In this document: positions 1-64,000 of the stretch, piece after piece | Layout of the letters: the number at the start of each line of letters is the position of its first letter | Position numbering within the stretch: the stretch's first letter is position 1 | IMG/VR virus record: IMGVR_UViG_3300009424_000011 | Location: 1-64,000 of that record | Direction: 5' to 3' (one strand) | DNA: 64,000 nucleotides | From: a virus | Taxonomy: Duplodnaviria > Caudoviricetes | Notes under the pieces: model-generated | The model's input: the letters and a program-made list of their open reading frames with translations, nothing else | Told to the model about the DNA's origin: nothing | Databases searched by the model: none | Position numbers and translations under genes: made by a program

Positions 1-990
1 ATAGCGCTCCTTCCACTCGTTGATGGCATCCTTCTGGGAACCACCACGCTTGGCGAAGACGAAAGCTTCCTTGAGCGGGAACACCGCCCGGAACTTGGGC
101 ATCGGCTTGTGCTTGACGAGGATGACCACACCCTCTTCGGTGTGGTGGGCGTCGTCGATGATCTCCAGATCGTCAACGATCTGAGGCAAAGTGCCCTTGA
201 CCTTGATCAGGTAATCGCGAACAGCCTCTTCATCAACCTCACCTTCCTCGTTCCACTTGATGAAGTGGTCGCGCTTGATGACACTGGTGTCCTTGAGGTG
301 GCTGTGAGTCGTGTAGATGACGGCTTCCAGACCATACTTCTGGATGGTCTCCATCACATCCGTCAAGGGAGCGCCCGAATCGAGATCGACCCCAAGGATG
401 TGGTTCTCGATCATGGCAACAGCTTTGCGAGCGCCGTTGGCCGACTTCCCTTGTAAGAAGCAGGGACCGTCTTTCTGCCCTTCCTTGTGATCTTGCAGCA
501 CAGTTTCGAACTGGCCGAAGGTGCTGGAAATCTCTTTCCACTTGCCTTGGCCTTCGTCGCGGCGACGACCAGTCATGAGGGTGATCTGGCGATCCGATCC
601 CGGCGTTTTCAGGTCGAGGTCTTCCGGGAGATACCAGTTCAACCCGTCGAAGTCAGGCTTGCCCTTATGCATGAAGACGCTGAGAGGGCACATATGCAGG
701 CCCTGCTTCATGCCGGGGATCGGATCACCGTCGATCATGTAGATCATTCCGCCATCGACATCGAAGGACGGCTGAGGAACGACGACTTCCGGGTTACCAG
801 CTACGAAGACGCCCACGGCAAAGCCTTCGTCGGTGACGAGATCAATCCACGGGTCATCGGCATGGGAAGCGAACGCACCGACTTCGAGAAGGTCATCGCT
901 GGTGATATAGCTCCCGTCGGCTGCTTCGACGGTGACGGCTCCAGATGCACGACCCATCAGGTCGTGAATGAGTTGGGTGTAGGGGGTCAT
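1..990 (-). CDS. AEP-family primase/polymerase (N-terminal part; runs off the window edge)
   Basis: Missing from the ORF track; hand-translated from ATG 990: MTPYTQLIHDL...HILGVDLDSG...VIYTTHSH...KFRAVFPL, matching AEP motifs (DxD, YTTHSH, RxxxPL). Confidence 0.75.
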   Translation of the reverse strand, partial: MTPYTQLIHDLMGRASGAVTVEAADGSYITSDDLLEVGAFASHADDPWIDLVTDEGFAVGVFVAGNPEVVVPQPSFDVDGGMIYMIDGDPIPGMKQGLHMCPLSVFMHKGKPDFDGLNWYLPEDLDLKTPGSDRQITLMTGRRRDEGQGKWKEISSTFGQFETVLQDHKEGQKDGPCFLQGKSANGARKAVAMIENHILGVDLDSGAPLTDVMETIQKYGLEAVIYTTHSHLKDTSVIKRDHFIKWNEEGEVDEEAVRDYLIKVKGTLPQIVDDLEIIDDAHHTEEGVVILVKHKPMPKFRAVFPLKEAFVFAKRGGSQKDAINEWKERY

Positions 991-998
991 TGGTGACC

Positions 999-1445
999 TT
1001 ATGCTGTGAGGGAAAAGGACAGGCTGGTCACCGGGCCGCCTGTGTTCTTATCGTGCTTGGATGCCGCTTCGACGGCTTCCTCAGCGGAGGCTCCATGAGC
1101 CATGGCACCTAGCGCCAGTAGAGCGCCAGAACCGATTGCGGTGTAATCGGCAAAGATGGGGAGTAGATAACCGTTATCGAACTCGAAGAGATCGCCGGTG
1201 GTGTTGTCGATGATCAGGGCCGAGAAGTCGTTACCGTGATCGAGCAGAACTTGAGGAACGTCATCCTCAGGGCAACCACCAGCACACCAAGCTTCCAGAG
1301 GTCGTCGAAGCCATGCCGGACCAGCGAGGGCAACGGTGAACCCACCACACTTGGCGATCTTCTCGCGGGAGCCGTTGGTGATACTGGTGTAGGAGATCAA
1401 TGTATCGGCAGCCAGCAGGCCCGAGCGGTAAGCTATGGTCGTCAT
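999..1445 (-). CDS. Ntn-hydrolase, HslV/proteasome-beta-like peptidase
   Basis: N-terminal MTTIA, AADT, IGSG and D..TGG motifs. Confidence 0.7.
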   Translation of the reverse strand: MTTIAYRSGLLAADTLISYTSITNGSREKIAKCGGFTVALAGPAWLRRPLEAWCAGGCPEDDVPQVLLDHGNDFSALIIDNTTGDLFEFDNGYLLPIFADYTAIGSGALLALGAMAHGASAEEAVEAASKHDKNTGGPVTSLSFSLTA

Positions 1446-1569
1446 GTAGCGCTATCTCCAGAAGAGCGCCATGGTTAAGCTAGAATTGCCGTCATGTCAA
1501 GCAAGAATGTCGCACCTTGGACACACTGGACGGTTGTGGACAGCTACGGACGAAAATAATTTCCGCATG

Positions 1570-1605
1570 AATCGAAAGGCCCGGCCATCTTGCGACGGCC
1601 GGGCC
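1570..1605 (-). terminator. Intrinsic terminator
   Basis: Minus strand GGCCCGGCCGTC-GCAA-GATGGCCGGGCC followed by TTTCGATT. Confidence 0.7.
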
Positions 1606-1606
1606 A

Positions 1607-1776
1607 ATGCCGGGAGCTTCACAGCGAGTTGGAGACAGACCTTCATCTCCCGGCGGTAACTGGCGGGGGCCGGGCTACGAACCCGTCCACACGATCCTCA
1701 ACAATCCTCCGGGCACCCGGCGATCTCTTCTCGTGCTTCGGCCACTGGTTAAGGCCACTTCCCCGATAAACTCGAT
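1607..1776 (-). ncRNA. Putative structured ncRNA
   Basis: Lies between promoter 1783-1811 and a terminator; no convincing ORF; contains GGGTTCGTAGCCC...CCCCGCCA and a GCCGGGAG/CTCCCGGC stem. Confidence 0.45.
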
Positions 1777-1782
1777 GACAAA

Positions 1783-1811
1783 CAAATAGGATGATTCGTC
1801 CGGTTCGTCAA
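1783..1811 (-). promoter_or_regulatory. sigma70-like promoter with GANTC in the spacer
   Basis: TTGACG-17-TATTTG; spacer contains CGAATCA. Confidence 0.6.
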
Positions 1812-1821
1812 TAACTATTTT

Positions 1822-2013
1822 ACATCTCTTTCGCCAACGCCCCGACGTTTGGGCTGGGATTCGAACCCAGACGCCCGCGCCTTCCCACCATGGCTAGGAG
1901 GTTTACATCCCCCTGTTCCGGATTCGAACCAGAATATCAGCCGGGCCGCTCAGCCGTGACCCTCGCTTTCGACCGCCTAGAACAGTAGGACGAGACGTTG
2001 GCGAAAAAGATGT
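1822..2013 (-). ncRNA. Structured ncRNA with a 23-bp closing stem and two T-loops
   Basis: ACATCTTTTTCGCCAACGTCTCG pairs with CGGGGCGTTGGCGAAAGAGATGT (G-U pairs favour minus strand); two GGTTCGAATCC hairpins inside. Confidence 0.65.
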
Positions 2014-2014
2014 T

Positions 2015-2406
2015 GTCCCGAAACTGTTGCTACGCTCGGGACCACGCGCCACCTAGAGGTGTGAGGCCCTAGGGATTTTGTCGCTTACGCGGCGAGACGA
2101 ATCTCTTCGCTGGCGACGACCACATCATTGTCGTTGACAGTTGATGAATTTGATCCGCATACGGGCGGTATCTAAACGGGGCGCTTCTCCACATCGGCCT
2201 TACGGATCGATCCTAAATTCACCCCCATCAAAGAACCCCGCTGCCTTACAAAGGACCGTCGTCCAGAGCCTAGGCGGATCGTCACCCTGACCGCGTTTCA
2301 GGCGGCCGCAGGGGTCTTTGGTGGAGGTGCCGAGTTCTGCCCTCGGGTCTCCGCTTGACTTAGATGGCCTTCTACGACCGTAGTCTTCATGCCGAAGCAC
2401 TTGACG
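2015..2406 (-). ncRNA. ssrA: Two-piece (circularly permuted) tmRNA; tag (A)VNDNDVVVASEEIRLAA
   Basis: Acceptor piece ends GACCCGAGGGCAGAACTCGGCACCTCCACCA at 2319; intervening hairpin 2227-2318; coding piece starts GGGGGTG at 2226 with G3-U70; tag ORF 2138-2085 ends LAA-stop. Confidence 0.93.
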
Positions 2407-2412
2407 AGGAGA

Positions 2413-2441
2413 AGAATAAGCGATTCGCACATCACTGTCAA
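2413..2441 (-). promoter_or_regulatory. tmRNA promoter with GANTC
   Basis: TTGACA-17-TATTCT; spacer contains CGAATCG. Confidence 0.75.
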
Positions 2442-2466
2442 CTGAAAATTGAGAGCGCGTCGAAAA

Positions 2467-3045
2467 TCAGAGATAGGGCGAGGGCGAAGTCACCTTGACG
2501 CTGGCAACAAAGAGCGGTTGCGAAATGGCCGACAGCCGGTCAGCGAGGGCTCGCGAATCGATCACGAAGCGCGGCGATCGTGAACTGTATCCGGCCAGAA
2601 ACTCTGCTTCCGACAGAAGCTCTACGTCGGTCGCAGAGTGGAAGCGCATCTGGCGCTTGGCCGAGCCCGAGTGACAGCCAAGGGTGGTGGCAACGAAATC
2701 ATTGACCTTCGATTGCTCGCCGAAGAGGCTGGCGAAGAATCGGTTCTGTTCCTCAGGAGTGGCGTTGACGGTCCAGTTGTCCACATTCCGCCCCAGAACC
2801 ATGAGAGCCCCGGTCCGCAGACCCGGAAGCCAAGAACCAACCACGTTGCGTTCGACACCGAAGTCGGCCGCTGTGGAGTGAACCATCATGTTGAGAGCGC
2901 CGGAGACATCCACGGTCACCATCTGTCCGGTCAAGCCGGGCCATCCACTGTAAGAGGCGAAACGCTCAACGTCCTGCGAACTCTTACCAAGCAAGCGCTG
3001 TAGCTGGCTGATGCCGAATGTTTGCTGGCGAGCAGAAAATTCCAT
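2467..3045 (-). CDS. Hypothetical protein, possible N-terminal HTH
   Basis: 192-aa ORF with GGTGGA RBS and its own TTGACA promoter near 3080-3106. Confidence 0.6.
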   Translation of the reverse strand: MEFSARQQTFGISQLQRLLGKSSQDVERFASYSGWPGLTGQMVTVDVSGALNMMVHSTAADFGVERNVVGSWLPGLRTGALMVLGRNVDNWTVNATPEEQNRFFASLFGEQSKVNDFVATTLGCHSGSAKRQMRFHSATDVELLSEAEFLAGYSSRSPRFVIDSRALADRLSAISQPLFVASVKVTSPSPYL

Positions 3046-3113
3046 TAGTTATTCCACCTACATTTTTGAGAGACACATCGTTAAGATAAAAGCCAACGAT
3101 TGTCAATCGAAAA

Positions 3114-3449
3114 TTACGGTGTGGCGGGAGAGGTAGGAATCGAACCCACGTCAGCGGGTTTGGAATCCGCTGTCTTACCATTAGACGACACTCCCATAGT
3201 GCCAACCCGACCGCGAAGATAATCTAACGCTTCGGGGAGCCCGGTGATCGTCTGCCGGGCGACCACTGGGAAACGGATATTGATGTGGACGACATCGCCG
3301 AACACGCGGATCAAACCAGCACCGGGAAAACGTCCTCGGCCGGGCCGCCGGTTGTTCCAGCGGGTCCGCTTGTAGTGGGTGAACTCTTCGCCCTCGTGGG
3401 GAACTCCAAGGATCACAGCGCACTCAGCATAAAAATCGTCTACGTTCAT
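3114..3449 (-). CDS. Hypothetical protein whose 3' end reads through tRNA-Trp
   Basis: GAGGTG RBS then ATG; no stop codon before the tRNA. Confidence 0.55.
   Translation of the reverse strand: MNVDDFYAECAVILGVPHEGEEFTHYKRTRWNNRRPGRGRFPGAGLIRVFGDVVHINIRFPVVARQTITGLPEALDYLRGRVGTMGVSSNGKTADSKPADVGSIPTSPATP
3122..3195 (-). tRNA. tRNA-Trp(CCA)
   Basis: Cloverleaf; loop TTCCAAA; CCA encoded. Confidence 0.9.
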
Positions 3450-3463
3450 TTCACCTCATAATC

Positions 3464-3549
3464 TGGAGCCGCCCACAGGATTTGAACCTGCGTCCTTTCG
3501 GAACCTCCGGGTTGCAACCGGGTGCCTTACCAGACTCGGCCAAGGCGGC
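3464..3549 (-). tRNA. tRNA-Cys(GCA) with long variable arm
   Basis: Loop TTGCAAC; U73; variable arm GTTCCGAAAGGAC. Confidence 0.85.
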
Positions 3550-3553
3550 TTGA

Positions 3554-3596
3554 TTGACATATCATGTGAACTAAGCGATTTCACATGATATGTCAA
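3554..3596. repeat. Perfect 17-bp inverted repeat with TTGACA at both outer ends
   Basis: TTGACATATCATGTGAA-N9-TTCACATGATATGTCAA. Confidence 0.85.
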
Positions 3597-3634
3597 AGCA
3601 TATATTATCGGGTGGATATATGCTTCAACGTATG

Positions 3635-3722
3635 TGGAGGAAAGCGGGGGCATCGAACCCCTGACCCCGAAGGGTCACGACAGCGTTCCAAGCTGATTAG
3701 GGAGCCGACCCACGCGCTTTCC
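3635..3722 (-). tRNA. tRNA-Ser(GGA), 8/4 fold
   Basis: 8-bp acceptor GGAAAGCG/CGCTTTCC; 4-bp T stem; loop TTGGAAC; long variable arm. Confidence 0.85.
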
Positions 3723-3730
3723 ATATGTTG

Positions 3731-3818
3731 TGGAGGAAGGTGGAGGCATCGAACCCCTGACCCCGAAGGGTCACCCCGGCTTAGCAAGCCAGTTGAGGAG
3801 CCGACCTCGGCACCCTCC
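3731..3818 (-). tRNA. tRNA-Ser(GCT), 8/4 fold
   Basis: 8-bp acceptor GGAGGGTG/CACCTTCC; 4-bp T stem; loop TTGCTAA. Confidence 0.85.
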
Positions 3819-3824
3819 TCTAAT

Positions 3825-3900
3825 TGGAGCCGTTTGTCGGAATCGAACCGACTCTTCTCTCCCCTACCAAGGGAGTGCAGTCCCAGCTTGCTCAAACGGC
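3825..3900 (-). tRNA. tRNA-Thr(GGT)
   Basis: Loop TTGGTAG; cloverleaf; CCA. Confidence 0.85.
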
Positions 3901-4041
3901 GTTACTTGTTACAACCTCCAGCCATAAACTGACGATCGATCTCTTCGACCACGTTGAACAGGGAACCATCAGGTTCAACCAGAACAAACGTGAACTCCCC
4001 GATCTGCCGCACAGTGCAGCGATGGATCGGAGCTAAATTTT

Positions 4042-4115
4042 TGGATGCCCCTGTTGGGATCGAACCAACGTCTTCGCCTTCAAAGGGCGCTGACTTACCA
4101 TTAGCCGAAGGGGCA
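4042..4115 (-). tRNA. tRNA-Gln(TTG)
   Basis: Loop CTTTGAA; U1-A72. Confidence 0.9.
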
Positions 4116-4165
4116 TCAGGTTGGTCAGTTTGTTCGTCAAGAACTTCCATAACTAACTCCATAAT

Positions 4166-4240
4166 TGGATGCCCGAGCAGGGGTCGAACCTACATTTCAG
4201 GATTCAGAGTCGAGCGACTTGCCAATTAGTCGATCGGGCA
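4166..4240 (-). tRNA. tRNA-Gln(CTG)
   Basis: Loop CTCTGAA; two mismatches in the anticodon stem. Confidence 0.85.
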
Positions 4241-4256
4241 ATTGTTCCACGGCTTA

Positions 4257-4332
4257 GGGGTGACCGGCGGGATTCGAACCCGCCATCTCCGGCATCACAA
4301 GCCGGCGCATCATCCATCTCTGCCTCGGCCAC
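4257..4332 (-). tRNA. tRNA-His(GTG)
   Basis: Loop TTGTGAT; C73; ends CC(T); G-1 not encoded. Confidence 0.85.
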
Positions 4333-4354
4333 ACCTAAACCGTGGAACATTATC

Positions 4355-4429
4355 TGGAGCCGGATGAGGGAATCGAACCCTCGTCTTCGCGTTACAAAGG
4401 CGCTGCTGCTACCACTGAGCTAAACCGGC
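4355..4429 (-). tRNA. tRNA-Thr(TGT)
   Basis: Loop TTTGTAA; cloverleaf; CCA. Confidence 0.85.
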
Positions 4430-4444
4430 ATTGAACTTCATATC

Positions 4445-4529
4445 TGGTGGGTGCGGTGGGACTCGAACCCACAAAGCGGCCGAATTTTAAGTCCGGTGAG
4501 TCTACCAATTCCCCTGTCGCCACGCACCC
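4445..4529 (-). tRNA. tRNA-Leu(TAA), atypical fold
   Basis: Loop CTTAAAA; A73; short variable region; insertion before the D arm. Confidence 0.8.
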
Positions 4530-4543
4530 GTAGCTTGTTGTGT

Positions 4544-4626
4544 TGGTCCGCGATCCCGGACTTGAACCGGGAAGCCTAGGCCACGCCCTCTCAAGACGCT
4601 GCGTTTACCAATTTCGCCAATCGCGG
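4544..4626 (-). tRNA. tRNA-Leu(GAG)
   Basis: Loop TTGAGAG; variable arm; A73. Confidence 0.9.
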
Positions 4627-4634
4627 ATTTAAGT

Positions 4635-4718
4635 TGGTGTGAGCGGGGAGACTCGAACTCCCAAAGCTACCGGGTCTGAGCCGGCAAGGTATACCATTCC
4701 CTATGAAGCCACGCTCAC
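4635..4718 (-). tRNA. tRNA-Leu(CAG), atypical fold
   Basis: Loop CTCAGAC; same insertion architecture as Leu(TAA). Confidence 0.8.
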
Positions 4719-4762
4719 GTAACTCTTATTAAGCTCCTGTATTCACAGGTATTCTCCTAAAA

Positions 4763-4855
4763 TGGTGGGTGACCGAGGACTCGAACCTCTCGCCATCCGT
4801 CCCCCACGTTCTGAAACGGCACCGGGGTTACAGGCCGGCAGGGGGAAGATCACCC
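4763..4855 (-). tRNA. tRNA-Tyr(GTA), rearranged (no conventional D arm)
   Basis: Loop CTGTAAC; acceptor and T arm with ACCA; TCCCCC near the 5' end pairs with GGGGGA after the variable arm. Confidence 0.7.
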
Positions 4856-4867
4856 GAAACTTGTGAT

Positions 4868-4907
4868 GAAACGAAAATAGCGCCAGAACCCGGTGGGCTC
4901 TGACGCT
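4868..4907 (-). terminator. Attenuator terminator, operon C
   Basis: AGCGTCAGAGCCC-ACC-GGGTTCTGGCGCT followed by ATTTTCGTTTC. Confidence 0.75.
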
Positions 4908-4917
4908 CTGAAAATGC

Positions 4918-5014
4918 TGGAGGAGCGAGTGGGATTTGAACCCACGGAACACATCTCTCGATGGTCCAACGGTTTTCGAGACCGCCGCAATAACCCAGAC
5001 TCTGCCACCGCTCC
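4918..5014 (-). tRNA. tRNA-Ser(CGA)
   Basis: Loop CTCGAAA; long variable arm. Confidence 0.9.
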
Positions 5015-5049
5015 TCTTGGAAAGAGAGCAGCGCGTCAGGGCTGCTCCC

Positions 5050-5133
5050 TTAGAAGGGTGACAGGGAACTATACTGGCTATGCCAGCATAGTAAGGAGCC
5101 CGTAAGGCTTTGCAAGGCGGTCTGTGTGAACAT
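5050..5133 (-). CDS. Leader peptide C, MFTQTALQSLTGSLLCWHSQYSSLSPF
   Basis: ATG lies 7 nt after the -10 box (apparently leaderless); 21 of 26 non-initiator codons are Ser/Leu/Thr/Gln/Cys/Trp/His/Tyr, the downstream tRNA set. Confidence 0.85.
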   Translation of the reverse strand: MFTQTALQSLTGSLLCWHSQYSSLSPF

Positions 5134-5140
5134 GCTGCGA

Positions 5141-5169
5141 AGTATATGGAAGGAAGTTAAAGGAGTCAA
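5141..5169 (-). promoter_or_regulatory. sigma70 promoter of tRNA operon C
   Basis: TTGACT-17-TATACT; GACTC overlaps the -35; A-tracts upstream. Confidence 0.85.
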
Positions 5170-5211
5170 CACTTATTTTTGCTGACGGTGTTTTTTTTTT
5201 TGATCTGGGCG

Positions 5212-5281
5212 TGGAGCCCCCGGCCGGAGTCGAACCGACGCCTTAGAGCTTAGAAGGCTCATGGCCCGCCTCGGCGGGGGC
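5212..5281 (-). tRNA. tRNA-Arg(TCT) with truncated D arm
   Basis: 70 nt; loop CTTCTAA; perfect acceptor; CCA. Confidence 0.75.
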
Positions 5282-5288
5282 GGTGATC

Positions 5289-5363
5289 TGGTGCAAGAAG
5301 ATGGGTTCGAACCACCGACGCGTAGGTTTTCAACCTACCGCTCTACCACTGAGCTATTCCTGC
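5289..5363 (-). tRNA. tRNA-Phe(GAA)
   Basis: Loop TTGAAAA. Confidence 0.92.
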
Positions 5364-5369
5364 AATCTC

Positions 5370-5445
5370 TGGTGCCGCCTCAGGGACTCGAACCCCGGTC
5401 TTGGGCTTCGGACGCCCGCGCTCTCTCCAGTTGAGCTAAAGCGGC
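5370..5445 (-). tRNA. tRNA-Arg(CCG)
   Basis: Loop GTCCGAA. Confidence 0.88.
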
Positions 5446-5456
5446 ACTGACTTATC

Positions 5457-5530
5457 TGGTAGCCCTACCGGGGCTCGAACCCGGTTTCTCGCCGTGAAAG
5501 GGCGGACTCTTACCCATAGAGGATAGGGCC
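5457..5530 (-). tRNA. tRNA-Glu(TTC)
   Basis: Loop CTTTCAC. Confidence 0.9.
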
Positions 5531-5538
5531 ATATAAAT

Positions 5539-5615
5539 TGGTGGTCTGCGAGGGAGTCGAACCCATCAACCTTCCGCTTCGTAGGCGGTTGCTCTTCCAG
5601 TTGAGCTTCCAGACC
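5539..5615 (-). tRNA. tRNA-Arg(ACG)
   Basis: Loop CTACGAA. Confidence 0.88.
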
Positions 5616-5634
5616 GAACTCGTAAACTAATTCA

Positions 5635-5708
5635 TGGAGGCCCTACCGGGGCTCGAACCCGGTTTCTCACCGTGAGAGGGTGGACTCTTACCCATAGAGG
5701 ATAGGGCC
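5635..5708 (-). tRNA. tRNA-Glu(CTC)
   Basis: Loop CTCTCAC; near-duplicate of Glu(TTC). Confidence 0.9.
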
Positions 5709-5766
5709 TCATATGGTCATATATGGCACACAAGACGGGCTTGTAGGTCATATCTGACCGGTTAAC

Positions 5767-5875
5767 TGGCGCAGCAGCCGGGATCGAACCGACATCTTCC
5801 GGTTCTTCGCCCGGCCATCCTAGTCCCAGAGGTCATGACACTCTGTCCCCGTTGTCGGGGATTAGACGATACTGC
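5767..5875 (-). ncRNA. tRNA-like RNA with two extra hairpins in the D loop and an 8-nt anticodon loop
   Basis: T arm GTCGG-TTCGATC-CCGGC; GCCA end; 6-bp acceptor. Confidence 0.6.
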
Positions 5876-5879
5876 AAAC

Positions 5880-5954
5880 TGGCGACCGTGACGGGATTCG
5901 AACCCGCAACCTTCGGATAGACAATCCGCTGCCCAACCGTTGGGCTTCACGGCC
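5880..5954 (-). tRNA. tRNA-Asp(GTC)
   Basis: Loop TTGTCTA; G73. Confidence 0.9.
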
Positions 5955-5966
5955 AATAATAAGTGA

Positions 5967-6042
5967 TGGAGCGGCCGGCGGGGATCGAACCCGCGCTGAC
6001 GGAGGGTGGAAGCCTCCCGCTCTACCGCTGAGCTACGGCTGC
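5967..6042 (-). tRNA. tRNA-Gly(TCC)
   Basis: Loop CTTCCAC; U73. Confidence 0.9.
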
Positions 6043-6070
6043 ATCATCACTCATCACTAACAACTTCGAC

Positions 6071-6145
6071 TGGAGCGGGTAGCGGGGATCGAACCCGCGA
6101 CCTTCTACTTGGCAAGCAGGCGCTCTACCACTGAGCTACACCCGC
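6071..6145 (-). tRNA. tRNA-Gly(GCC)
   Basis: Loop TTGCCAA; U73. Confidence 0.92.
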
Positions 6146-6171
6146 ATCTAGTCGTAAACTATTGATATTCT

Positions 6172-6247
6172 TGGTAGACCGAGTGGGGTTCGAACCCACG
6201 ACCTCAAGATTAAAAGTCCCGCGCTCTGCCTACTGAGCTACCGGTCC
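6172..6247 (-). tRNA. tRNA-Lys(TTT)
   Basis: Loop CTTTTAA. Confidence 0.92.
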
Positions 6248-6265
6248 ATGCCAAGAACCAGCCGG

Positions 6266-6304
6266 GAAACGAAAAACGCCCCACCGGGCGACCGGTAGGG
6301 CGTT
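6266..6304 (-). terminator. Attenuator terminator, operon B
   Basis: AACGCCCTACCGG-TCGC-CCGGTGGGGCGTT followed by TTTCGTTTC. Confidence 0.8.
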
Positions 6305-6322
6305 CAAAAATCGATGTCGTTT

Positions 6323-6398
6323 TGGTGGACCTTGTAGGGCTTGAACCTACCACCTTGCGGTTAAGAGCCGCCTGCTCTACCTACTGAGCTAAAGGTCC
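6323..6398 (-). tRNA. tRNA-Lys(CTT)
   Basis: Loop CTCTTAA; A73. Confidence 0.92.
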
Positions 6399-6434
6399 GT
6401 CAAAACGACACCGATAGCTCTACGCACTACCGGG

Positions 6435-6497
6435 TTACGAGGTGAAACCTCGTTCTTCGCCTCTCCGGCGATCTCGTTTGGTAAATCCGTAGGTCAT
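6435..6497 (-). CDS. Leader peptide B, MTYGFTKRDRRRGEERGFTS
   Basis: AGGA upstream; 14 of 19 non-initiator codons are Lys/Gly/Asp/Glu/Arg/Phe, the downstream tRNA set. Confidence 0.85.
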   Translation of the reverse strand: MTYGFTKRDRRRGEERGFTS

Positions 6498-6550
6498 AGC
6501 AGTTACTCAAAATCCTGTTTGGTGGACACTGTGTCCGTTGTTGAAGCCGA

Positions 6551-6579
6551 ACTATATGTGATTCGATTCGTTATGTCAA
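6551..6579 (-). promoter_or_regulatory. sigma70 promoter of tRNA operon B
   Basis: TTGACA-17-TATAGT; tandem CGAATCGAATCA in the spacer. Confidence 0.88.
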
Positions 6580-6608
6580 CACAAAAATCACACTGGCGTA
6601 TTTTTAAT

Positions 6609-6785
6609 TTACCCTGCGAGGAGGGGCGGCGTCGCCAATTCGAACTCAGCCCCAGTCGCCGTGGTGGCAATGATCCGGTCACCCTTGGCTTCGATGTCAG
6701 CGACGTTGACGATCTTACCGCACGAATGAGTGATGGTCATACCAGCACCAGCCCGGCGGATTTTCCAGCTATACAAAGTGTTCAT
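6609..6785 (-). CDS. Small hypothetical protein (58 aa)
   Basis: AAAGGA RBS before ATG (MNTLYSWKIRR...). Confidence 0.6.
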   Translation of the reverse strand: MNTLYSWKIRRAGAGMTITHSCGKIVNVADIEAKGDRIIATTATGAEFELATPPLLAG

Positions 6786-6847
6786 GTCGGTTCCTTTAGC
6801 ATGATTGCTTCGGCCGACAATAGGCCAAATTTTGGCCGTGTCAAGTA

Positions 6848-6925
6848 TGGTGGAGCCGGTGGGAATCGAACCCACCTCACAGACCTTGCAAGGGTCCGTC
6901 GCCTTCCCTTGGAACATGCGACCCC
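6848..6925 (-). tRNA. tRNA-Ala(TGC)
   Basis: Loop CTTGCAA; G3-U70; atypical D arm. Confidence 0.85.
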
Positions 6926-6931
6926 AAACTG

Positions 6932-7006
6932 TGGTGCTTCGTGAAGGTGCTGCCCCTCCTACCTCTGCCTTGTCACGGCAGCGCTCTACTGGTGAGCTAA
7001 CGAAGC
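6932..7006 (-). tRNA. tRNA-Val(GAC), non-canonical T loop
   Basis: Loop GTGACAA; T loop GGCAGCA. Confidence 0.8.
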
Positions 7007-7007
7007 G

Positions 7008-7081
7008 TAATCCCGGTAGGATTTGAACCTACGTTTCATCTCTTATGAGGAGAGAGCTTTAGACCACTAAGCTACAGGATC
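7008..7081 (-). tRNA. tRNA(CAT), Ile2 or Met
   Basis: Loop CTCATAA; CCA not encoded. Confidence 0.8.
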
Positions 7082-7083
7082 AA

Positions 7084-7473
7084 TTATTTCTTATACCAGC
7101 CATTCAGGCTCGGATTGTGGTGTTCGATATGGCAATTATGACATAACACAACACATTTGGCGAACTCTTTCATTATAGTTTCTTCTTTGTGATTCGAAAG
7201 CTCTCTTAAAGTAAGCTCGAAACCTTTTGAAGTCTCATCTGTATGATGAAAACACAAAGCAGCTAGATTATCTCTGTAACCACATTCTTCACAACCACCT
7301 CCTCGAAGGTTTATCAACTCCATTTTTCTTTTCAAGCCTCGGGCTTGTTGTTTTTCGTAGAGTTGATTCCTCACATTACCGTTTTTGTTCTGACATGCTC
7401 GTGAGCAAAACTTGGTCTGTTTACCAGTCAATTCCGTTTGGCAAGTCAGACATAAGACGTTCATCTCTGTCAT
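7084..7473 (-). CDS. HNH endonuclease inserted in the tRNA array
   Basis: CxxC...FCSRAC, CEECG, FHH and LCHNCHIEHH motifs; AT-rich relative to flanks. Confidence 0.85.
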   Translation of the reverse strand: MTEMNVLCLTCQTELTGKQTKFCSRACQNKNGNVRNQLYEKQQARGLKRKMELINLRGGGCEECGYRDNLAALCFHHTDETSKGFELTLRELSNHKEETIMKEFAKCVVLCHNCHIEHHNPSLNGWYKK

Positions 7474-7781
7474 TAAAAATCCAAACGAGCGACGTATTTT
7501 CCTTCGCCGATCGTGTCGAGGTAACCATCGCGCTGGGCTTCCCAGCCAAGTCCGCGATCTGCTACCTCTACCGCCAAGAGCGCGTCGCGATTGTCCCGGT
7601 TATCAGCGGTCAAATCCGCTTGGGCCAGTGCGACACCTTCCTGATAGTCCGAGAGAAACTGCCCATCATGCGATCTCGACCAATGTTCCCGGACACCTTT
7701 CCATGTGGTATCAGACGGGCCCGGATCGGTCTCCCGGAGTTTTCGTCCGGGTCGATCGTAGCTGATGTTGTAGCGTTCCAC
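7473..7781 (-). CDS. Hypothetical protein
   Basis: AGGAG RBS; 102 aa; stop overlaps the HNH start. Confidence 0.6.
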   Translation of the reverse strand: MERYNISYDRPGRKLRETDPGPSDTTWKGVREHWSRSHDGQFLSDYQEGVALAQADLTADNRDNRDALLAVEVADRGLGWEAQRDGYLDTIGEGKYVARLDF

Positions 7782-7796
7782 TCACTTCTCCTAAAT

Positions 7797-7880
7797 TGGC
7801 TCGGCGGGGAGGGGTCGAACCTCCGCCCTTTCGGGGACACCGGTTAACAGCCGGGCACATTACCACTCTGTCACCACCGA
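7797..7880 (-). tRNA. tRNA-Asn(GTT) with long variable arm
   Basis: Loop CTGTTAA; U1-A72; G73; variable arm GTCCCCGAAAGGGC. Confidence 0.85.
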
Positions 7881-7888
7881 ACATAAAC

Positions 7889-7976
7889 TGGTAGCGAGAC
7901 CTCAACCTACTGATCAACCGGGAGTGCGAGTCGTCAACTCATCCGCCGGCCGAATGTTCGGTCTATTAGTCTCGCT
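7889..7976 (-). ncRNA. CCA-terminated non-cloverleaf RNA
   Basis: 9-bp stem AGCGAGACT/GGTCTCGCT followed by ACCA; no T loop. Confidence 0.55.
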
Positions 7977-8027
7977 CTTACAGGGAGACTAACCCCTGCG
8001 TCCTCACCCCGTCAAGGGTTTGGTAAC

Positions 8028-8105
8028 TGGTCCACAGAGCAGGGCTCGAACCTGCGCAAGACGCCGATTATCGGTCGGCCGCTCTACCAACTGAGCTATC
8101 CGTGG
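8028..8105 (-). tRNA. tRNA-Ile(GAT)
   Basis: Loop CCGATAA (C33). Confidence 0.88.
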
Positions 8106-8106
8106 A

Positions 8107-8182
8107 TGGTTGGTGATGCAGGCTCTGCCCCTGCCGCCTCTGGTATGTGACACCAGCGCTCTCCTGAATGAGCTAATCACCA
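8107..8182 (-). tRNA. tRNA-Val(CAC), non-canonical T loop
   Basis: Loop GTCACAT; T loop GGCAGAG. Confidence 0.8.
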
Positions 8183-8212
8183 ACAAACTCTTTGTCCCAT
8201 CCGATTTGACGG

Positions 8213-8323
8213 ATGCCGGGGACGAAATCAACAAGGCGCTCTAACCACCTGAGCTACACCGGAGCCTTGCCCCGGTGGCCGGATTCGAACCGGCGTCCTC
8301 CTCGTTCTACAACCGCCCCGCAT
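8213..8323 (-). ncRNA. Circularly permuted tRNA mimic (YrlA/Y-RNA-like)
   Basis: Order is T arm, loop-closed acceptor stem, D arm; the 5' and 3' ends pair in place of the anticodon arm. Confidence 0.7.
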
Positions 8324-8461
8324 ACGCCGGTTAATTACTCCGGCTTAGACGCGTCTCAACGAGACGGTTCGAAACGTCCCAGTGGTTTTACTAGCTCCGC
8401 TGATCGTGCGGGGCACCTGACGATCTCGGCGATCGACGAGGAGGTGGCTGGGTCACCTATC

Positions 8462-8532
8462 TGGTAGCAAAGGGTGGATGTGCGCCACCGGGTCAAAGGC
8501 TTATGAGGCCCCGCCCCCACTGAGGCTCTGCT
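8462..8532 (-). tRNA. Degenerate tRNA-Met(CAT)
   Basis: Loop CTCATAA; ACCA; tiny D arm; T loop CGCACAT. Confidence 0.6.
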
Positions 8533-8538
8533 ATAACT

Positions 8539-8617
8539 TGGTCAGGCGGGCAGGATTCGAACCTGCGATCCCCTCCGTCCGAGGGAGGTAGGGACGGCCA
8601 GACTCCCCTACCGCCTG
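8539..8617 (-). tRNA. tRNA-Pro(CGG)
   Basis: Loop CTCGGAC; C1-G72; A73. Confidence 0.9.
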
Positions 8618-8629
8618 ATACTCTTGAAA

Positions 8630-8705
8630 TGGTCAGGATCGTAGGGCTCGAACCTACGGCCTTCCGGTCCCAAACCGGACGCTCTTCCAACTGAGCTAGA
8701 CCCTG
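8630..8705 (-). tRNA. tRNA-Pro(TGG)
   Basis: Loop TTTGGGA; C1-G72; A73. Confidence 0.9.
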
Positions 8706-8742
8706 AAACGAAATCGGGGGCCATGTTGCCATGGCCCCCGAT
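8705..8742 (-). terminator. Attenuator terminator, operon A
   Basis: ATCGGGGGCCATG-GCAA-CATGGCCCCCGAT followed by TTCGTTTC, abutting tRNA-Pro. Confidence 0.85.
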
Positions 8743-8771
8743 CGAGATAACTGCTTGGAGAGTGAAGTGGC

Positions 8772-8861
8772 CTAGCCACCAACCATCTGTTCGCACGCCA
8801 TCGCGACCGGGACCATAATGGCCGGTGCTGCTGGGTTATTCATGGCGACTACGTTGAACAT
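8772..8861 (-). CDS. Leader peptide A, MFNVVAMNNPAAPAIMVPVAMACEQMVGG
   Basis: AGGA upstream; 22 of 28 non-initiator codons are Asn/Val/Ala/Met/Pro/Ile, the downstream tRNA set. Confidence 0.88.
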   Translation of the reverse strand: MFNVVAMNNPAAPAIMVPVAMACEQMVGG

Positions 8862-8913
8862 GGTTGAACTCTGAAATCCTGTTTGGCCGGAACATCCCGG
8901 TCTTGATGATCGA

Positions 8914-8942
8914 AGTGTAACGACATCCGATTCGAATGTCAA
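8914..8942 (-). promoter_or_regulatory. sigma70 promoter of tRNA operon A
   Basis: TTGACA-17-TACACT; CGAATCG in the spacer. Confidence 0.88.
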
Positions 8943-9130
8943 CTAAAAAATTGCACTCACCCATTTTATCTGGTTTCGGAGCAGGGCGGCTCCTTTAACT
9001 CTCTGTCACCTGCTTGAGGATTCAAGGGGCTCCATGGAACCCACAGGAACTAAATGCGAGGATATTCGAACCACCCTTGGTTACCTACCGGGTCACCCCT
9101 GCGGACAGGGAAGTGAGAAAAACTCGAACA

Positions 9131-9488
9131 TCACTCGCAACAAGGAGAGCGGACTAAAGTTCGCGAATCATCCGTCCCGGTTTCCCGACGGTGCCCGCCT
9201 CCCTTGTTGCAAGTGAAACATCTGTGATCAGGCCGGCGGCCAAAGCACTAGCAACACCCATACACGGTTTTTATCCGGGTCTGTCGTCTCCGTTCGACGG
9301 GAGTCCACTCGCCTTAAACCTATCTGGTGCCGCCGGCCCGATCACAAATGGATCACTCGTAATGGGGCCTCTCGAAGCTCGGCCGGGTTCACTACGCCCT
9401 TCCTTCCGCCGGTTCAGTGTAAACCCACGGATCGCCGGTTAGGTCGCGTGACCGCCGACATTCCGCTGAGAAGCTTCATTACGAGTGA
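9131..9488 (-). ncRNA. Three abutting stem-closed ncRNA modules (9131-9216, 9219-9350, 9353-9488)
   Basis: Each is bounded by a roughly 17-22 bp terminal inverted repeat; 2-nt spacers between modules. Confidence 0.65.
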
Positions 9489-9495
9489 AGCGTTA

Positions 9496-9664
9496 TGGAG
9501 CCCGGAGGTGGAGTCGAACCACTGGCCTATCGTTCCACAGGAGATCAACCCTGCTTTCCGATCCACCGCGCCGCTTTCGAAGGCGACTTCACCTAAACAT
9601 CCCTGACCAACTCCCGACAACTTTCCATGGAAGCTACCAATCTGTTGTGGCGGTTACTCCGGGC
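9496..9664 (-). ncRNA. 169-nt tRNA-like RNA (acceptor plus T arm with a large insert)
   Basis: GCCCGGAG/CTCCGGGC followed by TCCA; T arm GTGG-TTCGACT-CCAC. Confidence 0.65.
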
Positions 9665-9667
9665 TAT

Positions 9668-9848
9668 CGTTTTCTATGATGACCCAGCGGGTTTGCAGCG
9701 ACGCCCAATGCGATCAAGCCACGGCTCGAATTACTGGACCTGATGCTTCGACGATCCGTCTGCATTCGAGAATTGCTGGGATCGACCTGACCTGCGGGAA
9801 CCGAGGGGAAGGTAGCTAACCTTCTTTGCTGGGCCAACATAGAAATCG
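9668..9848 (-). ncRNA. Stem-closed ncRNA module
   Basis: CGATTTCTATGTTGGCCCAGC pairs with GCTGGGTCATCATAGAAAACG. Confidence 0.6.
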
Positions 9849-9853
9849 AAAAA

Positions 9854-10200
9854 TGGAAGCAGGTTGAGATTACACCCGCTACGATCCGTCATTCGTCAGA
9901 TTATAGTGACCTTGCGAGTCACCTTCCCGACTTATCCACCAAGCCCCTTGCGGTAGCTCAGTTCCAGACCAACGCCGCCTTTTTCTCCCGGTTCTCACGG
10001 GACCGCTGGCATTTGCGGTGACACTGCATGATATTCGGCAGTTTCGATTCCGCTGACTGTCTCCAGCCATTAAGGGCTTGCGGGCCCAACGAAACTTCTT
10101 CCACCAACCAACCATCACCTTGCGAGATCAGGTCGGGCCACATTGAGGCAAGCCTCTATGGCATTAGGCGTCTTTCACATGCAGTCGTGGCAATCTTTGC
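9854..10200 (-). ncRNA. Large structured RNA, possibly GOLLD-like
   Basis: About 350 nt non-coding directly after a tRNA; five CGCAA(G) motifs consistent with GCAA tetraloops; 3' GGGTGTAATCTCAACC. Confidence 0.45.
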
Positions 10201-10203
10201 GTT

Positions 10204-10279
10204 TGGAGCAGACTGGTGGGTTTGAACCACCGATCTCACGATTAAGAGTCGTTTGCATTACCAACTATGCTAAGTTTGC
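10204..10279 (-). tRNA. Second tRNA(CTT), nominal Lys, with U73
   Basis: Loop CTCTTAA; cloverleaf; TCCA end. Confidence 0.8.
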
Positions 10280-10418
10280 AAGGTTATCCCGGTGAAGCGG
10301 TCCTCGCGGACCTGACTGCGCTTGCCTGAATTGACCGATCGGGACCGGCGGGGTTAAGTGGCCTTACCCCCTTTATGTGAGTTGCCTCACACTATCGCCA
10401 TCAGGCTGGCATTCCGTC

Positions 10419-10447
10419 TCTCTATTAGGTGATTCGATTCGTGTCAA
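10419..10447 (-). promoter_or_regulatory. Promoter of the ncRNA cluster, double GANTC
   Basis: TTGACA-CGAATCGAATCACCTAA-TAGAGA. Confidence 0.65.
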
Positions 10448-10459
10448 CACTTAATCAAA

Positions 10460-10692
10460 TCAACTCGTCGAGATATTCCATGACTTACCGCGTGACAGGA
10501 CCACTTGCGCTGGCTTGGCCTATCGTGCTGGGGGCCGGTGATCTCGGGGCTTCCCCCGTTCTACCCGCCCTTGACACGAAACGTATCCGCACCAGACCGG
10601 CCAATGACTCGCTCGCGCCCAAGTTCGACGCTGCGGGGTCAGAGTGACTCCGGCTGTTCCTGCCCCTCGGAAAACCATGGAGCAGACGTTGG
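10460..10692 (-). ncRNA. Putative ~230-nt ncRNA with paired ends
   Basis: Own promoter at 10699-10727 (TTGACA-17-TAATTC); TCCATGGTT/AGTCATGGA and GCAGGA/TCCTGT pairings; no convincing ORF. Confidence 0.5.
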
Positions 10693-10771
10693 AGGGCCGA
10701 ATTACCGATTCTCACTGTCAGTGTCAACATAAAAATGACAGTCAGTGAAAATTATTTGGCTCTCACTATAA

Positions 10772-10804
10772 GGAAAGGGCCGCCACCTTCGTGACGGCCC
10801 TTCC
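10772..10804 (-). terminator. Intrinsic terminator
   Basis: GGAAGGGCCGTCAC-GAAG-GTGGCGGCCCTTTCC. Confidence 0.6.
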
Positions 10805-10814
10805 GTTTGCGTGG

Positions 10815-11396
10815 TTACGCCTTGATGTCAGGCGTGCCACGCCAGATGCGAAGACCTTCGACCTTGGGGCCCTTGCCATTGACCTGCTCGTAAACCGTGC
10901 GGCTCCAGAACAGGCACTTGTGGCGCTTGCGGGCAGCAGAAAGCTTGCCCTCGGCCTTGTCAGTCATCGGGATGAAGAACGAGAGACCAACGATCTGTCC
11001 GTTCTCATCCTTGTAGGCGGGCGGAAGCTCGCCGAACGGGTATTCCTCGACACCAGCCGGCCGGCCGGAACGTCCGACCATCACAGCTTCGGTGATCAGC
11101 ACCTGCTTGGTGCCGCCGCGAAGCTCTTCGACCGGAGCGGACTTACCGGAAGCCGAAGCCCCCTGCTTTTCCATCACCGGAGCAGCGGCATCTGCCTGAC
11201 GCTGCTTGCCCAGACCAGTAGCGGCCTTGGCGCGGGTCTTGGGAGCCGCCTTGGCACGGGGCTTCGAAGCGGCCTGCTGCTGCTTCTCGCTCAGTGCCTT
11301 GGAGGCTTCGTTCGCAGCGTCGAGGGCTGCCTGATCGATCTTCTTGCGCCCACGGGCGGGGGTTTTCACTGCATTCGTCATGTCTGTATCCTCCAT
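10815..11396 (-). CDS. Basic Lys/Ala-rich putative DNA-binding protein
   Basis: Histone-like N-terminus; C-terminal YPF...SFFIP...RIWR domain; start may be the second Met. Confidence 0.6.
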   Translation of the reverse strand: MEDTDMTNAVKTPARGRKKIDQAALDAANEASKALSEKQQQAASKPRAKAAPKTRAKAATGLGKQRQADAAAPVMEKQGASASGKSAPVEELRGGTKQVLITEAVMVGRSGRPAGVEEYPFGELPPAYKDENGQIVGLSFFIPMTDKAEGKLSAARKRHKCLFWSRTVYEQVNGKGPKVEGLRIWRGTPDIKA

Positions 11397-11455
11397 TTGT
11401 TGTCGGTGATTCGTTCTCTATGACGCTCCACCTAGTTGGTCAAGAAAAAAGTTTG

Positions 11456-12082
11456 TTAGAGTGCCATCACCATCGCAGATGCATCTTCGGTGAGTTCGAT
11501 ATACGCTTCGGTAGTTTCCATCCGAGCGTGACCCATCAACCGCTGAACGTCACGAAGTGAGCAGTGGTGAGCGTTAGCTGTTCGGGCAAGCTGGGTTCCA
11601 AAAGTTCGGCGACCCGAGTGAGTGGAAGCGCCTTCGAACCCGAACGACTTGAGCATCTTGAGATAGTAAGTCTTCAAGGCTTCCGGGGACATCTGCTTGA
11701 ACTCAGCATCTTTCGGGATCGGCCGGCCCCGTGCCAGAATCCAACGGAAGGGCTGCGAAGAAATCGCAACGAACTTGGCGTTGGGATATTCCTCGCGGAA
11801 CTCTTCCAGACAGGTTCTGATCAGGGGGTTCATCGGGATGTCACGCATCCGCTGCTTCTTACCAACATCGGAAAAGATGTTGATCTGCTTGGCGATAGCG
11901 CCATCGACATCGGTCATCGCGCTGATCTTGATCTTGGCGATCTCACCGACACGCAGCCCGGCCTTGAATGACAGAGCCACAATCAGCTTGTCACGCTTGG
12001 GCATGACGCTGTGGGTTTCGATGTGAGTAAGCAGCCGATAGAACTGCTTCTCATCGAAGGTCTTGGCACGCTTGATAGCCAT
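11456..12082 (-). CDS. Tyrosine recombinase (catalytic domain only)
   Basis: GLRVGEI, HSGRRTF and LMGH...TEAY motifs. Confidence 0.9.
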   Translation of the reverse strand: MAIKRAKTFDEKQFYRLLTHIETHSVMPKRDKLIVALSFKAGLRVGEIAKIKISAMTDVDGAIAKQINIFSDVGKKQRMRDIPMNPLIRTCLEEFREEYPNAKFVAISSQPFRWILARGRPIPKDAEFKQMSPEALKTYYLKMLKSFGFEGASTHSGRRTFGTQLARTANAHHCSLRDVQRLMGHARMETTEAYIELTEDASAMVMAL

Positions 12083-12116
12083 AGTGTTTCACTCCTTTGT
12101 TGCTTTCGGTAATCGC

Positions 12117-12145
12117 GAGTTAAGGCGATTCGCGATTCGTGTCAA
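12117..12145 (-). promoter_or_regulatory. Recombinase promoter, double GANTC
   Basis: TTGACA-CGAATCGCGAATCGCCT-TAACTC. Confidence 0.65.
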
Positions 12146-12170
12146 CAAATAAGTGGAAAAACTACTGGAC

Positions 12171-12563
12171 CTACGAGAACACCGAGAATGGTGGGGTGGG
12201 TAGACCTTCTTCCAAATAGGAAAGATGATGGTCAATGCGGCGCACGGCGAGGATCAGCTTGGCTGCCTCAGCGTCATACACCTCTTTCATCATGTGGCAA
12301 TGATCATAAAGCCGGTTGATGTAGTCCAGTTTCAGAAGCGCCAGATGTTTCACCGCCGCCACCAAGATCGGACTCTCTTCCTCGACTACCAATGTGAAGT
12401 CATAGTCCACAGTCAGGTCGATCACCTGCGGCTGCATGGTTTCGCCGATAAATCTGATACGATCGATGTTCGAGCAACCATCAGGTCCGTTCGCACGGTG
12501 ATCGGTGATCAGCGCATCGTGGATTTCTTCCAAGGTCATTACCGGGCCTTCGGACATGCACAC
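12171..12563 (-). CDS. Hypothetical protein
   Basis: ORF with phage-like codon usage; start uncertain. Confidence 0.55.
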   Translation of the reverse strand: MCMSEGPVMTLEEIHDALITDHRANGPDGCSNIDRIRFIGETMQPQVIDLTVDYDFTLVVEEESPILVAAVKHLALLKLDYINRLYDHCHMMKEVYDAEAAKLILAVRRIDHHLSYLEEGLPTPPFSVFS

Positions 12564-12711
12564 CGCTCATATTCAGGATCGGAGGAGTCGATCAAGGCAC
12601 CCTGCCAGTCGGGGCAGAAGTGAAGGGTTGGGTTCAGGAAACGGCACTCATCAGGGATGACCCCATCCCGTTCGATTTCGTTGCACTTGGTGGGGCTCAA
12701 ACCTCGTGGCA

Positions 12712-12930
12712 TTACGCAGTCTCCTTGCGGTGGCATCCGTGAACTGGACAGTCTTGGTGGTAGCGGACATACACCTTCCAGCGGTGCTTCTCGCGCTTCT
12801 CGTCATAGATGCGTTCCACCACGTCGATCCGCTTGTCTTCCGGGACCTTACCTTGACACAGGCAAGCGTCTTCATCCCAATCCGTGGGGAGTGGGGTGGA
12901 AGAAATAACCGAACCTTTTACGATCTTCAT
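12712..12930 (-). CDS. Small Cys/His-containing hypothetical protein
   Basis: MKIVKG...CLC...HQDCPVHG. Confidence 0.5.
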   Translation of the reverse strand: MKIVKGSVISSTPLPTDWDEDACLCQGKVPEDKRIDVVERIYDEKREKHRWKVYVRYHQDCPVHGCHRKETA

Positions 12931-13025
12931 GGAGAACTCACCGACATTCTGAGTTCGCACCATAGCAATTTTGAGTTGACAGTGCAAGCTAATTCGTCTA
13001 GCTGGTAACCGAATCAGGAGAACTT

Positions 13026-13520
13026 ATGGACATCGCCGCTTTCACCGATCAGGACATCGAAGACTACTGCCACGCGCTGGTAAACAAGATGCGTGACGAC
13101 CTCTGGGCCCAGCGCTATGCGGCTCGCCATAAAGCGATGCTGGAAGCATCTCTCGAAAACCGCTTCGCTATCATCGAAGAAGAGATGACCGACGCCAACA
13201 AGGCAAAGGACTTCCCGCCGCACGCCAGTCCCTTCCCGACCGAGGCACAGCGAAAGAACATCCAGCAGCAACAGAAAGCTGGTATCTCGATCGCTATCGC
13301 AGCAAATCAGATGAGCGGGAAGACAACCCTGCTGTTGATGATTTTGGAGATGCTGGCCGACGCCGGCGCTCTGAGCGTTTCCGATACCCGTCACATCACG
13401 AGCAACTTGGGTCATTTTCTGATGACCAAGCGCTATGTCGATGAAGAAAATGTGGAAGTGATCGACCTCGACATCGACCTGAATGCGGTGTTCGCTTTTT
13501 ACGATGGGCTGGTTACGTGA
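13026..13520 (+). CDS. Hypothetical protein
   Basis: AGGAG RBS; TTGACA promoter near 12977; contains SGKTT. Confidence 0.65.
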   Translation: MDIAAFTDQDIEDYCHALVNKMRDDLWAQRYAARHKAMLEASLENRFAIIEEEMTDANKAKDFPPHASPFPTEAQRKNIQQQQKAGISIAIAANQMSGKTTLLLMILEMLADAGALSVSDTRHITSNLGHFLMTKRYVDEENVEVIDLDIDLNAVFAFYDGLVT

Positions 13521-13684
13521 GTGAGGCACACCACACCATCACGCTCCAACACGATCCAGACAACCCGGCGGCAGTAGCGTTGGTTGATCGCATATATGCG
13601 ATGATCATGCCAGAATGCGTCGGCATCAGCACCTGTTGGGAAGACGGGATCGAAGAGCATCGTTTCCGTATCGCTGGTTAAGTC

Positions 13685-15493
13685 GTGGAGCTTTCACAAT
13701 CCCACGACCGCTACATCATCACGTCCCGCGAGTCTCGTTGGGCCGAGCTTCGTGATGCCGGTTGGATATTCGATCGGCGCAACAGGTTCTACACCACAAC
13801 GGACTGGCGTAAAGCGGCCGAGTATATCGAATGGTCTGACTCCGACGAGTTGTGGAATGATCTTGATGCTAAGCTGACCGAACTGGAAGAGGCGATGAAC
13901 GCCTCCTATTCCATGTTCGCCGAAGCGGACATTGCCCGGCCGCATCTGGTCAATCACAAAGGGGAGGTGCTGGATTATTTACCTTACCAGAAGGCTGGTA
14001 TCCTCTATGCCGCTGAGCGTGATGACACCCTGATTGGGGATAGTCCGGGGCTTGGTAAGACGATCCAAGCGATCGGCCTGATCAACCATCTCGGGCTCAC
14101 CAATGGGATTATCGTATGTCCCTCGACCTTGAAGCTGAACTGGCTCAAGGAGATGTTGAAGTGGTTGGTGGACAAGGACCTCACCGTGGGCGTCGCCGCC
14201 GGCTCTGATGTTCCGGATACCGATTTCGTCATCATCAACTACGACATTCTCCACAAGAACCGGGAGAAGTTGTGGGCAGAACATTGGGACATCTTGGTTT
14301 GTGATGAAGCCCAGTATCTGTCCAATGGGAACTCCAAGAGAACTCAGGCCATCTTTGGGACTTGGTTCTTCGACCCGAGGACAGAGAAGTGGAAGCGTAA
14401 ATATGAGCGGATGAAACAACGGGTGGGTAGCACCCGGAAGCTTCCCTGCCTACCAGCGAACATTCGGCTGATGCTCACCGGGACTCCGATGATGAAGCAG
14501 CCGAAGGATATGTGGACGATGATCCGCGACTTCGATCCTGAGGGTCTGGGGAAGTGCTGGGAAGACTTCGCCATGACGTATTGCGATGGTGTGATGTCTC
14601 CGTTCGGCTTACAAGCCACCGGTGGTTCGAACCTGTCCGAACTCAACGAGAAGCTTCGCCGGGCGTTCATGATTCGCCGCCTCAAGAGCAACGTGCTGAA
14701 AGACCTACCCAGCAAGACGAGACAGGTGATCGTCTTTCCGCCTGAGGGCTTGAAGAAGACCATCAAGACCGAGCGTGACAAGTTCACCGACGCGCTCGCC
14801 ATGCTCGACGCGGCCAACACCGGGATCGAATACAACAAGAAGCTGGTCCTCGAAGAAGTGGACCCGGCTCTTATCCTCGACACAATGGCGACCATCCTGC
14901 CTCAAGGCTTCGATGCGCCGGAGATCGACGACCTTGACGTAGGGGAGCTTGCACCGGGCTTTGCGGCCTACTCAGAGGCACGCCGTGATCTCGCGCTGTC
15001 CAAGGTGCCGATGGCGGCCGAACACATCCAGCGGCTCGTAGACGCCGGTGAGAAGGTAATCGTTTTCGCGATCCACAAGGACGTGATCTCGGAACTTCAC
15101 GCTAAGTTCCCCACGGCCGCCCGGATCGTTGGTGGGATGGGTGCCAAGAAAGTCGAAGCTGAGAAGCTGCGATTCCAAGGTGACAAGGATGCCCGGATCG
15201 CTCCCGATCCAGAATGCAATGTCATCTTGTGCAACCTCAAGGCCGGCGGCGTCGGCCACACTCTGACGGAAGCCACCGTCGTCGTGTTCGTGGAGATGTG
15301 GTCGGTTCCCGGCGACATGGAACAGTGCGAAGACCGGGCCCACCGGATCGGCCTTGAACACAACGTGCTGATTCACTTCTTGGTCGTTGATGGCACCATC
15401 GACGCCTTGACCATCCAGACACTGGTGGATCGTATTTCGATGATCCAAGAAGGTGTGGATGGTATCGAACCAACAATGAAGATGGGAAGATGA
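13685..15493 (+). CDS. SNF2-family helicase
   Basis: GLGKT, DEAQ, LTGTP and QCEDRAHRIG motifs. Confidence 0.92.
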   Translation: MELSQSHDRYIITSRESRWAELRDAGWIFDRRNRFYTTTDWRKAAEYIEWSDSDELWNDLDAKLTELEEAMNASYSMFAEADIARPHLVNHKGEVLDYLPYQKAGILYAAERDDTLIGDSPGLGKTIQAIGLINHLGLTNGIIVCPSTLKLNWLKEMLKWLVDKDLTVGVAAGSDVPDTDFVIINYDILHKNREKLWAEHWDILVCDEAQYLSNGNSKRTQAIFGTWFFDPRTEKWKRKYERMKQRVGSTRKLPCLPANIRLMLTGTPMMKQPKDMWTMIRDFDPEGLGKCWEDFAMTYCDGVMSPFGLQATGGSNLSELNEKLRRAFMIRRLKSNVLKDLPSKTRQVIVFPPEGLKKTIKTERDKFTDALAMLDAANTGIEYNKKLVLEEVDPALILDTMATILPQGFDAPEIDDLDVGELAPGFAAYSEARRDLALSKVPMAAEHIQRLVDAGEKVIVFAIHKDVISELHAKFPTAARIVGGMGAKKVEAEKLRFQGDKDARIAPDPECNVILCNLKAGGVGHTLTEATVVVFVEMWSVPGDMEQCEDRAHRIGLEHNVLIHFLVVDGTIDALTIQTLVDRISMIQEGVDGIEPTMKMGR

Positions 15494-15496
15494 CCT

Positions 15497-15670
15497 ATGT
15501 GGTTCACTGAATGTGGTCAATGCGGCTGGATTGGTCCAGTGACCGAGTTGAACGAACACCCGACCCGTCCCATGCCGATGGACCTTGGGTTCTGTCCGGA
15601 ATGTGATTGCGAGTGCGAAGTCCTCTACGATGAGGATGAAGTCGCCAAGATCATTGCAGATTATGAATGA
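15497..15670 (+). CDS. Small zinc-finger protein
   Basis: Hand-translated MWFTECGQCGW...FCPEC. Confidence 0.55.
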   Translation: MWFTECGQCGWIGPVTELNEHPTRPMPMDLGFCPECDCECEVLYDEDEVAKIIADYE

Positions 15671-16008
15671 GGAAGGAAACTGATATGGAATATGATTACG
15701 AAGTGAAGTCGTGGCCGTGGTTCTTCGAAGAGATGATCGTGGGACGCAAGAAGCACGACATGCGGGACAAGCGCGATCGGGATTATGCCATCGGCGATCG
15801 GATGCTGCTGCGTGAGTTCGATTCCCGGACTGGTCAATACACCGGCCGAGCGGCGATCGCCAAGATCACCTACATCACAGACAACGTGACTCCGTGCGCA
15901 ATGTCGTCCTCTGCTCTCGACAATTCGTTCGCTGTTCTGTCGGTCGATGTCGAGACGCCGCGTCTTTATGTGGACGGTCTTCTGCACACCCCGGCTCCGG
16001 GTTACTGA
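15667..16008 (+). CDS. ASCH/DUF3850-like protein
   Basis: KSWPWFF...GRKKHDMR...DRDYAIGDRMLLRE. Confidence 0.75.
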   Translation: MRKETDMEYDYEVKSWPWFFEEMIVGRKKHDMRDKRDRDYAIGDRMLLREFDSRTGQYTGRAAIAKITYITDNVTPCAMSSSALDNSFAVLSVDVETPRLYVDGLLHTPAPGY

Positions 16009-16087
16009 GGCAGGCACCGACATTATCGCTTGACACTGACCGGCATTTCTGCTTAACAGTGTCCATCCCGACCAAGGAAAACCCCAC

Positions 16088-16855
16088 ATGCTCAACCACC
16101 CGACACAGGCGAAGCCTTCTGTGTGTCTCTCTGACAGCCAGTGGCAAGCCCGGATCAATCGCAACCGGGCAGTAGCCAAGGTATCGAGCCTCGAAGGGGC
16201 GATCCAAATCTACAAGGGGCGCTACTTCTGGCCGCTCCAGCCGAAGCATCCGGGCAACGAGATCGACATCGAGACGATCGCTCATACGTTGGCTGTGATG
16301 CCCCGCTGGGGCGGCCAGACTGCCGATCGCTACGGTGATCCTGTCCGCTACTCGGTTGCCCAGCACTCGGTTCACGTCGCTGACATTTGCGCCCTGAACC
16401 GCAAGAAACTGGTCCCCAAGTGGGATTGGTCACTGTCCGGTTCACCGGCTCTATACGGCCTGATCCATGACGCGCCAGAAGGGTATGGGTTCGCTGATCT
16501 GGTTCGCCCGGTCAAGTATTCGGTCAACGGATACAAGGACGGCGAAGATGCCCTGATGGAGCATATCATCGAAGAACTCCGTTGCCCGGTGGATCAAGCG
16601 ATCCGGGAATGCGTCCGCCGTGTGGACAATATGATGGTGTTTCTTGAACGGGACGAACTCATGGGGCCACCGGTGGTGCCATACACCAACGAGCAAGACC
16701 ACCCCCGAATCTCGATCCACAACGTGGTTCCAGAGTTCCGTGTTTGGTCGGCCAAGGAAGCCAAGGACCGCTTCATTCGCCGCTACCAGACCATCATCGA
16801 AACCGAAGGCAACTACGAGCCTTTGGAATACACCAAGAGAGGATTTCTCCTGTGA
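16088..16855 (+). CDS. HD-domain nucleotide phosphohydrolase (YfbR/DatZ-like)
   Basis: PRWGG, YSVAQHS and LIHDAPE motifs. Confidence 0.8.
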   Translation: MLNHPTQAKPSVCLSDSQWQARINRNRAVAKVSSLEGAIQIYKGRYFWPLQPKHPGNEIDIETIAHTLAVMPRWGGQTADRYGDPVRYSVAQHSVHVADICALNRKKLVPKWDWSLSGSPALYGLIHDAPEGYGFADLVRPVKYSVNGYKDGEDALMEHIIEELRCPVDQAIRECVRRVDNMMVFLERDELMGPPVVPYTNEQDHPRISIHNVVPEFRVWSAKEAKDRFIRRYQTIIETEGNYEPLEYTKRGFLL

Positions 16856-17106
16856 ACATCCATATCCGCCTCGCATCGCCCATTCTCCCCGAGGGCGCGA
16901 TCATCGACGCCGACATCTCCCGCACTGACGACCTCACCATGCTGTCCGATGCGATCGTTAAGGTTTACGAGGAAGCGGACAAGTCGCGTGTCCCTACTCC
17001 CGGAATCCGGCTGCTGGAACAGAAGGTGGACCGCATGGTCAAGGCGGTGATGGACGGCTTGCCGCCCGAAGTGAAGCTGGACATCGCCAACAAGGCCGCC
17101 AAGTGA
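16852..17106 (+). CDS. Hypothetical protein
   Basis: GTG start coupled to the upstream stop; AGAGG RBS. Confidence 0.55.
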   Translation: MNIHIRLASPILPEGAIIDADISRTDDLTMLSDAIVKVYEEADKSRVPTPGIRLLEQKVDRMVKAVMDGLPPEVKLDIANKAAK

Positions 17107-17630
17107 ACTGCTGTCCCCCACCGATCGGCCGGAGCGATGTAGACCCTCGCTTCGATTACGAAGACGAGATCATGCGCCGAGCCTACCGCATCGACAAGTG
17201 GGATCAGTTCTATCTCGGCATGGCACAATACATCGCCACAGCCAGCAAGGACCCTTCCACCAAGGTGGGGGCTGTGATCGTCCGGCCCAACAACACGGTC
17301 ATCAGCGTCGGCTATAACGGCTTCCCCCGTGGCATGTCAGATCACCCGTCTCTCTATGAGGATCGGGAGACCAAATACAGCCGCATCGTTCACGCGGAAA
17401 TGAACGCCATTCTCAATGCCCATGGGCCGGTGGATGGCTGCACTCTCTACTGCACGTTCACTCCCTGTGACCGGTGCGCCGTCTTCGTCGTGCAGGCTGG
17501 GATCACCCGCGTTGTGAGCCCTGAGCCCACACCAGAACAGCTTGAACGGTGGGGAACCAGCCTCGCCGCGACACGCGCCATTTTTCAAGAAGCGGGTGTC
17601 ATGATGACCACGCTGAGTTCCGAGGAATAA
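17103..17630 (+). CDS. dCMP deaminase
   Basis: HAEMNA and PCDRC zinc motifs; SKDPSTKVGA. Confidence 0.92.
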   Translation: MNCCPPPIGRSDVDPRFDYEDEIMRRAYRIDKWDQFYLGMAQYIATASKDPSTKVGAVIVRPNNTVISVGYNGFPRGMSDHPSLYEDRETKYSRIVHAEMNAILNAHGPVDGCTLYCTFTPCDRCAVFVVQAGITRVVSPEPTPEQLERWGTSLAATRAIFQEAGVMMTTLSSEE

Positions 17631-17631
17631 C

Positions 17632-18372
17632 ATGACATCGCTACCTGAACTGAACTGGCGCGAAGGAACCGCTGAGGAGATCGCAATGGGAATGGGCGTT
17701 CCTCTCGCGATCGCCGAGGAAATGATCCGACGCAAGGCGCTGGAGAAGAAGGACGCCGCCATGCTTGGCGACTCCGGATACGAGCGGATCGAAGCAGATC
17801 ATTACTGCACGCCGCCGGAGAACGTGGACTGCCTTCTCCAGCACGTCAACATCCATCCCAACGTTTGGGAATGCGCGGCCGGCAAGGGTGACATCTCGCA
17901 GCGTCTGACGGACTTCGGCCACACTGTCTGGTCGAGCGACATCATCGATTATGGTTACGAAGATCGCTTCACGATCGGTGACTTCCTCAAGATGGACAAG
18001 CTGCCTGATCCCTCGATCAAGGCGATCGTTTCCAATCCACCCTACGCCGGTGATCTCCCGGAAGAGTTCATCAAGCACGCCCTCAAGCTCATGCAGCCGG
18101 TCAAGGGTCAAGTCGCGATGTTCCTGCGGAACGAATACGACTGCTCGAAGGGGCGTATGCCACTGTTCGGTCTCCCACCCTTCCACAAGAAAATCGTGGT
18201 CTCCAAGCGCCCGCGCTGGGTTGCTGGCTCCACCGGATCGCCGCGCCACAACTATTCGTGGTTCGTCTGGGACTGGCGTCACAAGGCCGGTGCTGCCGGC
18301 ATCGCTTACTCCCATCCCGATTTTGCACCCAAGCCCGGCCAGCCGAAGTCCGGCCCGCTCGTTCTGAACTGA
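17632..18372 (+). CDS. DNA amino-methyltransferase (N6-adenine type)
   Basis: ECAAGKG SAM-binding motif and NPPY. Confidence 0.85.
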   Translation: MTSLPELNWREGTAEEIAMGMGVPLAIAEEMIRRKALEKKDAAMLGDSGYERIEADHYCTPPENVDCLLQHVNIHPNVWECAAGKGDISQRLTDFGHTVWSSDIIDYGYEDRFTIGDFLKMDKLPDPSIKAIVSNPPYAGDLPEEFIKHALKLMQPVKGQVAMFLRNEYDCSKGRMPLFGLPPFHKKIVVSKRPRWVAGSTGSPRHNYSWFVWDWRHKAGAAGIAYSHPDFAPKPGQPKSGPLVLN

Positions 18373-18378
18373 GGTCCC

Positions 18379-20013
18379 ATGGAATATCTTGAACTGGTCG
18401 CCCAGCACGGCGGTATCCGCCCGGCTGCCCGCGCCCTCAACATCGCCGAGTCCACACTGCGTTATCGCATGAAGCGAAACATTGCAGTGCAGGAAGACCT
18501 CGGTGAACAGATCGAGTTCGTGTTCTCATCGAACCGTCCGCTCCGGCCGACGGTTTACGAACCGCTGGATCACACTCGCTATTTCATCCTGACTTCGGCT
18601 CAAGACAGTTCGGACATCCACGAGGACTTCTGGAACGCGCTAAATGTCTACGCCCACTGGCTGGGCGAATGTGAGATCATCGTTTCAGGGTTCACCTACA
18701 GCAAGAAGCTGTTCGAGGATCACGACACCCGTTCATCCAAAGTCGGCTTCCACCCGTCTGTGGATGACTTCATCGTTCATGACCGCGTGCGGCTGGGCGA
18801 CGAAGTGGATTTCTGCGGCGAGATGAACACGCTACCGACGGCTGTTACCCCACTGTCTGGTTTCGCCACCTACACCCGCGCTCGCTGGGGCGTCTTCCCG
18901 CACCCGAAGGTCCAGTTGGAATCGGTGGCGACGATGAAGCACGAGCGTGCCAAGCAGTTGATGACCACGGGTTCGGTCACGCTACCGAACTACGTCCGCA
19001 AGAAGGCCGGTATCAAGGCCACCTTCCACCACCAGATTGGTGCCGTGCTGGTCGAGATGACTCCGGACGGTGCTACCTACTGCCGGCACCTGCTGACCAC
19101 CGATCTTGAGAATGGCTCGTTCTACGATCTCGATCGCTATGTCACCAGCCAAGGTGTGACGACCAATCACCGCGTCGAAGCGATCAGCTATGGTGACATT
19201 CACCACGAAAAGCTGGATCACGAAGTCGCCATGCTGACGTGGGGATACCATGTCCCGTCGCAGGAAGCTTGGGACATCGACAATTTCCGAGACCCACACG
19301 ATCCGCGCCCGCTGCCGCTGATCCACCGGCTGCGGCCGAAGTATGAGTTCTTCCACGACCTCAGCGACTTCTCGCCGCGCAACCACCACAACATCAAGGA
19401 CCACCACTTCCGGTTTGCTGCCCACACTCGCGGCGGACAGAACAACAATGTCCAGTTGGCTTTGAATGGCTGCGCTGAGTTCATCAAGCAAATTCATCGG
19501 GATGACTGCACGTCAGTGATTGTGGAATCCAACCACGACCAAGCCCTTCTCAAGTGGCTCAAGACGGCCGACTATCGTGATGATCCTGAGAACGCCTTGT
19601 TCTTCCTGAGTTGCCAGAAGTGGCTCTACATGGAGATGCAGGCCGGGAACAGTTCGCCGGACGTGTTCCAGCAAGTCATGCGGGAGATGGGAACACCTGA
19701 GGACGTTGTGTTCTGCAACGAAGATCAGTCTTTCATCATCTGCGGCGACATCGAATGCGGTATGCACGGCCACCTTGGACCAAACGGGTCGCGGGGTTCG
19801 CCGCTGGCGATCAGCCGATCAGGCCGTAAGTCGAATACCGGCCACACCCACAGCCCGGCCATCCGCGATGGTGCCTACGTTGGTGGCGTCTCTGGTAGCC
19901 TCGACATGGGTTACAACAAGGGCCCTTCGTCGTGGTCGCACAGCCACATCATCACGTATCAAAACGGCAAGCGGACGATCATCACGCTCAACAAGGGAAG
20001 GTTCCACGCATGA
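18379..20013 (+). CDS. HTH plus calcineurin-like metallophosphoesterase
   Basis: N-terminal HTH; GDIH, SNHD, HGH and GHTH motifs. Confidence 0.75.
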   Translation: MEYLELVAQHGGIRPAARALNIAESTLRYRMKRNIAVQEDLGEQIEFVFSSNRPLRPTVYEPLDHTRYFILTSAQDSSDIHEDFWNALNVYAHWLGECEIIVSGFTYSKKLFEDHDTRSSKVGFHPSVDDFIVHDRVRLGDEVDFCGEMNTLPTAVTPLSGFATYTRARWGVFPHPKVQLESVATMKHERAKQLMTTGSVTLPNYVRKKAGIKATFHHQIGAVLVEMTPDGATYCRHLLTTDLENGSFYDLDRYVTSQGVTTNHRVEAISYGDIHHEKLDHEVAMLTWGYHVPSQEAWDIDNFRDPHDPRPLPLIHRLRPKYEFFHDLSDFSPRNHHNIKDHHFRFAAHTRGGQNNNVQLALNGCAEFIKQIHRDDCTSVIVESNHDQALLKWLKTADYRDDPENALFFLSCQKWLYMEMQAGNSSPDVFQQVMREMGTPEDVVFCNEDQSFIICGDIECGMHGHLGPNGSRGSPLAISRSGRKSNTGHTHSPAIRDGAYVGGVSGSLDMGYNKGPSSWSHSHIITYQNGKRTIITLNKGRFHA

Positions 20014-20101
20014 TTATCGCCATCCAGATGGACAACGGATTGTCCAGCATCGTCGAGATCGATGAGATGCTTATGGATGTCATGGAGGAACCAAGAGACC
20101 G

Positions 20102-20641
20102 ATGAGCAATCCTTGGAATTACGTGGACCCGCTCAAGAACTCCATCCTCACAATGTTCTTGGGAAAATGCATTGGCGCTGGGGCATCTCGTGAAGTCTAC
20201 GAGGTTATCCATGACCCGACGCTTGTGATGAAAGTCGAGACCACCGCCCGGACATTCCACAACCAGACCGAATGGCTGGTCTGGCAGGAGATGAAGGAAT
20301 GGCCGATCTCTGACTGGTTCGCACCTTGCGTAGACATCGATCCCTACGGGAATGTCTTAACCCAGAGACGGACAGAGCCCTTCAAGTGCGACAAGGACTT
20401 CAAGGCAGCCCTGATGCGGACAAGAGGCGGTGTCATCCCGTCGGTTCTCCACGACATCCACTACGCCAATTTCGGAATGCTTAACGGTCAAGTCGTTTGC
20501 CACGATTACGGCTACCACGGCTTCTTCGAGGAGATCGGCCGCAATATGTCGATCAATGCCGGCTACATCAAATACGATGATCCGGTGGACGAAGAAGAAC
20601 ACGACTTTACTGATGGAGGCCAACTTGCCCTCGACATTTGA
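20102..20641 (+). CDS. Protein-kinase-like protein
   Basis: GAGASREVY, VMKVE, HDIHYANFG and DYG motifs. Confidence 0.65.
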   Translation: MSNPWNYVDPLKNSILTMFLGKCIGAGASREVYEVIHDPTLVMKVETTARTFHNQTEWLVWQEMKEWPISDWFAPCVDIDPYGNVLTQRRTEPFKCDKDFKAALMRTRGGVIPSVLHDIHYANFGMLNGQVVCHDYGYHGFFEEIGRNMSINAGYIKYDDPVDEEEHDFTDGGQLALDI

Positions 20642-20975
20642 ACTCATTGAAAAGATCACGGACGCCTTGCTCTGGGTGAGCATCATCGTCTGTGCTTTCA
20701 TTATCTTGTCTGCTATGAACGGAAACGATGATGACCCAGACCTCTACGCCTGATGAACTCCCAGACGGATTGTGGGAGGACAATGGTATCCTGTTCTTCT
20801 GCTGCAACGTCTGCGATAAGGCAACCGAATGGCCGGAAGAACCCGAGGACTTCGAGTTTGGTCACTACGCAAATGTCTGCGGCGGATCGCCTCGCTGCTG
20901 TCCGTGACCGACATTTTGAATTGACAGTGACGGCGTTTTGTGGTTAACAAAACCTTCCTCCGATAGGTAGTCCCC

Positions 20976-23291
20976 TTGAAGCTCAAGCCGAAAAAATATC
21001 GTCGTCTCGTATTCGACGCGGAAACCGATGGCCTGCTTGAGCAAGTCACGGTCTGCCATTGCGTCGCGGTCCGAGATTATGACACCGGCCAGCGGTGGGT
21101 GTTCCGCAAGAACAAGCGCGAGGACACGATCCACAAGCTGTTCGCGCTGCTCGACGACGCTGAGGAAATCTGGGGCCACAACATCGTGGCCTACGACATT
21201 CCCATGCTGGAAATCCTCTTCGGATACCAGCCGCAAGCACGTATCCGCGACACGCTGATCCTCGCTCGTCTGATGTTCCCCGACCAGAAGGACAAGGACT
21301 TCCGTCTGTTCGAAGGCGGCAAGCTCGAAGGTAAGCTGATCGGCAAGCACACGCTCGATAGCTGGGGCCAACGTCTCGGCATGTATAAGGGCGACTACAA
21401 GGCGATCAAAGAAGCGATCGGTCTCGAACGGGGTTACCTCAAGGACTCCGAGGAAATGCGTCTCTGGGTCTGGGGGACGTGGACCGAAGAACTGGAAGAA
21501 TACTGCGTCAATGACGTAGAGGTCACCTGCCTTCTGGTCAAGATGATCGAGAGCCGCGAGGCTTCCCCTGATGCTGTCTATGTGCAGCACCGTCTCGGTG
21601 ATCTCATGGCCCGGCAGCAGGAGAACGGATTCCCATTCGACGCACCACGCGCCAAGATGCTGGCCGGAGAACTCACGGTCGAGCAAGCCAATCTCGAAGC
21701 CAAGCTCGCGATCTCCTTCCCCGGTCGTTTCATCCCGAAGAAGCGGATGGACACAGCACCGATCGGCCGGAACGTCAACGGCGGCGAGTTCCCTGACTTC
21801 TGGGGAACCGCTGAGATCAAGTTCGATTCCAATCTGTCGGCCAGCGAAGCGATCGCCAAGCAACGCGCCGAGATGGATGAACTGGTCCCTGACCGCCGGT
21901 GGTATGGCTACCCCGAGACCAAACCAAAGGATGCACTGAACTTCAAGGACCCGCTCCGCGCTCGTTACAGCGCCGGGGCACACTTCACGCCGATCATCTG
22001 GCAGGAGTTCAAGCCGACATCACGCCCCCAGATTACCGACCGACTGCAAGAGCTTGGTTGGGAGCCTGAGGATGAGGACTATACCGAGAAGGGTAACGTC
22101 AAAGCGAACGACGTGATCCTTCGCCGGATCGTCGAGAAGTTCCCGGTCGCCGAAGACCTTGCCGATCTGCTCGCGATCCGCAAGCTGATGGGCCAGTTGG
22201 CTGACGGCAAGCAGGCGTGGCTCAAGGTCTACAATCCTACCACCGGGTGCATCCACGCCTACGTCAACCCATGCGGCGCGGTCACCACCCGTGCGACGCA
22301 CGCATTCCCGAACCTTGCACAGGTCCCGGCCGTCCGCAAGAAAAAGCCCAAGATCACTGCGCTCAAGCCGATCACCAAGCCGACCGGTATCATCCGCCCG
22401 AATGCCATCTTCAAGGGTGGTCCGGTGCTTGTGATGCACAAGGGACGGCGCTGCGATAACTGGCAGGAGCTTGCTCAGTCCGTTGATGAAAATGGCGAGC
22501 CGTTCTTCAAGCGTGATGATGATGGCGATCTGATCGTCGAAGTCATCATTCTCGGGCTCAAGGGCGGCTGGGGCTACGAGTGCCGCTCGCTGTTTACGGT
22601 CTATGAAGGCTTCAAGCTTGTCGGGTCTGACTTGGCTGGTATCGAGCTTCGCTGCCTCGCACATGAAATGGCGAAGTATGACGGTGGTGCTTACGGGCAG
22701 GTTCTGCTCGAAGGTGACATCCACTCTGAAAACCAGCGCCTCGCCGGGCTGGATATGCGTGACACGGCCAAGACCTTTATCTACGCCTTCCTCTATGGGG
22801 CGGGCGACGAGAAGATTGGTAAGATTATTTCTCCTCTTTCAAGCCCAGTTCAACAGGCAAAGATTGGTAAGGAACTCAAGCAGAAGTTCCTCAAGAACTT
22901 GCCGGCCCTGAACAAGGTGATCCGTGACATCCAGCGTCAAGCCGGACGTAAGTTCCTCGAAGGTCTGGATGGCCGTCGTCTGTTCGTGCGCTCCAAGCAC
23001 GCGGCTCTCAACACCGACCTGCAAGGCATGGGTGCCACGATCGCCAACTGGTGGCTGATCTTTGTGGAAGATATGCTATATGAAGAAGGTCTTGAATATG
23101 GTTGGGACAAAGATTTCGTATTCTGCGCTTGGGTCCACGATGAGATTCAAATTGCTTGTAGAGAAGGTCTTGAAGAAAAAGTCATGGAAGTCTGTGTCAA
23201 GGCTGCATTAGAAGCTGGTAATTACCTTAACTTTGCTCTTCCAGTTGACGCGTCAGCTTCGTGTGGTTATGCTTGGCACGAGACACACTAA
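20976..23291 (+). CDS. Family A DNA polymerase, T7-like (3'-5' exonuclease plus polymerase)
   Basis: DAETDG, DLAGIELR, AKTFIYAFLYGAG and VHDEIQ motifs. Confidence 0.95.
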   Translation: MKLKPKKYRRLVFDAETDGLLEQVTVCHCVAVRDYDTGQRWVFRKNKREDTIHKLFALLDDAEEIWGHNIVAYDIPMLEILFGYQPQARIRDTLILARLMFPDQKDKDFRLFEGGKLEGKLIGKHTLDSWGQRLGMYKGDYKAIKEAIGLERGYLKDSEEMRLWVWGTWTEELEEYCVNDVEVTCLLVKMIESREASPDAVYVQHRLGDLMARQQENGFPFDAPRAKMLAGELTVEQANLEAKLAISFPGRFIPKKRMDTAPIGRNVNGGEFPDFWGTAEIKFDSNLSASEAIAKQRAEMDELVPDRRWYGYPETKPKDALNFKDPLRARYSAGAHFTPIIWQEFKPTSRPQITDRLQELGWEPEDEDYTEKGNVKANDVILRRIVEKFPVAEDLADLLAIRKLMGQLADGKQAWLKVYNPTTGCIHAYVNPCGAVTTRATHAFPNLAQVPAVRKKKPKITALKPITKPTGIIRPNAIFKGGPVLVMHKGRRCDNWQELAQSVDENGEPFFKRDDDGDLIVEVIILGLKGGWGYECRSLFTVYEGFKLVGSDLAGIELRCLAHEMAKYDGGAYGQVLLEGDIHSENQRLAGLDMRDTAKTFIYAFLYGAGDEKIGKIISPLSSPVQQAKIGKELKQKFLKNLPALNKVIRDIQRQAGRKFLEGLDGRRLFVRSKHAALNTDLQGMGATIANWWLIFVEDMLYEEGLEYGWDKDFVFCAWVHDEIQIACREGLEEKVMEVCVKAALEAGNYLNFALPVDASASCGYAWHETH

Positions 23292-23770
23292 TGCTTCGTG
23301 ATACAGCCGCTTTAGGATTAGCATCAGAACTTTTAGTTGCCTCCCATCTGGCAGCTAAAGGTTTTGATGTCCATATGTCAATCGCATCCCAGTCCCGAGC
23401 CGACCTCGTATACATTAAAGAAGGTAAGGCTGTGCGTGTGCAGGTAAAGACAGCGCAGTGGTCTAAGTTTGGTGATGGTCACTTTGCTTACGAGAGATGC
23501 CCACTTCTAACTAAATCTCATCTTAATGGATACACTCCTGATGAGATCGATGAACTATGGGTAGTCGGAACTCATCTATGGTGCTTTCCTATTGATAAAC
23601 TGATAGGGAAAAGACATATCGCTTTGGGTTCAAATAATCCTGAACCCCGTAGCCGGTATAAATGCAATGGGTATATCCCCGGAGACTATGTTGTGATCCG
23701 AGGAAGTTACGAACGTCCGTTCAGAGAACGTCATAGCTACAGCGAAAGTAACATTAAGGAAACACAATGA
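23291..23770 (+). CDS. PD-(D/E)XK homing-type endonuclease
   Basis: SE...ADLV...VQVKT; AT-rich; TAATG overlap with the polymerase stop. Confidence 0.75.
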   Translation: MLRDTAALGLASELLVASHLAAKGFDVHMSIASQSRADLVYIKEGKAVRVQVKTAQWSKFGDGHFAYERCPLLTKSHLNGYTPDEIDELWVVGTHLWCFPIDKLIGKRHIALGSNNPEPRSRYKCNGYIPGDYVVIRGSYERPFRERHSYSESNIKETQ

Positions 23771-23954
23771 CCGAACCTGCCATCGTTATCGTCGTCGCAG
23801 GGCTTGCCTTGTATCTTCTGTATAATCTGAGCCTTACCAATCCACATGGGTGGTCCGATTATCCGGATTGTTCTCGTAGCACGCCCAGTAAACTTGTCGC
23901 ACTGTTCGTTGCGGCTGTGGTGGGCCTGATCATCTTTCTTCTGGAGTATTTCCT

Positions 23955-24302
23955 GTGAAGCTCACCACCGAATATGCCTTGCGTCTCTACGATGATGATA
24001 GCGGTGATTACCTCGCACTCAGCCCGAACGTTGATGGGGCCGGTCTGTTTGAAATCAGATCGGTTGCTTCCGGCCAGACCGAAGGATGCTTGGTTCTCAC
24101 CGGGGAGCAAGTGGATGCTTTGATCGAAGGGCTCAAGAAGCTCCGCGAACTCAACATGCCTATCCCCAAGCTGGTGATCGATTTCCCCATTTCAGGTGTG
24201 GACATCACACCGGGGCCGATTGTCCGCTCGCCGGAGGGCTCACCTATTCGCTCCCCGATAGGCCCGGCCTACGACCCTGCCCAGCCACCTTTTTCGCGCT
24301 GA
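23955..24302 (+). CDS. Hypothetical protein
   Basis: GGAG RBS; in the same gene run. Confidence 0.55.
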   Translation: MKLTTEYALRLYDDDSGDYLALSPNVDGAGLFEIRSVASGQTEGCLVLTGEQVDALIEGLKKLRELNMPIPKLVIDFPISGVDITPGPIVRSPEGSPIRSPIGPAYDPAQPPFSR

Positions 24303-24371
24303 CCGCCATTTTCACTTGACATCACAGACAGTTTGACATAACGCAGTCTGGACAACAAGGTTCTCCCCGAC

Positions 24372-25094
24372 ATGAACATCCTCTTCTTCGACGTGGAATC
24401 CACCGGCCTACCCCGGAAGGACCCCGAGACTGGTGAGACCCACCAGCCGAATATCACGCAGCTTGGTTTCATCCTCGAACGCCACGGCGTTGATGTCATC
24501 ACGCTCGACGCCCTCATCAAGCCCGACAACTGGTATCTCCACGAAGACCCCACCGGCGAACTTCCGCCTTCGATCATCTCACACAAGGCTATGGAAGTCA
24601 CCGGCATCACGCCCGAGATGTGCGAAGAGCAGGGTATCCCGATCGCCGATGCGGTCGAGATGTTCATCATCGCAGCGGAACATGCCGACCTGATCGTTTG
24701 TCACAACACCGCCTTCGATACCAAGGTGATGGAAGGTGAATACGCTCGCCTCCGACCGAACCACAAGACGCCGAGTGATGTCTTCGCCGGATCGCCCTTC
24801 CTCTGCACGATGAAGACCGCCACACCGATCTGCAAGATTCCCAAGAAGGGAGTCGTCCGGGTCGGTAGCACCAACTACAAGTGGCCCAAGCTGGAGGAAG
24901 CGGTTCCCTTCTTCTTCGGCGTCGAGATGGAAAACGCTCACTCCGCTATCGTCGATATTTCGTGGACCCGTAAGGTGTTCCATGAACTGGTCGCGCTGGG
25001 TGCCTTCGACAAGGAAGTCCGACGGCTGGAACGAGCCGGCAAGATCACCCCGGCTCTCTACGAGGAGTTCATGGCGCTGGGAGAAGCTGCCTGA
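24372..25094 (+). CDS. DEDDh 3'-5' exonuclease (DnaQ-like)
   Basis: FDVESTG, HNTAFD and AHSAIVD motifs. Confidence 0.88.
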   Translation: MNILFFDVESTGLPRKDPETGETHQPNITQLGFILERHGVDVITLDALIKPDNWYLHEDPTGELPPSIISHKAMEVTGITPEMCEEQGIPIADAVEMFIIAAEHADLIVCHNTAFDTKVMEGEYARLRPNHKTPSDVFAGSPFLCTMKTATPICKIPKKGVVRVGSTNYKWPKLEEAVPFFFGVEMENAHSAIVDISWTRKVFHELVALGAFDKEVRRLERAGKITPALYEEFMALGEAA

Positions 25095-25532
25095 TGATCG
25101 TGCAAGAGAGCGTTTGGGCTGTGATGTGTCGTAACCCCAACGGCGAAGGGTGGAAGTGTTTGGGCATAACCACCGATGAAGATGAAGCTGAGGCAATCGC
25201 ACGGGTCGCTATCGAGACCGTCACGCAGAGCTACAGTTTCCACAACCAGTCTCTTCGTTCCGCTGTCGATGCGGCGTTGCAGACTGTTCGTATTATCCCA
25301 GCCGTTCTCGGCTACGATGATTGGGACATGATCCGTGTCGAATAATCTCTCCCGTATCGATCCCGAACTACACTTCCCGATCGGGCAGGTGTTCGAGGTC
25401 CCCGACCAATACAACGGCCATCAGCGTGGCACTTTCTACTTCCGGAGCTTGTTCACCCACGCTCTTCGAGGTACCTTCAAGACGCAAGAGCAGGCTTCAT
25501 TCCACCTGATCCGCGACGACGACGGCTCATAA
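25094..25532 (+). CDS. Two small hypothetical ORFs (25094-25345 and 25335-25532)
   Basis: Overlapping, operon-like arrangement. Confidence 0.45.
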
Positions 25533-25556
25533 ATCTCCAGCATTAAGGTAAACACA

Positions 25557-25931
25557 ATGGGTTATATTTCCGGCACCGCTGCTGTCAATCTCGCACGGGT
25601 ATGTCACGAAGCCAATCGCGCATGGTGCGAATACAATGGCGACACCAGCCAACCAGCATGGGAAGACGCTCCCAAGTGGCAGCAGGATTCCGCGATCGCC
25701 GGTGTGCGCTTCGTGGTCGGCAACCCGGACGCTGGTGATAGCGCCAGCCATGAATCGTGGATGCGTGAGAAGGTCACCGATGGCTGGGTCTACGGCGAGG
25801 TCAAGGACCCGGAAGCCAAGACGCACCCCTGCATGGTTCCGTTCGAAGAGCTACCGCCAGAGCAGCAGTTCAAGGACCGCCTGTTCCGGACCATCGTCCT
25901 CAGCACGGCCAAGGGGTTGGGAGTCCTCTAA
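25557..25931 (+). CDS. RyR-domain phage protein
   Basis: HESWMREK..DGWVYG..KD...KTHPCMVPFEELP. Confidence 0.8.
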   Translation: MGYISGTAAVNLARVCHEANRAWCEYNGDTSQPAWEDAPKWQQDSAIAGVRFVVGNPDAGDSASHESWMREKVTDGWVYGEVKDPEAKTHPCMVPFEELPPEQQFKDRLFRTIVLSTAKGLGVL

Positions 25932-26437
25932 TGACCGCATCACTGCTCACTCTCAATACAACAATTCCAGCCGCTGATCTGCCGGGCACGCCAGTCGTGG
26001 TCGTCTACGAAAATGGTGACTGGGAAGTCGCATTCGCTGGTGACGTGGATGCGATCCAAGAAGGTAACGATAGCTTCCACAGCCATCACGCGTTCTCCGA
26101 AGTATTCGTCCTCGTGATGATCCACTTCGAAATGGGCGACGAAGATGATCTCGATGTGTCAGATGGTGTGATCTATTTCACCATCTCGGAAACGGTCAAC
26201 GAAGGTGCCGAGGATGAACCAGTTCTGGTGATATTCCAAGACGGCGAGATCGATGTCACCGAACGCTACCACGCCGAGAGTATGGTCGCCACCGATCCCA
26301 CCATGGATGTCATCCAGAACTTCATCCCGCTGCTCGAACTGTTCAAGGACTTTGCGAAGTTTCGTGGTCGGCATGAGGACATCATGTTTGGTGAGTCCGA
26401 TTTCGACGCCGACGATGACGAAGATGAGGACGAGTGA
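25931..26437 (+). CDS. Acidic hypothetical protein
   Basis: Coupled ORF, Asp/Glu-rich. Confidence 0.6.
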   Translation: MTASLLTLNTTIPAADLPGTPVVVVYENGDWEVAFAGDVDAIQEGNDSFHSHHAFSEVFVLVMIHFEMGDEDDLDVSDGVIYFTISETVNEGAEDEPVLVIFQDGEIDVTERYHAESMVATDPTMDVIQNFIPLLELFKDFAKFRGRHEDIMFGESDFDADDDEDEDE

Positions 26438-26961
26438 TGACCCAGTTCACCAATCTACGTGATGCCAATCGCGCTCGCCAAGCTGAGTGGGATACCGGCG
26501 GCGACATCACCCTGTCCTATGCGGGCAATGAGCTTGCCGGTGAAGCTGGTGAACTGATCGAAGCGGCTACCGATATTCTTTTCGGCGGCTCCGATCAGGA
26601 AGCGCTCATCCAAGAGATTGGTGATGTGATTATCTGCTGCGATCTCATTGCTCTGCGCTGCGATCTCGAACTCAATCTGGAGCCGGAAATTCCGTTGTTC
26701 GGTATGCCGAAGGACATCATGCTCGATCTGGCGATTCAGGTCGGAATGGTCTCCAACACGATCAAGAAACAAGAGCGCGAACGCTTCGGAATGGTAGGCG
26801 CTCGTGGCTCACTCGAAGACCTGAACCGAAACCTCAACGAAGTGGTGGTCTATGTCTTCCGACTGGCCCGTTGCTTCGATCTCCACGCCGGCTCCTGTGT
26901 CGCCCAGAAGTTCAACCTAACGAGCCGCAAGTATGGGCTCAAGACTGAGATGGTGGTGTAA
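26434..26961 (+). CDS. MazG-like NTP pyrophosphohydrolase
   Basis: ELAGEAGE...QEIGD. Confidence 0.7.
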   Translation: MMTQFTNLRDANRARQAEWDTGGDITLSYAGNELAGEAGELIEAATDILFGGSDQEALIQEIGDVIICCDLIALRCDLELNLEPEIPLFGMPKDIMLDLAIQVGMVSNTIKKQERERFGMVGARGSLEDLNRNLNEVVVYVFRLARCFDLHAGSCVAQKFNLTSRKYGLKTEMVV

Positions 26962-28022
26962 TGGCTGCGCTCAATTTCGATGGCATGTTCCAAGCCTTCT
27001 CGGATTCCAACGAGAAGGAATGGAAGTATGACCGCAACGCATCGGTCGGTGCGTCGGAAGCTTTCTCTTGCCTGAGGAAGGTCCACTTCAAGAAGTTCCA
27101 GTATGATCCGGATGACGATCACGAACAAGACTGGGGTGCCGCCAAGCGCGGTGACATCATCGAAAACTTCTTCGCTGTCCCAGCGACACAAGCGATCATG
27201 ACCGAAGGCGCGGAACTGCTCTACGCCGGTGATGAACAGGAAACCCTTCGTAAGGGCCGCCTGTCAGCAACACCGGACGGTCTGGCAACCGGGCTCGATC
27301 CGGATGCGCTGGCTCAGCTTGGTATCGATGACATCCTGTCCGAGGATTTGGTGATCGAATACAAGTCGTTCGATCCCCGCGCCAACATCAAGGAAGCCAA
27401 GGAAATCCACGTCGGTCAGGTTCAGGTCCAGATGGGCCTCATCCACGAACTCACTGAGTTCCGACCGGAGTATGCGGTGATCGTCTACTTCAACGCATCG
27501 TGGCTTTCGGACATCCGTCCCTACGTCGTCAAACGCGATCCGAAAATCTACGAGGCTGCCAAGCAGCGCGCCAAGATGATCTTCGCGGCTGAGAACCCGG
27601 CCGATCTGATGGCTGAGGGCAAGATTAGTGGTGAGTGCAATCTGTGTGAGTTCACACAGGAGTGCGCCTTCACCACCGGTGAGAACTTCCCCAAGGCCAA
27701 GCGCAAGATCGAAGACCCGGCGATCCTCGATCGTCTGGTGCTGCTTGCCGGCCGGCAGAAGGAATTTGCTGCTACCGCCAAGGAAGCAGAACACGAGAAG
27801 AAGGTGATCGAAGCAGAGATCAAGGAAATTCTCCGTGAACACGATACCAAGGGTGTTGGTGATGACCGTTTCACCATCAGCAACTCGTGGTGTGCGGGCA
27901 AGAAGTCGCTCGACACTCTTTCGCTTGCCGCTGATCTCCAAGACTTGGGGAAGAGCATCGATGATTACCAACGCGAAGGCAACGGATACGAGCGCCTGAC
28001 CGTCAAACTCAAGGACGCATAA
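26961..28022 (+). CDS. Cas4/YqaJ-like PD-(D/E)XK exonuclease
   Basis: ASE..C, TPDG, IEYKS, QVQVQMG and CNLC...C motifs. Confidence 0.8.
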   Translation: MAALNFDGMFQAFSDSNEKEWKYDRNASVGASEAFSCLRKVHFKKFQYDPDDDHEQDWGAAKRGDIIENFFAVPATQAIMTEGAELLYAGDEQETLRKGRLSATPDGLATGLDPDALAQLGIDDILSEDLVIEYKSFDPRANIKEAKEIHVGQVQVQMGLIHELTEFRPEYAVIVYFNASWLSDIRPYVVKRDPKIYEAAKQRAKMIFAAENPADLMAEGKISGECNLCEFTQECAFTTGENFPKAKRKIEDPAILDRLVLLAGRQKEFAATAKEAEHEKKVIEAEIKEILREHDTKGVGDDRFTISNSWCAGKKSLDTLSLAADLQDLGKSIDDYQREGNGYERLTVKLKDA

Positions 28023-28023
28023 C

Positions 28024-28272
28024 ATGGATACCAGTGCGGTTGATCCCGACATCACCCCGTGGACGATCGTGGATATTTCCTCGGAAGACTACCGGACCTA
28101 CAGCTACGCCAATGGTGCAAAGTTCCGCATCAACCGGCCAGTGACACTCTACCTGCTTGCCGACGGCGGGCACCGGGTTGTCGATAAGGACGGTGTGACC
28201 CATCGCCCCGAGCGCGGCTACCTCGGTATCTCGTGGAAGTCCAAGGATGGTCAGCCGCCCTTCGTCGCTTAA
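28024..28272 (+). CDS. Hypothetical protein
   Basis: 82-aa ORF with RBS. Confidence 0.6.
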   Translation: MDTSAVDPDITPWTIVDISSEDYRTYSYANGAKFRINRPVTLYLLADGGHRVVDKDGVTHRPERGYLGISWKSKDGQPPFVA

Positions 28273-28376
28273 TTATCCACCACCGACATTTTGGCTTGAC
28301 ATTAACCTTAACGGTGTGTAGCTAGAATGCCTCTGAACAACCAATACCGAATCACCTTCCGAAAGGTTCTCCCGAC

Positions 28377-28667
28377 ATGAACACACTCAACTCTTGGCTG
28401 CTGCGTTTCATCGCACGCAGCAGCGACTCGCTTGTCGCCTTCGTGGTCGCGCTTGATGCCAAGCTCGACATCTTCCTCGCTCAGAACGACGAAACCGTGA
28501 ACGCTCTCGAAGAGCGGATCGAAGACGTGCTGTCCGACGCCGAAGCCCAGATCAGCAGCATCCGTGAAGAAGCGGACAAGGCGATCGATGAAGTTCGCGC
28601 CGACATCGACAAGGCTGTCGAAGCGGCCAAGGTCCTCGCCAAGCTCAAGAGCGTCCTCAAGGACTAA
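28377..28667 (+). CDS. Coiled-coil hypothetical protein
   Basis: Follows the promoter at 28296. Confidence 0.6.
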   Translation: MNTLNSWLLRFIARSSDSLVAFVVALDAKLDIFLAQNDETVNALEERIEDVLSDAEAQISSIREEADKAIDEVRADIDKAVEAAKVLAKLKSVLKD

Positions 28668-28720
28668 TCTGCCCTCGCCGGGCGGGTCGCCCGGAAACCC
28701 CCTCTAAAAATGGAGTAACT

Positions 28721-29764
28721 ATGGGACAGCTTGTTCCTCAGTCCGGCGGCCGTGATGTCGCTACCACCGGTGCAAACCCTTGGGCGGAAGCCGGCAAGGG
28801 TGTGGCAGACGGTGCCTACCTCAAGTTCAATGGCAACGACGGCCGCTGGTCGTTCGGTCAGGACGACGAAGACCTTCCCGCAAAGAGCCGCGTCGTCGGT
28901 GACATGGGAACCCTCGCGTTCGGCTGGATGTGCTGGGTCGAGAGCGCGGTCGAGGAAGAAATCCTCGTTCCCGTGGTCGATGGCAAGCCGCCGATGGAAC
29001 ATGAACTGGAAGATCATGGACCCTATGACGATGACGATGGTTGGCGCGAAGCCGCTTCCATCAGCCTCGTTCTGGAGAGCTATGGCACCGACGATCAGGA
29101 CGAAGCCGTCGGCACCCCGCTGCTCTGGAAGACTTCCACCGGTGGTCAGGTCCGCCAGCTTCGCAAGCTCTCGGCCGCTTACGGTCGCGTGTTTGCCCAG
29201 CACCCCGGCGAGTTTCCGATCATCGAACTCGGTGCGGAATCCTACGTGCCCAAGGTCAAGAAGCACGGCAAGATCAAATGGTCGCCGGTTCTCAAGATCG
29301 TTGGCTGGATGACGGCCGAAGAACTGGCCGGGCTCACTGGTGACGGTGATTACGACGACGAAGACGACTTCGAAGAGCCGGCACCGGCCGCCAAGAAGAA
29401 GAAGGCGATCGCTCCGCCGCCCGAGGAAGAAGAGGAAGAGGAAGCACCGGCTCCGGCCCGTGGTCGTCGCGCTGCTGCCCCGGTTGAGGAAGAGGAGGAG
29501 GAAGAAGCCCCTGCTCCGCGCCGTGGTCGCCGTGCCGCTGCTCCTGTCGAAGAAGAAGAGGAGGAAGACGAGCCCGAAGCTCCTGCTCCGCGTCGTGGTC
29601 GTAAGGCTGCTGCTCCGGTCGAGGAAGAGGAGGAAGAAGCTCCTGCTCCCCGCCGTGGTCGGGCTGCCGCTGCTCCGGTCGAAGAGGAAGAGGAGGAAGC
29701 TCCCGCTCCCCGTCGTGGTCGTGGTGCCGCCGGTGGTGGTCGCCGGGTCCGCAACTTCGACTAA
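28721..29764 (+). CDS. Putative ssDNA-binding/annealing protein with repetitive acidic/basic tail
   Basis: YLKFNG...W N-terminal domain typical of phage SSB-like proteins; replication-gene context. Confidence 0.55.
   Translation: MGQLVPQSGGRDVATTGANPWAEAGKGVADGAYLKFNGNDGRWSFGQDDEDLPAKSRVVGDMGTLAFGWMCWVESAVEEEILVPVVDGKPPMEHELEDHGPYDDDDGWREAASISLVLESYGTDDQDEAVGTPLLWKTSTGGQVRQLRKLSAAYGRVFAQHPGEFPIIELGAESYVPKVKKHGKIKWSPVLKIVGWMTAEELAGLTGDGDYDDEDDFEEPAPAAKKKKAIAPPPEEEEEEEAPAPARGRRAAAPVEEEEEEEAPAPRRGRRAAAPVEEEEEEDEPEAPAPRRGRKAAAPVEEEEEEAPAPRRGRAAAAPVEEEEEEAPAPRRGRGAAGGGRRVRNFD
29410..29725 (+). repeat. Five ~60-bp tandem coding repeats, poly-E-APAPRRGRxAAAPV
   Basis: Visible in both DNA and protein. 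Confidence 0.9.
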
Positions 29765-29833
29765 CGGTTAGATGGGGAGGCGCACCCACGCCTCTGCGCC
29801 TCCCCATCGCCCATCACTCACAGGAGACAGAGC

Positions 29834-30157
29834 ATGACCAATCAGGTCGCCAACCCTTTCGATTTCATCACGCGTCTTCCCGAGGCGTCGATTACCCAGC
29901 CCTACGAAAAGCATCCGGGCATCTTCATTCAGGCCGCCTTGATCGAAGGACCGGGCCGTAATGTGTTCATCGAAGCGATCTTCGGTCCCAACGTTCCGAC
30001 TGTCACCTACACGGTGAACGTCGGTGGTCGTGGCTCGCTCGTGATCGCCGAACAGGAGTTCCGTGATCTCCTGTCGTCGGGTCTCGCACTGTTCGAGATT
30101 CGCACCACCGCGAGCGAAGCTCCGACACCCACGTCGGCTGCCGCGAAGGCTGACTGA
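29834..30157 (+). CDS. Hypothetical protein
   Basis: AGGAG RBS. Confidence 0.6.
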   Translation: MTNQVANPFDFITRLPEASITQPYEKHPGIFIQAALIEGPGRNVFIEAIFGPNVPTVTYTVNVGGRGSLVIAEQEFRDLLSSGLALFEIRTTASEAPTPTSAAAKAD

Positions 30158-30164
30158 TCACGCT

Positions 30165-30446
30165 ATGGTCCTGACCGACTCCTCTCTCCAGACCCTCATG
30201 CTCGCTCTCAGCATTCTCGTGCTTTTCGCCGGGACCCTCCTTTACTGGATTAACGAGCCTGAGAAAGTCAAGGGAGCGGGGCGGTTTGCGTTCAAGCTGA
30301 TCCTCAGACTCCTGTCTTACCCGGTGACGGTGGTATCGATCATTGTGCCCTTCATCTTGATGATGTTGTTTACAGTGATTGCCTATACCCTTCACCGGGT
30401 AAACGGTGAGCATGTCAATTACAAAGTCAAGGTCACCTTCGACTAA
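30165..30446 (+). CDS. Membrane protein
   Basis: Two hydrophobic segments. Confidence 0.5.
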   Translation: MVLTDSSLQTLMLALSILVLFAGTLLYWINEPEKVKGAGRFAFKLILRLLSYPVTVVSIIVPFILMMLFTVIAYTLHRVNGEHVNYKVKVTFD

Positions 30447-30455
30447 GGAACTCCA

Positions 30456-31784
30456 ATGTTCGAGCTTTCCCCACAGCAGGGAGACGCCGTGCGCCGCATC
30501 CGCGAATGGTTCAAGAACAGCACCGCGATGAAGCAGGTGTTCGTGATGTGTGGATTTGCAGGCACCGGTAAGTCCACCATCCTGCCTGACATCCTAGACG
30601 CCCTTGGGCTTGATCCTGAACAGGTGGCCTTCTGTGCGCCGACTGGTAAGGCCGCCAAGGTCATGGGAACCAAGCTCCGGGCTCAAGGCATCAACGTCTA
30701 CCCTTCGACAATCCACTCGCTGATCTACACGCCAAAGCCGCAGAAGGCCGAGGCGCTGGAGCGCGAGTTGGCTGAGATGAAGACCTTCGTCACCATGCTC
30801 AAGGCTGGTAGCGTAGCTCCGCCGTCGGGCAACTTGAAGGCTGATCTCCACGAAGCCGAGAAGAAGATTCACATCCTCACCCGTGACCTCGATCGCGCCT
30901 ACGATCTGAACGATCTCCGCTTCTCACTCAACCCCGACTCGCGTCTCGTGCAGTCTGACATCCACCTCATTGTGGTGGACGAAGGCTCCATGGTCGGTGA
31001 GCAGATGGCCGAAGACCTCATGGACTTCGAGATTCCCATCCTCGTGATGGGTGATCCCGGCCAGCTTCCACCGGTTGGTGAAGACCCCGGCTTTCTCAAT
31101 GGTTCCCCGGATGCCTTCCTGACCGAAGTCCACCGGCAGGCTGCCGACAACCCGATCATCCACCTTGCCACTCTGGTTCGCAAGGGCCAGCGGGGTGACT
31201 ATGGTGACTACGGTAACGGTGTTCTGATCGTGCCGGCGAAAAAGGACATCTACACACTCGATCTGGATCGGGATGCTCAGGTGATCGTCGGCACCAACAA
31301 GAACCGTTGGAAGCAGACCAGCAAGATGCGCAAGGAAGGCGGCTTTCTCGATACCTTGCCCCACAAGGGTGAGCCGCTGATCATGTGCCGCAACAGTCGG
31401 ACCTATCCGAATCTCGTCAACGGGACACAAGTTTTCTCCGCTGAGGATCACGGAATGGCTGCTGATGGTGCCGACCGTTTCCTTGCGAAGATTCGCGATG
31501 AGGAAGGCAAAGCCTATTCGATGTTCTGCTACCAAGGACTTCTGGAAGAGCATTTCGGCCGCGTCAAGAACTTCGCCACCACGACCAAGGACCGGGCCTT
31601 CCGTTCGCGAATCAATGACCACCAGCTTGACTTCGGCTGGGCGATCACTTGCCACAAGGCGCAAGGCAGTCAGTGGGATGAAGTGATCGTTCACGATGAT
31701 TCGGGTTCGTTCCGGGAAGATGCCGACAAATGGCTCTACACGGCCATCACTCGTGCGGCAGAACGACTGGTCATTGTCGCATGA
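30456..31784 (+). CDS. SF1B helicase (Dda/RecD-like)
   Basis: GFAGTGKS, DEGSM, GDPGQLPP, HKAQGS and YTAITRA motifs. Confidence 0.92.
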   Translation: MFELSPQQGDAVRRIREWFKNSTAMKQVFVMCGFAGTGKSTILPDILDALGLDPEQVAFCAPTGKAAKVMGTKLRAQGINVYPSTIHSLIYTPKPQKAEALERELAEMKTFVTMLKAGSVAPPSGNLKADLHEAEKKIHILTRDLDRAYDLNDLRFSLNPDSRLVQSDIHLIVVDEGSMVGEQMAEDLMDFEIPILVMGDPGQLPPVGEDPGFLNGSPDAFLTEVHRQAADNPIIHLATLVRKGQRGDYGDYGNGVLIVPAKKDIYTLDLDRDAQVIVGTNKNRWKQTSKMRKEGGFLDTLPHKGEPLIMCRNSRTYPNLVNGTQVFSAEDHGMAADGADRFLAKIRDEEGKAYSMFCYQGLLEEHFGRVKNFATTTKDRAFRSRINDHQLDFGWAITCHKAQGSQWDEVIVHDDSGSFREDADKWLYTAITRAAERLVIVA

Positions 31785-31892
31785 GAAATGGCTTAAAACC
31801 GCCAGTTTGACTATCAGGTTCCATCAACTCAGCGCTAATTTTGCACGGACTACCGTGACCACTTGCGCCATGTTAGAGAAAGTATCAGAAGC

Positions 31893-32480
31893 ATGACATC
31901 GGCACCGAAGCTCATCGGCCTACTAGGTCGGAAGGGATCAGGCAAAGATACAGCGGCCCTCGTGCTGCTGTCTCAGGGTTACCAGAACGTCAAGTTTGCG
32001 GGGGCCTTGAAAGACATGCTGAGATGTTTCTTGACCTATCGTGGTCTTGATGCTCAGACTGTCGAACGAATGGTAGAAGGCGATCTCAAAGAGATGCCGA
32101 CTTCCTACCTTTCGGGTCAAACACCAAGGTTTGCGATGCAGACTTTGGGGACGGAATGGGGTCGCCAACTCATCGCAGATGATCTCTGGATCAGCACTGC
32201 GATAGGGCTCACCAGTGGACGGGACACCGTGATCACTGATGTGCGCTTCCCCAATGAAATGCGGGCCGTTGAAGCCGCCGGTGGTGTATGCTTTGGCATC
32301 ACGGCCGACTGGATCAAGCCCATTGAGGGGGAACACGAATCCGAAGCTCTGATTGACGAATTGATTGCGAAGCTCCCAGCAGGTCAAAAAATCACCAATC
32401 GGCGGGCCGCGCCGGGCCAAGAGCCCTACGCGATCCAAGAGTTCCAGATGCGCTTTCTCGACAAGCTGCGTCTCCTGTAG
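31893..32480 (+). CDS. Deoxynucleoside monophosphate kinase
   Basis: GRKGSGKDT, PRFAMQTLGTEWGR and DVRFPNE motifs. Confidence 0.9.
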   Translation: MTSAPKLIGLLGRKGSGKDTAALVLLSQGYQNVKFAGALKDMLRCFLTYRGLDAQTVERMVEGDLKEMPTSYLSGQTPRFAMQTLGTEWGRQLIADDLWISTAIGLTSGRDTVITDVRFPNEMRAVEAAGGVCFGITADWIKPIEGEHESEALIDELIAKLPAGQKITNRRAAPGQEPYAIQEFQMRFLDKLRLL

Positions 32481-32534
32481 AAGGCATGTCCTTCTTCTGG
32501 AGGATAACTTTGCCTGTAACTGGAGTAACTTATT

Positions 32535-33035
32535 ATGGCATTCGTCACCTTGACTGTTAGCGACATTGATCTTGCAGCGGCCACCTACAAGGTTGATTTC
32601 TCGGCATCTGGAACCGAGATCGATGACGGACAGGCTACCGCCGCATATTTCACGGCGTTCTATCTGAATACGATTGTTGCCACCGAAGAGTTTGCGGATG
32701 GCGTTGTCGCCTTCGGTCGCGACCTGATTGACAGCATGACGCGGGACAACCCGGAAATGCCGATGACCGAACAGCCTGCCAAGATGACGATCTCCTTGAT
32801 CGATAAGGACCTCACTACCGGTCGTTACAACGTCTCGCTGGATAACGAAGGCGGTGATCCGACCGGTCACAGCCTTCCTACCACGGCTCAGGTCGTTGGC
32901 ACCTACATGCGTTACCTTCTTACTGATGTGGATTTCCGCAACGCGGTCTGGAAATTCGCTGAGGAATACGTGGCCCAGAACGGGTCGGCGAAAATCGCCA
33001 ACGCGGATTCCGCTCCCTCTTCGATCGCAGCCTAA
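32535..33035 (+). CDS. Hypothetical protein with internal duplication
   Basis: Two similar halves (DIDLAAATYKV and DKDLTTGRYNV). Confidence 0.6.
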   Translation: MAFVTLTVSDIDLAAATYKVDFSASGTEIDDGQATAAYFTAFYLNTIVATEEFADGVVAFGRDLIDSMTRDNPEMPMTEQPAKMTISLIDKDLTTGRYNVSLDNEGGDPTGHSLPTTAQVVGTYMRYLLTDVDFRNAVWKFAEEYVAQNGSAKIANADSAPSSIAA

Positions 33036-33045
33036 GGAACTCGCC

Positions 33046-33615
33046 TTGAATCTGACGCACCCCGAACTCGTTGCCGCACTGGCGAAGCCCGGCAACGACA
33101 TCCTTGCATCGTTGACCCCTGAAAAGGTCGATATGTGGCACGCTGCCACCGGCATCTCCGGTGAGGCTGGTGAGATCACCGAGGCTCTTTTCAGCTTCGA
33201 ACTGAGCGACCGCACCGAACTCGATCTGGAAAACCTGATCGAAGAAATGGGCGACATGGAGTTCTATCTCCAGCAGCTTCGCACCAACGTCGGCATCACG
33301 CGTGAGTTCCTTTACGAGCAGCGGTTCGATTTCTACCAGTCGGACCAGCCGATGGTCGTCGCGGCTCTGATCAACATGGCTGCCAGCCAAATCCTCGATC
33401 AAGTCAAGAAGCATGTTGTCTACAACAAGCCGCTCGATCGGGATGCTCTGACTGTGGCCCTGTTCCGTATGGAATGCCAACTCATCATCATGCGCTCACT
33501 CTCCGGCGTCAAGCTTGAGACGGTTCTGGACCAGAACATCGCCAAGCTCAGCGTCCGCTACGCCGGGATGAAATACACCGACGCCGATGCCCAGAACCGC
33601 GCCGACAAGGCGTAA
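33046..33615 (+). CDS. MazG-like NTP pyrophosphohydrolase
   Basis: GISGEAGE, EEMGD and NIAKLSVRY motifs. Confidence 0.8.
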   Translation: MNLTHPELVAALAKPGNDILASLTPEKVDMWHAATGISGEAGEITEALFSFELSDRTELDLENLIEEMGDMEFYLQQLRTNVGITREFLYEQRFDFYQSDQPMVVAALINMAASQILDQVKKHVVYNKPLDRDALTVALFRMECQLIIMRSLSGVKLETVLDQNIAKLSVRYAGMKYTDADAQNRADKA

Positions 33616-34467
33616 TCCTCAACAAGGAAATTATTACATGCCCATGAACAGTTTTGAGAAGGCTCAGGCCACGATCGGCTGCGTTGCGATTCTGATGTGG
33701 CTGGGTGGTATTGGTGTCGTCATCACCATCGCTGTCCTGATCATCAAAGCTCTCTTGAAGTATATCGGCTCATGAGCCGCTTCAATCTCCGCCGGCGCTT
33801 CAAGCGCTTCGTCTCGGCCATCACGGGCCGGTTTGTCAGCCGCAAATACGCCGAGGAAAATCCCGCCGAGACGTATGAGCGCACCTTCGAAGTGGACAAG
33901 TGATGGACCTTCTCCGCTTCGTTGACAAGGACAACGGACCCTACTTCATTGACGGCCGGGCATTGTTTGCTCTTTGTCCGGACGCCACCCAGCAAGAGAC
34001 CAAGTTGGTCGCCTTCGGTCAGTTCGGTGTGATTGCATCGCTGGACCTTTCGGCCGATGTCGAAGAAGTCGCCCTGATGATTGAACGTGCCGTTCCCGGT
34101 GCGCGGATTCATCGAATCGATTAACTTTCGATTGACAACCACCGCCATTATGGATATGCGGTGACTTGAAAACAGGGGAAAGAAAATGGATAGAAAGCTT
34201 TCTTGGATTCAGGCCACCGCGATCCTTCTGCTCGCTGCTGTTGGTCTCGCCGTAGTGATCGATGTGGTAGCCGGCAAGTGATCACTCACATGGACATGGA
34301 ATCCTATGGATTTGACGAGTGGGATTCCACTGGCGCTTTGTTCGACATGAAGTCCGGTTTGACTTTCGTTGACAACATCGATCCCCGATACGCAGGCTTG
34401 AACCGGGCCCAGCGACGCAAGGCAATGGCTGTCGAGAACCGTGCATTTCGCAAGAGGATGAAGAAGC

Positions 34468-34761
34468 GTGGCTGATCCCGATGAGACCATCGACGCCCTG
34501 CTGGGCTATCACAAGGCTGTGATCGCTCGCGGTGTGTTCGGTGAGGACTCCAAGATTTACGAAGAGATCGACGAGTTCGCCGATGCTCTTGACCAGAACG
34601 TCCAGATCATGGCGCTGGTCGAACTCTCCGATGTGATCGGAGCGATCGAAGGGTGGCTGGTAAAGCATCACCCGACTGTGACCCTTGCAGACCTTGCCGC
34701 GATGGCGGCTGTCACCAAGCGGGCTTTCGAGTCGGGTGTGCGGGAGAACCGTGATGGCTGA
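34468..34761 (+). CDS. Small MazG-fold-like protein
   Basis: KIYEEIDE...VELSD. Confidence 0.55.
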   Translation: MADPDETIDALLGYHKAVIARGVFGEDSKIYEEIDEFADALDQNVQIMALVELSDVIGAIEGWLVKHHPTVTLADLAAMAAVTKRAFESGVRENRDG

Positions 34762-35345
34762 GGCCATGGTCATGGAGCAGTGTCCGTTCGATCTTCGGCT
34801 TGCCCGGACGCCTTACTTGGTGCTGCCCAAGCTCGCACTGCAAGTCATGCCCATGGAATGGCGCAAGCGCTTCGAAGCGCTTCTGGTCGAGATGGAAGAC
34901 GCCGGGATCGAAACGCCGGATTATCACGTCTTTCGTGACGATGGGCAGGGCGAGCGATATACCCGAGCCCGTGTGGTCAACGAGCAGACCGGCTTTGTCC
35001 GTCTCGTTGGTGGTGAAGATGATCCGTGGGCGGATTACCGATACGATCAGCATCGCAAGGTCGCTGAGCTTTGCCCTGAGTTTGCCGCGAGGCAGGAGAA
35101 CTGTGATGACTGAGATCAAGGCCCAACCGGTTTTCTATCCCGAGATCGTCGAGACGGCTGAGGGTCGGTTCCTTGTTGACAAGGACGGTAAGGTCCTCGA
35201 ACGGATTCCCGATCCTGACGAATGCATGGAGTGTGGTGATACCGGTCCGTGGGTCGATGAATGCACCCAGCTTTGCGAGATGTGCAGCGACTTCATCATG
35301 GGGCCAGACGATTTCGGCGACGAAGACCAAGAGGACGATGACTGA
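34754..35345 (+). CDS. Two hypothetical ORFs (34754-35113 and 35106-35345, the latter with CxxC pairs)
   Basis: Coupled ORFs with RBS. Confidence 0.5.
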
Positions 35346-35955
35346 TATGACACCCATGATCGACTACGCGCTACTCGGCCGGGCGGTCACGGAGTATCAG
35401 AAACGCGGCTACGTCTACAAGGAAGTCCCTTGGCTAGTGCCTGAGGCACCGATCCGCGCCACCTTACCGCCGGAGTTTCCTGTCTACGTTGCCGGTCCCC
35501 GTTTTGACCACCGCGACCATGATGGTAAATGGATCGGCGCGACTGATGCCTTCGAAGAAGCCCACTACCTCGTGGGGTCTGCCGAGCAAGGCTTTTTGTC
35601 CATGGGTCTCAAGCCCGGCGCATACATCGGTGTGACACCTTGTTTCCGCCATGAGCCAGTCCAGAACATCTTCTACCAGACTGGATTCATGAAGGCCGAA
35701 CTCTTCGTCACTGTCGAAGATGCGACTGTCGATCGCGTCATGCATGACGCCCGCGAAGTGGTCGGTGTCCTGAGTGGGATCGATCCGGATATTGTTGCCA
35801 CTGACATTGGCTTCGATCTGGAACTCGCCGAGATTGAGATCGGCTCCTACGGTGAACGGGTCCACCCAGAGTTCGGTCGTTGGGTCTACGGAACTGGTCT
35901 GGCGCTTCCTCGGTTCAGCGTAGCCAAGGGTCTCTCCACCGTCCTCCAGCACTAA
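35338..35955 (+). CDS. Class II aminoacyl-tRNA synthetase (SerRS-like) catalytic core
   Basis: Motif 1 GY..KEVP; GSAE; motif 2 CFRHE...FMKAE; motif 3 GTGLALPR. Confidence 0.7.
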   Translation: MTDMTPMIDYALLGRAVTEYQKRGYVYKEVPWLVPEAPIRATLPPEFPVYVAGPRFDHRDHDGKWIGATDAFEEAHYLVGSAEQGFLSMGLKPGAYIGVTPCFRHEPVQNIFYQTGFMKAELFVTVEDATVDRVMHDAREVVGVLSGIDPDIVATDIGFDLELAEIEIGSYGERVHPEFGRWVYGTGLALPRFSVAKGLSTVLQH

Positions 35956-36066
35956 TTCGTGTCAAGCGGTATATTTGCTGCACAGCAAATTTACTCCTTG
36001 ATCACCACCGACATTTTCGCTATACTGTGCGGCCGTTTTCACTTCATCTACGGACACCCAAAACTC

Positions 36067-37833
36067 ATGCCAGTCTCCCCGAACGAGGTCATTATCGATC
36101 TCGGGCGCGACGCTCTGCTCGCTCCGCACGCCATTGAAACCCTACAAGATCGCTACATGGTTGAAGGGGAGACCAGTCCTCAACATGCGTTCGCCCGCGC
36201 CTCGGCAGCCTTCGCCGATGACGCCGCACATGCCCAGCGACTCTACGATTATGCTTCCAAGGGCTGGTTCATGTTCGCCACCCCGCTACTCTCCAATGGC
36301 GGCACCGAGCGCGGTCTTCCGATCTCCTGCTACCTCAACTACATGGCCGACAGCCGCAAGGGCATCAACGCCCACTACGAAGAGACTTCGTGGCTCTCCA
36401 GCCTCGGTGGTGGTGTTGGTGGCTACATCGCTGTGCGCGGCGCGGAAGGCACATCCAAGGGTTCGGCGTCGTCCGGCGGCATCCCGTTTGTCTGCATCCT
36501 CGATCGCTACATGCTGGCGTTCTCGCAGGGTAAGACCCGGCGCGGTAGCTACTGCGCCTATCTCGACATCTCGCACCCGGAAACGGATGAGTTCCTTGAG
36601 CTTCGCAAGCCGTCGGGTGGTGACGCAAACCGCAAGGCACTGAACCTTCACCACGCCATCAACATCACAGACGACTTCATGCGCGCCTGTCTGGCCGATG
36701 CTGAGTGGAACTTCCGCAGCCCGAAGACCGGCGAGATCAAGAAGACGGTCAACGCCCGCGCTCTGATGCGGAAGATCGTCGAGACGCGCCACCAGACCGG
36801 CGAGCCCTTCATCCTGTTCAAGGACACCGCCAATCGTGCGCTGCCCCAGCCTCTCAAGGACAAGGGCCTCAAGATCAATCACTCGAATCTCTGCACGGAG
36901 ATCATGCTTCCGACGGCCGAAGATCGCACAGCGGTCTGCTGCCTGTCGAGTCCGAACCTCGCGGCCTACGATGAGTGGAAGGATCACCCGCTCTTCATCG
37001 AAGACCTCATGCGGATGCTCGACAACACGCTGGATGACTTCATCGCGAAGGCTCCTCCGGAACTGTGGCGTGCTGTCGCCTCAGCAAAGAACGAGCGGTC
37101 GGTCGGTCTGGGCGGCATGGGCCTCCACACCTACTTGCAGGATCACGGGATCGTGTGGGGCAGTGACCTTGCTCGCGCCTACAACGTGATGATGTTCGAA
37201 GACTTGCAGAAGAAGACGATCGCGGCTTCGCTCAAGCTCGGTGCTGAACGCGGTGAAGCGCCAGACATGGCCGGCACCGGGCATCGCTTCTCCCACCGCA
37301 TGGCTGTGGCTCCGAATGCTTCGTCGTCGATCTTCGTGCCGCAGGGTCCGATCTCGCCGTCCATCGAACAGTGGCCGGAGAACATCTTCATCCACAAGAC
37401 TCTGACCGGTTCGCACACCGTTAAGAATCCGTCGCTGGTTCGCCTGCTCGAAACCAAGGGCAAGAACACCAAGGAAGTCTGGAAGGACATCCTGCTCCAC
37501 GAAGGTTCGGTCCAGCATCTGGACTTCCTGACCGATCAGGAAAAGGCTGTGTTCGCCACCGCCTTCGAGACCGACCAGCGCCTGACCATTCAGATGGCGA
37601 ACGATCGTTCCGGCTACGTCGATCAGGGCGTTAGCCTTAACATCTCGGTGCCCGCATTCGTGGACGCCGACTACATGCTCGAACTGCACTTCATGGCTTG
37701 GGCCGGTGGTAGCAAAAGTATGTATTATGTGCGGTCCAAGGCTCCCAAGAAAGCTGAGAACATGAACACCAAGGTGGCTGCGCTGGAAATGGTCATGCCC
37801 GAAGATGAAGGATGCCTCGCCTGTGAAGGATAA
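36067..37833 (+). CDS. nrdA: Ribonucleotide reductase class I alpha subunit
   Basis: PISCY, SNLCTEI, VCCL, APNASSS and C-terminal CLACEG. Confidence 0.95.
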   Translation: MPVSPNEVIIDLGRDALLAPHAIETLQDRYMVEGETSPQHAFARASAAFADDAAHAQRLYDYASKGWFMFATPLLSNGGTERGLPISCYLNYMADSRKGINAHYEETSWLSSLGGGVGGYIAVRGAEGTSKGSASSGGIPFVCILDRYMLAFSQGKTRRGSYCAYLDISHPETDEFLELRKPSGGDANRKALNLHHAINITDDFMRACLADAEWNFRSPKTGEIKKTVNARALMRKIVETRHQTGEPFILFKDTANRALPQPLKDKGLKINHSNLCTEIMLPTAEDRTAVCCLSSPNLAAYDEWKDHPLFIEDLMRMLDNTLDDFIAKAPPELWRAVASAKNERSVGLGGMGLHTYLQDHGIVWGSDLARAYNVMMFEDLQKKTIAASLKLGAERGEAPDMAGTGHRFSHRMAVAPNASSSIFVPQGPISPSIEQWPENIFIHKTLTGSHTVKNPSLVRLLETKGKNTKEVWKDILLHEGSVQHLDFLTDQEKAVFATAFETDQRLTIQMANDRSGYVDQGVSLNISVPAFVDADYMLELHFMAWAGGSKSMYYVRSKAPKKAENMNTKVAALEMVMPEDEGCLACEG

Positions 37834-38279
37834 TTTTCTCGATAGCTATGCTGATGCTTTTCCCGATTTCAAGGGCGATCTGGTGGGTCGGGTAGTCGGT
37901 TACGAATACCCCCACCAGCCCCACCCCAGCCACATCAAGCCGGGGCGGACTCCTCGTCTCAAGCGCACCATTTGGGGGAGGGTCTATGCTCAGATTCACC
38001 GTCAAAATCACGTTATGCTCTATACCGAAAGTGGTGAGATTCGGGGGTGTCAAATCACCGATCTGCATACCATCATGCCGGAGACCTACTGATGGGTATC
38101 GATCCCGACTTCCTCCCCGTCGTCGGTGACATCGTGACGCTTGGAGATGAGCCCGACTGCATCATCCCACCCGGTGACTACGAGGTCACCCAAGTCAACC
38201 CCGACGGTTCCTTCCATGTGGGCGGGAACACCGCTGTCTGGCCGCGCCGGATCATCGCCCGAGAACACCGCTACCGGCT

Positions 38280-38777
38280 GTGACCAGCTTCCAAGGACAG
38301 CGCGGTCTCACCAACAATGAACGTTTCGACGCTATGTTCAAAGTGTCAGAAACTGGTTGTTGGGAGTGGCAAGGATCATTGGACAAGGACGGCTACGGGT
38401 TGTTCTGGGACGGTGAGAAACAGAAGAACGCTAGGGCTCATCGCTTCGCTTACGAGCGTTTACACGGTCCCCTAGGTAATCTCCAAGCCTGCCATCGTTG
38501 CGATAACCCTGCATGTGTTCGTCCAGAGCATTTGTTCGAAGGCACGAACAAGGACAACATGGATGACAAAGCTGAAAAAGGAAGAACTCTTGGCTTCGCC
38601 GCTATGAAAGGCGAACAACATACCCAAGCAAAGCTTACCGAAGTCGATGTATCTCAAATTAAACGCCGCCTAGCAAGCGGAGACAAGCAAAAAGAAATAG
38701 CAAGAGATTACGGCATAGATGCCACAGTGATTTCTCGCATTAAGACAAGAAAGATTTGGAAAGATGTCCATTTTTAA
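38280..38777 (+). CDS. HNH homing endonuclease
   Basis: CWEW, GYG, AHR, CHRCDNPACVRPEHL and GT..DN; AT-rich. Confidence 0.9.
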   Translation: MTSFQGQRGLTNNERFDAMFKVSETGCWEWQGSLDKDGYGLFWDGEKQKNARAHRFAYERLHGPLGNLQACHRCDNPACVRPEHLFEGTNKDNMDDKAEKGRTLGFAAMKGEQHTQAKLTEVDVSQIKRRLASGDKQKEIARDYGIDATVISRIKTRKIWKDVHF

Positions 38778-39774
38778 GAAGAGCGCTGCATACAAGCCTT
38801 TCCAGTTTCCGTGGGCGTTCGAAGCTTACGATATGTTGCAGAAGACTCATTGGCTTCCATCCGAAGTTCCTCTTCAAGAGGATGTGCATGACTGGAACTC
38901 AAAGCTCACCCCATCCGAGAAGAATCTTCTCACCCAGCTTTTCCGCTTCTTCACCAAGGGTGATGAAGACATCACGCACGGCTACCTTGATGTCTACATC
39001 CCGATGTTCAAGCCGACCGAGATTCGCATGATGCTCTCGGCAATTGCGACGCAGGAAGCCAACCACATCCACTCGTATTCTCAGTTGATCGATACGGTCG
39101 GGATGCCGGAGTCCGATTACAGCGCCTTTGCCGAATACGCCGAGATGGCTGAGAAACACGAGTATATGTTCGCTGATCGGACCGAAGGGACTGACGGCCG
39201 GCGGTTCACCCCGCGTGAGCGTCTGGCGCTCGATCTGGCGGTGTTCTCGGCCTTCGGGGAAGGTATGCAGCTTTTCTCCAGCTTCGCTGTCCTGCTGAGC
39301 TTCAAGCGCCGCAACCTGATGAAGGGCATGTCCACCATCGTTGAGTGGTCGCTGCGTGACGAGACTCTGCACGTCGAATGTATGCTCAAGCTCTTCCACA
39401 CCATGATCAAGGAGAACCCGAAGCTCTGGAACGAAGATGTCAAGGCAGCCATCCGCCAGATCGCCAAGGACATGGTGCGGCTCGAAGACCGCTTCATCGA
39501 CCTCATGTTCGCCATGGGCGAGGTCGCCGGCATCACGGCCGAGGAGACCAAGACCTACATCCGCTACACGGCCGATCGCCGCATGATCCAGTTGGGTCTC
39601 AAGCCGATCTACCGCCAGAAGGAAAACCCACTCGACTGGATCGACGAGATGATGGCTGCCCACACGCACACCAACTTCTTCGAAGGCCGATCGACCGAGT
39701 ATGCCAAGGGCGGCGTGACCGGCTGGGATGAGAATACGTGGAACTTCGTTTCCAAGTTCGAGGATAACGCGTGA
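38764..39774 (+). CDS. nrdB: Ribonucleotide reductase beta subunit
   Basis: EANHIHSY, EGMQLFSSF, DETLH and NFFE motifs. Confidence 0.95.
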   Translation: MSIFKKSAAYKPFQFPWAFEAYDMLQKTHWLPSEVPLQEDVHDWNSKLTPSEKNLLTQLFRFFTKGDEDITHGYLDVYIPMFKPTEIRMMLSAIATQEANHIHSYSQLIDTVGMPESDYSAFAEYAEMAEKHEYMFADRTEGTDGRRFTPRERLALDLAVFSAFGEGMQLFSSFAVLLSFKRRNLMKGMSTIVEWSLRDETLHVECMLKLFHTMIKENPKLWNEDVKAAIRQIAKDMVRLEDRFIDLMFAMGEVAGITAEETKTYIRYTADRRMIQLGLKPIYRQKENPLDWIDEMMAAHTHTNFFEGRSTEYAKGGVTGWDENTWNFVSKFEDNA

Positions 39775-40034
39775 TGCAGATCGTCGTCTACTCCAAGCTC
39801 GGGTGCCCGTTTTGCTCGCTCCTCAAGATGGAGCTTGTGAAGCGTGGCTATACCTACACCGAAGTCGATCTGACCGATGATTCGCTCCGTCAGGATTTTT
39901 ATCAGAAGACCGGAACAAACACTGTGCCTCAGGTCTTTATCATGGATCAGGACGCCAGTCTGACTGATCCAGTAGGGAAGCGGTTAGGCGGATACAGCGA
40001 TCTGTCAAAAGATTGGTCCGTCTTGGAATCCTGA
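39771..40034 (+). CDS. Glutaredoxin
   Basis: CPFC, TVPQVF and GGY motifs. Confidence 0.9.
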   Translation: MMQIVVYSKLGCPFCSLLKMELVKRGYTYTEVDLTDDSLRQDFYQKTGTNTVPQVFIMDQDASLTDPVGKRLGGYSDLSKDWSVLES

Positions 40035-40167
40035 TATATTCCTCCTATTTGACGGGTCAAAAATGCAGTTGAGAACATTCTAAATGATCTTGACTGCATT
40101 TTCGCTTGACACCGAATCGGTCTTTGCCCTAGTAAGCGAATCACCGAAACAAATGGAGAAACTAGAC

Positions 40168-40923
40168 ATGGCTGCTCACGCAACCCTTACGAAGCCTCCC
40201 GGCGGACGTGTCACCGGGAAGTCCAAAGCAAAAATCCAGATGCACGCTGTGCCTGCTGTTGCACGCCGCTCTGATCTCGCTGGTTCTGACAGCGATCTCG
40301 ATCTCGGATCACTGGGCGGGCGACTGGCCTATGCCCGACTGCGTGAAAATGTGACGCAGGATCAACTCGCCAAGGCGGCCGACAAGTGCCGTGGCACCAT
40401 CGTCGCTTACGAACGCAACACAATCATGCCGCCGATCCCGATCGTCGAAGCACTGGCGCGGGTCCTCAAGGTCTCGCCATCCTTCCTCGCATTCGGGGAA
40501 CACGGCGTCAAGGCCGTCGGCGACATGAATGCGGCCGAAGCGACCGTCAATGTGGACGAGATCACTTTCGGCCGGGATGGTTCCTACAACAGTGGAACTT
40601 TCGCGATGCCGCGATCGCTGGCCGAGAGTTACGTGGAAAGCGTCCGCACGCTCAAGGTCTACGTCCTCGGTCACAATGCCGATGCGTTCGGCTTGCGTCA
40701 GGACACTCGCCTGTTCGTGGACTCCAGCGTCCAGTCCGTCTCGAACGAGTTCGATACCTACGTGATCGAAGTCAACGGCGGTATGGAAGTGATCCGCATC
40801 GCCCCGTCTTTTGCCAAGTCGAGCAAGGTCATGGTCGAAGGCTCGCGGGGTGACAAGCAGGAAGTCGCCGCCAAGGACCTCAAGATTTTGGGTGCAGTCG
40901 TCTCGACGCTTCGCCCTCAGTAA
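40168..40923 (+). CDS. XRE-family HTH regulator with S24-like C-terminal region
   Basis: RLAYARLRENVTQDQLA...IVAYE...LARVLKVSPSFLAFG. Confidence 0.8.
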   Translation: MAAHATLTKPPGGRVTGKSKAKIQMHAVPAVARRSDLAGSDSDLDLGSLGGRLAYARLRENVTQDQLAKAADKCRGTIVAYERNTIMPPIPIVEALARVLKVSPSFLAFGEHGVKAVGDMNAAEATVNVDEITFGRDGSYNSGTFAMPRSLAESYVESVRTLKVYVLGHNADAFGLRQDTRLFVDSSVQSVSNEFDTYVIEVNGGMEVIRIAPSFAKSSKVMVEGSRGDKQEVAAKDLKILGAVVSTLRPQ

Positions 40924-40944
40924 TAAGCGTTGGCACGCTTTGGG

Positions 40945-40978
40945 AAAGGCCCGCTGGAGCGATCCAGCGGGCCTTTTT
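40945..40978. terminator. Likely bidirectional terminator at the convergence of the two arms
   Basis: AAAGGCCCGCTGGA-GCGA-TCCAGCGGGCCTTTTT. Confidence 0.85.
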
Positions 40979-41144
40979 GATTACCGGGCCATGAAGTGAT
41001 CGATCGATTGATGGGGCGGGGTAAGCTCGCAGCGAACACAGGCCCAGTTCCCATCGCGCCATGGGAGCCGCATATTCCAGCGCTCACACTTGCGGCAATA
41101 GAGCGGGTCCTTGTGCTGCCGCCAGAGATTGATCAGGAAACGTT

Positions 41145-41384
41145 TCATGCGAGTTCTCCGAGTGCCCTACCGGTCAGGTAGCAGCAGATGACCATGATGA
41201 TCGGCAGCGCAAGCAAATAGCCGGCCGTAAGTTGTCCCATAACATCCTCAGCGAAGTCGCCGAGATGGAACAGGATGTTGTTGTCACCATCGTATTCGAT
41301 GAGGGGCGTGAGGATATACCCGGCAGCTATCAGAACCATTCCGATCACCAAGTAGCCAAGACACAGGTATCCCAGCGCATCCAC
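41145..41384 (-). CDS. Small membrane protein
   Basis: Two hydrophobic segments. Confidence 0.5.
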   Translation of the reverse strand: MDALGYLCLGYLVIGMVLIAAGYILTPLIEYDGDNNILFHLGDFAEDVMGQLTAGYLLALPIIMVICCYLTGRALGELA

Positions 41385-42004
41385 TACATCACCGGTCCGA
41401 GGTAAGCGTCGCACAGGGCTTCGGCGTTCTTGGTGCAGGTCGGCCACTCGATCTTTACGATCTCCAGAAGCGGATCAGCCAGAGCCCGGCAGGCTTCGAT
41501 GTGGTGATCGGAGTCCTCGAAGAACACGAACTGACGATCGGGCCAATCCTTGCGAAGCTCTGCCAGCAAGAGCGCCTTGGATGCCCGGCCGAGACAGAAG
41601 ACCTCTTGAGGGTAGATCAACTGCTGTTGGGTAAAATCGAGCAGCCTACGGACCGCCCAAAGCCCGCTACGTGCCGTAACGATGAAATATGGGTCACCAC
41701 TGTCACTCAGCGATCGAGCGAAGCTGGTGGCCTCCTCGTGGGCGTCTGGGACCGATCCCCACGCATACCCTTGGTAGACCATGTGCCGAAGGTAGTTGGT
41801 GCTAGGATAGAGGGCTGCATCTACAGACGCAAAGGGGGCTTTCTCCTCCAACCGACGACGCTCCATTGGACGTTCATCCATTCGGAAAATCTTCTCCTCG
41901 CACTGCGTGGCGAGAACGCCATCGAAGTCGAAAAAGAAGATCGCATCGGACGAATAATGATTCCGCTGGAACGCCTCGTTTGCTTGTTGAATAATATATC
42001 CCAT
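41384..42004 (-). CDS. HAD-superfamily phosphatase
   Basis: FDFDGV, VTAR and FFEDS motifs. Confidence 0.75.
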   Translation of the reverse strand: MGYIIQQANEAFQRNHYSSDAIFFFDFDGVLATQCEEKIFRMDERPMERRRLEEKAPFASVDAALYPSTNYLRHMVYQGYAWGSVPDAHEEATSFARSLSDSGDPYFIVTARSGLWAVRRLLDFTQQQLIYPQEVFCLGRASKALLLAELRKDWPDRQFVFFEDSDHHIEACRALADPLLEIVKIEWPTCTKNAEALCDAYLGPVM

Positions 42005-42339
42005 CACGGCTCCCAATGTGTGAAGAAGTTGTTTAGGAATCCGTTAAGCCATTCGGCTGCAACCGGGTTCTTCGAATGAATGGTGTAGGTAAAGTCACCA
42101 GTCAGGCGTCCATCCATGATCTCATCGACCAGCCATTTAGCGCAGTGAATCCCTTCCTTATCACCGTCGGCGAGGTCGTTGTCGAAAGAGATATGAACTG
42201 GTAGCCCGAACTCACCAATGCAGGATCGGAACTCATCGTAGCTCCTGACGATCACGTATCGAGCCGGCGGGATTTCTACCCAAGTAACATCACCGGGCAT
42301 ACGAACATCATCAAGAAAGAGATGGTATCCCATGATCAA
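42004..42339 (-). CDS. Stand-alone receiver-like (cyclic-phosphate processing) domain
   Basis: LFLDDVR, ISFDNDL and IHSKNP motifs. Confidence 0.7.
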   Translation of the reverse strand: MIMGYHLFLDDVRMPGDVTWVEIPPARYVIVRSYDEFRSCIGEFGLPVHISFDNDLADGDKEGIHCAKWLVDEIMDGRLTGDFTYTIHSKNPVAAEWLNGFLNNFFTHWEP

Positions 42340-43001
42340 TCCTTGATGAAGTCGGAGTTCTTGAACGCCGGGTGGTTGCGGACTTCCTGTCGATCGACAA
42401 GAGGCCAGTGAGTCTCAGGCAAGAGGTGGTTCACCGAATTGCCTTTGAGGTTGTAGCGATCCCGGCTCAGGGAGACCTTCACGAAGGTCCGCATCCCAGC
42501 CTCGAATCCGGTGGGTGATCTGTGCAGAACCGTGTTGTCCAGACGGAGCAAGTGCTTGTCCGGGTAGGTGCGGAGACCTACGTGGTCGAAGGCTTCGGCA
42601 TAGCGGCCGATCTTTGCCATCTGGCGCAACGACTCGTCGCAGTCCTCGGACAGCATCCAGCGGTTTTGCTGGATGAGAAACACCGTCGGGGCCCGGTCAG
42701 ACCAGATGTAGTTCACATCATCCGTCCCGTAGCCATCGATGTGCCAGCCGGGTCGGTTGCCGATGTATCCACCTTCCACCCAGAGTGTCTTCGCGGTCAG
42801 ATAGACGTAGCTGTCCATCCATCGGTCCGGATCGTCAGCGCGCACAGCCGAAAGGATGGGGTCGAACTGTCTGAGGTTATGTGGCACGAGCGCCAGCATA
42901 TTCCCCGGTTCGGACACCGGAAGATACATCCAGAACATCATCTCGCTGGGTGTGAGAGCTACCAGTCCGAGGTCCTTGGGAGGAGCGCCAGCGGGTTTCA
43001 C
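42336..43001 (-). CDS. 2OG-Fe(II) oxygenase-like protein
   Basis: RPGWHIDG...LHRSP...RTF. Confidence 0.55.
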   Translation of the reverse strand: MKPAGAPPKDLGLVALTPSEMMFWMYLPVSEPGNMLALVPHNLRQFDPILSAVRADDPDRWMDSYVYLTAKTLWVEGGYIGNRPGWHIDGYGTDDVNYIWSDRAPTVFLIQQNRWMLSEDCDESLRQMAKIGRYAEAFDHVGLRTYPDKHLLRLDNTVLHRSPTGFEAGMRTFVKVSLSRDRYNLKGNSVNHLLPETHWPLVDRQEVRNHPAFKNSDFIKD

Positions 43002-43817
43002 CGCATGGCTTCCACAGGGAACTTAGGCGGGCTGGACAGGATGTCATCCATGATCGTCAATGGTGTGAGCGGGTGATCCGCACCATACCACTCATTGGCG
43101 TTCTGAGCCCACTCCCACGCCTCTTCTGAGGTCGGGAAGATGGCAAGGACGGTCATGACGTAACCAGCTTGGTTGCGCTTGACGACGGCGGAGCAGCGGG
43201 GATCGGCATCAGATGTATCCATTCTCTTCGAGTTCCTGCCGGGTGGCGGCGCGGAAGGTTACGACGCGCTCACGCGGCATCGAGCGTTCATCGATCGTGA
43301 CATCTTCGACGACGACAGCGGTGTAGGTCGGGTGATCGAACACATCTCCTGCGAAGATCGGCGGGCCCTTCTCAGGCTCCCGGACCTTGAAGGTGGGCAT
43401 TATCTCCTTTGAGCTGATGATCAGCGTCATTAGTTTTCTCCTATGGTTGAAGGAACATCCTGCCAACGCAGGGGCTCACGTTTCGTGGAACCGCCCAGCC
43501 AGCGATATTGCTTGGTCGCGGCCGAAGACAGACTGGCGTTGATCTTGCGGGCGATCTTGTCGAGCGCTCGTGCCTGATCCATATCGCCTTCGTCCTTGGC
43601 GCTGGCGGCTGCCAAAGCGACCGCGAGGAAATCGTCTTCACCGACGTTGATCGTAGCCATCAGTCCGTCACCTCCAACAATACGCAGTTTGTTTCTCGGG
43701 TGAAGAACGAGGTGTTTCGACCAGACGCCACCAACAACATTCCGTTGAAGCTGTTCAGCACCACGAATCGTTCCTCTGGATCAGAGTGCTTCGGGATCGT
43801 CACGATGTCTCCGAACC

Positions 43818-45944
<2,127 letters not shown>

Positions 45945-46016
45945 TCAGTCTCCAATTAGAAAGGCCCACTTCCAGTGAAGGAGGCGGGCCTGTCTGTCAA
46001 GTCAGAATTGCAGTGG

Positions 46017-46886
46017 TTAACCGATAATGGCGTCCATGTTTTCACCGGTCAGCGTCTTGCGATACTGAATCCAGCCGGCAAGGTTGCCATGAAGTTCGGG
46101 TTTATCCCATCCATTGAACCGGCGTTGGTCAGGAGTCGCCTGATGCTCGGCCGGGCTGGCGTGGATCGGCTGATCGACCAGCAGCATATCGTGCAGCTTG
46201 AGGTCCGCTTCGGGCGTCGTCTTGGTGCCGTCGTGGTTGTTGTAGCTCACACGGGCGCACCGGGCGGTGCTGATCTTCTTGCACAGATTGATGCCGTGGA
46301 TCGCAAGCTCTTCCTTGGTGATGTAGGGCAGGTGCCATTCACCCATCGGCAGGTCTTGCGGGACCGAGTTGGTTCGTGCTTCGTGAATCGCTTCGGCCAG
46401 CGCACAGATAGTGGGGTCAGCGGCACCATGCCGGCGAAGGCCATCCCAGTTGCCCCAGTAAACGCTCGTGAGGACGACCTTGATGTGAGCGAACGGCTCT
46501 GTGATGCGGTTGACCACTTGCTTGTGGATGCCCAATGCATCCATCGCTTCGGCGTGACGGATCGCATCTTCCATCGCGGCGAGCCAGATCGTCTGGGCAG
46601 CCAGCGTGGTCTCTTCGGAAGCGACTTCGTAGCCCTGCATACCCGGCTGGTTCATACGCCACGAAGCGGGCACGGCCGGGTTCTCCCGGATCATCTTGAT
46701 CGCACGCTTGGTCGGGATAGCGCGGCTCGATGAAGCGTTCCGGGAGAACACGCGGTGGGTCATCAGTTCAGAGTGAATGAAGCGGGGGTAGACCAGTTCC
46801 ATGGTCGTCAGACGGACGCCGGCGGGCGAGATGGAGTCGGCAAGGATGGTCGCGCTGACCAGCGGGGAGAGAATCACAGAGGTCAT
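46017..46886 (-). CDS. thyX: Flavin-dependent thymidylate synthase
   Basis: ELMTHRVFSRNASSSRAIP; HASPAEH. Confidence 0.9.
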   Translation of the reverse strand: MTSVILSPLVSATILADSISPAGVRLTTMELVYPRFIHSELMTHRVFSRNASSSRAIPTKRAIKMIRENPAVPASWRMNQPGMQGYEVASEETTLAAQTIWLAAMEDAIRHAEAMDALGIHKQVVNRITEPFAHIKVVLTSVYWGNWDGLRRHGAADPTICALAEAIHEARTNSVPQDLPMGEWHLPYITKEELAIHGINLCKKISTARCARVSYNNHDGTKTTPEADLKLHDMLLVDQPIHASPAEHQATPDQRRFNGWDKPELHGNLAGWIQYRKTLTGENMDAIIG

Positions 46887-47002
46887 TGGGTTTCCTAAGG
46901 ACGGGAGCTACTTGGCGGGACGTGTGACCCCGGAGGGTGAGTGACGTTCCCCCGCCGTTCGCTCTTGCAAGGCGGACTGTATATTCAGAATGGCGGTGAT
47001 TG

Positions 47003-47347
47003 TCAATCTTTTTTCGGGTCTTTACCGGCGTTGATTGCCGCTACCACCTCGTTGAAGATTTCGATCTTGGTTTTCACCCGGTCGAGGCGCTGGCGGCAGT
47101 CTTCACCAGCTTCGTCGATTCCGACAACCCGCTCGATTGCGGTCACCAGCGCCGTGTCAGATGGAAGCTGGCCGGCCGGTGCATCCATGCAGACCAGTTC
47201 ATCCGACCGGAACGTCGGCGTCAGGAACTCCACCCGTGTTTCTCTGCTGGCGCAGGCGGTCAAGCTCATTGAGAGTATCAATGAGCAAAGGAGGGGCTTG
47301 AGCATCGCGCTCTTCAACCGGGGCATCTTCGATTTGGTTTCGGACAT
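47003..47347 (-). CDS. o-spanin (lipoprotein)
   Basis: Lipobox SLTAC; overlaps the i-spanin; start probably at a downstream Met. Confidence 0.75.
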   Translation of the reverse strand: MSETKSKMPRLKSAMLKPLLCSLILSMSLTACASRETRVEFLTPTFRSDELVCMDAPAGQLPSDTALVTAIERVVGIDEAGEDCRQRLDRVKTKIEIFNEVVAAINAGKDPKKD

Positions 47348-47633
47348 TGGCGTAATCCTTGATGGTCTGCCGCTGGAGGTCTTCGAAGCGGCGGTCCACT
47401 TCGATCGTGCGGGTGTTGATGGTTTCCTTGGTTTCGTAGGTCTGGATCGTAGCGTTGGAATCGGCTGCTTCGACGGCTGCTGAGACAGCCTCTTTCTGTT
47501 GGTGATTCAGATAGAGGTAGGTGCCGCCCCCGATCGCCAACAGCAAGGTGATGATGGCGGCCGGGATCAGGAACTTCTTGCTCTTGAAAAAGAGCTTTGC
47601 GGCTGCCCAAGTCGGGATTGAAACAAGTGGCAT
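47199..47633 (-). CDS. i-spanin
   Basis: N-terminal TM plus coiled coil; follows the endolysin. Confidence 0.75.
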   Translation of the reverse strand: MPLVSIPTWAAAKLFFKSKKFLIPAAIITLLLAIGGGTYLYLNHQQKEAVSAAVEAADSNATIQTYETKETINTRTIEVDRRFEDLQRQTIKDYANVRNQIEDAPVEERDAQAPPLLIDTLNELDRLRQQRNTGGVPDADVPVG

Positions 47634-47636
47634 GGT

Positions 47637-48470
47637 TTACCCTTTCTTGAGGAATTGATCTGCAAGGTAGCCGCGTTTTCCCGGAGCGTATTCGACATGA
47701 CTCCACGCTCCGAGGTCTTCGATCACCACCACCTCAGAGCCGCCCGACAGGGTAGTCAGGATCGCGCCTGATCCGTTGGGTGCGGCCCGGACGTTGAGGC
47801 GCGGGGTGTTGACAAGGAAGCGGCTCTTAGCCGGCTGCATCCCATCGGCGCGATCTTCGCCGCCATGGATGACGGCCTTGAAATCACCCATCGGGAAAGC
47901 CGGGCCCGGATCGGTCTTCCAGCCCCGTGTGTCGATGTCTTCATGACCGGCGATCAGTGTGATACCGTAAGCCTCCTTGATGGCCTTGAGAGCTTCGAGG
48001 CCGGCGTTGATCTGGGCCTTGGAATACCCCGGCCAGACAAAAGTCCCGCCTCCCACACGGCGGTTTGGCGCACGTAGACTGAGATCGAAACGGTCCAACG
48101 TTGCCTTCGGGACGGGTCGCTTGCCTTCCCAATCCATGATTGTGCCGTCCTTGGCGATCCGGAAAAATCCCGGATTAACGAACTCGAACCCGATCGTGAA
48201 GTTGTTGCATCCGGTCCGGCCAGCCAGCTTCGACGGTCCGGCGTGCCATGCAACCCGGTTGAAGGGGACAAGCTGCGTGATCGTTCCATCAGTATCGATC
48301 ACCAAATGTGCAGATACCTTGGCAGCCGGATTTGTCAAGGTTCGAATTGCACTATCGGCATTGAAACTGGCGGTGTAGTGCATGATTGCACCAGTCGGTG
48401 TCATGAACCCGGAGATGTTGGGAGACCGCACGACGCGCACGCCTTCGAGGATGTGGTTTTTGACTTGCAT
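47637..48470 (-). CDS. Endolysin: amidase_2 plus SH3b
   Basis: HYT, SAH, AWHAG, GHEDI, KTDPG; LNVRAAP SH3b domain. Confidence 0.92.
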   Translation of the reverse strand: MQVKNHILEGVRVVRSPNISGFMTPTGAIMHYTASFNADSAIRTLTNPAAKVSAHLVIDTDGTITQLVPFNRVAWHAGPSKLAGRTGCNNFTIGFEFVNPGFFRIAKDGTIMDWEGKRPVPKATLDRFDLSLRAPNRRVGGGTFVWPGYSKAQINAGLEALKAIKEAYGITLIAGHEDIDTRGWKTDPGPAFPMGDFKAVIHGGEDRADGMQPAKSRFLVNTPRLNVRAAPNGSGAILTTLSGGSEVVVIEDLGAWSHVEYAPGKRGYLADQFLKKG

Positions 48471-48482
48471 GGTATCTCTTTC

Positions 48483-49070
48483 TTATCGCAGACCGAGGAT
48501 CATCATCGATCCGCCGGTGATGTTCCCAGCAGCGCTGAGCAGGAGCCGAACGGCATCCACCTTCGCGTTGCTGGCTTGGAAAATAACGTTACCTTCGTTG
48601 CTCTGGATAACCTTGATAGCCCCATCGATGTTAGTCGGCAGGCGCATGAAAATCGTTCTTTGACCGTTGTTGGTTCTGACATGGCTGGCGGCATTATTCC
48701 TGTTGGTCAGGGTTCCTGTATTCGCCAGAAGAGTGTAGTCAGTTGCACCAGAAAAGTAGCTCACTCCGTTATTGGTGCTAAGCTGTAACAAACGAAGAAC
48801 AGAAGCACTGGTTGAAATATCTTTACAGATAACAATCAGTTCTTTGTAATCGCCCAGATTGTTTGCATCGACCATCGTGACGTTAGTCGTCCACGTCCAC
48901 TGGAAAGCGATCTCCCACTTAGGACCAAATACCGATCCGGGATCGCCCGCGAGAGCGGCAATGTCGCCGGCACTCGTCCTCACGCTCTCCCCGTCCTGAA
49001 CGATGTGAACCTGCTCTGAGCCATCCAGCAGGCCCGCTACGTCTAATGCTAATGTGTCTTTATCAGCCAT
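48483..49070 (-). CDS. Tail-region hypothetical protein
   Basis: Context; beta-rich. Confidence 0.55.
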   Translation of the reverse strand: MADKDTLALDVAGLLDGSEQVHIVQDGESVRTSAGDIAALAGDPGSVFGPKWEIAFQWTWTTNVTMVDANNLGDYKELIVICKDISTSASVLRLLQLSTNNGVSYFSGATDYTLLANTGTLTNRNNAASHVRTNNGQRTIFMRLPTNIDGAIKVIQSNEGNVIFQASNAKVDAVRLLLSAAGNITGGSMMILGLR

Positions 49071-49082
49071 TTCAATTTCCTT

Positions 49083-52000
49083 TTAGGTAAGGATTCCACC
49101 AGTGTCTCCGGAGAGTAGCAAGCGCCCGGTTTCGCCATTCAACAAAAGCGACCCAGAAGGCAGCTTGGTCGGGTAACGATTGCCCGGAGGTGTGAAGTTT
49201 TCGGTGTATCGTTCAACGTCTTTGGTAATCCGAATTTCGTCGTAATACCCGCACCATCCGAAAACATTGGATGCGACATTCCATTGGCCGATCCGGAAAA
49301 CCCGGTTCCACAACGTTGCAAACGCGGTTCTACCGATATTCTGACGTTCGCCGTTTACGAACAGAACCGCTCTACCAGTTTCGTCACGACAATAGGCGAT
49401 GTGATACCACTGATCGATGATGCTTTGGACGTTTGTCGTCGTCACACCATCCATCAGGATACCAGTAGTCGCGCCATCAATAGCGCCGTTATTACCGTTT
49501 AACTGGTTGTGAATACCGATACTCGGTAACGCTGTGTTAACTGGATGAGTTCTGTAGAACCAGCCCTCGAAAGTCATCTGGGGACCAAAGGCCCCTCCTT
49601 CAAAGTCAGCCAGTTTGACTTCGACATAGAACGAATTACCTGTCACCAGAGACAAGTTGGACGCTATGGCTGTGTCTCCGAATGGAGAATCGATCGAGGC
49701 TACGGACACACCGACCGGAGCGATGTGTTCTCTGTATCGGGGGTTACCCAGATTCTCGATCACCCCATTACGGGTAGACAGAAGGCAGACTACGTTATCC
49801 CAATGCTCATCCCCTGCCGGAGTCGGCGGGACCGGGATTACTGGCATCTCCCCTGACGCCGGGATGTAGCAATATGCCTCGTGGAAGTTCGTCGGGAAAT
49901 TGATCTGGTTGGTGCCATTCACGACTTCGCCATAATTCATCGAGCCCATGATAGCCATGACGACCTTACGGGCACCGACCGGGATCGGACAATCGACATT
50001 GAGACCCACAAACCTTGGCGATGCAACCCGTGGGTTAGGTGAACTGAAAACCCGGCGGCCGACTACTTGATCTGACACATCCAGAAACTCGACATAGGCC
50101 CACCCAAAATCATCGACCTCATTCTGAGTTGCGATAGCCTTAAAACGAAAAGCCGCCAGTCCGTTGTCGATGCTGGTGAAGTAGCTGCTCGGAAGATCAT
50201 CCACACACCGAAGGTCCATCACCCTCTGGGTTGTGGTCAGCGAAGTAGCCAGCCAACTCAGGTTTGCTGTATCGATAATGGTGCCGCCGCGAGCGTCGGT
50301 CCATTCCGTATTGTCAGTCTTGATGATCGAGCCCATCAACTGAGTCGGTTTGCTGAGATATTCGCGAGCATCCTCAAACCCGTCAACGAGACGGGCAGAG
50401 ATGCGGCTCATGACGTAGTTACCTTGGAAAGCACTCAACCCAGCTAGGATACCCACCTCAACGGTCCGGGTTCCCACTGGTAGGAACATAGCCCCTTGCG
50501 TGTTCTTGAAAGTCTTATCCGTCACAACAGCGTCGCTGCTGGATGCGTTTAGCATTTGACTATTCTTATCCAACGCGAGCGCCACGAGGGTGCCGTTCCC
50601 AGCGTGATCGAAAGGGGCAGCCGCTAGTGCGGAGTATTCAAGGAAGACTCCACCTGCATCAATGTCATCAAGATATTGAACAGGGATAAGGAGTCTATGA
50701 TAATCCAACAATGTGGTGGAAGAATTTCCTGTAGCCCAACGCCAGCGATCATTCGGGTCTTCTTCGTAAAGAACACCAGAAGTATGGATAGTCCTAGGGG
50801 ACGGGCTGGCACCGACAACGCTCCGCCAAGTTACTGCTCCGTCCTTGGGATCAGGGAATGCCAAGTCATAGGGGTATGTCGCATCCGGGAGGATCGGGGC
50901 GGCATAAGCCGGCCCACTACGCGGGGGCGGTAAATCCGCGATCGGGCTATTGATGAAGTCTTCTTCCCGGTAACGAACGGCGTCCCACGTCATCCGCAAG
51001 CAGCGGATTACGCGAGCCGAGTCAGCATTGATGGTCAAATCAGCCGTCGGTGTGTCAGGTGCAAATGGAGCCACGGCGCTACCCATGTATTTACCCTGCT
51101 GGTAGAACCGATAAACCCCCATCTCGTCACGGGTAATTATTGTGGTTTCAGTGGCTCTGGGGAAATACCAGTCAGCATCTATGTTGGGCCACGAAAACAC
51201 CTCAACAAAAGATGTCCCATTCCAGACGCGAAAGGCTATAACAGAAGTTCCGGTAGCGAGGTGCCAGTTGCCCGGACAAATAATCTGAACGACACTGTTA
51301 CCCGAAGAACTATTCCAACCAATATCGACTTCAAAGGTGAAAGGCTCCGTCCGCCCACCAAAGTTCCATTGTCCGTCCACATGCGCTATGGTTCCGACGC
51401 CGCTGAATTGTAAGCTACTTGCGGTTAAACCAGTGATCGTGGCTCCGCGCTTGTAATCAATAGCAGCACCATCGAAAGGATCGAGGACACACGTAGTCTT
51501 ATCCCAGAAAGGATCGGTATTGAATGGCTCGTAGTCAACAGGGCCAATCGGATTCGGGGCTGTTGGAATGACAAACCCGGCATCAGAAGCATACCGAGCA
51601 ACCCCCTTTGTTACCCGGAAATCATCCAATAAGCCCTCAAAATTATTCATACCACCAATAGACGATGAGTGGTTTCTACCCATCAAGATCAGCTTAGTAT
51701 CAACCTTTCGGATTTCATTTGGAAAAGTCCCAGTTGCCACGGTTTGACCGTTGACATACATACGGACCGTCCCCTCGATGTCGCGCTCTACGCAGATGTG
51801 AGTCCACGTATTGGCTGGTAAGTCCGCTCCTTCGAGATTGAAGAAGTTGGCTTCCGTCCCATCGATCGAGGCTCTGAAAGTCAGGGCGTTGTTGTTGGTC
51901 CCAATGAACCAAGAACGCTCCGTTTTCAGATACCAGTTACCCATGATATAGCGGAAACCGCTAAACGCCGGACGATTGATCCAGCCCTCAATGGTAAAAG

Positions 52001-52442
52001 CCCCGCGTCCGAAATCGAACCGCTCTGGATTGCGATCGTAACGGATTCCCATGGTGTTACTGGAGACAGATTCAAATGCCTTTAGGAACTTAGCCGGCGT
52101 GTCCCGGATGAACAAAAACCCCCTATCTCCGTTCACATAGTCATTGTATTTCGACAGGTCCCGAAACCCCTTATCCGCTTGGAGAAGAAGAGAGACTTTG
52201 TTGTAGTAAGGATCACCGGGAATACCTAACGAGGCACTGGTCGTGGCTTGCAGGAGTCGTGTGGTGGGTTCAATTTCGTCGGCGTTTTTATTATTCCGGG
52301 CAAGCGCCTTGATACCCAATTGGCTGACGCGCACGTCGGGGATATTCTTGACAAGGCTCTGCACACCGATCTGAGCCAGACGTGCGTCAGGATCGCCCTT
52401 TACGAGCCCTTGGATGCCAATCTGAGTAACGCGTGCCGTCAT
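49083..52442 (-). CDS. Tail protein with LamG/concanavalin-like domains
   Basis: Two FTxEGW...W.HI...D..RxTK.V.RY modules. Confidence 0.75.
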   Translation of the reverse strand: MTARVTQIGIQGLVKGDPDARLAQIGVQSLVKNIPDVRVSQLGIKALARNNKNADEIEPTTRLLQATTSASLGIPGDPYYNKVSLLLQADKGFRDLSKYNDYVNGDRGFLFIRDTPAKFLKAFESVSSNTMGIRYDRNPERFDFGRGAFTIEGWINRPAFSGFRYIMGNWYLKTERSWFIGTNNNALTFRASIDGTEANFFNLEGADLPANTWTHICVERDIEGTVRMYVNGQTVATGTFPNEIRKVDTKLILMGRNHSSSIGGMNNFEGLLDDFRVTKGVARYASDAGFVIPTAPNPIGPVDYEPFNTDPFWDKTTCVLDPFDGAAIDYKRGATITGLTASSLQFSGVGTIAHVDGQWNFGGRTEPFTFEVDIGWNSSSGNSVVQIICPGNWHLATGTSVIAFRVWNGTSFVEVFSWPNIDADWYFPRATETTIITRDEMGVYRFYQQGKYMGSAVAPFAPDTPTADLTINADSARVIRCLRMTWDAVRYREEDFINSPIADLPPPRSGPAYAAPILPDATYPYDLAFPDPKDGAVTWRSVVGASPSPRTIHTSGVLYEEDPNDRWRWATGNSSTTLLDYHRLLIPVQYLDDIDAGGVFLEYSALAAAPFDHAGNGTLVALALDKNSQMLNASSSDAVVTDKTFKNTQGAMFLPVGTRTVEVGILAGLSAFQGNYVMSRISARLVDGFEDAREYLSKPTQLMGSIIKTDNTEWTDARGGTIIDTANLSWLATSLTTTQRVMDLRCVDDLPSSYFTSIDNGLAAFRFKAIATQNEVDDFGWAYVEFLDVSDQVVGRRVFSSPNPRVASPRFVGLNVDCPIPVGARKVVMAIMGSMNYGEVVNGTNQINFPTNFHEAYCYIPASGEMPVIPVPPTPAGDEHWDNVVCLLSTRNGVIENLGNPRYREHIAPVGVSVASIDSPFGDTAIASNLSLVTGNSFYVEVKLADFEGGAFGPQMTFEGWFYRTHPVNTALPSIGIHNQLNGNNGAIDGATTGILMDGVTTTNVQSIIDQWYHIAYCRDETGRAVLFVNGERQNIGRTAFATLWNRVFRIGQWNVASNVFGWCGYYDEIRITKDVERYTENFTPPGNRYPTKLPSGSLLLNGETGRLLLSGDTGGILT

Positions 52443-53476
52443 AGTGTCAAACTAACTCGTGGTTGTAATGCATTTACAGAAAGAGGTGTCCAAGTTACAT
52501 CACCATCAGGGTCTCTATTGAACACAGCTATCACAGGCCCATAGCTGGTCGATAATGTTGTCTCCAAACCTTCCGACACGATCCCGTTACTGACCACACC
52601 TAGCTTAATTGCCCGGTCACCTAATCCATCTTTACGAGCTATACCGAAGACCTTCACCGCCAAGACCTCGGTAGGGTTGCTGGCTAAGTCAGTGACTCCG
52701 AAGGAAGCTGAGCCCCCCACAGTTGAGCTTGAGATGTAAGTGGTGTCGCCATCCTCGCTGGTATCGTCCACAGCTTCCCACGCCGTTCCGGTGTTGGGAG
52801 TCCACCCGGTGATGGTCCCGTCCGCATTTGCGAACAAAGTCTCAACTTCGACATCCCCTAGGAAGTCATTGTTCTCGTCACCAGTTTCATCCCATAAGGT
52901 AATATCATCAATATCAACCACACCACCGAAAGCAAAAGCTAGGTTTAGCCTCACTGAATCCACCGAAACCGCACCGTTTACGTTGTTTGTGTCTCTTTCG
53001 ATGTAAATGATGGTTTTTCCGTTGAGCTTTACTTCAAAGAATCCACCATCGACTCCGAAGTCGGCTGACCTACCTTTGACTTCGATATGATACCACTGCC
53101 CAAAAACCAGCGGGACAGGGTATGTCACGTTGGGATTACCTGTTCCACCGGCTGTGGTCGTATAAAGTCTACCGATGTTATCCATCTGTAAAGAGTATTG
53201 AGCAACACCATCACGCTCTACGCGATACAGGATGCGTCGGTTCGATTGACTTTCCATGCTTATGACACGGACACGGAAAGAAGCACCCATTACTGTCAAA
53301 GGCGGCGGGGATACAGGGACGAGAACCGAGCCACCACCGGAAACGATCCGGAGGGCTTTTCCTCTCCCAGATTCTGTATCGGTTACCAACGAGCAGCCTG
53401 CACCTACAGTTGAAAAAGTCCTTTGAACATCTTCAAGTGTCTCGAACTCGTCAAAACCAATTAACTCGTAAATCAT
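52439..53476 (-). CDS. Virion/tail protein
   Basis: Context; GFD..., WYHIEVK and DD...FLGD.V. Confidence 0.6.
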   Translation of the reverse strand: MIYELIGFDEFETLEDVQRTFSTVGAGCSLVTDTESGRGKALRIVSGGGSVLVPVSPPPLTVMGASFRVRVISMESQSNRRILYRVERDGVAQYSLQMDNIGRLYTTTAGGTGNPNVTYPVPLVFGQWYHIEVKGRSADFGVDGGFFEVKLNGKTIIYIERDTNNVNGAVSVDSVRLNLAFAFGGVVDIDDITLWDETGDENNDFLGDVEVETLFANADGTITGWTPNTGTAWEAVDDTSEDGDTTYISSSTVGGSASFGVTDLASNPTEVLAVKVFGIARKDGLGDRAIKLGVVSNGIVSEGLETTLSTSYGPVIAVFNRDPDGDVTWTPLSVNALQPRVSLTL

Positions 53477-56400
53477 ACTCTTGTTCCTGCGAAACTCACC
53501 GAAAGGTTAGCTAATTCACTAACATCAGATGGACTAACCACTGACAAACGGTCTCCAGCAACAAACGATGCACCCTCAGCGGCTACGAATGTTCCTGTAT
53601 TTTCTCCAAAAGCGAAGCTTACGGTTCCGATAACCGTGTCATTCTTCTTGATCTGGAAAGTCACAGGACCGATGGGTGTGATATTTGCGTAAGCGAACGA
53701 TCCTTCGAAATTGATTGGGAGCGTGAAGTCCCGTGTAGCGGTGTAGGTGAACACTTCGAAAAGACCCGGAGGAACACCTTGGAAATACGAAGAAATATCG
53801 AAGTCCAATAAGGTGGAGGTCACCACACCAATTAGAGAGACAACTGCTGAGTATCGTCCGGGGCCGGTGGCGGAAGAAGTGGCGTTGTCTTGGATTATGA
53901 CCGGTGGGTTGTTCGAAATACGACCAAAAACGCTTGAGCCATTAGCGGCGTTGACAGACGCCAATGTCGTCCAGTTTGCTGGTAAGCTGTTGTTTGAAGC
54001 TGCTCGATTGAAGGCAAAACCAAGTGCCAAATCTCGGTCAGAAGAACTATCACCATTCAAAGGAATGGTAGATGCAGCCGAACCACTTCGGAACCCAGTT
54101 ACGCTGCGAATACCGGCCACTGTGCTACCAACGATGCTGACTGCTTGGACCACGCCGTTGAACGAGCCTCCAAAAGTTACGGTCACAGACCCGGACGATA
54201 TATCAGCAGGTGTCATGATGCGTCCAAGCACAGCACCGTTTGATCCTGTTCCAATAAGGTTTGCGTATTGTGACCAACCAACAGGTGCTAAGGTTTCCCA
54301 GCCATGTCCTGTGAAAATAAGAACCAAATCACCAGCCACCGTCCCGCTCGGCCAATTGACCACAACGGAATTTGCGTTGAAAGCCTGTGCCGCGCTGGTT
54401 GCCCGGATACTAGGTGGGTTCGCCAAAGAGCTACCTACAACCCCACCGCCGGAACCACCGGTGACGTTGATCTCGACTTCACCTGCACCTGAATCGGTAA
54501 CGGTAACACCGTCGCCGGTAAAGTTCAGGCGCGAAGCCTCGGAGATGACTTCCACCCCTTCATCTTCGATCGCCACAGCGCCGCCGCCGCCGCCCCCGCC
54601 TCCACCGGGGATGTTGACTTCTACCTGACCACTACCAGCGTCAGTGACAGTTACCCCGGCACCAACGAAGTTTATGCGGGCTGCCTCAGGGACGACCTCA
54701 ACGCCTTCGTCGTCGATCCCTACAGCGCCATTACCGCCGCTGAAATAGGTCTGAGCGTAGCGGAACTGAAACCAATTAACGTAGGGAGAGTTGGAAGTGC
54801 TTCCCGCTGTCTTGGTGAATCGATAATATCTGAAAGCCGCCAAATTGGCGAACTCACGTTCAAGGTAGACAAGGCCGGCGACAGTGATAGGGGTCCAGTC
54901 CCAACCAGCATCAACGTCTACCCAGTTAACGTCATCGTTGCTCCCTTGGAAGCTCCACGTTCCCTGAGAAACACCGTTATTTTGGAAAATGCGAAACCCT
55001 TGAATGATCTTGGTATCACCCGATCCGAAATCGATCTTGACGATCTGTGATCCAGAAGAGCTTGAGAAGTAAAAATCATTCCGTGGCATCGTATCAAACG
55101 ATGCTGAGATATTTCCCCCCCCCAGTCCGGAGAAGGTGATTTCAGCGCCGGGCTCCCAGCGTTGACCATATTTCCACGGGTTCTCATCGATCGTGAACGT
55201 GCTTCCGTCCGCGATTAAGGAATCAACTGTGATCGTGTTCGCCACATCATCGTGGGTGATCAGGATGTTGCTTCCCGCCACCAGCGCGGTAGCGATGGTG
55301 TCCCGGACGAACTCAGGGTCCGAAGCGGCCGTGATCGTGATCGTATCAGCCGCGTCGTTCGGGGTAATGGTGATGTTAGCCCCGGCCACCAGAGCCGAAG
55401 CCATGGTGTCTCGGATCGTTTCCGGGTTTGTCGCCGAACTGATCGTGATCGTGTTGGCCGCATCGTTGACATCGACAGTGATGTTCGTGCCAGCCACCAG
55501 CGTAGCACCGATCGTGTCGCGCACCGCTTCGGCATCCAGACCGCCGGATGCTGCGATGGTGATCGTATCGCCTAGATCATTTACAGTGATCGTGACATTG
55601 GCACCGGCCACCAGCGCGGTCCCAATCACATCACGCACGATTTCCGGGTCGGTCGAGCCTCCCCCGCCCCCGCCAGTCGCGGTGATTGTGATGGTATTTC
55701 CCGCGTCGTTCGGTGTGATGGTGATGCCATCACCAGCCACCAAGGCGGAACCAATCGTGTCGCGAATGACTTCCTGATCCATCGCCACCGAAACGGTGAT
55801 GGTGTTCGCTGCGTCGTTGTGGACGATCGTAACGTTCGAGCCCGCGACCAGAGCGGAAGAGATCGTGTCCCGGACAACTTCCGGGTCGGTGGTCGAGTCG
55901 ATCGTAATCGTGTCGGCTGCGTCGTTCACGTTGATCGTGATATTGTTCCCAGCGGCCAGCGTAGCGCCAACCACATCGCGGACTTGCTCAGCGTCCAGAC
56001 CTCCTCCGCCCCCGCCTCCGAGCGAGTCTATCGTGATGGTTCCGGTCACGTCGTCATAGGTGATCAAGGTGTTCGAGCCGGCCACCAAGGTGTCCGCTAC
56101 GATGTCTTGAATGACCTCGGTGTCCATCGTCGCAGCAAGCGAGATAGTGTTCGCCGCGTCATTGACGCTGATCGCCATGTTGGCACCGGCCACGAGAGAC
56201 GCACCGATAGTGTCGCGAACCCCTTCGGCATCCAACGCACTAGTCGAGATCGTGATCGTATCCCCAGCATCATTGATCGACCACGACAGGTTTGTCCCGG
56301 CGCGTAGCGCCGCTCCTATCGTATCCCGAACCTGTTCGGCATCCAGACCGATCGAAGCAGCCGAGATGGTGATCGTGTTTGCCGCATCGTTGTTGACGAT

Positions 56401-58164
56401 CGTAACGTTGGTGCCGGCCACCAAAGCTGTTGCCAGCGCATCGCGGGCGTTCTCGTCGGTGTAAGTAACCGGCGGTGTAATCCATTCGATACCACTGGCA
56501 TCCGGCTTGACCGCCAGTAGCTTGTTCTCATTACCGATGATCGGCGGAATATCTTCCGCGCCCACGCCGCCTGACGACACAGTGTCGCCAAACACATCGT
56601 AGACATCGACAGCTACGCGCTTGATCCGCACGGTGCCATTTAAGGGCACAATGAGCGATCCACCGGCCGGTGCATTCACTGTTACGCCCGGTGCCGGGAC
56701 AATGCTCAAGGCGGCTCCGACCGCCACGTAGACATACCACTCACCATCCGCTGGAGTCGGATGATCGATGTTCGCTCGGATATTGAGTGTCTTGGTGCCT
56801 TCGTTGATGTAGCGCCGATACTGGAAGGTCTGAGAAGCATCGAGATTGCTGGTGGTCGTGTTGTCTGAAACGACCTCGGCGTTGATCTTCAACCACTCGC
56901 CGTCGATCCGACCATACAGCGATCCGTTCGACGGGGCTTCCTCAAGGAAGTCCAGCGGGATACCATTGATCTTGAACGTCTGGGGAACCCCAGATTCCCA
57001 AGGTGCCGGCGAGCGGTCACCTAAGCTGATCCAAGCGCTTCCGTCCCAATACTGGATCAGGAAGCGTGTGGTGCCGTATTGCGGGAAGGAGTCGATCGAA
57101 GACAGCCGAACGCGGCGCGGAGCCACAGGAGCCCCAAAGTCGTATTCGATCCAGACTTCACCGACGTAGGTGGCTTCGGTCAGCCAGCCGTCAGCCGGGT
57201 CAGTGTTGTTGTTGAATGCCCGGCTCGGTTCGTTTCCCGTCAGGAAGTTGGAAGCCGTAGCGGTCCCGGTCCCGGTGAGATCGATTCCATCCTGATCCAA
57301 GAACTCGACTTCACCGAAGCCTACCTGATCGGTCTGCTCAATGAACTCAGGGTCTCCCGGCTCCACACCCGGAGGGTTCTCAGGCCACACACCCGGCTCA
57401 AGCAGGAGGATGCGCCAGCGGCTGGCTTCTTGGAAGTTGACCGCTTCGGCGTCCGACGCTTCCACGAACTCAAGGCCAGTGGCAAGATCATTTACCCTAA
57501 CGAGCTTTCCACCTTGCCCAGCATAGCTGGCCGGTGTGTCGGATAGCTCTGTGAAAGCACCAGCAAAATCAATTTCTGACCACTCGACACCGGTGGCTCC
57601 GGAATTGACTTTCAAGAATCGGTTAGCGTTACCTGCGAGTGTCGGGAACACAGCGGCGTCCGTGAACTCCAGAGCGGTTTCGGTCTCGTTGACGGACAAA
57701 AACTTCCCAGTCTGACCGGTGAAAGTCTCAGGGGCATCAGTCAGGGACAGAAACGTAATGACGCTCGGCGGTTCAGCCGCAACGCTCATGTCGAGCCCAT
57801 CAGCGGCACTGATCAGGCGCGACTCTCCGTTCGGGATCGTGACGGTATCACCACCACCCGAAACAAAGCGAACGGTAAGGCCGTGGCCGCTAACATTCCG
57901 AACCACGATCACACGATTGTATGGGTTACCGTTGACCTCGATCGGAAAAAGCAACTCACTGGCTTCTGTTGCCCCGGCGGCTGTGAAAATGAAGTTCCGT
58001 GTTGCTTCGGGGACGCTCAGAGTAACGTTACCAGCAGCCATCGACACGGCCAACTTTGCGTTGGTCGCGTTTTCCAACGCGATGATCGCGTCGTTGATCG
58101 TGGTCTCTTTCCCGTTCTGAGAAGTCGAAACCTGCGTGATACCGAGGATGGGTGTGCTGGGCAT
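53473..58164 (-). CDS. Long tail fibre with repeats and discoidin-like domains
   Basis: 1563 aa; L.D.P..Y.GQ.GK repeats; 11 DxExVRD repeats. Confidence 0.8.
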   Translation of the reverse strand: MPSTPILGITQVSTSQNGKETTINDAIIALENATNAKLAVSMAAGNVTLSVPEATRNFIFTAAGATEASELLFPIEVNGNPYNRVIVVRNVSGHGLTVRFVSGGGDTVTIPNGESRLISAADGLDMSVAAEPPSVITFLSLTDAPETFTGQTGKFLSVNETETALEFTDAAVFPTLAGNANRFLKVNSGATGVEWSEIDFAGAFTELSDTPASYAGQGGKLVRVNDLATGLEFVEASDAEAVNFQEASRWRILLLEPGVWPENPPGVEPGDPEFIEQTDQVGFGEVEFLDQDGIDLTGTGTATASNFLTGNEPSRAFNNNTDPADGWLTEATYVGEVWIEYDFGAPVAPRRVRLSSIDSFPQYGTTRFLIQYWDGSAWISLGDRSPAPWESGVPQTFKINGIPLDFLEEAPSNGSLYGRIDGEWLKINAEVVSDNTTTSNLDASQTFQYRRYINEGTKTLNIRANIDHPTPADGEWYVYVAVGAALSIVPAPGVTVNAPAGGSLIVPLNGTVRIKRVAVDVYDVFGDTVSSGGVGAEDIPPIIGNENKLLAVKPDASGIEWITPPVTYTDENARDALATALVAGTNVTIVNNDAANTITISAASIGLDAEQVRDTIGAALRAGTNLSWSINDAGDTITISTSALDAEGVRDTIGASLVAGANMAISVNDAANTISLAATMDTEVIQDIVADTLVAGSNTLITYDDVTGTITIDSLGGGGGGGLDAEQVRDVVGATLAAGNNITINVNDAADTITIDSTTDPEVVRDTISSALVAGSNVTIVHNDAANTITVSVAMDQEVIRDTIGSALVAGDGITITPNDAGNTITITATGGGGGGSTDPEIVRDVIGTALVAGANVTITVNDLGDTITIAASGGLDAEAVRDTIGATLVAGTNITVDVNDAANTITISSATNPETIRDTMASALVAGANITITPNDAADTITITAASDPEFVRDTIATALVAGSNILITHDDVANTITVDSLIADGSTFTIDENPWKYGQRWEPGAEITFSGLGGGNISASFDTMPRNDFYFSSSSGSQIVKIDFGSGDTKIIQGFRIFQNNGVSQGTWSFQGSNDDVNWVDVDAGWDWTPITVAGLVYLEREFANLAAFRYYRFTKTAGSTSNSPYVNWFQFRYAQTYFSGGNGAVGIDDEGVEVVPEAARINFVGAGVTVTDAGSGQVEVNIPGGGGGGGGGAVAIEDEGVEVISEASRLNFTGDGVTVTDSGAGEVEINVTGGSGGGVVGSSLANPPSIRATSAAQAFNANSVVVNWPSGTVAGDLVLIFTGHGWETLAPVGWSQYANLIGTGSNGAVLGRIMTPADISSGSVTVTFGGSFNGVVQAVSIVGSTVAGIRSVTGFRSGSAASTIPLNGDSSSDRDLALGFAFNRAASNNSLPANWTTLASVNAANGSSVFGRISNNPPVIIQDNATSSATGPGRYSAVVSLIGVVTSTLLDFDISSYFQGVPPGLFEVFTYTATRDFTLPINFEGSFAYANITPIGPVTFQIKKNDTVIGTVSFAFGENTGTFVAAEGASFVAGDRLSVVSPSDVSELANLSVSFAGTRV
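55215..56465 (-). repeat. Eleven ~36-43 aa coding repeats (D.E..RD.I...LVAG.N.TI..ND...TITI)
   Basis: Counted in the translation. Confidence 0.9.
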
Positions 58165-58212
58165 TAGGGCTCTCTATGAGGCGACAGTGTATAGTCAAAA
58201 TGTCGCTGGATG

Positions 58213-61200
58213 TCAATAAAATTCGGTCTGGTTCCAGCGTCCCTCACCTACCCGCTCGAAAGCGATCCACTTGGCGATGCCATCCACCACACCTTGTTCG
58301 GTGATCCGGGCCACAAAATTTGTGGATGATCCCAGTGTCGAGAGTGGGAAGCTGATTTCCAACGGAAGGTCTTGCCCGTTGGAATCAAAGATCGGGACAT
58401 GCTCAACCAGCGTAGGTGGGAGGTTTGTATCGATCACCTCGAAGCCTCGACCCGGCCACACCTGACAGGCGATCTTGGACGTTTGCTTTGCACCTTCCTT
58501 GAAGTGGATGTTGCTAATCCCATCCTGCAACGGAGCAATAATCCGCGAACGACGTTGAACCATGATGGTGATGTCAGAACCATCGTCGTCGATCTTGATG
58601 TCTTCCGGGGTGTAAGGCATGAGATCGCGAGGCTGGAGGTCTGCCCGGACTGGGATTGCATCTGCAATAATCTGCCCAGCGGTGACAGCAACGATCTCAG
58701 TCGTAGTCACGTAGGATTCCGGCGGCCGGACAAACGAGGTAATTGCCTGTGGTTCCAGAAGCAGAAAGAGTTCGTTCGGCTTGTGACTACGCAACGCATA
58801 GTTGGTGCCGCGTCGCGCCCGACGGAGCCCGGTCAGCCACCACTCACCGTTGGGCTGCTGAACAGCGTCCCGGAACTGAATGACTTCCTCACCAACCAAG
58901 GCCGCGTTCATGTCGAAGTTGAGCATGTCTAGTTGCGTCACAGACTCAAGCTCATCGTTGGGGTTGTTCAATACTACCCGCAAGACAGTAGTTTCATCCG
59001 TCGATTCGTAAGCCGTGGTGTAGGGGAGTTCGTTGATCACCACCCCACGCGTAGTGTCGGCTCCGATGAACCCAATCCGCTGATCTTCGATACCATCGTA
59101 GACATAGATTGCTGCTCCACTGAAAGTGAAGGCATTTGTTCCAGCGGAAACGAAACATACAGATGAACCACTTGTGTCGTAATCTTCATCCCGCAATAAC
59201 GGTGTGTTAATCACGATCGGATAGGCTGGGTAACCATCTTCAATTGTTTGCTCAGGGGATTCGACCCGGCTACCTACTTTGGTCGAGACATAGGCGCTGG
59301 CTTTCTCAGTCACCCCGGACGCTTCGATCGAGAAGTCCTGCCCGATCGTAACCTCAGTCAAGCGTGTGAAATAGACAGCCTTATCGGTGGTGATCGTGAT
59401 CACGTCCGAAGGCTCATATTTCAGGTAGCGCCACGGCAAGCTGAATTGCAGTCCGACGCGGTTTGCCCACGCCATCTTGAGAAGCTTGTCAGCCGATTGC
59501 TTAGCCATATCCGGCGTCCATACCAGCGGCAAGTCAATGATGTCTTCCTTGGCCGTCCACATGGTCGGAAATGGGCCGGAATTGCGGCGAGACGACTGCG
59601 ATCCCTGTTGGTGATCACGCGAAGTATCATAGTAGTTCACCGTGACCTTGAGAGGCATTTCAAGTTCCTGAACAAGGTTCTCCTTGATCATCTCGTCGCC
59701 CGGCCGAGCAAGCCAATCTTGTGGAATGACAACTTCGGAGTCGCGTCCTCGCGTCCGGAACTTGAGCTTGTAGTCACTCTCGAACGCGTCGAACATATAA
59801 CCAGTAGCCAACTGCTTTAGAGCATCGGCTGCTGACGATTGCCGATCAATGGAAAAACCAATGATCTCCTCGTTGAACAATCCGGTGGTGTCAACATCAT
59901 CAACAGTCAGAACGTTGGACTTCGTAGCAATATCCCTGACCACATCAGAAAGTCTGACAGCTTTCGCACTGTCGTTGAACCAGATACGACGGAAATTGTA
60001 TCTGGTTGTAGTGATAATACTACCGCTAACATCATCCCAGTATTGCCGACCGCTGATATAGATAGGGCCACCCCAAGTGCTACCATAAGGAACGTCTTTT
60101 ACGATCGAACCATCCTGTAGGCTGATCTGCTGCAAGTTTACTTTAAAGTTACGGTTAAGGCTATCAGCAATGTAACCAAAAGTTCCACCATTTAAGCGGG
60201 ACCATTGCATAGGGCCACTTGGGACTATGATTTCCGGGTCGGCATTGATGAATTTATATAACCCCGTTAGCGGATTATATTTGAATGCAACAGCGATGGA
60301 TCGTGTTCCATCGTTCGAGCGACCAACAGAGAAAAAATGTCCGTCAGATGGATCGTAAAGACAAAGCGATGCAATGTAAGTTTCACCCGGTAACGGACGC
60401 AACGTCGTGTTGAAAGCAAGGCTACCACCTTGTCTCCAAAAGACATTTCCGTTATTATCAGGCGGAGCTAAGGTAAACCCTCCAATCCCACCGCTCAAGA
60501 AGTCAGCGATCTGGAGGCCGTTGTTTCCATTACGCCAGCCCCACACAGAGCCAAGGGCTGGGAACAAGTGTTGCGGAGACCAAGCTGATTCATACCAGCC
60601 CACCGGTTGCCCGCCCGGTGTGATGATCCAGTTATCGCGTGTCCACCCTGCCAGAACGATGTATCGCCCATCCAAGGTTGCGGTAGCTTGGTTACCAAAA
60701 TTAGCACCCATAGCTAAAGCACCTTGGTCCGGTCCACTCTGGACATAAAATCCAGACAGAGAGCGGGAACCAACACCTACAAGATTGATACGAGCGCCAG
60801 TGCTGAGGCTATAAATGGCTAATGGACGCGAGTTACCAGACCCGGCGTCCTCGAAGAAAATACCAGCCCAAGGCGCAAAGCCATAGCGTTTAGTCAACCA
60901 CATATCCGATCCCGACCAACTCTGCATTTGCTGCATGGTATTGAGATCAAACACCTGTGTGGTGTCATCCCCGATGATGCTGGAATAGACTTTGCCGTTT
61001 TCCCAGTCAGGAAACCAGAATCGTCCATCGGGCCGCTCTACCGGGCCGGCCGGTCCTTCTTTGACTTCGACAGAAGGAAAAGATTCGGCAGGAGCCTTAG
61101 TGACTTCCATTGTGAACTGGGGAATCCGGTTACCGAAATCCTCAAGCTGGAGTCGCTCAAACACGACATAAGCCAAGCCGCGATGAGCCGAGACGTTCCC

Positions 61201-61761
61201 AACACCCTTATCGGCTTCGATCAGGGAGTCTGGAAGCTGCTCTTCGTTACCGAGGTAGATACGCATATTGACCCGCTTCTTCTTTGTGCTTCCGGTTCGG
61301 AAGGACAGAAGAATGGGTGCGAGAATACCTGACTGACCTGCGTTGAGCGGGTTACGGGTGCCATTGCTGCTGACATCGTAAATGAGCTTGCTGTCAGCCC
61401 AGATACGAAGAACTTCCCGGATCGGGCCCTTACACAGTCCTAGGGCAAAGGAAGCATCGTAGGAGTAGGTTTCGATCTTCGGGCCACCCTTACCGGCGCG
61501 GCGTGTCTTCTTGGTTTCCTTGATCCCGGTTGTCCAGATCAAGTTCGTGCTGAGCCGAACGGTTCCGTAGATTTCAGGGATCGCAATCCCGTAGGTCGAG
61601 GAGGAAACCTTGAGATCGTTGAGGCGCGGTCCCTTGATGGTCGGACCGAACAAGGTAGCACCAATCATACCACCAAGTGCCATACCGATCGACGCGCCCA
61701 TCGGGCCGCCGATCAAGAAGCCGATGACGCCGCCGGCGATGGTGGTAACAAGTTGACCCAT
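58213..61761 (-). CDS. GTA-like tail tip/host-specificity protein, copy 2
   Basis: IPEIYGTVR..NLIW, IWADSKL, AHRGLAYVVF and LRRARRGT. Confidence 0.85.
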   Translation of the reverse strand: MGQLVTTIAGGVIGFLIGGPMGASIGMALGGMIGATLFGPTIKGPRLNDLKVSSSTYGIAIPEIYGTVRLSTNLIWTTGIKETKKTRRAGKGGPKIETYSYDASFALGLCKGPIREVLRIWADSKLIYDVSSNGTRNPLNAGQSGILAPILLSFRTGSTKKKRVNMRIYLGNEEQLPDSLIEADKGVGNVSAHRGLAYVVFERLQLEDFGNRIPQFTMEVTKAPAESFPSVEVKEGPAGPVERPDGRFWFPDWENGKVYSSIIGDDTTQVFDLNTMQQMQSWSGSDMWLTKRYGFAPWAGIFFEDAGSGNSRPLAIYSLSTGARINLVGVGSRSLSGFYVQSGPDQGALAMGANFGNQATATLDGRYIVLAGWTRDNWIITPGGQPVGWYESAWSPQHLFPALGSVWGWRNGNNGLQIADFLSGGIGGFTLAPPDNNGNVFWRQGGSLAFNTTLRPLPGETYIASLCLYDPSDGHFFSVGRSNDGTRSIAVAFKYNPLTGLYKFINADPEIIVPSGPMQWSRLNGGTFGYIADSLNRNFKVNLQQISLQDGSIVKDVPYGSTWGGPIYISGRQYWDDVSGSIITTTRYNFRRIWFNDSAKAVRLSDVVRDIATKSNVLTVDDVDTTGLFNEEIIGFSIDRQSSAADALKQLATGYMFDAFESDYKLKFRTRGRDSEVVIPQDWLARPGDEMIKENLVQELEMPLKVTVNYYDTSRDHQQGSQSSRRNSGPFPTMWTAKEDIIDLPLVWTPDMAKQSADKLLKMAWANRVGLQFSLPWRYLKYEPSDVITITTDKAVYFTRLTEVTIGQDFSIEASGVTEKASAYVSTKVGSRVESPEQTIEDGYPAYPIVINTPLLRDEDYDTSGSSVCFVSAGTNAFTFSGAAIYVYDGIEDQRIGFIGADTTRGVVINELPYTTAYESTDETTVLRVVLNNPNDELESVTQLDMLNFDMNAALVGEEVIQFRDAVQQPNGEWWLTGLRRARRGTNYALRSHKPNELFLLLEPQAITSFVRPPESYVTTTEIVAVTAGQIIADAIPVRADLQPRDLMPYTPEDIKIDDDGSDITIMVQRRSRIIAPLQDGISNIHFKEGAKQTSKIACQVWPGRGFEVIDTNLPPTLVEHVPIFDSNGQDLPLEISFPLSTLGSSTNFVARITEQGVVDGIAKWIAFERVGEGRWNQTEFY

Positions 61762-61781
61762 GGGTTTTGGCTATCTGATAA

Positions 61782-62183
61782 TTAAGGCGCAGAAACCGCG
61801 ATCATGTCCAACCCGTTGACAGCGAGAATCAAGCGGGCCTGTCCGTCCGGGATTTCCACGGCAGCACCAGCCCCGGTCTCGAAGCTTACAGTCAGAACAG
61901 CGCCGCTGGTGTTGCGGACGCAGACGACCCGGTTGAAGTTCGCAGCACCGATCGTGTTCGGGAATCGCAAAGTGCTTACTCCCGTCGCGTCGATCGCGGT
62001 GTAGATGAAGTTTCGGGTAGCTTGGGTCTGGGTCAGAACAACGTCGTTGCTGCTCGTAAAGGAAACATCCAGATTCGCATTCGTCGCATTTTCCAATGCG
62101 AGGATCGAGTCGTTGATGGTGATCTCTTTGTTGTTCTGAGAGGCCGAAACCTGCGGGATGTTGAGGAGCGGCGTGTTGGGCAT
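61782..62183 (-). CDS. Short paralog of the tail-fibre N-terminal domain
   Basis: MPNTPLLNIPQVSASQNNKEITIND versus MPSTPILGITQVSTSQNGKETTIND. Confidence 0.8.
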   Translation of the reverse strand: MPNTPLLNIPQVSASQNNKEITINDSILALENATNANLDVSFTSSNDVVLTQTQATRNFIYTAIDATGVSTLRFPNTIGAANFNRVVCVRNTSGAVLTVSFETGAGAAVEIPDGQARLILAVNGLDMIAVSAP

Positions 62184-62230
62184 CGGCTATCCTAAATGAG
62201 GAGAGTGTATAGGGAAAATGGCGGTGGTTG

Positions 62231-64000
62231 TCAATATAATTCGAGGAGGTCCCACCCGGCTGGACCATTTCGGATGGCTTGCACCCACTTGGGCGTGCCT
62301 GTCACTTCACCGATCTCTGCGAGTTGGATCAGGATCATGTCCTCGGCACCCAGAGAAGCCACAGGGAAGGTTGCTTCCACAGGGATGTCTTGACCGGCGG
62401 CGTCGAACAAATAGTTTGTCAAGGTCAGGTCTGGATCACCGACGGTGTTCACATCGGACAACCCCTTGCCGAACCAGACCTTGGTAACGATCCGGGCGCT
62501 GAGCATATCCCCTTCCTTGTAGTGAATGGTGCCCAGACCGTCTCTGAGAGGCGCTGTGACACGCGAGCGGCGTTCGGCGCTGATCACTACATCAGTGGCG
62601 TCATCGGTCACCTTGACCGCCTCAGGGGTGTAAGGCATGAGGTCTCGCGGGATCAAGTCCACCGAGATAGGCACCACGTCCGACAACGGCACTGAAACAG
62701 GGGCTGCCTTGAACAACCGAGTTGTCACATAGCTCTCAGGCGGGCGAGAGAATTTTCCCGTCGAGAGGCTGTTGACCAACAGGAAGTTCTCACCCGGCTG
62801 GTGGCCCAGCACAGCGTAGTTGGTGCCCCGACGGGCACGCAGGATGCCGGTCAGCGCCCACTCTCCGGTCGGCAGCAGTGTTGCGTCCCGAAACTGGATG
62901 ATTTCATTTCCGATCAAGGCCGAGTTGGCTTCGAAATTCAGGATGTCATCCTGAGTGACCGACTCAAGCTCCATGCTTGGATCGGACAGCCGCACCCTCA
63001 GGACCGTGGTGTCGTCGGTGGCTTCGTAGCTATTCGTATCCGGAAGAGCCTCTACGACGTATCCTGTGGTCGTCTGGCTATCGATGACACCAACGGACTG
63101 ATAGTCGCTACCGTCATCGATATACACTGCCGCCCCGTTGAAGGTGACTTCATTGGTGCCGGCCGAAAAGTAGCAGATAGAGGAGCCAGTGGTGTCGTAA
63201 TCGACATCACGCAGCAGCGGTGTATTCATGATGATCGGGAAGGCCGTCCCATCACCCTCAACGGTCTGGATAGGAGCCGGCGACTGGGCCCCGGTCGCGG
63301 TCGAGACATAAGCGGTCGCAACTTCGCTAACCGCCATCGCCTCGATCGAAAAGCTGGACCCGATGTTCGCTTCGGTCAGACGCAGATTGTAAGTCGTCTG
63401 GTTTTCCATCGTGATGGTGACGACATCGGTCGGATCATATTTCAGATAGCGCCACGGCAAGCTGAACTGATGACCGATCCGATTTGCCCACGCCATCTTG
63501 AGCAACTTGTCTGCACACTGCTTGGCCGAGTCCGCGTCCCATGTGATGGGCAGGTCGATCAAGTCTTCCTTGGCCGTCCACATGGTCGGGTAAGGGGCAA
63601 CCTTGCGCTTCGCGGTCTGGCTGTTCTGCTGGTGATCGCGAGCAATGTCGTAATAGTTGACGCTGATCCGAACCGGCATTTCAAGCTCTTGCGTGATGGT
63701 CTCTTTGATGACACCATCCTCGCCTTCCCGGACCATCCAGTCTTCCGGGATGTTGACAACCGAATCCCCGCCCCGCGAGCGGAACTTGAGCTTGTAGTCA
63801 CTTTCGTAGCCGTCAAACAGAAACGCTGTAGCCATCTGCTTCAAGGCGTCGCGAGCCGTGGTCATCCGGTCGAGAGAATAACCGACCAGAGGCGAGGCAT
63901 CCAGTTCAGTGATGTCAATGTCTTCTGGTGCCAAGACACCAGTGCGGAGACAGATGTCCTCGACAATAGCTGGAACGGTCACCTGTGACACGCTGTCACT
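62231..64000 (-). CDS. GTA-like tail tip protein, copy 1 (5' end outside the window)
   Basis: Paralog of 58213-61761 (TMWTAKED, FSLPWRYLKY, PRDLMPYTPE). Confidence 0.85.
   Translation of the reverse strand, partial: SDSVSQVTVPAIVEDICLRTGVLAPEDIDITELDASPLVGYSLDRMTTARDALKQMATAFLFDGYESDYKLKFRSRGGDSVVNIPEDWMVREGEDGVIKETITQELEMPVRISVNYYDIARDHQQNSQTAKRKVAPYPTMWTAKEDLIDLPITWDADSAKQCADKLLKMAWANRIGHQFSLPWRYLKYDPTDVVTITMENQTTYNLRLTEANIGSSFSIEAMAVSEVATAYVSTATGAQSPAPIQTVEGDGTAFPIIMNTPLLRDVDYDTTGSSICYFSAGTNEVTFNGAAVYIDDGSDYQSVGVIDSQTTTGYVVEALPDTNSYEATDDTTVLRVRLSDPSMELESVTQDDILNFEANSALIGNEIIQFRDATLLPTGEWALTGILRARRGTNYAVLGHQPGENFLLVNSLSTGKFSRPPESYVTTRLFKAAPVSVPLSDVVPISVDLIPRDLMPYTPEAVKVTDDATDVVISAERRSRVTAPLRDGLGTIHYKEGDMLSARIVTKVWFGKGLSDVNTVGDPDLTLTNYLFDAAGQDIPVEATFPVASLGAEDMILIQLAEIGEVTGTPKWVQAIRNGPAGWDLLELY

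Follow-up and report, generated by a model that had tools for sequence, protein, structure and literature searches.

Enterobacterial multivalent attenuators, which include the ilvGMEDA leader (sensing Ile, Leu and Val), the thr leader (Thr and Ile), trpL and hisL, place a short ORF rich in regulatory codons after the promoter, and the position of the ribosome on this ORF selects between a terminator and an antiterminator. In Escherichia coli pheST, leader-peptide attenuation through the pheM leader sets phenylalanyl-tRNA synthetase according to how much of its cognate tRNA is available in charged form. T-box riboswitches bind uncharged tRNA directly via a specifier codon, and translation is not needed. 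The long tRNA array (trn operon) of Anabaena sp. PCC 7120 is horizontally mobile, carries supernumerary tRNA genes and is induced under translational stress (PMC8421152); it is controlled by the transcriptional repressor TrcR (PMC10272220). Leader peptides, attenuation and terminators are not mentioned in the paper on the array (PMC8421152).

Here, three tRNA cassettes are described in a 64,000-nucleotide stretch of marine phage DNA (IMGVR_UViG_3300009424_000011:1-64000; hereafter the window). We interpret them, with a probability of about 0.7, as three transcription attenuators of the ribosome-mediated (leader-peptide) type, each of which controls entry into one block of phage tRNA genes. They differ from the ilv, thr, trp and his attenuators in being phage-encoded, in regulating tRNA genes instead of biosynthetic enzymes, in leaders that list 6-8 amino acids with one to a few codons each instead of runs of one to three, in the tRNA inside the switch (operons B and C) and in an apparently leaderless mRNA (leader C). 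As in pheST, a component of the decoding apparatus would be governed by leader-peptide attenuation. Whereas the pheST leader responds to a single amino acid and has a synthetase under its control, the output here would be the tRNAs themselves, so that the loop would respond usefully to loss of tRNA and not to loss of amino acid.

With T-box riboswitches the cassettes would share transcription attenuation that reports tRNA status. A T-box identity was rejected: an Rfam scan of positions 2500-11000 (E <= 1) gave tRNAs, GOLLD and weak chance hits only, with no match to a T-box (stem I specifier loop, T-box antiterminator bulge) or any other cis-regulator at the leaders. As in the Anabaena trn operon, a tRNA array would be switched on when translation is impaired; a repressor acts there, whereas leader-peptide attenuators are proposed here. 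No published account of leader-peptide attenuation controlling tRNA genes was found in the literature and, if our reading is correct, this use of attenuation has not been described before.

Cassette layout and tRNA content

The cassettes occupy positions 3122-8942 on the minus strand (Table 1), and in each of them a strong sigma70-type promoter leads a short ORF, followed by a hairpin and a tRNA gene block. The three operons of this composition described in a first-pass annotation were confirmed by reanalysis, and its promoter positions were exact (scores 10-11/12). Hairpins with T-rich tails lie between the leader and most of the tRNA genes in all three cassettes, as had been stated, and their stems covary; in B and C the strong terminator follows the first tRNA (Lys-CTT and Ser-CGA, respectively) and is not directly behind the leader, which places this tRNA outside control. 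About ten genomes and contigs of related phages share this layout. The three-promoter arrangement is present in the cultured Erythrobacter phages vB_EliS-L02 and XM05 and in several uncultured contigs.

Table 1 Features of the three minus-strand cassettes (positions in the window)
Feature	Position	Strand	Description
Operon A promoter	8914..8942	-	TTGACA, 17 nt, TACACT; same place in relatives
Leader ORF A	8772..8861	-	29 codons + stop; 22/28 residues from P, M, V, I, N, A
Region 2 of attenuator A	8790..8825	-	Leader codons 13-24; alternative partners: leader 5' half (1:2) or stretch ending in terminator 5' arm (2:3)
Terminator A, intrinsic	8706..8743 (hairpin 8743-8712)	-	14-bp GC-rich stem, GCAA loop, TTTCGTTT tail; directly behind leader A
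Operon A tRNA block	6848..8705	-	Pro-TGG, Pro-CGG, Val-CAC (non-canonical), Ile-GAT, Asn-GTT, Met-CAT, Val-GAC (odd T-loop), Ala-TGC
Two ORFs inserted in operon A block	7084-7781		
Operon B promoter	6551..6579	-	TTGACA, 17 nt, TATAGT; score 11/12
Leader ORF B	6435..6497	-	20 codons + stop; 14/19 residues from K, G, D, E, R, F
Segment abutting leader B stop	6411..6433	-	5' part CCGGTAGTGCGT pairs locally (small hairpin) or with terminator B 5' arm (antiterminator)
tRNA-Lys(CTT), first tRNA of operon B	6323..6398	-	Upstream of terminator B; enclosed by long-range antiterminator and flank helix
Terminator B, intrinsic	6264..6305 (hairpin 6305-6274)	-	13-14 bp stem, TTTTTCGTTT tail
Rest of operon B tRNAs	5212..6247	-	Lys-TTT, Gly x2, Asp, Glu x2, Arg x3, Phe
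Operon C promoter	5141..5169	-	TTGACT, 17 nt, TATACT
Leader ORF C	5050..5133	-	27 codons + stop; 21/26 residues from S, Y, L, T, H, Q, C, W
Hairpin abutting leader C stop	5024..5049	-	Stem covaries; loop CTGACGC invariant
tRNA-Ser(CGA), first tRNA of operon C	4918..5014	-	Upstream of terminator C
Terminator C, intrinsic	4869..4907 (hairpin 4907-4879)	-	13-bp stem with covariation, ATTTTCGTTT tail
Rest of operon C tRNAs	3122..4862	-	Tyr-GTA-like, Leu x3, Thr x2, His, Gln x2, Ser x2, Cys, Trp; small ORFs between

Within the region, 26 tRNAs were called using ARAGORN with default settings. Leu-CAG, Ser-GCT and Ser-GGA were called with a relaxed threshold only and Val-GAC by Rfam only; Val-CAC, Leu-TAA and Tyr-GTA were assigned by folding non-canonical sequences. 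Val and Tyr in the window depend on non-canonical tRNAs; at the corresponding places in relatives, the tRNAs for both amino acids are canonical. Because several assignments are of these kinds, the partition of all 20 amino acids into three non-overlapping sets claimed earlier is conditional: it holds if the relaxed-threshold, Rfam-only and non-canonical tRNAs are counted and fails otherwise. The genes past the three terminators are tRNA genes and a few small inserted ORFs, with no amino-acid biosynthesis, transport or synthetase genes among them. Operon B also contains a tRNA-like element with a CAT triplet at about 5770-5875.

Leader composition and its conservation

The leader ORFs and in-set counts given by the first-pass annotation were reproduced (Table 1). 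Codons 3-22 of leader A form a continuous in-set run and leader C includes the rare residues Cys, Trp, His and Tyr; the final two codons of leader B (Thr and Ser) are out of set, likewise in all eight homologues. Altogether, 57 of the 73 leader residues belong to the amino-acid set of their own block, and no division of the 20 amino acids into sets of 6, 6 and 8 can exceed this number. The permutation of leader composition against tRNA sets that had been suggested was performed as an exact partition test and its outcome is extreme, the score being reached by three of 116,396,280 splits (P = 2.6e-8); coverage of 20/20 amino acids by their own leaders has P = 1.4e-6. The description of the leaders as codon-matched stood at the level of the amino acid only: given the peptides, codon and isoacceptor sampling is at chance level, no better than genome codon usage predicts.

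Among the 619 ATG-started small ORFs in the window, leaders C, A and B rank first, fourth and 12th for set enrichment. The rank of B alone would suit a reading in which the ORFs are by-products of a structured leader RNA and the match is coincidental. We regard this as very unlikely, its probability being close to nil, in view of the handful of equally scoring partitions, of ORFs that are open and in-set in all homologues and of an unrelated Caulobacter phage block with its own matching leader (see below).

Every amino acid of the set is present in 23/23 homologous leaders (A, 6/6 in seven homologues; B, 6/6 in eight; C, 8/8 in eight). When relatives were compared, as had been proposed, leader substitutions kept to the amino-acid set of the block: 39 of 52 variant residues at in-set columns remain in-set, the baseline for single-nucleotide changes being 0.29-0.38 (P about 6e-8). 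Each leader also has conserved residues that do not fit its general character: leader B is charged but includes Phe, leader A is hydrophobic but includes Asn, and leader C has Cys, Trp, His and Tyr. This argues against a purely physico-chemical coincidence.

The hydrophobic character of A and the high charge of B are plausible for small proteins, and the ORFs might encode trans-acting peptides (e.g. membrane or nucleic-acid-binding), with a composition match that is incidental or merely reflects the supply of needed tRNAs. Little probability attaches to this explanation: substitutions conserve set membership and not sequence, most clearly in leader C of Sphingobium phage Lacusarx (diverged in sequence, yet 20/21 in-set), the tails are variable, all set members occur in every leader and each ORF overlaps or adjoins a conserved terminator/antiterminator switch.

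Indirect hints that the leaders are translated come from the in-set substitution pattern, from one leader B homologue with a GTG start and a canonical AAGGAG 8 nt upstream, and from the leader C ATG, which lies at the predicted 5' end of the transcript in the homologues whose sequence was read. This ATG is 7 nt past the -10 hexamer, with identical spacing in those homologues, implying a leaderless mRNA. A point on the other side is that the Shine-Dalgarno-like AGGA in A and B is ~16 nt from the ATG.

Terminator and antiterminator pairings

In the fold models, operon A is a trp-like architecture with the full 1:2/2:3/3:4 layout of the enterobacterial attenuators, and its mutually exclusive pairings are conserved, in agreement with the trp/his/ilv-type arrangement originally recognized. 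Terminator A lies 30 nt past the leader stop and ends 1 nt ahead of tRNA-Pro; eight pairs of its stem show compensatory changes across homologues. The 1:2 hairpin inside the ORF is 88-97% paired (alifold). The 2:3 antiterminator duplex was found in 6/6 homologues (-31 to -36 kcal/mol, z -3.6 to -5.1), even where the terminator sequence differs. In folds with a ribosome mask, the 2:3 pairing is kept with the ribosome at codons 2-13 and lost at about codons 14-26. A simple footprint mask on the stop codon leaves it unblocked, so that termination would depend on re-formation of the 1:2 hairpin. The in-set codons 14-22, among them the only Ile codon of this leader in the window (codon 15), fall within region 2, where a stalled ribosome should mask the antiterminator; the simple model offers no explanation for in-set codons at these positions.

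The attenuator previously proposed for operon B is supported by conserved, mutually exclusive terminator and antiterminator pairings placed for selection by ribosome position. The terminator B stem has 96.6% of cells paired and two compensatory pairs. In six homologues folded with ribosome masks, the predicted partner of its 5' arm extends from stop+3/+4 to +14/+15, and this antiterminator is displaced only by a ribosome on the last two codons or the stop; a duplex scan returned the same best partner in 7/7. The antiterminator/flank helix is 92% paired, compared with 36-47% when slid. The 28-bp helix enclosing tRNA-Lys(CTT) is conserved, with five pairs of the flank helix showing compensatory changes, and a 10-nt toehold of the flank helix would allow displacement of the small post-stop hairpin.

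In operon C, an ORF-internal hairpin of the leader shows covariation, and the 5' arm of terminator C contains GCGTCAG, the complement of the loop after the stop (CTGACGC). The antiterminator is weak, and its predicted partners are inconsistent across homologues. For the 3' arm of the hairpin behind the stop, an alternative partner is available in tRNA-Ser (5' acceptor and D region), again with covariation. In both B and C the terminator is about 130-145 nt away from the sensed segment, with a whole tRNA in between, and a ribosome or refolded structure would have to persist for seconds.

The alternative pairing with tRNA-Ser and the conserved 28-bp helix around the first B tRNA would also suit translated sensors with a post-transcriptional output, in which ribosome position alters the helices round tRNA-Lys(CTT) and tRNA-Ser(CGA) and thereby precursor processing or stability instead of termination. 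We consider such an output unlikely, since all three cassettes have strong, covarying intrinsic terminators with T-rich tails and the operon A switch contains no tRNA.

A response of opposite sign, in which read-through follows from efficient leader translation, because a small U-tailed hairpin (B and C) is melted by a ribosome at the stop, and a stalled ribosome lets this hairpin terminate or lock the switch off, appears quite improbable. The weaker hairpins 6433-6411 (B) and 5049-5024 (C) do begin 1-3 nt past the stop codons, with weak U-rich tails, and a terminating ribosome would unwind both; the unmasked 2:3 pairing at the A stop in simple footprint models points the same way. Against this, stalls at codons 2-13 of A free the antiterminator in a classical geometry (terminator 30 nt beyond the stop), the codons that mask the B antiterminator are exactly the conserved out-of-set ones, the toehold makes the small hairpin displaceable, and there is no obvious benefit in stopping the synthesis of tRNAs that are already scarce.

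Proposed supply loops and their recurrence

The computational checks proposed with the first-pass annotation all favoured its attenuator interpretation. Under leader-peptide attenuation, a host-type promoter would start a transcript whose first feature is an ORF of 20-29 codons composed of the amino acids carried by the downstream tRNAs. Quick decoding would bring the ribosome to the end of the leader, where, in B, it would cover the antiterminator segment; in A this segment would fold back into the hairpin of the leader itself. With the segment unavailable, the intrinsic terminator would form and transcription would stop. If any aminoacyl-tRNA of the set were scarce, the ribosome would stall upstream, the antiterminator would take the 5' arm of the terminator and RNA polymerase would continue into the tRNA genes of the same set. 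As a result, each of the three decoding groups would have its own supply loop with negative feedback, and each tRNA set would probably be made only when its codons are read slowly. Equilibrium folds of the full transcripts always favour the terminator, so that the case for the proposed switch is a kinetic one. The sign of the response (read-through on scarcity) is inferred; its natural trigger may be decay of the host tRNA pool in infection or tRNA-cleaving defences, and the starvation and anticodon nucleases named in the first-pass annotation are likewise candidates. If such decay or defences are the trigger, the phage could detect and compensate either of them, group by group.

It seems reasonably probable that these are demand-driven loops in which a 'roster' leader samples every downstream amino acid and opens the terminator on slow decoding of any of them, the 20-amino-acid repertoire being split over three independent sensors, two of which fold the first tRNA into the antiterminator, and that such loops occur in several unrelated phage lineages. 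Of the three cassettes, B and C are retained in Lacusarx; an A leader was looked for in this phage and not found, and no matching leaders were found in Rhodobacter phage RcXuper, indicating that the device is dispensable. The Caulobacter phages CcrBL9/RB23/C1 provide an independent lineage. Their block (Pro-Thr-Lys-Leu-His-Ala-Ser-Trp) has a leader with 33/38 residues in-set and 8/8 amino acids covered (p = 3.8e-7), so that, as predicted for leaders that covary with tRNA content, a different tRNA block in a distant phage is accompanied by a correspondingly different leader.

Layout of the tRNA array

The window spans 64 kb at the start of a 96.8-kb IMG/VR virus record (estimated completeness ~57%) and carries a dense tRNA array on the minus strand (3122-8942). 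ARAGORN with default settings called 26 tRNAs in the array region; Leu-CAG, Ser-GCT and Ser-GGA were added by a relaxed ARAGORN run and a Val-GAC gene with an unusual T-loop by Rfam. Our own folds suggest Val-CAC, Leu-TAA and Tyr-GTA-like genes with non-canonical arms. The tRNA-Val genes GAC (6935-7006, minus strand) and CAC (~8110-8186, minus strand) have the T-loop sequences GGCAGCA and GGCAGAG, where TTCRANY is usual; both genes fold as cloverleaves and were missed by ARAGORN. The Tyr-GTA-like gene (~4770-4860) has an aberrant D region.

The first-pass annotation had divided the array into operons A (P, M, V, I, N and A tRNAs), B (K, G, D, E, R and F) and C (S, Y, L, T, H, Q, C and W), each opened by a promoter, a short leader ORF and a terminator-like hairpin ahead of most of the tRNAs. 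The three promoters were recovered at the positions it had assigned, each followed by the short ORF as transcribed there. A strong hairpin directly behind the leader was found in operon A; B and C differ, the order being leader, small hairpin, a single tRNA (Lys-CTT in B, Ser-CGA in C) and only then the strong terminator.

Predicted regulatory features of the three tRNA operons
Feature	Positions	Strand	Description
Promoter A	8942-8914	minus	sigma70-type, among best matches in region
Promoter B	6579-6551	minus	sigma70-type, among best matches in region
Promoter C	5169-5141	minus	sigma70-type, among best matches in region
Leader A ORF	8861-8772	minus	short ORF downstream of promoter A
Leader B ORF	6497-6435	minus	short ORF downstream of promoter B
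Leader C ORF	5133-5050	minus	short ORF downstream of promoter C
Terminator hairpin A	8743-8712	minus	strong hairpin after leader A, TTTCGTTT-type tail
Small hairpin B	6433-6411	minus	adjoins leader B stop codon
Small hairpin C	5049-5024	minus	adjoins leader C stop codon
Strong terminator B	6305-6274	minus	after tRNA Lys-CTT
Strong terminator C	4907-4879	minus	after tRNA Ser-CGA

Leader composition and conservation

Residues decoded by the tRNAs of a leader's own block (in-set residues, initiator excluded) make up 22/28 of leader A, 14/19 of B and 21/26 of C. The fit of composition to tRNA set was assessed by exact counting with dynamic programming over all 6/6/8 divisions of the 20 amino acids. 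No division scores above the 57 of the real one, and this maximum is reached by 3 of 116,396,280 divisions (P = 2.6e-8), and every amino acid is present in its own leader in 159 of them (P = 1.4e-6); the composition match put forward in the first-pass annotation was thereby upheld. Taken singly, leaders C, A and B rank 1, 4 and 12 in set enrichment (any set) among the 619 ATG-started small ORFs of the window; what carries weight is therefore the joint fit together with the position, rather than any one peptide. Leader A is hydrophobic and leader B charged, and physico-chemical coincidence was considered as the source of the match; it is unlikely, and residues foreign to this character are present (Asn three times in A, Phe twice in B; also Cys, Trp, His and Tyr in C).

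The same annotation had called the leaders codon-matched. The amino-acid part of this description stands, but matching at the isoacceptor level was dropped: 29 of the 33 anticodons are sampled by the leaders and 29.6 by simulated sequences that encode the same peptides with the codon usage of the genome, and the leaders contain 55 distinct codons against 51 expected (P = 0.07), so that the match is one of amino acids and not demonstrably of isoacceptors. Lys is always encoded by AAA and Ser almost never by TCG in the leaders. The tRNA that precedes the terminator does not serve the codons used, a pattern that is suggestive among closely related homologues.

Among cultured phages, the nearest relatives are CbK-like siphoviruses of alphaproteobacteria, namely the Erythrobacter phages vB_EliS-L02 and XM05 and the Sphingobium phage Lacusarx; further uncultured contigs were recovered by degenerate pattern scans. 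The order promoter, leader, tRNA is common to all of them, except that operon A of Lacusarx has no leader. In the resulting set of seven A, eight B and eight C leaders, every set member is present in every leader. Of the 52 distinct variant residues at columns with an in-set majority residue, 39 remain in-set, against a baseline of 0.29-0.38 for random single-nucleotide non-synonymous changes (P about 6e-8, phylogeny ignored). Leader C of Lacusarx is 20/21 in-set despite rearrangement and shorter length. The three-operon feature is real and conserved.

The AGGA of leaders A and B lies ~16 nt from the ATG, and one B homologue has a GTG start 8 nt past AAGGAG. Among the C homologues, the sequences that were read place the ATG 7 nt past the -10 hexamer, the position expected for a leaderless mRNA. 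In Lacusarx (7710-8018) the operon A promoter is kept and a GC-rich stretch replaces the leader peptide; no leader ORF was found in the ~300 nt between promoter and first tRNA, nor any Rfam family, and leader A appears to have been lost there or never to have been present.

Two further sites were observed in relatives. Within operon A of vB_EliS-L02 (4857-4888), and at the equivalent place in an uncultured contig (L012) and another relative (L013), a strong promoter-like site (TTGACG or TTGACT, 17 nt, TATACT) stops 2 nt short of tRNA-Asn; some of block A may therefore also be transcribed from a start that bypasses the leader. In vB_EliS-L02 (8607-8860) a fourth promoter and a hydrophobic ORF of 37 codons, rich in Leu and equipped with a good AAGGAG, directly precede tRNA-Leu(TAA) and a tmRNA gene. 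This ORF was not counted as a leader: it resembles a membrane peptide, and its Leu codons are all CTN, so that tRNA-Leu(TAA) is not sampled by it.

Co-variation of leader and tRNA content, which the first-pass annotation had proposed as a check in related phages, was found in an independent lineage. In Caulobacter phage CcrBL9, an annotated ORF of 39 codons stands ahead of the block Pro-Thr-Lys-Leu(x3)-His-Ala-Ser(x3)-Trp; 33/38 of its residues are in this different set, and 8/8 of the set's amino acids are covered (p = 3.8e-7). The ORF is kept in phages RB23 and C1 with one substitution, which is in-set. The tRNA arrays of Rhodobacter phage RcXuper were without matching leaders.

Predicted RNA switches

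Equilibrium folding with ribosome masks was uninformative, the terminator always winning (P about 0.97), and was replaced by folds ending before the terminator 3' arm. RNAalifold on six A homologues gave a 5' hairpin, a long ORF-internal hairpin (codons 2-15 against codons 16-26, 88-97% of cells paired) and the terminator, with compensatory changes at 8 pairs of the last. When folded up to the terminator loop, the terminator 5' arm paired with leader codons ~14-23 in 5/6 homologues, the fold of contig L012 being uninformative. The duplex of codons 13-24 with the extended 5' arm has -31 to -36 kcal/mol (z -3.6 to -5.1 against shuffles), is far stronger than that of any other transcript window and also forms in XM05 and L012, both with different terminator sequences. 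A ribosome mask at codons 2-13 left this antiterminator intact, and one at about codons 14-26 destroyed it. As modelled, the operon A switch is of the trp-type design, with an ORF-internal hairpin (1:2), an antiterminator (2:3) and a terminator (3:4): a ribosome stalled within the leader's first half would block 1:2 and free region 2 to capture region 3. Codons 14-22 are in-set too, though a stall there should mask region 2.

In operon B the predicted partner of the terminator 5' arm is the segment from stop+3/+4 to +14/+15 in the six homologues folded with ribosome masks. A duplex scan gave the same best partner in 7/7 (-15 to -19 kcal/mol, shuffles giving -7 +/- 2.5). Pairing amounts to 92% in the 11-pair core (36-47% when slid) and to 96.6% in the terminator, and a flank helix has five compensatory pairs; antiterminator and flank helix are predicted to enclose tRNA-Lys(CTT). 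The partner was displaced only with the ribosome on the last two codons or the stop. In 8/8 homologues it is these two codons that are out-of-set and conserved as such, an agreement that supports the classical sign, in which an upstream stall gives read-through.

Operon C has a conserved ORF-internal hairpin with covariation, a post-stop hairpin and a terminator. The post-stop hairpin combines a covarying stem with an invariant loop, CTGACGC, perfectly complementary to the invariant GCGTCAG of the terminator 5' arm, and its 3' arm could alternatively pair with the 5' part of tRNA-Ser. The predicted switch partners vary among homologues and ribosome positions. Across the tRNA-spanning distance in B and C, a ribosome-imposed state would have to persist.

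Proposed function and neighbouring elements

The role of phage-borne tRNA genes is under debate, with proposals that include codon-usage matching, replacement of a decaying host pool and evasion of anticodon nucleases; next to nothing has been described of how phages regulate them. Whenever any amino acid of a set is decoded slowly, transcription of that set's tRNAs would rise, and negative feedback on tRNA supply is the best reading of the sequences and folds. Such a loop would naturally serve to make up for host tRNAs lost to decay in infection or to cleavage by defence nucleases. Judged by sequence statistics and comparative RNA structure, the three cassettes are most likely attenuators of a new type, with tRNA as their output. 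Among known mechanisms, the multivalent ilv and thr leaders and the pheST leader come nearest; neither a T-box nor any other Rfam cis-element matches the leaders. A cyanobacterial tRNA array is induced by translational stress and is repressor-controlled (PMC8421152, PMC10272220). The vB_EliS-L02 paper cites degradation of the host pool as a reason for phage tRNAs and does not mention leaders, array promoters or terminators (PMC9127768). No report of leader-peptide control of tRNA genes was found in a full-text literature search.

If a leader sensor fronts each block, tRNA supply would be feedback-controlled by decoding speed, which would directly support the 'replace what is lost' views and give classical attenuation a new output class and leaders listing many amino acids together. 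The idea can be put to the test straight away in the cultured relatives vB_EliS-L02 (on Erythrobacter litoralis), XM05 and Lacusarx, and in the independent example from phages of a model bacterium, Caulobacter vibrioides CB15. The cassettes could double as compact reporters of individual aminoacyl-tRNA availability.

Several other elements lie in or near the array. A tRNA-like element in operon B (~5770-5875, minus strand), kept in vB_EliS-L02 (6274-6390), has a canonical T-arm, a CCA end, a long D-region insertion and a CAT triplet in an anticodon-like loop; were it a functional Met or Ile tRNA, the three-way amino-acid partition would be imperfect. Between tRNA-Pro and tRNA-Ile, a weak match to YrlA (Y RNA-like; 8216-8331, minus strand, 37.5 bits, E = 1.7e-5) resembles a tRNA with its halves in swapped order (3' half first) and could be a permuted tRNA-like element; Lacusarx has a weaker match at the same relative place. 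A low-GC 129-codon ORF inside operon A (7084-7473, minus strand) has Cys pairs and a CHNCH-type motif. By eye it is similar to an HNH homing endonuclease, but it had no Pfam match; seven ORFs in and beside the array gave no Pfam matches. RtcB, peptidyl-tRNA hydrolase and CCA-adding enzyme were not found in the 96.8-kb record (~57% complete). About 1 kb upstream of operon A, a full-length GOLLD RNA match (9861-10307, minus strand, E = 1.5e-32; 122 bits, below the gathering score of 150) embeds a tRNA-Lys(CTT) at 10204-10279, and XM05 and one uncultured relative have tRNA-Lys(CTT) at a comparable upstream position. Many array promoters, including 8942-8914, 6579-6551 and promoters of relatives, carry CGAATC(A/G) directly upstream of the -10 hexamer; this motif contains GANTC, the CcrM methylation site of alphaproteobacteria.

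Follow-up and report, generated by a model that had tools for sequence, protein, structure and literature searches.

In two tRNA-Leu genes of an uncultured phage, those with anticodons UAA and CAG, the long variable arm is absent and the nucleotides next to U8 (nt 9–12) are complementary to the remaining short variable region, with which they appear to form a fifth helix. At the level of comparative evidence, which does not show the three-dimensional shape, this helix is real. Judged in the same way, the resulting topology is a departure from the cloverleaf that was not found in the literature searched. It is likely that both genes encode working leucine tRNAs composed of five helices, with expression, processing and charging being inferred from comparative evidence only.

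The window (the whole stretch of DNA analysed, 64,000 nucleotides) covers the initial 64 kb of an IMG/VR virus record that is 96.8 kb long and has an estimated completeness of 57%. Its tRNA genes are arranged as an array on the minus strand, from about 3.1 to 10.3 kb, and adjoin a two-piece tmRNA gene (permuted, alpha-type; 2014–2445, minus strand; 75.9 bits with Rfam), which Erythrobacter phage L02 also has. Rfam recognizes a tRNA at positions 6935–7006 (minus strand; 43.3 bits) that is absent from the ARAGORN list. At the DNA level two Erythrobacter phages of 150 kb are the closest named relatives, and two more uncultured contigs, L005 and L265, are nearly identical to the window and have the tRNA locus in common with it. 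The phage is present in aquifer metagenomes and its relatives in wastewater libraries, in all cases as contigs that carry no information on transcripts, RNA ends or charging. The features considered here are listed below; parsing of the two unusual genes was done by a script.

4445–4529, minus strand: tRNA-Leu(UAA), 85 nt with encoded CCA, putative five-helix fold
4518–4521, minus strand: 5′ strand of its predicted fifth helix, nt 9–12, GGCG (partner 4475–4478)
4475–4478, minus strand: 3′ strand of this helix, CGCT, in the variable region
4498–4514, minus strand: D hairpin of Leu(UAA), 3-bp stem and Leu-type loop with AA..GG (preceded by linker ACA, 4515–4517)
4480–4496, minus strand: anticodon arm of Leu(UAA), loop CTTAAAA (anticodon TAA, 4487–4489)
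4544–4626, minus strand: tRNA-Leu(GAG), canonical class II, located between the two unusual genes (ARAGORN; Rfam 47.2 bits)
4635–4718, minus strand: tRNA-Leu(CAG), 84 nt with encoded CCA, putative five-helix fold
4707–4710, minus strand: 5′ strand of its predicted fifth helix, nt 9–12, GGCT (partner 4665–4668)
4665–4668, minus strand: 3′ strand of this helix, AGCT, in the variable region (followed by TT tail, 4663–4664)
4687–4701, minus strand: D hairpin of Leu(CAG) (preceded by linker TCATA, 4702–4706)
4669–4685, minus strand: anticodon arm of Leu(CAG) (anticodon CAG, 4676–4678)

From the 5′ end Leu(UAA) is composed of a 7-bp acceptor stem, T8, GGCG, ACA, the D hairpin, a single A, the anticodon arm, the variable region C-CGCT-TT (lead C at 4479, TT tail at 4473–4474), the T arm and, finally, the 3′ strand of the acceptor, A73 and CCA. 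Its copies in L005 and L265 are identical. Leu(CAG) is organized in the same way, also with a 3-bp D stem. In its L005 copy the anticodon stem shows a compensated change and the linker is altered, with the helix retained, while the copy in L265 has an altered D loop. In both genes a 7-bp acceptor is combined with a 5-bp T stem (a 7/5 arrangement), the T loop reads TTCGAGT, the anticodon stem has 5 bp and its loop the standard 7 nt, and A73 and an encoded CCA are present; both meet the general requirements for a tRNA (U33, purine 37, TTCRA T loop). The segment between acceptor and anticodon stem is 26 nt long versus 17–21 nt in ordinary short-variable Leu tRNAs. Both variable regions are short, 7 nt in Leu(UAA) and 6 nt in Leu(CAG), and lack a local hairpin, so that the long arm of bacterial class II tRNAs (at least 10 nt) is missing, and GGCG/CGCT and GGCT/AGCT provide four base pairs each (G.U, G-C, C-G and then G-C or U-A). 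The sequence-only reading of this locus, which had described the loss of the class II arm and these same two pairings, is borne out; its estimate of the insertion (about 7 nt) was fair, as about 6 extra nucleotides were measured, which lie between nt 12 and the D hairpin, and the expression “new fold” is fair if understood as a secondary-structure topology. It had also taken Leu(GAG) for a canonical tRNA, in agreement with the ARAGORN class II call and the Rfam score. The variable arm of Leu(GAG) is minimal (11 nt), and its stem GGC...GCT, followed by T, has the letters of the fifth helix of the unusual genes.

Neither of the two genes can be assigned to the known structural types. Their parse is not compatible with the cloverleaf, in which there is a single four-way junction, the connector measures 2 nt and the D stem consists of nt 10–13 and 22–25. 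The same is true for type I tRNA-Leu, which requires an unpaired variable loop of 4–5 nt and a 2-nt connector, and for the allo-tRNA or tRNA-Sec-like type, which requires acceptor/T stems of 8/4 or 9/3–9/4. A family was defined by nt 9–11(12) paired with the variable region, a linker of 2–5 nt, a separate D hairpin, a Leu anticodon and a TT or TTT tail preceding the T stem. Both window genes satisfy this definition, and the covariance model of the family (R1) gave them 97.4 bits (UAA) and 94.2 bits (CAG), while ordinary tRNAs remained below about 63 bits.

Since two sequences were unable to settle whether the helix is real, relatives were collected. In a first scan for short-variable Leu tRNAs nearly all matches had normal spacing and only few independent sequences had a long one. 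A scan with TGGC fixed at nt 8–11 found 18 distinct members. This pattern biases the 5′ strand of the helix, and the search was therefore repeated in viral, genome and metagenome collections with open patterns, which fix only the D loop, the Leu anticodon and the T loop and leave nt 9–12 and the variable region free. It was complemented by the covariance model and by a script that accepts any tRNA with long connector and short variable region, irrespective of anticodon and type of D loop. Among the matches listed, a pattern beginning with TGGA gave no members beyond L366 and L285.

The resulting collection has 97 distinct sequences from 111 loci (the window, 30 viral contigs, 73 metagenome contigs and 7 bacterial genome contigs), and all of them carry Leu anticodons: UAG in 64, UAA in 18, CAA in 8, CAG in 6 and AAG in one. 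The member with AAG was found at L285 2271–2354; A34 is unusual in bacterial-type tRNAs except Arg(ACG). Restriction to leucine was also seen from the other side, as credible cases of long connector and short variable region among 1942 cloverleaf parses, made for all anticodons in 4.2 Mb of phage loci, were Leu only. Two or three five-helix isoacceptors are present per array in the window and in L283, L285, L311 and L547. Matches in bacterial genomes belong mostly to Comamonadaceae and otherwise to other Pseudomonadota assemblies, and in every one of them the family gene lies within a dense tRNA array. For instance, contig_4 (1–8000) of Pelomonas sp. Root1237 (L499) has 26 tRNA genes in 4 kb, including a five-helix tRNA-Leu(CAG) at 5126–5209. 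This array is flanked by the C-terminal part of RNA 3′-phosphate cyclase (RtcA), in an ORF cut by the edge of the locus, and also adjoins a gene matching phrog_33734, a phage protein family without known function.

With this collection it became possible to follow the check that the sequence-only reading had itself named, i.e. covariation among homologues, and the three core pairs proved to be kept in 94 of the 97 sequences. The change from G-C to U-A, on which it had based the extra helix, now extends to substitutions at all four pairs. Pair 9 is G.U in 78 and G-C in 18 sequences; pair 10 is G-C in 89, A-U in 4, C-G in 2, U-A in one and G.U in one; pair 11 is C-G in 80, G-C in 5, A-U in 5, U-A in 3 and U.G in one; pair 12, where present, is U-A in 14, C-G in 11, G-C in one and A-U in one. 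A core pair is broken in three members only, namely L336 and L530 (C.A mismatch) and the poorly paired L509. The first two (L336 7117–7201 and L530 2847–2930) are unrelated and have the same C.A at pair 11 together with the variable region NAACCTT; this C.A may be a tolerated wobble-like pair.

Such complementarity could in principle arise without any helix, if these were ordinary short-variable Leu tRNAs with an enlarged D loop or connector, in which the match reflects chance or conserved tertiary nucleotides. Plain short-variable tRNA-Leu are indeed very common in phage contigs (e.g. L003 and L093–L110), with more than 200 distinct sequences in our sample, including those of T5-like coliphages. 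GGC/GCY letters are common to most members of the family, and therefore the covariation rests on about 20 lineages; moreover, in most members the helix has only three pairs, one of which is G.U, and energy models do not favour so short a helix. Against this stands, first of all, the concerted change of both strands, which gives 15 helix types, e.g. GGC/GCY, GGA/TCY, GGA/TCC, GGG/CCT, GGT/ACC, GAC/GTY, GCC/GGC and GTG/CAT. Pairs were counted by a register-aware script and compared with shuffled variable regions under the identical register rule. If each combination of acceptor and helix is taken as one lineage, 65 of 68 lineages are fully paired, while 5000 shuffling trials gave 46.5 on average and never more than 54. 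For the viral subset, pairing was registered in 25 of 26 cases, while 20000 shuffles gave 15 on average and 22 at most. Secondly, GCY accompanies the insertion: it was found in the variable loop of all 17 odd sequences in hand at that stage and in only 15 of 112 ordinary short-variable phage Leu tRNAs, and only 4 of 233 ordinary variable loops could pair with GGC at all. Chance matches are frequent for the GAC/GTY type, to which 53 of the 233 ordinary loops would be complementary. Finally, the stem of the inner D hairpin covaries independently (GG/CC, GAC/GTC, CG/CG, TG/CA, CCCC/GGGG), so the D stem does not need nt 9–12. Taken with the shuffling data, this makes an explanation without the helix very unlikely.

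Two other arrangements were tried and rejected. An outer D stem made by G9G10 and the CC after the D loop, closing a giant D loop, fails because this CC covaries with the inner strand and not with nt 9–12. An intron or another processed insert is incompatible with the size of the insertion, as 5–7 nt is far below that of bacterial group I introns, and with its location outside the anticodon loop.

The same helix was obtained by alignment-based prediction. RNAalifold found it de novo on an alignment of 8 sequences made by MAFFT (A2), where 96.9% of its positions are paired as compared to 25–66% when the partner was slid by 1–3 columns. In the covariance-model alignment of 94 sequences (A4) 96.3% of helix cells are paired, double-sided changes are present in all four pairs and compensated changes in every stem; being model-guided, A4 leans towards the structure of the model. 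On a MAFFT alignment of 28 sequences (A1) RNAalifold did not predict the helix, because MAFFT had set the classes with 2-nt and 3-nt tails one column out of frame. Folding energies turned out to be neutral. The nearest-neighbour gain from the helix is −1.9 kcal/mol for Leu(UAA) and −0.1 kcal/mol for Leu(CAG); when the three standard arms were enforced, the helix was part of the minimum-energy structure in only 9 of 97 sequences, and free single-sequence folds of seven members had no helix and, in most cases, no clean cloverleaf. Thermodynamics, therefore, neither supports nor excludes the pairing.

Functional motifs are preserved over the whole family. A73 is present in 96 and encoded CCA in 86 of the 97 sequences, anticodon loops are normal, and the T that ends the variable region and the AA..GG of the D loop are found in all 97. 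Together with compensation in the stems, these kept nucleotides are the reason for reading the genes as working leucine tRNAs. One can suspect instead that they are pseudogenes or tRNA genes in decay, produced when a rapidly evolving array was rearranged. Wrecks of this kind do exist in phage tRNA arrays: at L001 1847–1932 Erythrobacter phage L02 has a Leu-like gene with class II variable arm, 3-nt anticodon loop and no CCA, which is probably a dead copy. Standard tools are also reluctant to accept the window genes, since ARAGORN makes no call for either of them and the Rfam tRNA model (RF00005) barely admits Leu(UAA), with 29.3 bits at a threshold of 29, and does not report Leu(CAG). However, decay is scarcely tenable, given that 97 distinct sequences share one architecture, that changes are compensated in each of the stems and that the functional motifs are intact.

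It is more difficult to dismiss the possibility that the helix is real while the RNAs do not decode and serve as tRNA-like decoys or regulators, for instance as bait for defence nucleases that cut tRNAs or for LeuRS. Cleavage of tRNAs by host defences is known, as is its counteraction by phage tRNAs (PMC10264068, PMC13096335), and there are no data showing charging or ribosome use of the five-helix RNAs. Arguments against it are the completely standard anticodon loops (Y32, U33, purine 37), the five different Leu anticodons with isoacceptors of the same fold often within one array, and the retention of the 7/5 acceptor/T stack, A73 and CCA. Besides, the phage contig has no tRNAs for UUR and CUG codons other than the two odd genes. 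We consider this alternative unlikely and prefer the reading of the genes as decoding leucine tRNAs.

Bacterial LeuRS reads A73 and the tRNA core and neither the anticodon nor the variable arm. For E. coli tRNA-Leu the identity elements are A73, U8 with A14, A15 with U48 and G18G19 in the Leu-type D loop, while the anticodon is not read (PMC2377443, PMC6614811). Nucleotides corresponding to this set are present in the family, which is a statement about sequence only, as neither formation of these pairs nor acceptance by LeuRS is shown. Leucylation by the LeuRS of the host is, accordingly, an inference. Bacterial LeuRS can charge type I tRNA-Leu, and the Streptomyces enzyme charges both types (PMC6614811). 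E. coli LeuRS charges type II tRNA-Leu only (PMC6614811), and therefore charging by the enzyme of the phage's host is not a given.

Textbooks class bacterial-type tRNA-Leu as class II, and the canonical genes of this class, such as Leu(GAG) of the window, have the same start U8-G9-G10-C11, the same D loop type, T loop, A73 and CCA as the odd ones. The difference is in the variable arm, which in class II forms a hairpin of its own on the 3′ side of the anticodon arm, while in the odd tRNAs only its 3′ strand is left and the predicted partner lies 5′ of the D hairpin. Examples of type I tRNA-Leu include tRNA-Leu(CAA) of Streptomyces coelicolor (PMC6614811), mitochondrial forms and the 77-nt tRNA-Leu(UAA) of T5-like phages (L003). 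They have in common with the five-helix family the Leu anticodon, the lack of a long variable arm, the Leu-type D loop, A73 and the coexistence with class II tRNA-Leu, which the same LeuRS must charge. Unlike the family, they have the plain cloverleaf shape, in which the connector is 2 nt long, nt 10–13 make the D stem and the 5-nt variable loop is unpaired, whereas in the phage genes the D stem is made of inserted nucleotides and nt 9–12 are paired with the variable region. One more subgroup of short-variable Leu tRNAs (L021, L241, L245, L306, L312, L314, L320, L322 and L358) was noticed, in which TAGGCAA follows the acceptor stem, the D loop is followed only by CC, the variable region NATGCT is almost invariant and encoded CCA is often missing. 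It may be another core variant, with GGC able to pair with GCT.

More distant parallels can be found among non-canonical tRNAs. Allo-tRNA-like sequences, mined from metagenomes, share extra nucleotides between acceptor and D stem (PMC7609411), but they have a local extra hairpin on an 8/4 or 9/3 frame resembling tRNA-Sec, while the odd Leu tRNAs have a 7/5 frame and a long-range helix. In the D-armless mitochondrial tRNA-Ser(AGY) the core is built through an interaction of connector and variable region (PMC7609411, PMC9427863), as is proposed here; that tRNA, however, has no D arm and no G18G19 elbow contacts and needs adapted mitochondrial partners, whereas the phage tRNAs retain the D hairpin with GG. 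According to textbooks and to a paper of 2024 (PMC11551756), all known bacterial tRNAs are cloverleaves, and a review on non-canonical tRNAs, covering tRNA-Sec, allo-tRNAs, tRNA-Pyl and mitochondrial forms, has none with such pairing (PMC7609411). No description of pairing between nt 9–12 and the variable region was found in the literature searched, although an older report is possible, as subscription journals were mostly not covered.

The following architecture can be proposed. Standard parts are retained, namely the half made of acceptor and T arm, the anticodon arm, a D loop of Leu type, A73 and CCA; the long variable arm is lost, and nt 9–12, right after U8, would pair with 3–4 nt of the 6–7-nt variable region. 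In ordinary tRNA-Leu the same letters form the 5′ strand of the D stem, which here is rebuilt from 5–7 inserted nucleotides. Since nt 9–12 are paired with the variable region, the helix should enclose the D hairpin and the anticodon arm, and two three-way junctions would replace the single four-way one: the first joining acceptor, fifth helix and T arm, the second joining fifth helix, D hairpin and anticodon arm. The strand from U8 to nt 12 is inferred to run from the elbow side to the anticodon side and the variable strand to return in the opposite way, as nt 8–10 and nt 44–48 do along a normal D stem. Because these are the paths of nt 8–9 and of the variable loop along the D stem, the L shape may be expected to persist together with the elbow contacts U8-A14, A15-U48 and G18G19 with the T loop. 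One possibility is that the helix lies alongside the D hairpin, with the latter still stacked on the anticodon stem; alternatively, the helix could itself stack on the anticodon stem (0–1 nt between them), leaving the D hairpin as a side buttress.

As to its origin, the lost variable arm is the probable ancestor of the fifth helix, to which it would have contributed its 3′ half, as is inferred from the genes of this phage group. Their canonical Leu(GAG) genes have a variable arm of the form GGC-loop-GCT-T, of which the odd genes keep (N)GCT-TT, and GGC occupies nt 9–11 in every Leu tRNA of the group. In the suggested scenario the 5′ half of the arm was lost, its 3′ half then paired with nt 9–11, and the insertion restored the D stem. 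The locus is in flux: Leu(CAG) of phage XM05 is canonical class II, and that of phage L02 is short-variable without the insertion.

Unusual structure makes these genes difficult to annotate. ARAGORN was right for 6 of the 97 sequences, missed 51, assigned another amino acid or none to 23 and misplaced the 5′ end in 17; the Pelomonas sp. Root1237 member was labelled as a tRNA with a 4-letter anticodon, and a member in another contig as tRNA-Lys. If the genes work as tRNAs, analyses of codon supply in phages therefore undercount leucine tRNAs. More generally, a natural tRNA family exists in phage and phage-like arrays, in which the topology is altered while every motif for processing, charging and decoding is present. 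If its members work as tRNAs, then the translation apparatus tolerates a rebuilt tRNA core, the family offers a natural starting scaffold for orthogonal or nuclease-resistant tRNAs, and it illustrates one way in which the extra arm of a class II tRNA can disappear.

Retron-Eco7 and Septu cut the variable-arm hairpin of tRNA-Tyr (PMC13096335), and phage tRNAs are able to escape anticodon nucleases (PMC10264068). By analogy, a tRNA-Leu deprived of the variable-arm hairpin could escape a similar attack. A bolder and, on balance, doubtful proposal is that these are working tRNAs with a core unlike every described bacterial-type tRNA, which were selected for losing the hairpin cut by nucleases, and that the unusual Leu, Tyr and Arg genes of the array represent one counter-defence strategy. 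In that case the fifth helix, rather than base triples, would occupy the space next to the D stem or the place of the D stem itself, and recognition by LeuRS would be retained despite the loss of the hairpin cut by anti-phage nucleases.

Several other elements of the array deserve mention. ARAGORN recognizes at positions 5212–5281 (minus strand) a tRNA-Arg(UCU) of just 70 nt, in which the anticodon is at position 28 and the 5′ half is abnormal; it, too, may deviate from the cloverleaf. A tRNA-Tyr(GUA)-like gene at 4763–4855 (minus strand) was detected neither by ARAGORN nor by Rfam. In this gene only about 10 nt, including TCCCCC, separate the acceptor stem from the anticodon arm, and the complementary GGGGGA is located beyond a small hairpin 3′ of the anticodon arm, being followed by a GG-containing stretch and then by the T arm. 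Its copies in L005 and L265 are identical, and hence this clade gives no covariation. Between tRNA-Ser(CGA) and tRNA-Tyr, at about 4866–4915 (minus strand), there is a GC-rich hairpin followed by TTTTCGTTTCA. The same combination is found at about 1500–1545 of L001 and about 365–410 of L002, so that it is kept in the window, L005, L265 and both Erythrobacter phages, and it looks like a terminator or a processing site within the tRNA array.

Follow-up and report, generated by a model that had tools for sequence, protein, structure and literature searches.

A tyrosine tRNA-like gene without a D stem-loop in a bacteriophage tRNA array, and its putative pseudoknotted core

Introduction

Natural armless tRNAs have been described exclusively from mitochondria, and all known bacterial tRNAs are cloverleaves (PMC11551756, 2024). 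An artificial D-armless tRNA, mini-HisT, is accepted by HisRS, EF-Tu and the ribosome of E. coli, and degradation by PNPase limits its use (PMC11551756). Serine tRNAs (allo-tRNA-type) and histidine tRNAs of the 8/4 kind are known from the tRNA clusters of alphaproteobacterial phages, and their 12-bp branch has the length that EF-Tu recognises (PMC5389517). The main text of that study mentions neither an 8/4 tRNA for tyrosine nor the loss of a D arm. In bacterial tRNA-Tyr, A73 and the G1-C72 pair are identity elements (PMC9976931). No D-armless or pseudoknotted phage tRNA came up in full-text searches of the literature.

The window analysed here covers positions 1 to 64,000 of an IMG/VR virus record that is 96.8 kb long and has an estimated CheckV completeness of 57%. 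Its closest isolates are the Erythrobacter phages vB_EliS-L02 and XM05, each with a genome of ~150 kb; vB_EliS-L02 is described as a CbK-like siphovirus (PMC9127768). A preliminary description of the window identified a tRNA-Tyr with a topologically rearranged D arm within a large tRNA array. The account below confirms the observation and supports the interpretation in part.

Results

Layout of the gene

The tyrosine tRNA gene runs from 4855 to 4763 on the minus strand and encodes a 93-nt RNA, in which position n corresponds to window coordinate 4856-n. All parts described here lie on the minus strand. An intrinsic terminator hairpin (4879..4907), kept in all relatives, stands directly upstream, making the tyrosine tRNA the first gene past a conserved terminator. 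The acceptor stem is formed by RNA 1-8 (8 nt, 4848..4855) and RNA 82-89 (4767..4774), with 8/8 pairs in 7/7 distinct sequences of the two architectures termed type A and type B below. It is followed by the discriminator A73 and an encoded CCA (RNA 90-93, 4763..4766), which are identical in every homolog.

The place of the D arm holds only nine nucleotides, the connector UUCCCCCUG (RNA 9-17, 4839..4847), and these form no hairpin. Within the connector, homolog pair counts define the 5' strand of a helix, P (RNA 10-15, 4841-4846). By inspection, the anticodon arm occupies RNA 18-34 (4822..4838), its loop CUGUAAC carries U33 and A37, and the anticodon GUA (Tyr) lies at 4829-4831. The anticodon stem of the window copy has four Watson-Crick pairs and a C.C mismatch at 31.39, a position that is a G-C pair in the homolog L020.

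Between the anticodon arm and the T stem lies a 32-nt region. It comprises the 5' strand of a variable-arm stem, V (RNA 35-40, 4816..4821), a variable-arm loop (RNA 41-59, 4797..4815) and the 3' strand of V (RNA 60-65, 4791..4796), the last defined by shuffle tests, pair counts and folding energies. The loop contains GGGGGA (RNA 51-56, 4800-4805), which is the 3' strand of P, and the segment CGGAUGGCGA follows it at RNA 57-66. In the window sequence, RNA 38-49 can also be read as a hairpin, CGUU-UCAG-AACG. The T arm (RNA 67-81, 4775..4789) has a 4-bp stem and the loop UUCGAGU, as defined by pair counts and a seven-sequence comparison. The 8-bp acceptor stem, the short segment before the anticodon arm, GGGGGA and the 4-bp T stem are thus all located where the preliminary description had placed them. 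The set of G1-C72, A73, GUA, long variable arm and encoded CCA is complete in this RNA.

An intron-containing or permuted gene was considered as a source of the unusual layout and rejected on inspection. Acceptor strands, CCA and anticodon loop follow one another in the usual order without interruption, and no D arm reappears when the variable insert is excised.

Detection by standard tRNA finders

ARAGORN makes no call at 4763-4855. The Rfam tRNA model RF00005, whose gathering threshold is 29 bits, gives no match to the gene at that threshold or at E<=1 in a search of 8.5 kb, and none at E<=10 on a 131-nt slice that holds the gene. The gene departs from the canonical cloverleaf in its RF00005 score, in its D arm and in the combination of a 7-bp acceptor with a 5-bp T stem. 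It shares with the cloverleaf a 7-nt anticodon loop with U33 and a purine at 37, a 7-nt T loop of the UUCRANY type and a 3' NCCA. Because standard tRNA finders overlook such genes, phage tRNA counts and statements about a 'missing isoacceptor' would be wrong for phages of this kind.

The array contains other irregular elements. A tRNA-Val(GAC) at 6935-7006 on the minus strand has an unusual T arm, scores 43 bits with Rfam and receives no ARAGORN call. A tRNA-Leu(CAG)-like gene at window 4636-4720 (minus strand) combines a short variable region with an oversized D region; ARAGORN makes no call for it in the window and does call its ortholog in the relative L009. Sub-threshold Rfam matches occur at 8216-8319, 3734-3819 and 4445-4529 on the minus strand (YrlA-like at 37.5 bits, tRNA-Sec-like at 37.7 bits, and tmRNA/tRNA-like), and the tRNA-Sec-like one is probably a Ser(GCU) gene.

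Homologs and the search for further copies

Copies with the window architecture, termed type B, were sought by pattern scans of IMG/VR, metagenome and GTDB genomes. The scans returned two diverged copies, L012 and L020. L012 comes from a relative of 164 kb, and the HslV-like proteins of that phage and of the window are 62% identical. L020 lies in an unrelated 88-kb phage, where it opens a different tRNA array; a promoter-like site close to the sigma-70 consensus, TTGACA-17-TACAGT, lies ~25 nt upstream of it (region L020:7400-7460). A metagenome copy, L022, differs from the window gene at two positions, both at helix ends. In all, type B comprises four distinct sequences from three lineages, and CUGUAAC, UUCGAGU and ACCA are unchanged across the set.

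A covariance model, R1, was built from the acceptor stem, the anticodon stem, V and the T arm, with helix P left out. The four type-B sequences score 95-107 bits (the window gene 106.8 bits), and the next best match in 563 kb of collected loci reaches 37 bits. Searches elsewhere returned no additional type-B gene: the GTDB genome scan yielded only canonical tRNA-Tyr genes and a tRNA-like fragment in Micromonospora, blastn with two queries against GenBank phages gave no type-B match, and a neighbouring protein, used to look for kin of the L020 phage, recovered only that phage itself.

Two partial elements were seen along the way. In four Micromonospora chromosomes (L069, L072, L073 and L074), a conserved hairpin resembling a Tyr-type anticodon arm is accompanied by a T-arm-like hairpin, within flanks common to the four genomes and without acceptor stem or CCA. 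In two phage contigs (L064:7726-7783 and L066), a T arm and a 6-bp minihelix ending in CCACCA occur without an anticodon arm, an arrangement that is tRNA-minihelix-like.

Helices P and V

In an alignment of the four type-B sequences, the acceptor stem is fully paired (100%), and two of its pairs differ on both sides. The core of helix P (columns 11-15:51-55) is paired in 4/4 and has three pairs changed on both sides. Two of these changes are in L020 (13-53 from C-G to U-A, and 14-52 from C-G to G.U) and one is in L012 (15-51 from C-G to U-A), where P is also longer by two pairs. Helix V (UGCCGU:AUGGCG, RNA 35-40:60-65), a stem of 4-6 bp that closes a 14-20-nt loop, is 87.5% paired; it has changed on both sides at one pair (37-63) and on one side at three. 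When the partners are slid by 1-3 columns, 0-1 double changes remain, and shuffle controls reach the observed pair values in 0-1 of 500 trials. These counts come from four rows and three independent lineages, so the covariation statistics are weak, indicative rather than proof. The pairs of the variable-arm loop were counted on an alignment not fitted to P; since P is absent from R1, its register in L020 is not forced by the alignment. The homolog covariation that had been named as a check supports the proposed pairing of the connector's C-run with the downstream G-run.

Tests on single sequences are less favourable to P. Shuffling gives p values of 0.095, 0.042 and 0.29 for P in the three lineages, so that P alone is not significant, and the CCCCC:GGGGG match of the window does not exceed chance in composition-preserving shuffles (p about 0.1). 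The reality of P thus rests on the homologs. The whole-fold z-score of the window sequence, -0.45, is likewise not significant. Such results could be expected if the RNA had a long variable arm and an unstructured connector, as D-armless mitochondrial tRNAs do, with P a by-product of C-richness in the connector and G-richness in the loop. L020, which offers two registers for P and a competing inner hairpin, can be read in the same way, and the artificial D-armless tRNA is functional in E. coli without a helix of this kind (PMC11551756). Against an unstructured connector, P recurs in the same columns in three lineages although the model did not contain it, its three double-sided changes compare with 0-1 in the slid controls, and it would contribute about -11 kcal/mol, as against about -5 kcal/mol for V. 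An unstructured connector is accordingly considered unlikely.

V is the helix furthest above chance in every single lineage sequence (shuffle p 0.007, 0.034 and 0.027 across the three lineages). This bears on a second way of folding the RNA, in which P encloses an extended anticodon arm and the small variable hairpin, with no V and no pseudoknot. The anticodon arm would then gain two wobble pairs, and the 10 nt before the T stem would be single-stranded and D-loop-like. For the window sequence, such a nested fold is calculated at -34.7 kcal/mol, compared with -27.0 kcal/mol for a fold with V only. Its two added pairs, 16-36 and 17-35, are formed in 4/4 sequences with one-sided changes; this 2-bp extension of the anticodon stem is equally consistent with the data and competes with the outer two pairs of V. 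The small hairpin, by contrast, which the preliminary description had taken as the variable hairpin (38-41:46-49), keeps just 1-2 pairs in L012 and L020, where 3 nt are deleted. Together with the prominence of V in each lineage and the double change at 37-63, this loss makes the nested fold distinctly improbable. Minimum-free-energy folds of the homologs disagree with one another and with the proposed model, and that of L012 even breaks the anticodon hairpin; being mutually discordant, they were not used as models.

The segment previously called D-loop-like is mostly the 3' strand of the conserved V stem, RNA 60-65, and for this reason the D loop is not considered to have moved. Of the rearranged D arm proposed earlier, the helix between connector and G-run therefore stands, and the relocated D loop does not. 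Because P (10-15:51-56) and V (35-40:60-65) cross, the two seem to form a pseudoknot. The P-to-V linker measures 3-4 nt and the V-to-P linker 5-10 nt in the window sequence and L012; in L020 the P-to-V linker is 4-10 nt, according to the register chosen for P.

The acceptor branch

The eighth acceptor pair is C-G, U.G or U-A across the seven type A and type B sequences. Position 49:65, the alternative pair needed by a 7/5 model, is A.G, G.G, A.A or C.A and is formed in 0/7. With an eighth pair that covaries and 49:65 unpaired throughout, the acceptor branch is, as judged from this comparison, 8+4 = 12 bp.

Conservation and synteny of the Tyr slot

The relatives share a gene order of tRNA-Ser(CGA or UGA), terminator hairpin, a gap of 165-185 nt, and Leu tRNAs, which are usually Leu(CAG or UAG) followed by Leu(GAG). 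The corresponding slot in the window reads Ser(CGA)-terminator-Tyr-Leu(CAG)-Leu(GAG). In vB_EliS-L02, the same gap contains a tRNA-Tyr(GUA) that ARAGORN calls, and in all other relatives it contains an element with a GUA anticodon that ARAGORN overlooks.

Two relatives, L007 and L009, carry the tyrosine tRNA without a single difference (93/93); their HslV-like proteins are 94% and 80% identical to that of the window. Adjacent spacers are 87-95% and some neighbouring tRNAs 76-95% identical. Had the gene diverged as fast as the spacers, about 6-7 of its 93 nt should have changed, and none has. A decaying tRNA-Tyr pseudogene that has lost its D arm would explain the silence of the standard tRNA finders and the mismatch in the anticodon stem. 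It would not be expected to show 0 substitutions in 93 nt next to spacers that differ by about 6-8% in these two relatives, nor stems that change by compensation. The same architecture also recurs in the unrelated L020 phage, where it has a promoter-like site of its own, and no canonical Tyr tRNA that would make the gene redundant was found in the 57%-complete record or in the complete genomes with L012 and L020. Decay is thus very improbable. Identity amid diverging spacers, the syntenic Tyr slot and the standing of the gene as the sole one with a Tyr anticodon indicate that it is a selectively maintained phage gene. The earlier argument for function over decay finds support here: this is a conserved and probably functional tRNA-Tyr.

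Three architectures occupy the Tyr slot. Type A is an 8/4 cloverleaf, found in vB_EliS-L02, XM05 and L008 and, in another phage, L062 (L001:4236-4322, L002:411-495, L008:6484-6568 and L062:12679-12763). In L062 the D stem has 4 bp and its loop 8 nt; the other three have a 5-bp D stem and a 5-nt loop. Type B is the window architecture without a D stem-loop. Type C (L010/L011 and L013; L010 about 7052-7128, L013 about 7135-7220) is built on a 7/5 branch; its 8-nt T loop lacks the UUCRA motif and its D loop lacks GG, and ARAGORN does not call it. The type A copy of XM05 begins with C1-G72, the archaeal/eukaryal Tyr identity pair. The anticodon stems of XM05 and L008 have only three Watson-Crick pairs, along with conserved C.U and A.G mismatches.

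L008 equals L009 in the identity of its HslV protein to that of the window (80%), and its Gln tRNAs are nearly identical, yet its Tyr slot is of type A. As a phage no more distant from the window than L009 carries a different architecture, the gene in the Tyr slot is, on this evidence, exchanged among phages.

Tyrosine supply in the phage array

The tRNA array extends from 10279 to 3122 on the minus strand and contains 27 genes called by ARAGORN. The Rfam tRNA model likewise gives 27 matches in the array, partly different from those of ARAGORN, and a GOLLD RNA match lies at 9861-10307. The array, tRNA-Val(GAC) and the tyrosine tRNA gene together cover all 20 amino acids. Neither ARAGORN nor Rfam finds a second Tyr tRNA anywhere in the 96.8-kb record, window included, in line with the description of this gene as the only Tyr tRNA; the record being 57% complete, the missing part of the genome may carry another. 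No other gene with a Tyr anticodon occurs in G001 and G002, the complete genomes that carry L012 and L020. Upstream of the gene, a leader ORF of 27 codons (5133-5050, minus strand) is composed mostly of the amino acids of the tRNAs downstream; it contains one Tyr codon, as had been noted earlier. A TyrRS-type domain was found in none of four phage records searched, so charging would fall to the host enzyme.

A tRNA-like RNA in this position could also serve without decoding, either as a decoy or spare substrate for a host nuclease directed against tRNA-Tyr or as a charged RNA with a non-translational role. Phage tRNA-Tyr counters the retron-Eco7 effector PtuAB, which degrades host tRNA-Tyr (PMC11555353), and some irregular 8/4 tRNAs are charged yet not used in translation (PMC5389517). 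The presence of three Tyr-slot architectures among close relatives, suggesting rapid turnover, would fit as well. A non-decoding role accords poorly with the fact that these are the sole genes with a Tyr anticodon in arrays that otherwise cover other amino acids, and with the retention of a 12-bp EF-Tu branch, a standard T loop and an anticodon loop with U33 and A37. A replacement tRNA that resists a nuclease would, moreover, still decode. An RNA that takes no part in decoding is therefore an unlikely explanation.

Discussion

A model for the tyrosine tRNA

The reading favoured here, at a probability of roughly 0.6, is that the gene encodes a functional tRNA-Tyr that has an 8/4 branch, replaces the D arm by a pseudoknot and is charged by the host TyrRS. 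The RNA would be transcribed first after the terminator and processed as the other tRNAs are. Its pyrimidine-rich connector would pair with the G-rich part of the variable-arm loop to form helix P. P may stack on the anticodon stem through a continuous 5' strand, taking the place of the D stem, and V may pack beside P in antiparallel orientation. This predicted geometry fits the linker lengths in two lineages, and the short linker from P to V may contact the T loop. Host TyrRS would be expected to charge the RNA because the bacterial Tyr identity set of A73, G1-C72, GUA and a long variable arm is kept. The charged tRNA could then decode UAY codons, which would complete the 20-amino-acid tRNA set of the phage.

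A broader proposition, on which the odds appear even, is that this RNA is a translationally active D-armless tRNA of a bacterial system, built around a pseudoknot in which the connector strand pairs with the loop of a long variable arm. It would then be the first armless tRNA from outside mitochondria. The proposition also holds that the Tyr slot has been refilled with three non-standard architectures, perhaps under host factors that target tRNA-Tyr. Phage tRNA-Tyr rescues infection from retron-Eco7 PtuAB (PMC11555353), which makes an arms-race explanation possible. Conflict between phages and defence nucleases over tRNA-Tyr may have a part in the way architectures replace one another in the Tyr slot.

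If the model is correct, evolution in the bacterial cytoplasm has already explored the space of D-armless tRNAs. The RNA would then provide a compact pseudoknot replacement for the D arm and possibly a shape-orthogonal scaffold for genetic-code engineering.

Comparison with known systems

The window gene shares with the 8/4 tRNAs of alphaproteobacterial phages (PMC5389517) an 8+4 branch of 12 bp, a long variable arm and a location in a phage tRNA cluster. Those tRNAs have a Sec-like D arm, with a long stem and a tetraloop. The type A relatives of the window gene also have a long D stem with a very short loop and so approximate this D arm, which is absent from the window type. The window gene further differs from the 8/4 tRNAs in its amino acid, which would be Tyr, in having no D stem-loop and in a connector that pairs with the loop of the variable arm.

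Mitochondrial tRNA-Ser(AGY/GCU) and mini-HisT (PMC9427863, PMC11551756) resemble the window gene in having no D arm and a single-strand connector in its place. In these RNAs, the connector has 4-5 nt, the variable loop is short, the branch is of the 7/5 type and there is no pseudoknot; the natural examples are organellar. The window RNA differs from the D-armless mitochondrial tRNAs in its 9-nt connector, long variable arm and 8/4 branch, and in being encoded by a bacteriophage.

With bacterial class II tRNA-Tyr, the gene has in common the GUA anticodon, U33, A37, A73, G1-C72, a long variable arm and an encoded CCA. Unlike the window gene, canonical tRNA-Tyr combines a 7/5 branch with a D arm that carries G18 and G19.

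A further parallel is found in the tRNA-like structures (TLS) of plant viruses. TLS-Tyr of BMV (PMC9976931) is, like the window RNA, viral, and combines a non-cloverleaf core that is pseudoknotted, as the core of the window RNA is proposed to be, with Tyr identity elements for TyrRS. In plant-virus TLS, the structure is the 3' end of an RNA genome, the pseudoknot builds the acceptor arm and the RNA does not decode. The window RNA, in contrast, is the product of a free-standing gene in a tRNA operon and has a normal acceptor stem and anticodon loop.

Follow-up and report, generated by a model that had tools for sequence, protein, structure and literature searches.

A leader reading frame in a phage tRNA array that probably allows tRNA production only when its codons are read slowly

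Amino-acid operons are controlled by leader-peptide attenuators, some of which are multivalent (i.e. thrL for Thr/Ile and ilvL for Leu/Val/Ile). The pheL leader is likewise a leader-peptide transcription attenuator (PMC3082878), and leaderless polycysteine short ORFs act as cysteine-responsive attenuators in mycobacteria (bioRxiv 10.1101/834739). No published account of such control of tRNA genes was found in a search of the literature that included phage genome papers. The benefit of tRNA genes to the phages that carry them, and the regulation of these genes, are open questions. Codon usage, shut-off of the host and evasion of tRNA-cleaving defences are among the reasons that have been proposed (PMC11555353). 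A unit of a phage tRNA array (i.e. unit C) is described here whose short leader ORF (i.e. ORF C), as judged from its sequence, probably lets the phage make tRNAs only when the codons of this ORF are read slowly.

Unit C lies in a 64-kb window (i.e. the whole stretch of DNA analysed), which is part of a 96.8-kb uncultured-virus record. Among isolates, XM05 and vB_EliS-L02, both CbK-like Erythrobacter phages, are nearest to it. The minus strand from 2000 to 10300 is an RNA-gene region in which 27 tRNAs were called by ARAGORN at default settings, with several non-canonical tRNAs being seen only at a lowered ARAGORN threshold. The array is divided into three units (A, B and C), each driven by a promoter. 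The putatively gated block of unit C (minus strand, 3122-4855) comprises 13 tRNA genes beyond a terminator, as assigned using ARAGORN and alignments of relatives. The first, tRNA-Tyr(GTA) at approximately 4855-4763, was recognised only by alignment to the tRNA-Tyr called in relatives. Three Leu genes follow: tRNA-Leu(CAG) (4714-4636), which was missed by default ARAGORN and found at an 85% threshold; tRNA-Leu(GAG) (4626-4544), called by ARAGORN; and tRNA-Leu(TAA) (4529-4445), which ARAGORN at 85% calls Gly(ACC) and which was identified as Leu(TAA) by alignment to the called genes of relatives. Next come, in order, the Thr(TGT), His, Gln(CTG), Gln(TTG) and Thr(GGT) tRNAs, all called by ARAGORN, and then tRNA-Ser(GCT) (3818-3731) and tRNA-Ser(GGA) (3719-3639), both missed at default and found at 85%. 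The last two genes of the block are tRNA-Cys and tRNA-Trp (ARAGORN), and all of these genes are on the minus strand. Including tRNA-Ser(CGA), which precedes the terminator, unit C contains 14 tRNA genes for eight amino acids (Ser, Tyr, Leu, Thr, His, Gln, Cys and Trp). The Tyr gene and two of the Leu tRNA genes look structurally unusual, and two small protein ORFs are present among the gated genes.

Other features of the array region were also recorded. Small protein ORFs occur among the tRNA genes on the minus strand at 7084-7473, 7473-7781, 3902-4162 and 3114-3449, one of them overlapping tRNA-Gln(TTG). None of these four had a Pfam match (E<=0.01), and no Pfam match was obtained for two ORFs just downstream of the array (2467-3045 and 999-1445). 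A two-piece (permuted) alpha-type tmRNA is located on the minus strand at 2014-2445 (Rfam RF01849, 75.9 bits for a gathering score of 50); a homologous tmRNA gene was called by ARAGORN in relatives, and the tags end in ...RLAA. A GOLLD-like RNA (minus strand, 9861-10307; 122 bits, under the gathering score of 150) has tRNA-Lys(CTT) embedded at 10204-10279, and a weak YrlA/Y-RNA-like match (37.5 bits; gathering score 69) falls within unit A at 8216-8319 on the minus strand. A promoter scan found no promoter-like site on the minus strand from 4868 to about 3600. Just upstream of tRNA-Cys, a palindromic pair of TTGACA boxes (3555-3600, both strands) represents a possible internal promoter of unit C; near this gene the scan lists only a plus-strand site at 3580-3608.

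The coding content of the leader was examined against the tRNA genes of its unit. ORF C (minus strand, 5133-5050) has 27 codons followed by TAA (5052-5050) and encodes the peptide MFTQTALQSLTGSLLCWHSQYSSLSPF. The original prediction held that it samples eight amino acids, and this was borne out: 21 of the 26 residues after Met belong to the set {S,Y,L,T,H,Q,C,W}, i.e. the amino acids of unit C's tRNAs. Dinucleotide shuffles gave 13.6 +/- 2.2 in-set residues, with only 2 of 5000 reaching 21, and the five other frames gave 7-11, such that the enrichment is specific to the ORF C frame. Leaders A (ATG at 8861) and B (ATG at 6497) matched their own tRNA sets at 22 of 28 and 14 of 19 residues, respectively. 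A 3x3 table of the three leaders against tRNA sets A, B and C produced a chi-square of 67 (p=9e-14), and the observed diagonal was reached by none of 300000 residue permutations. The amino-acid sets of the three units partition all 20 amino acids.

Codon choice within ORF C was a less clear signal. The inventory of five Leu codons, three Thr codons, both Gln codons, four Ser codons and single Cys, Trp, His and Tyr codons was confirmed. The description of some of these as rare codons in a GC-rich genome held for the codons, as TTA and CTA each make up 4% of Leu codons and TCA and AGT make up 9% and 10% of Ser codons, but not for the genome, with the window having a G+C content of only 55.7%. 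Sensing at the level of isoacceptors, as had been suggested from this codon usage, is weak. The statistics were marginal, with 22 distinct codons among 26 as compared to 19.2 +/- 1.4 expected (P=0.049) and a low codon-adaptation index (P=0.03), and the rare TTA was found in only three homologues and is not conserved. By our reading, 19 of the 21 in-set codons are readable by the tRNAs of unit C itself, the exceptions being CTA and TCA.

Conservation was assessed in 13 loci containing unit C, which were found by searches anchored on the neighbouring protein and on ORF motifs outside the loop and terminator discussed below. ORF C is carried by the Erythrobacter phages vB_EliS-L02 and XM05 and by a Lacusarx-like Sphingobium phage; one locus, L053, is a Lacusarx-like genome of 130,138 bp. 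The ORF was open in all 13 loci with a length of 22-27 codons. Indels within it were all multiples of 3, as compared to indels of 1-2 nt in the flanking spacers, and a 1-nt loss at the stop (TAA-G to TAG-G) retained a stop codon. Between 81 and 96% of the residues were in the set across the 13 loci at peptide identities of 36-100%, and each of Trp, His, Tyr and Cys was present at least once in every copy, in permuted order. When aligned residues differed, both were in the set for 74% of pairs, as compared to 36% for random non-synonymous single-base changes. As the set was retained while identity dropped to 36%, these alignments demonstrate, so far as can be read from sequence, selection on the composition of ORF C rather than on its peptide sequence. 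Conservation of composition only would be expected of a decoding sensor and not of a functional peptide. Two observations concern leaders of the other units. In L014 (1828-3079), unit A also has tRNA-Thr(TGT) and tRNA-Arg(TCT), and its leader begins Met-Thr-Thr and contains Arg; from this single case, a leader may track tRNA content. An extra Ile-like tRNA in unit B of L002 is not mirrored in the L002 leader.

A hairpin within the reading frame bears on whether ORF C is a sensor at all. Hairpin 1 (minus strand, 5092-5068; 11-bp stem and 3-nt loop) spans Leu, Cys, Trp, His, Ser, Gln and Tyr codons and formed in all of the 12 loci folded (L057 left out; z of -2.0 to -4.7), with arm sequences that differ between loci. 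L053 (861-1136) differs from L013, L014 and L043 by a swap of the Trp and Cys codons (TGC...TGG as compared to TGG...TGC) that leaves the palindrome and the amino-acid set intact. This hairpin may act to pause the polymerase or as a 1:2-type element. Since it constrains many codons of ORF C, the open frame and its composition could be by-products of RNA-structure constraints in a unit that lacks regulation, where fixed tRNA ratios result from a strong promoter, structure in the 5' leader and a terminator that leaks. Such an origin is very unlikely, however, given that the enrichment is specific to one frame and absent from dinucleotide shuffles, that the match of leader to tRNA set recurs independently in all three units, that only in-frame indels are seen with the positions of stop and ATG being conserved, and that substitutions remain in the set.

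The start of ORF C lies unusually close to its promoter. A sigma-70-type promoter (minus strand, 5169-5141) matches 10 of 12 consensus positions and consists of a -35 box, TTGACT (5169-5164), a 17-nt spacer and a -10 box, TATACT (5146-5141), with an A-rich tract upstream at 5200-5170. Both hexamers were kept and the spacer varied freely in alignments of 12 loci. The position of the ATG (5133-5131) 7 nt past the -10 box, without a Shine-Dalgarno sequence, agreed with the original prediction; only seven variable bases separate the two, leaving no room for such a sequence. This spacing was 7 nt in 12 of 13 loci and 9 nt in L014, the base before the ATG was a pyrimidine in all 13, and in several loci there was no purine in the last few discriminator bases ahead of the ATG. 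The sigma-70 holoenzyme starts transcription 6-9 nt after the -10 box with a pyrimidine at -1 and a purine at +1. The A of the ATG, as the eighth base after the -10 box, is thus the expected start, and the mRNA of unit C is presumably leaderless. Promoter geometry therefore makes leaderless initiation at 5133 plausible. Among Alphaproteobacteria, leaderless mRNAs are common and efficiently translated, and in Caulobacter they are translated as well as leadered ones (PMC4117421). A longer, GTG-started version of the ORF from 5172 was rejected as its start is upstream of the -35 box. Counting against the proposed control, the stretch between unit B and the unit C promoter showed no terminator, and transcripts entering from unit B would carry ORF C without a ribosome-binding site.

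The other end of ORF C is similarly constrained. The stop codon directly abuts hairpin 2 (minus strand, 5049-5024; 8-nt loop), whose 9-bp stem begins with the first base after the stop, and did so in all 13 loci. Compensatory changes were present in five of the nine stem pairs and 96% of cells were paired. A ribosome with a stop codon in the A site protects approximately 9 nt past the stop, as estimated from bacterial footprint sizes; the 5' arm of hairpin 2 would hence be fully covered and, as stop and hairpin abut in every locus, a terminating ribosome must melt it. The predicted embedding of a tRNA between hairpin 2 and the terminator was verified by ARAGORN, with tRNA-Ser(CGA) at 5014-4918 on the minus strand (Rfam tRNA, 50 bits) and at the same position in all homologues. 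The intrinsic terminator (minus strand, 4907-4868) has a 13-bp stem (4907-4879) and a T-rich tail, ATTTTCGTTTC (4878-4868), and separates ORF C and tRNA-Ser(CGA) from 13 of the 14 tRNA genes. Its stem energies in homologues were -19 to -27 kcal/mol and four of 13 pairs were compensatory (12 loci). The terminators of all three units share the tail TTTCGTTTC (minus strand, 4868-4876, 6266-6274 and 8705-8713), of which four copies occur in the 64 kb as compared to 0.66 expected; the fourth (59147-59155) was dismissed as chance, being inside an ORF of 1182 codons.

Unit C combines, as an attenuator does, a start-proximal ORF with a usable start codon, codon enrichment and an intrinsic terminator before the gated genes. 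On account of the composition, conservation, start spacing and stop position of ORF C, its function as a ribosome-read attenuator for tRNA genes would appear well supported. We consider it fairly probable that ORF C is a leaderless 27-codon sensor on which the progress of ribosomes gates 13 tRNA genes by attenuation.

The sister units provide a model for how this might operate. Unit B (minus strand, 6579-6266) consists of a promoter, a codon-matched ORF, a stop-abutting hairpin, an embedded tRNA-Lys and a terminator. The strand after its stop pairs with the terminator 5' arm across tRNA-Lys, with 97% of cells paired and three of 11 antiterminator pairs compensatory, and an inner leader-trailer helix has compensatory changes in 10 of 15 pairs. 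In truncated folds, the unit B antiterminator formed in the free and stalled states but not with a ribosome on the stop codon. The antiterminator strand of unit A corresponds to ORF codons 15-20. As units A and B both exhibit antiterminator strands, a design of ORF, tRNA and terminator with a stop-adjacent switch strand is real in this array. Units B and C have the same element order and TTTCGTTTC tail. They differ in that unit B has a 5' UTR of about 50 nt whereas unit C has none (i.e. is presumably leaderless), and in that the unit B antiterminator has 11 + 15 bp supported by covariation whereas unit C has only an invariant 7-bp match, making C the least explicit copy of the design among the array units. 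The leaders of A and B (minus strand, 8885-8862 and 6522-6498) were also observed to share, within their 5' UTRs of about 50 nt, a common hairpin and a motif, CCAAACAGGATTT, located 12-16 nt before the ATG.

By analogy with unit B, ribosome progress on ORF C would set how frequently polymerase passes the terminator that follows tRNA-Ser(CGA). A decoding stall within ORF C would leave hairpin 2 folded, and its loop could then pair with the base of the terminator 5' arm to form a pseudoknot spanning the folded tRNA, resulting in readthrough. Ribosomes reaching the stop would instead open hairpin 2, the terminator would form and only tRNA-Ser(CGA) would be made. One difficulty is distance: approximately 150 nt, including the whole tRNA, separate the stop of ORF C from the terminator, which would require a ribosome to remain on the stop codon for seconds. 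This classical sign (i.e. stalling leads to readthrough) and its wiring are favoured only tentatively for unit C, from the analogy.

The central step of this scheme is the pairing of the hairpin 2 loop with the terminator. This loop carries CTGACGC (5039-5033), which is invariant in 13 loci and, as had been proposed, is complementary to the terminator 5' arm at 4906-4900. An antiterminator role gained from the complementarity, with the 7-bp match intact in 11 of the 13 loci, but not from the pattern of change: no pair was compensatory, one was broken, and in L053 and L057 the arm had changed alone. Covariation was not possible for this pairing because both 7-mers are invariant. In L053, an A to T change in the arm was compensated in the terminator's own 3' arm with the loop unchanged, leaving five contiguous loop-arm pairs, and no other partner for the loop was found in this locus. 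The last arm base was changed in L057, shortening the helix, again with an unchanged loop. Among leader segments, the loop was the best partner of the terminator 5' arm in 11 of 12 loci (L053 being the exception and L057 left out). Duplex energies in the first 11 loci were -13 to -18.6 kcal/mol, with P values of 0.007-0.26 for shuffled arms. An extension flanking the duplex gave no sign of co-evolution (own pairs, -16.6 kcal/mol; cross pairs, -17.7 kcal/mol; P=0.99). One loop base is free on the 5' side of the duplex and none on the 3' side. The stereochemistry of H-type pseudoknots allows stacking on a hairpin with such a loop, and this geometry would suit an H-type pseudoknot stacked on hairpin 2. 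Full-length minimum-energy folds of unit C kept the terminator in every ribosome state. Truncated folds (i.e. cut before the terminator 3' arm, and made with ViennaRNA, which fails to fold the tRNA cloverleaf) exhibited no consistent switch across homologues and, for a ribosome that releases the loop, suggested the reverse sign. No conserved helix flanking tRNA-Ser was found in unit C of the type that flanks the tRNA in unit B. A specific pairing between the hairpin 2 loop and the terminator arm is doubtful on these data.

Invariance of the loop in 13 loci, even where the partner arm has changed, together with a stem that covaries freely, as expected of a displayed loop, could be read as the signature of a site for a phage or host factor (i.e. 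nut/boxB-like processive antitermination), the complementarity to the arm then being incidental. We judge such a site quite unlikely, however, as the loop motif is nowhere else in the array and, with 12 copies in 64 kb, is as frequent as expected by chance, units A and B are without it, no Rfam antitermination family was matched and the composition of ORF C would not be accounted for.

Pairing between the reading frame and the tRNA itself was also detected. RNAalifold paired the 3' end of ORF C with the 5' acceptor strand of tRNA-Ser, at -18.8 kcal/mol and P<=0.01 in the close relatives of the window. In addition, AGACCGCC within the ORF (5123-5116) is perfectly complementary over 8 nt to the anticodon stem of tRNA-Ser, on the 5' strand of that stem (approximately 4987-4980); the core of this match, AGACC/GGTCT, is invariant in homologues and the chance of a match is about 0.1. 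These contacts, together with the persistence of the terminator in all minimum-energy folds, would fit a translated sensor whose output is the folding, processing or stability of the tRNA-Ser precursor, through competition of ribosomes with the pairings between leader and tRNA, with the terminator acting as a fixed leaky divider. The duplex at the end of the ORF was, however, weak in distant homologues (P 0.03-0.23) and showed only one-sided changes. An output confined to the precursor would furthermore leave unexplained why ORF C is not limited to Ser but covers the amino acids for which the 13 genes past the terminator supply tRNAs, and we hold it to be unlikely. Attenuation of the 13 downstream genes is the preferred reading. 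In its fullest version, decoding speed for eight amino acids would be measured on the leaderless ORF, a pseudoknot switch with an embedded tRNA would decide on the 13 further tRNA genes and, together with units A and B, closed-loop control would extend over all 20 amino acids; this version is put forward tentatively, as a possibility of some substance.

If attenuation of this kind is confirmed, phages would sense a shortage of tRNAs and respond to it, and leader-peptide attenuation would reach beyond enzyme operons into the machinery of translation. The switch could then answer depletion of host tRNAs or tRNA-cleaving defences. Unit C is directly testable in cultured systems (i.e. vB_EliS-L02, XM05 and the Lacusarx-like Sphingobium phage).

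Unit C was compared with several described systems. T-box riboswitches similarly couple tRNA status to terminator readthrough upstream of genes of the translation apparatus, but bind uncharged tRNA directly and without an ORF; no Rfam T-box match was present in 1-14000 of the window at E<=1. The mycobacterial polycysteine ORFs resemble ORF C in being leaderless, short, first-cistron ORFs that sense amino-acid supply through ribosome progress. They respond to one amino acid and precede protein-coding operons, whereas unit C involves eight amino acids, tRNA genes and an intrinsic terminator, and belongs to a phage with an alphaproteobacterial host. The attenuators thrL, ilvL and pheL have in common with unit C a short, promoter-proximal ORF enriched in the relevant codons and followed by an intrinsic terminator, with hairpins where the position of the ribosome can matter. 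These attenuators gate enzymes whereas unit C would gate tRNA genes; relative to them, unit C samples eight amino acids from an ORF without a 5' UTR, and has a complete tRNA gene between ORF and terminator and an antiterminator that is only putative.
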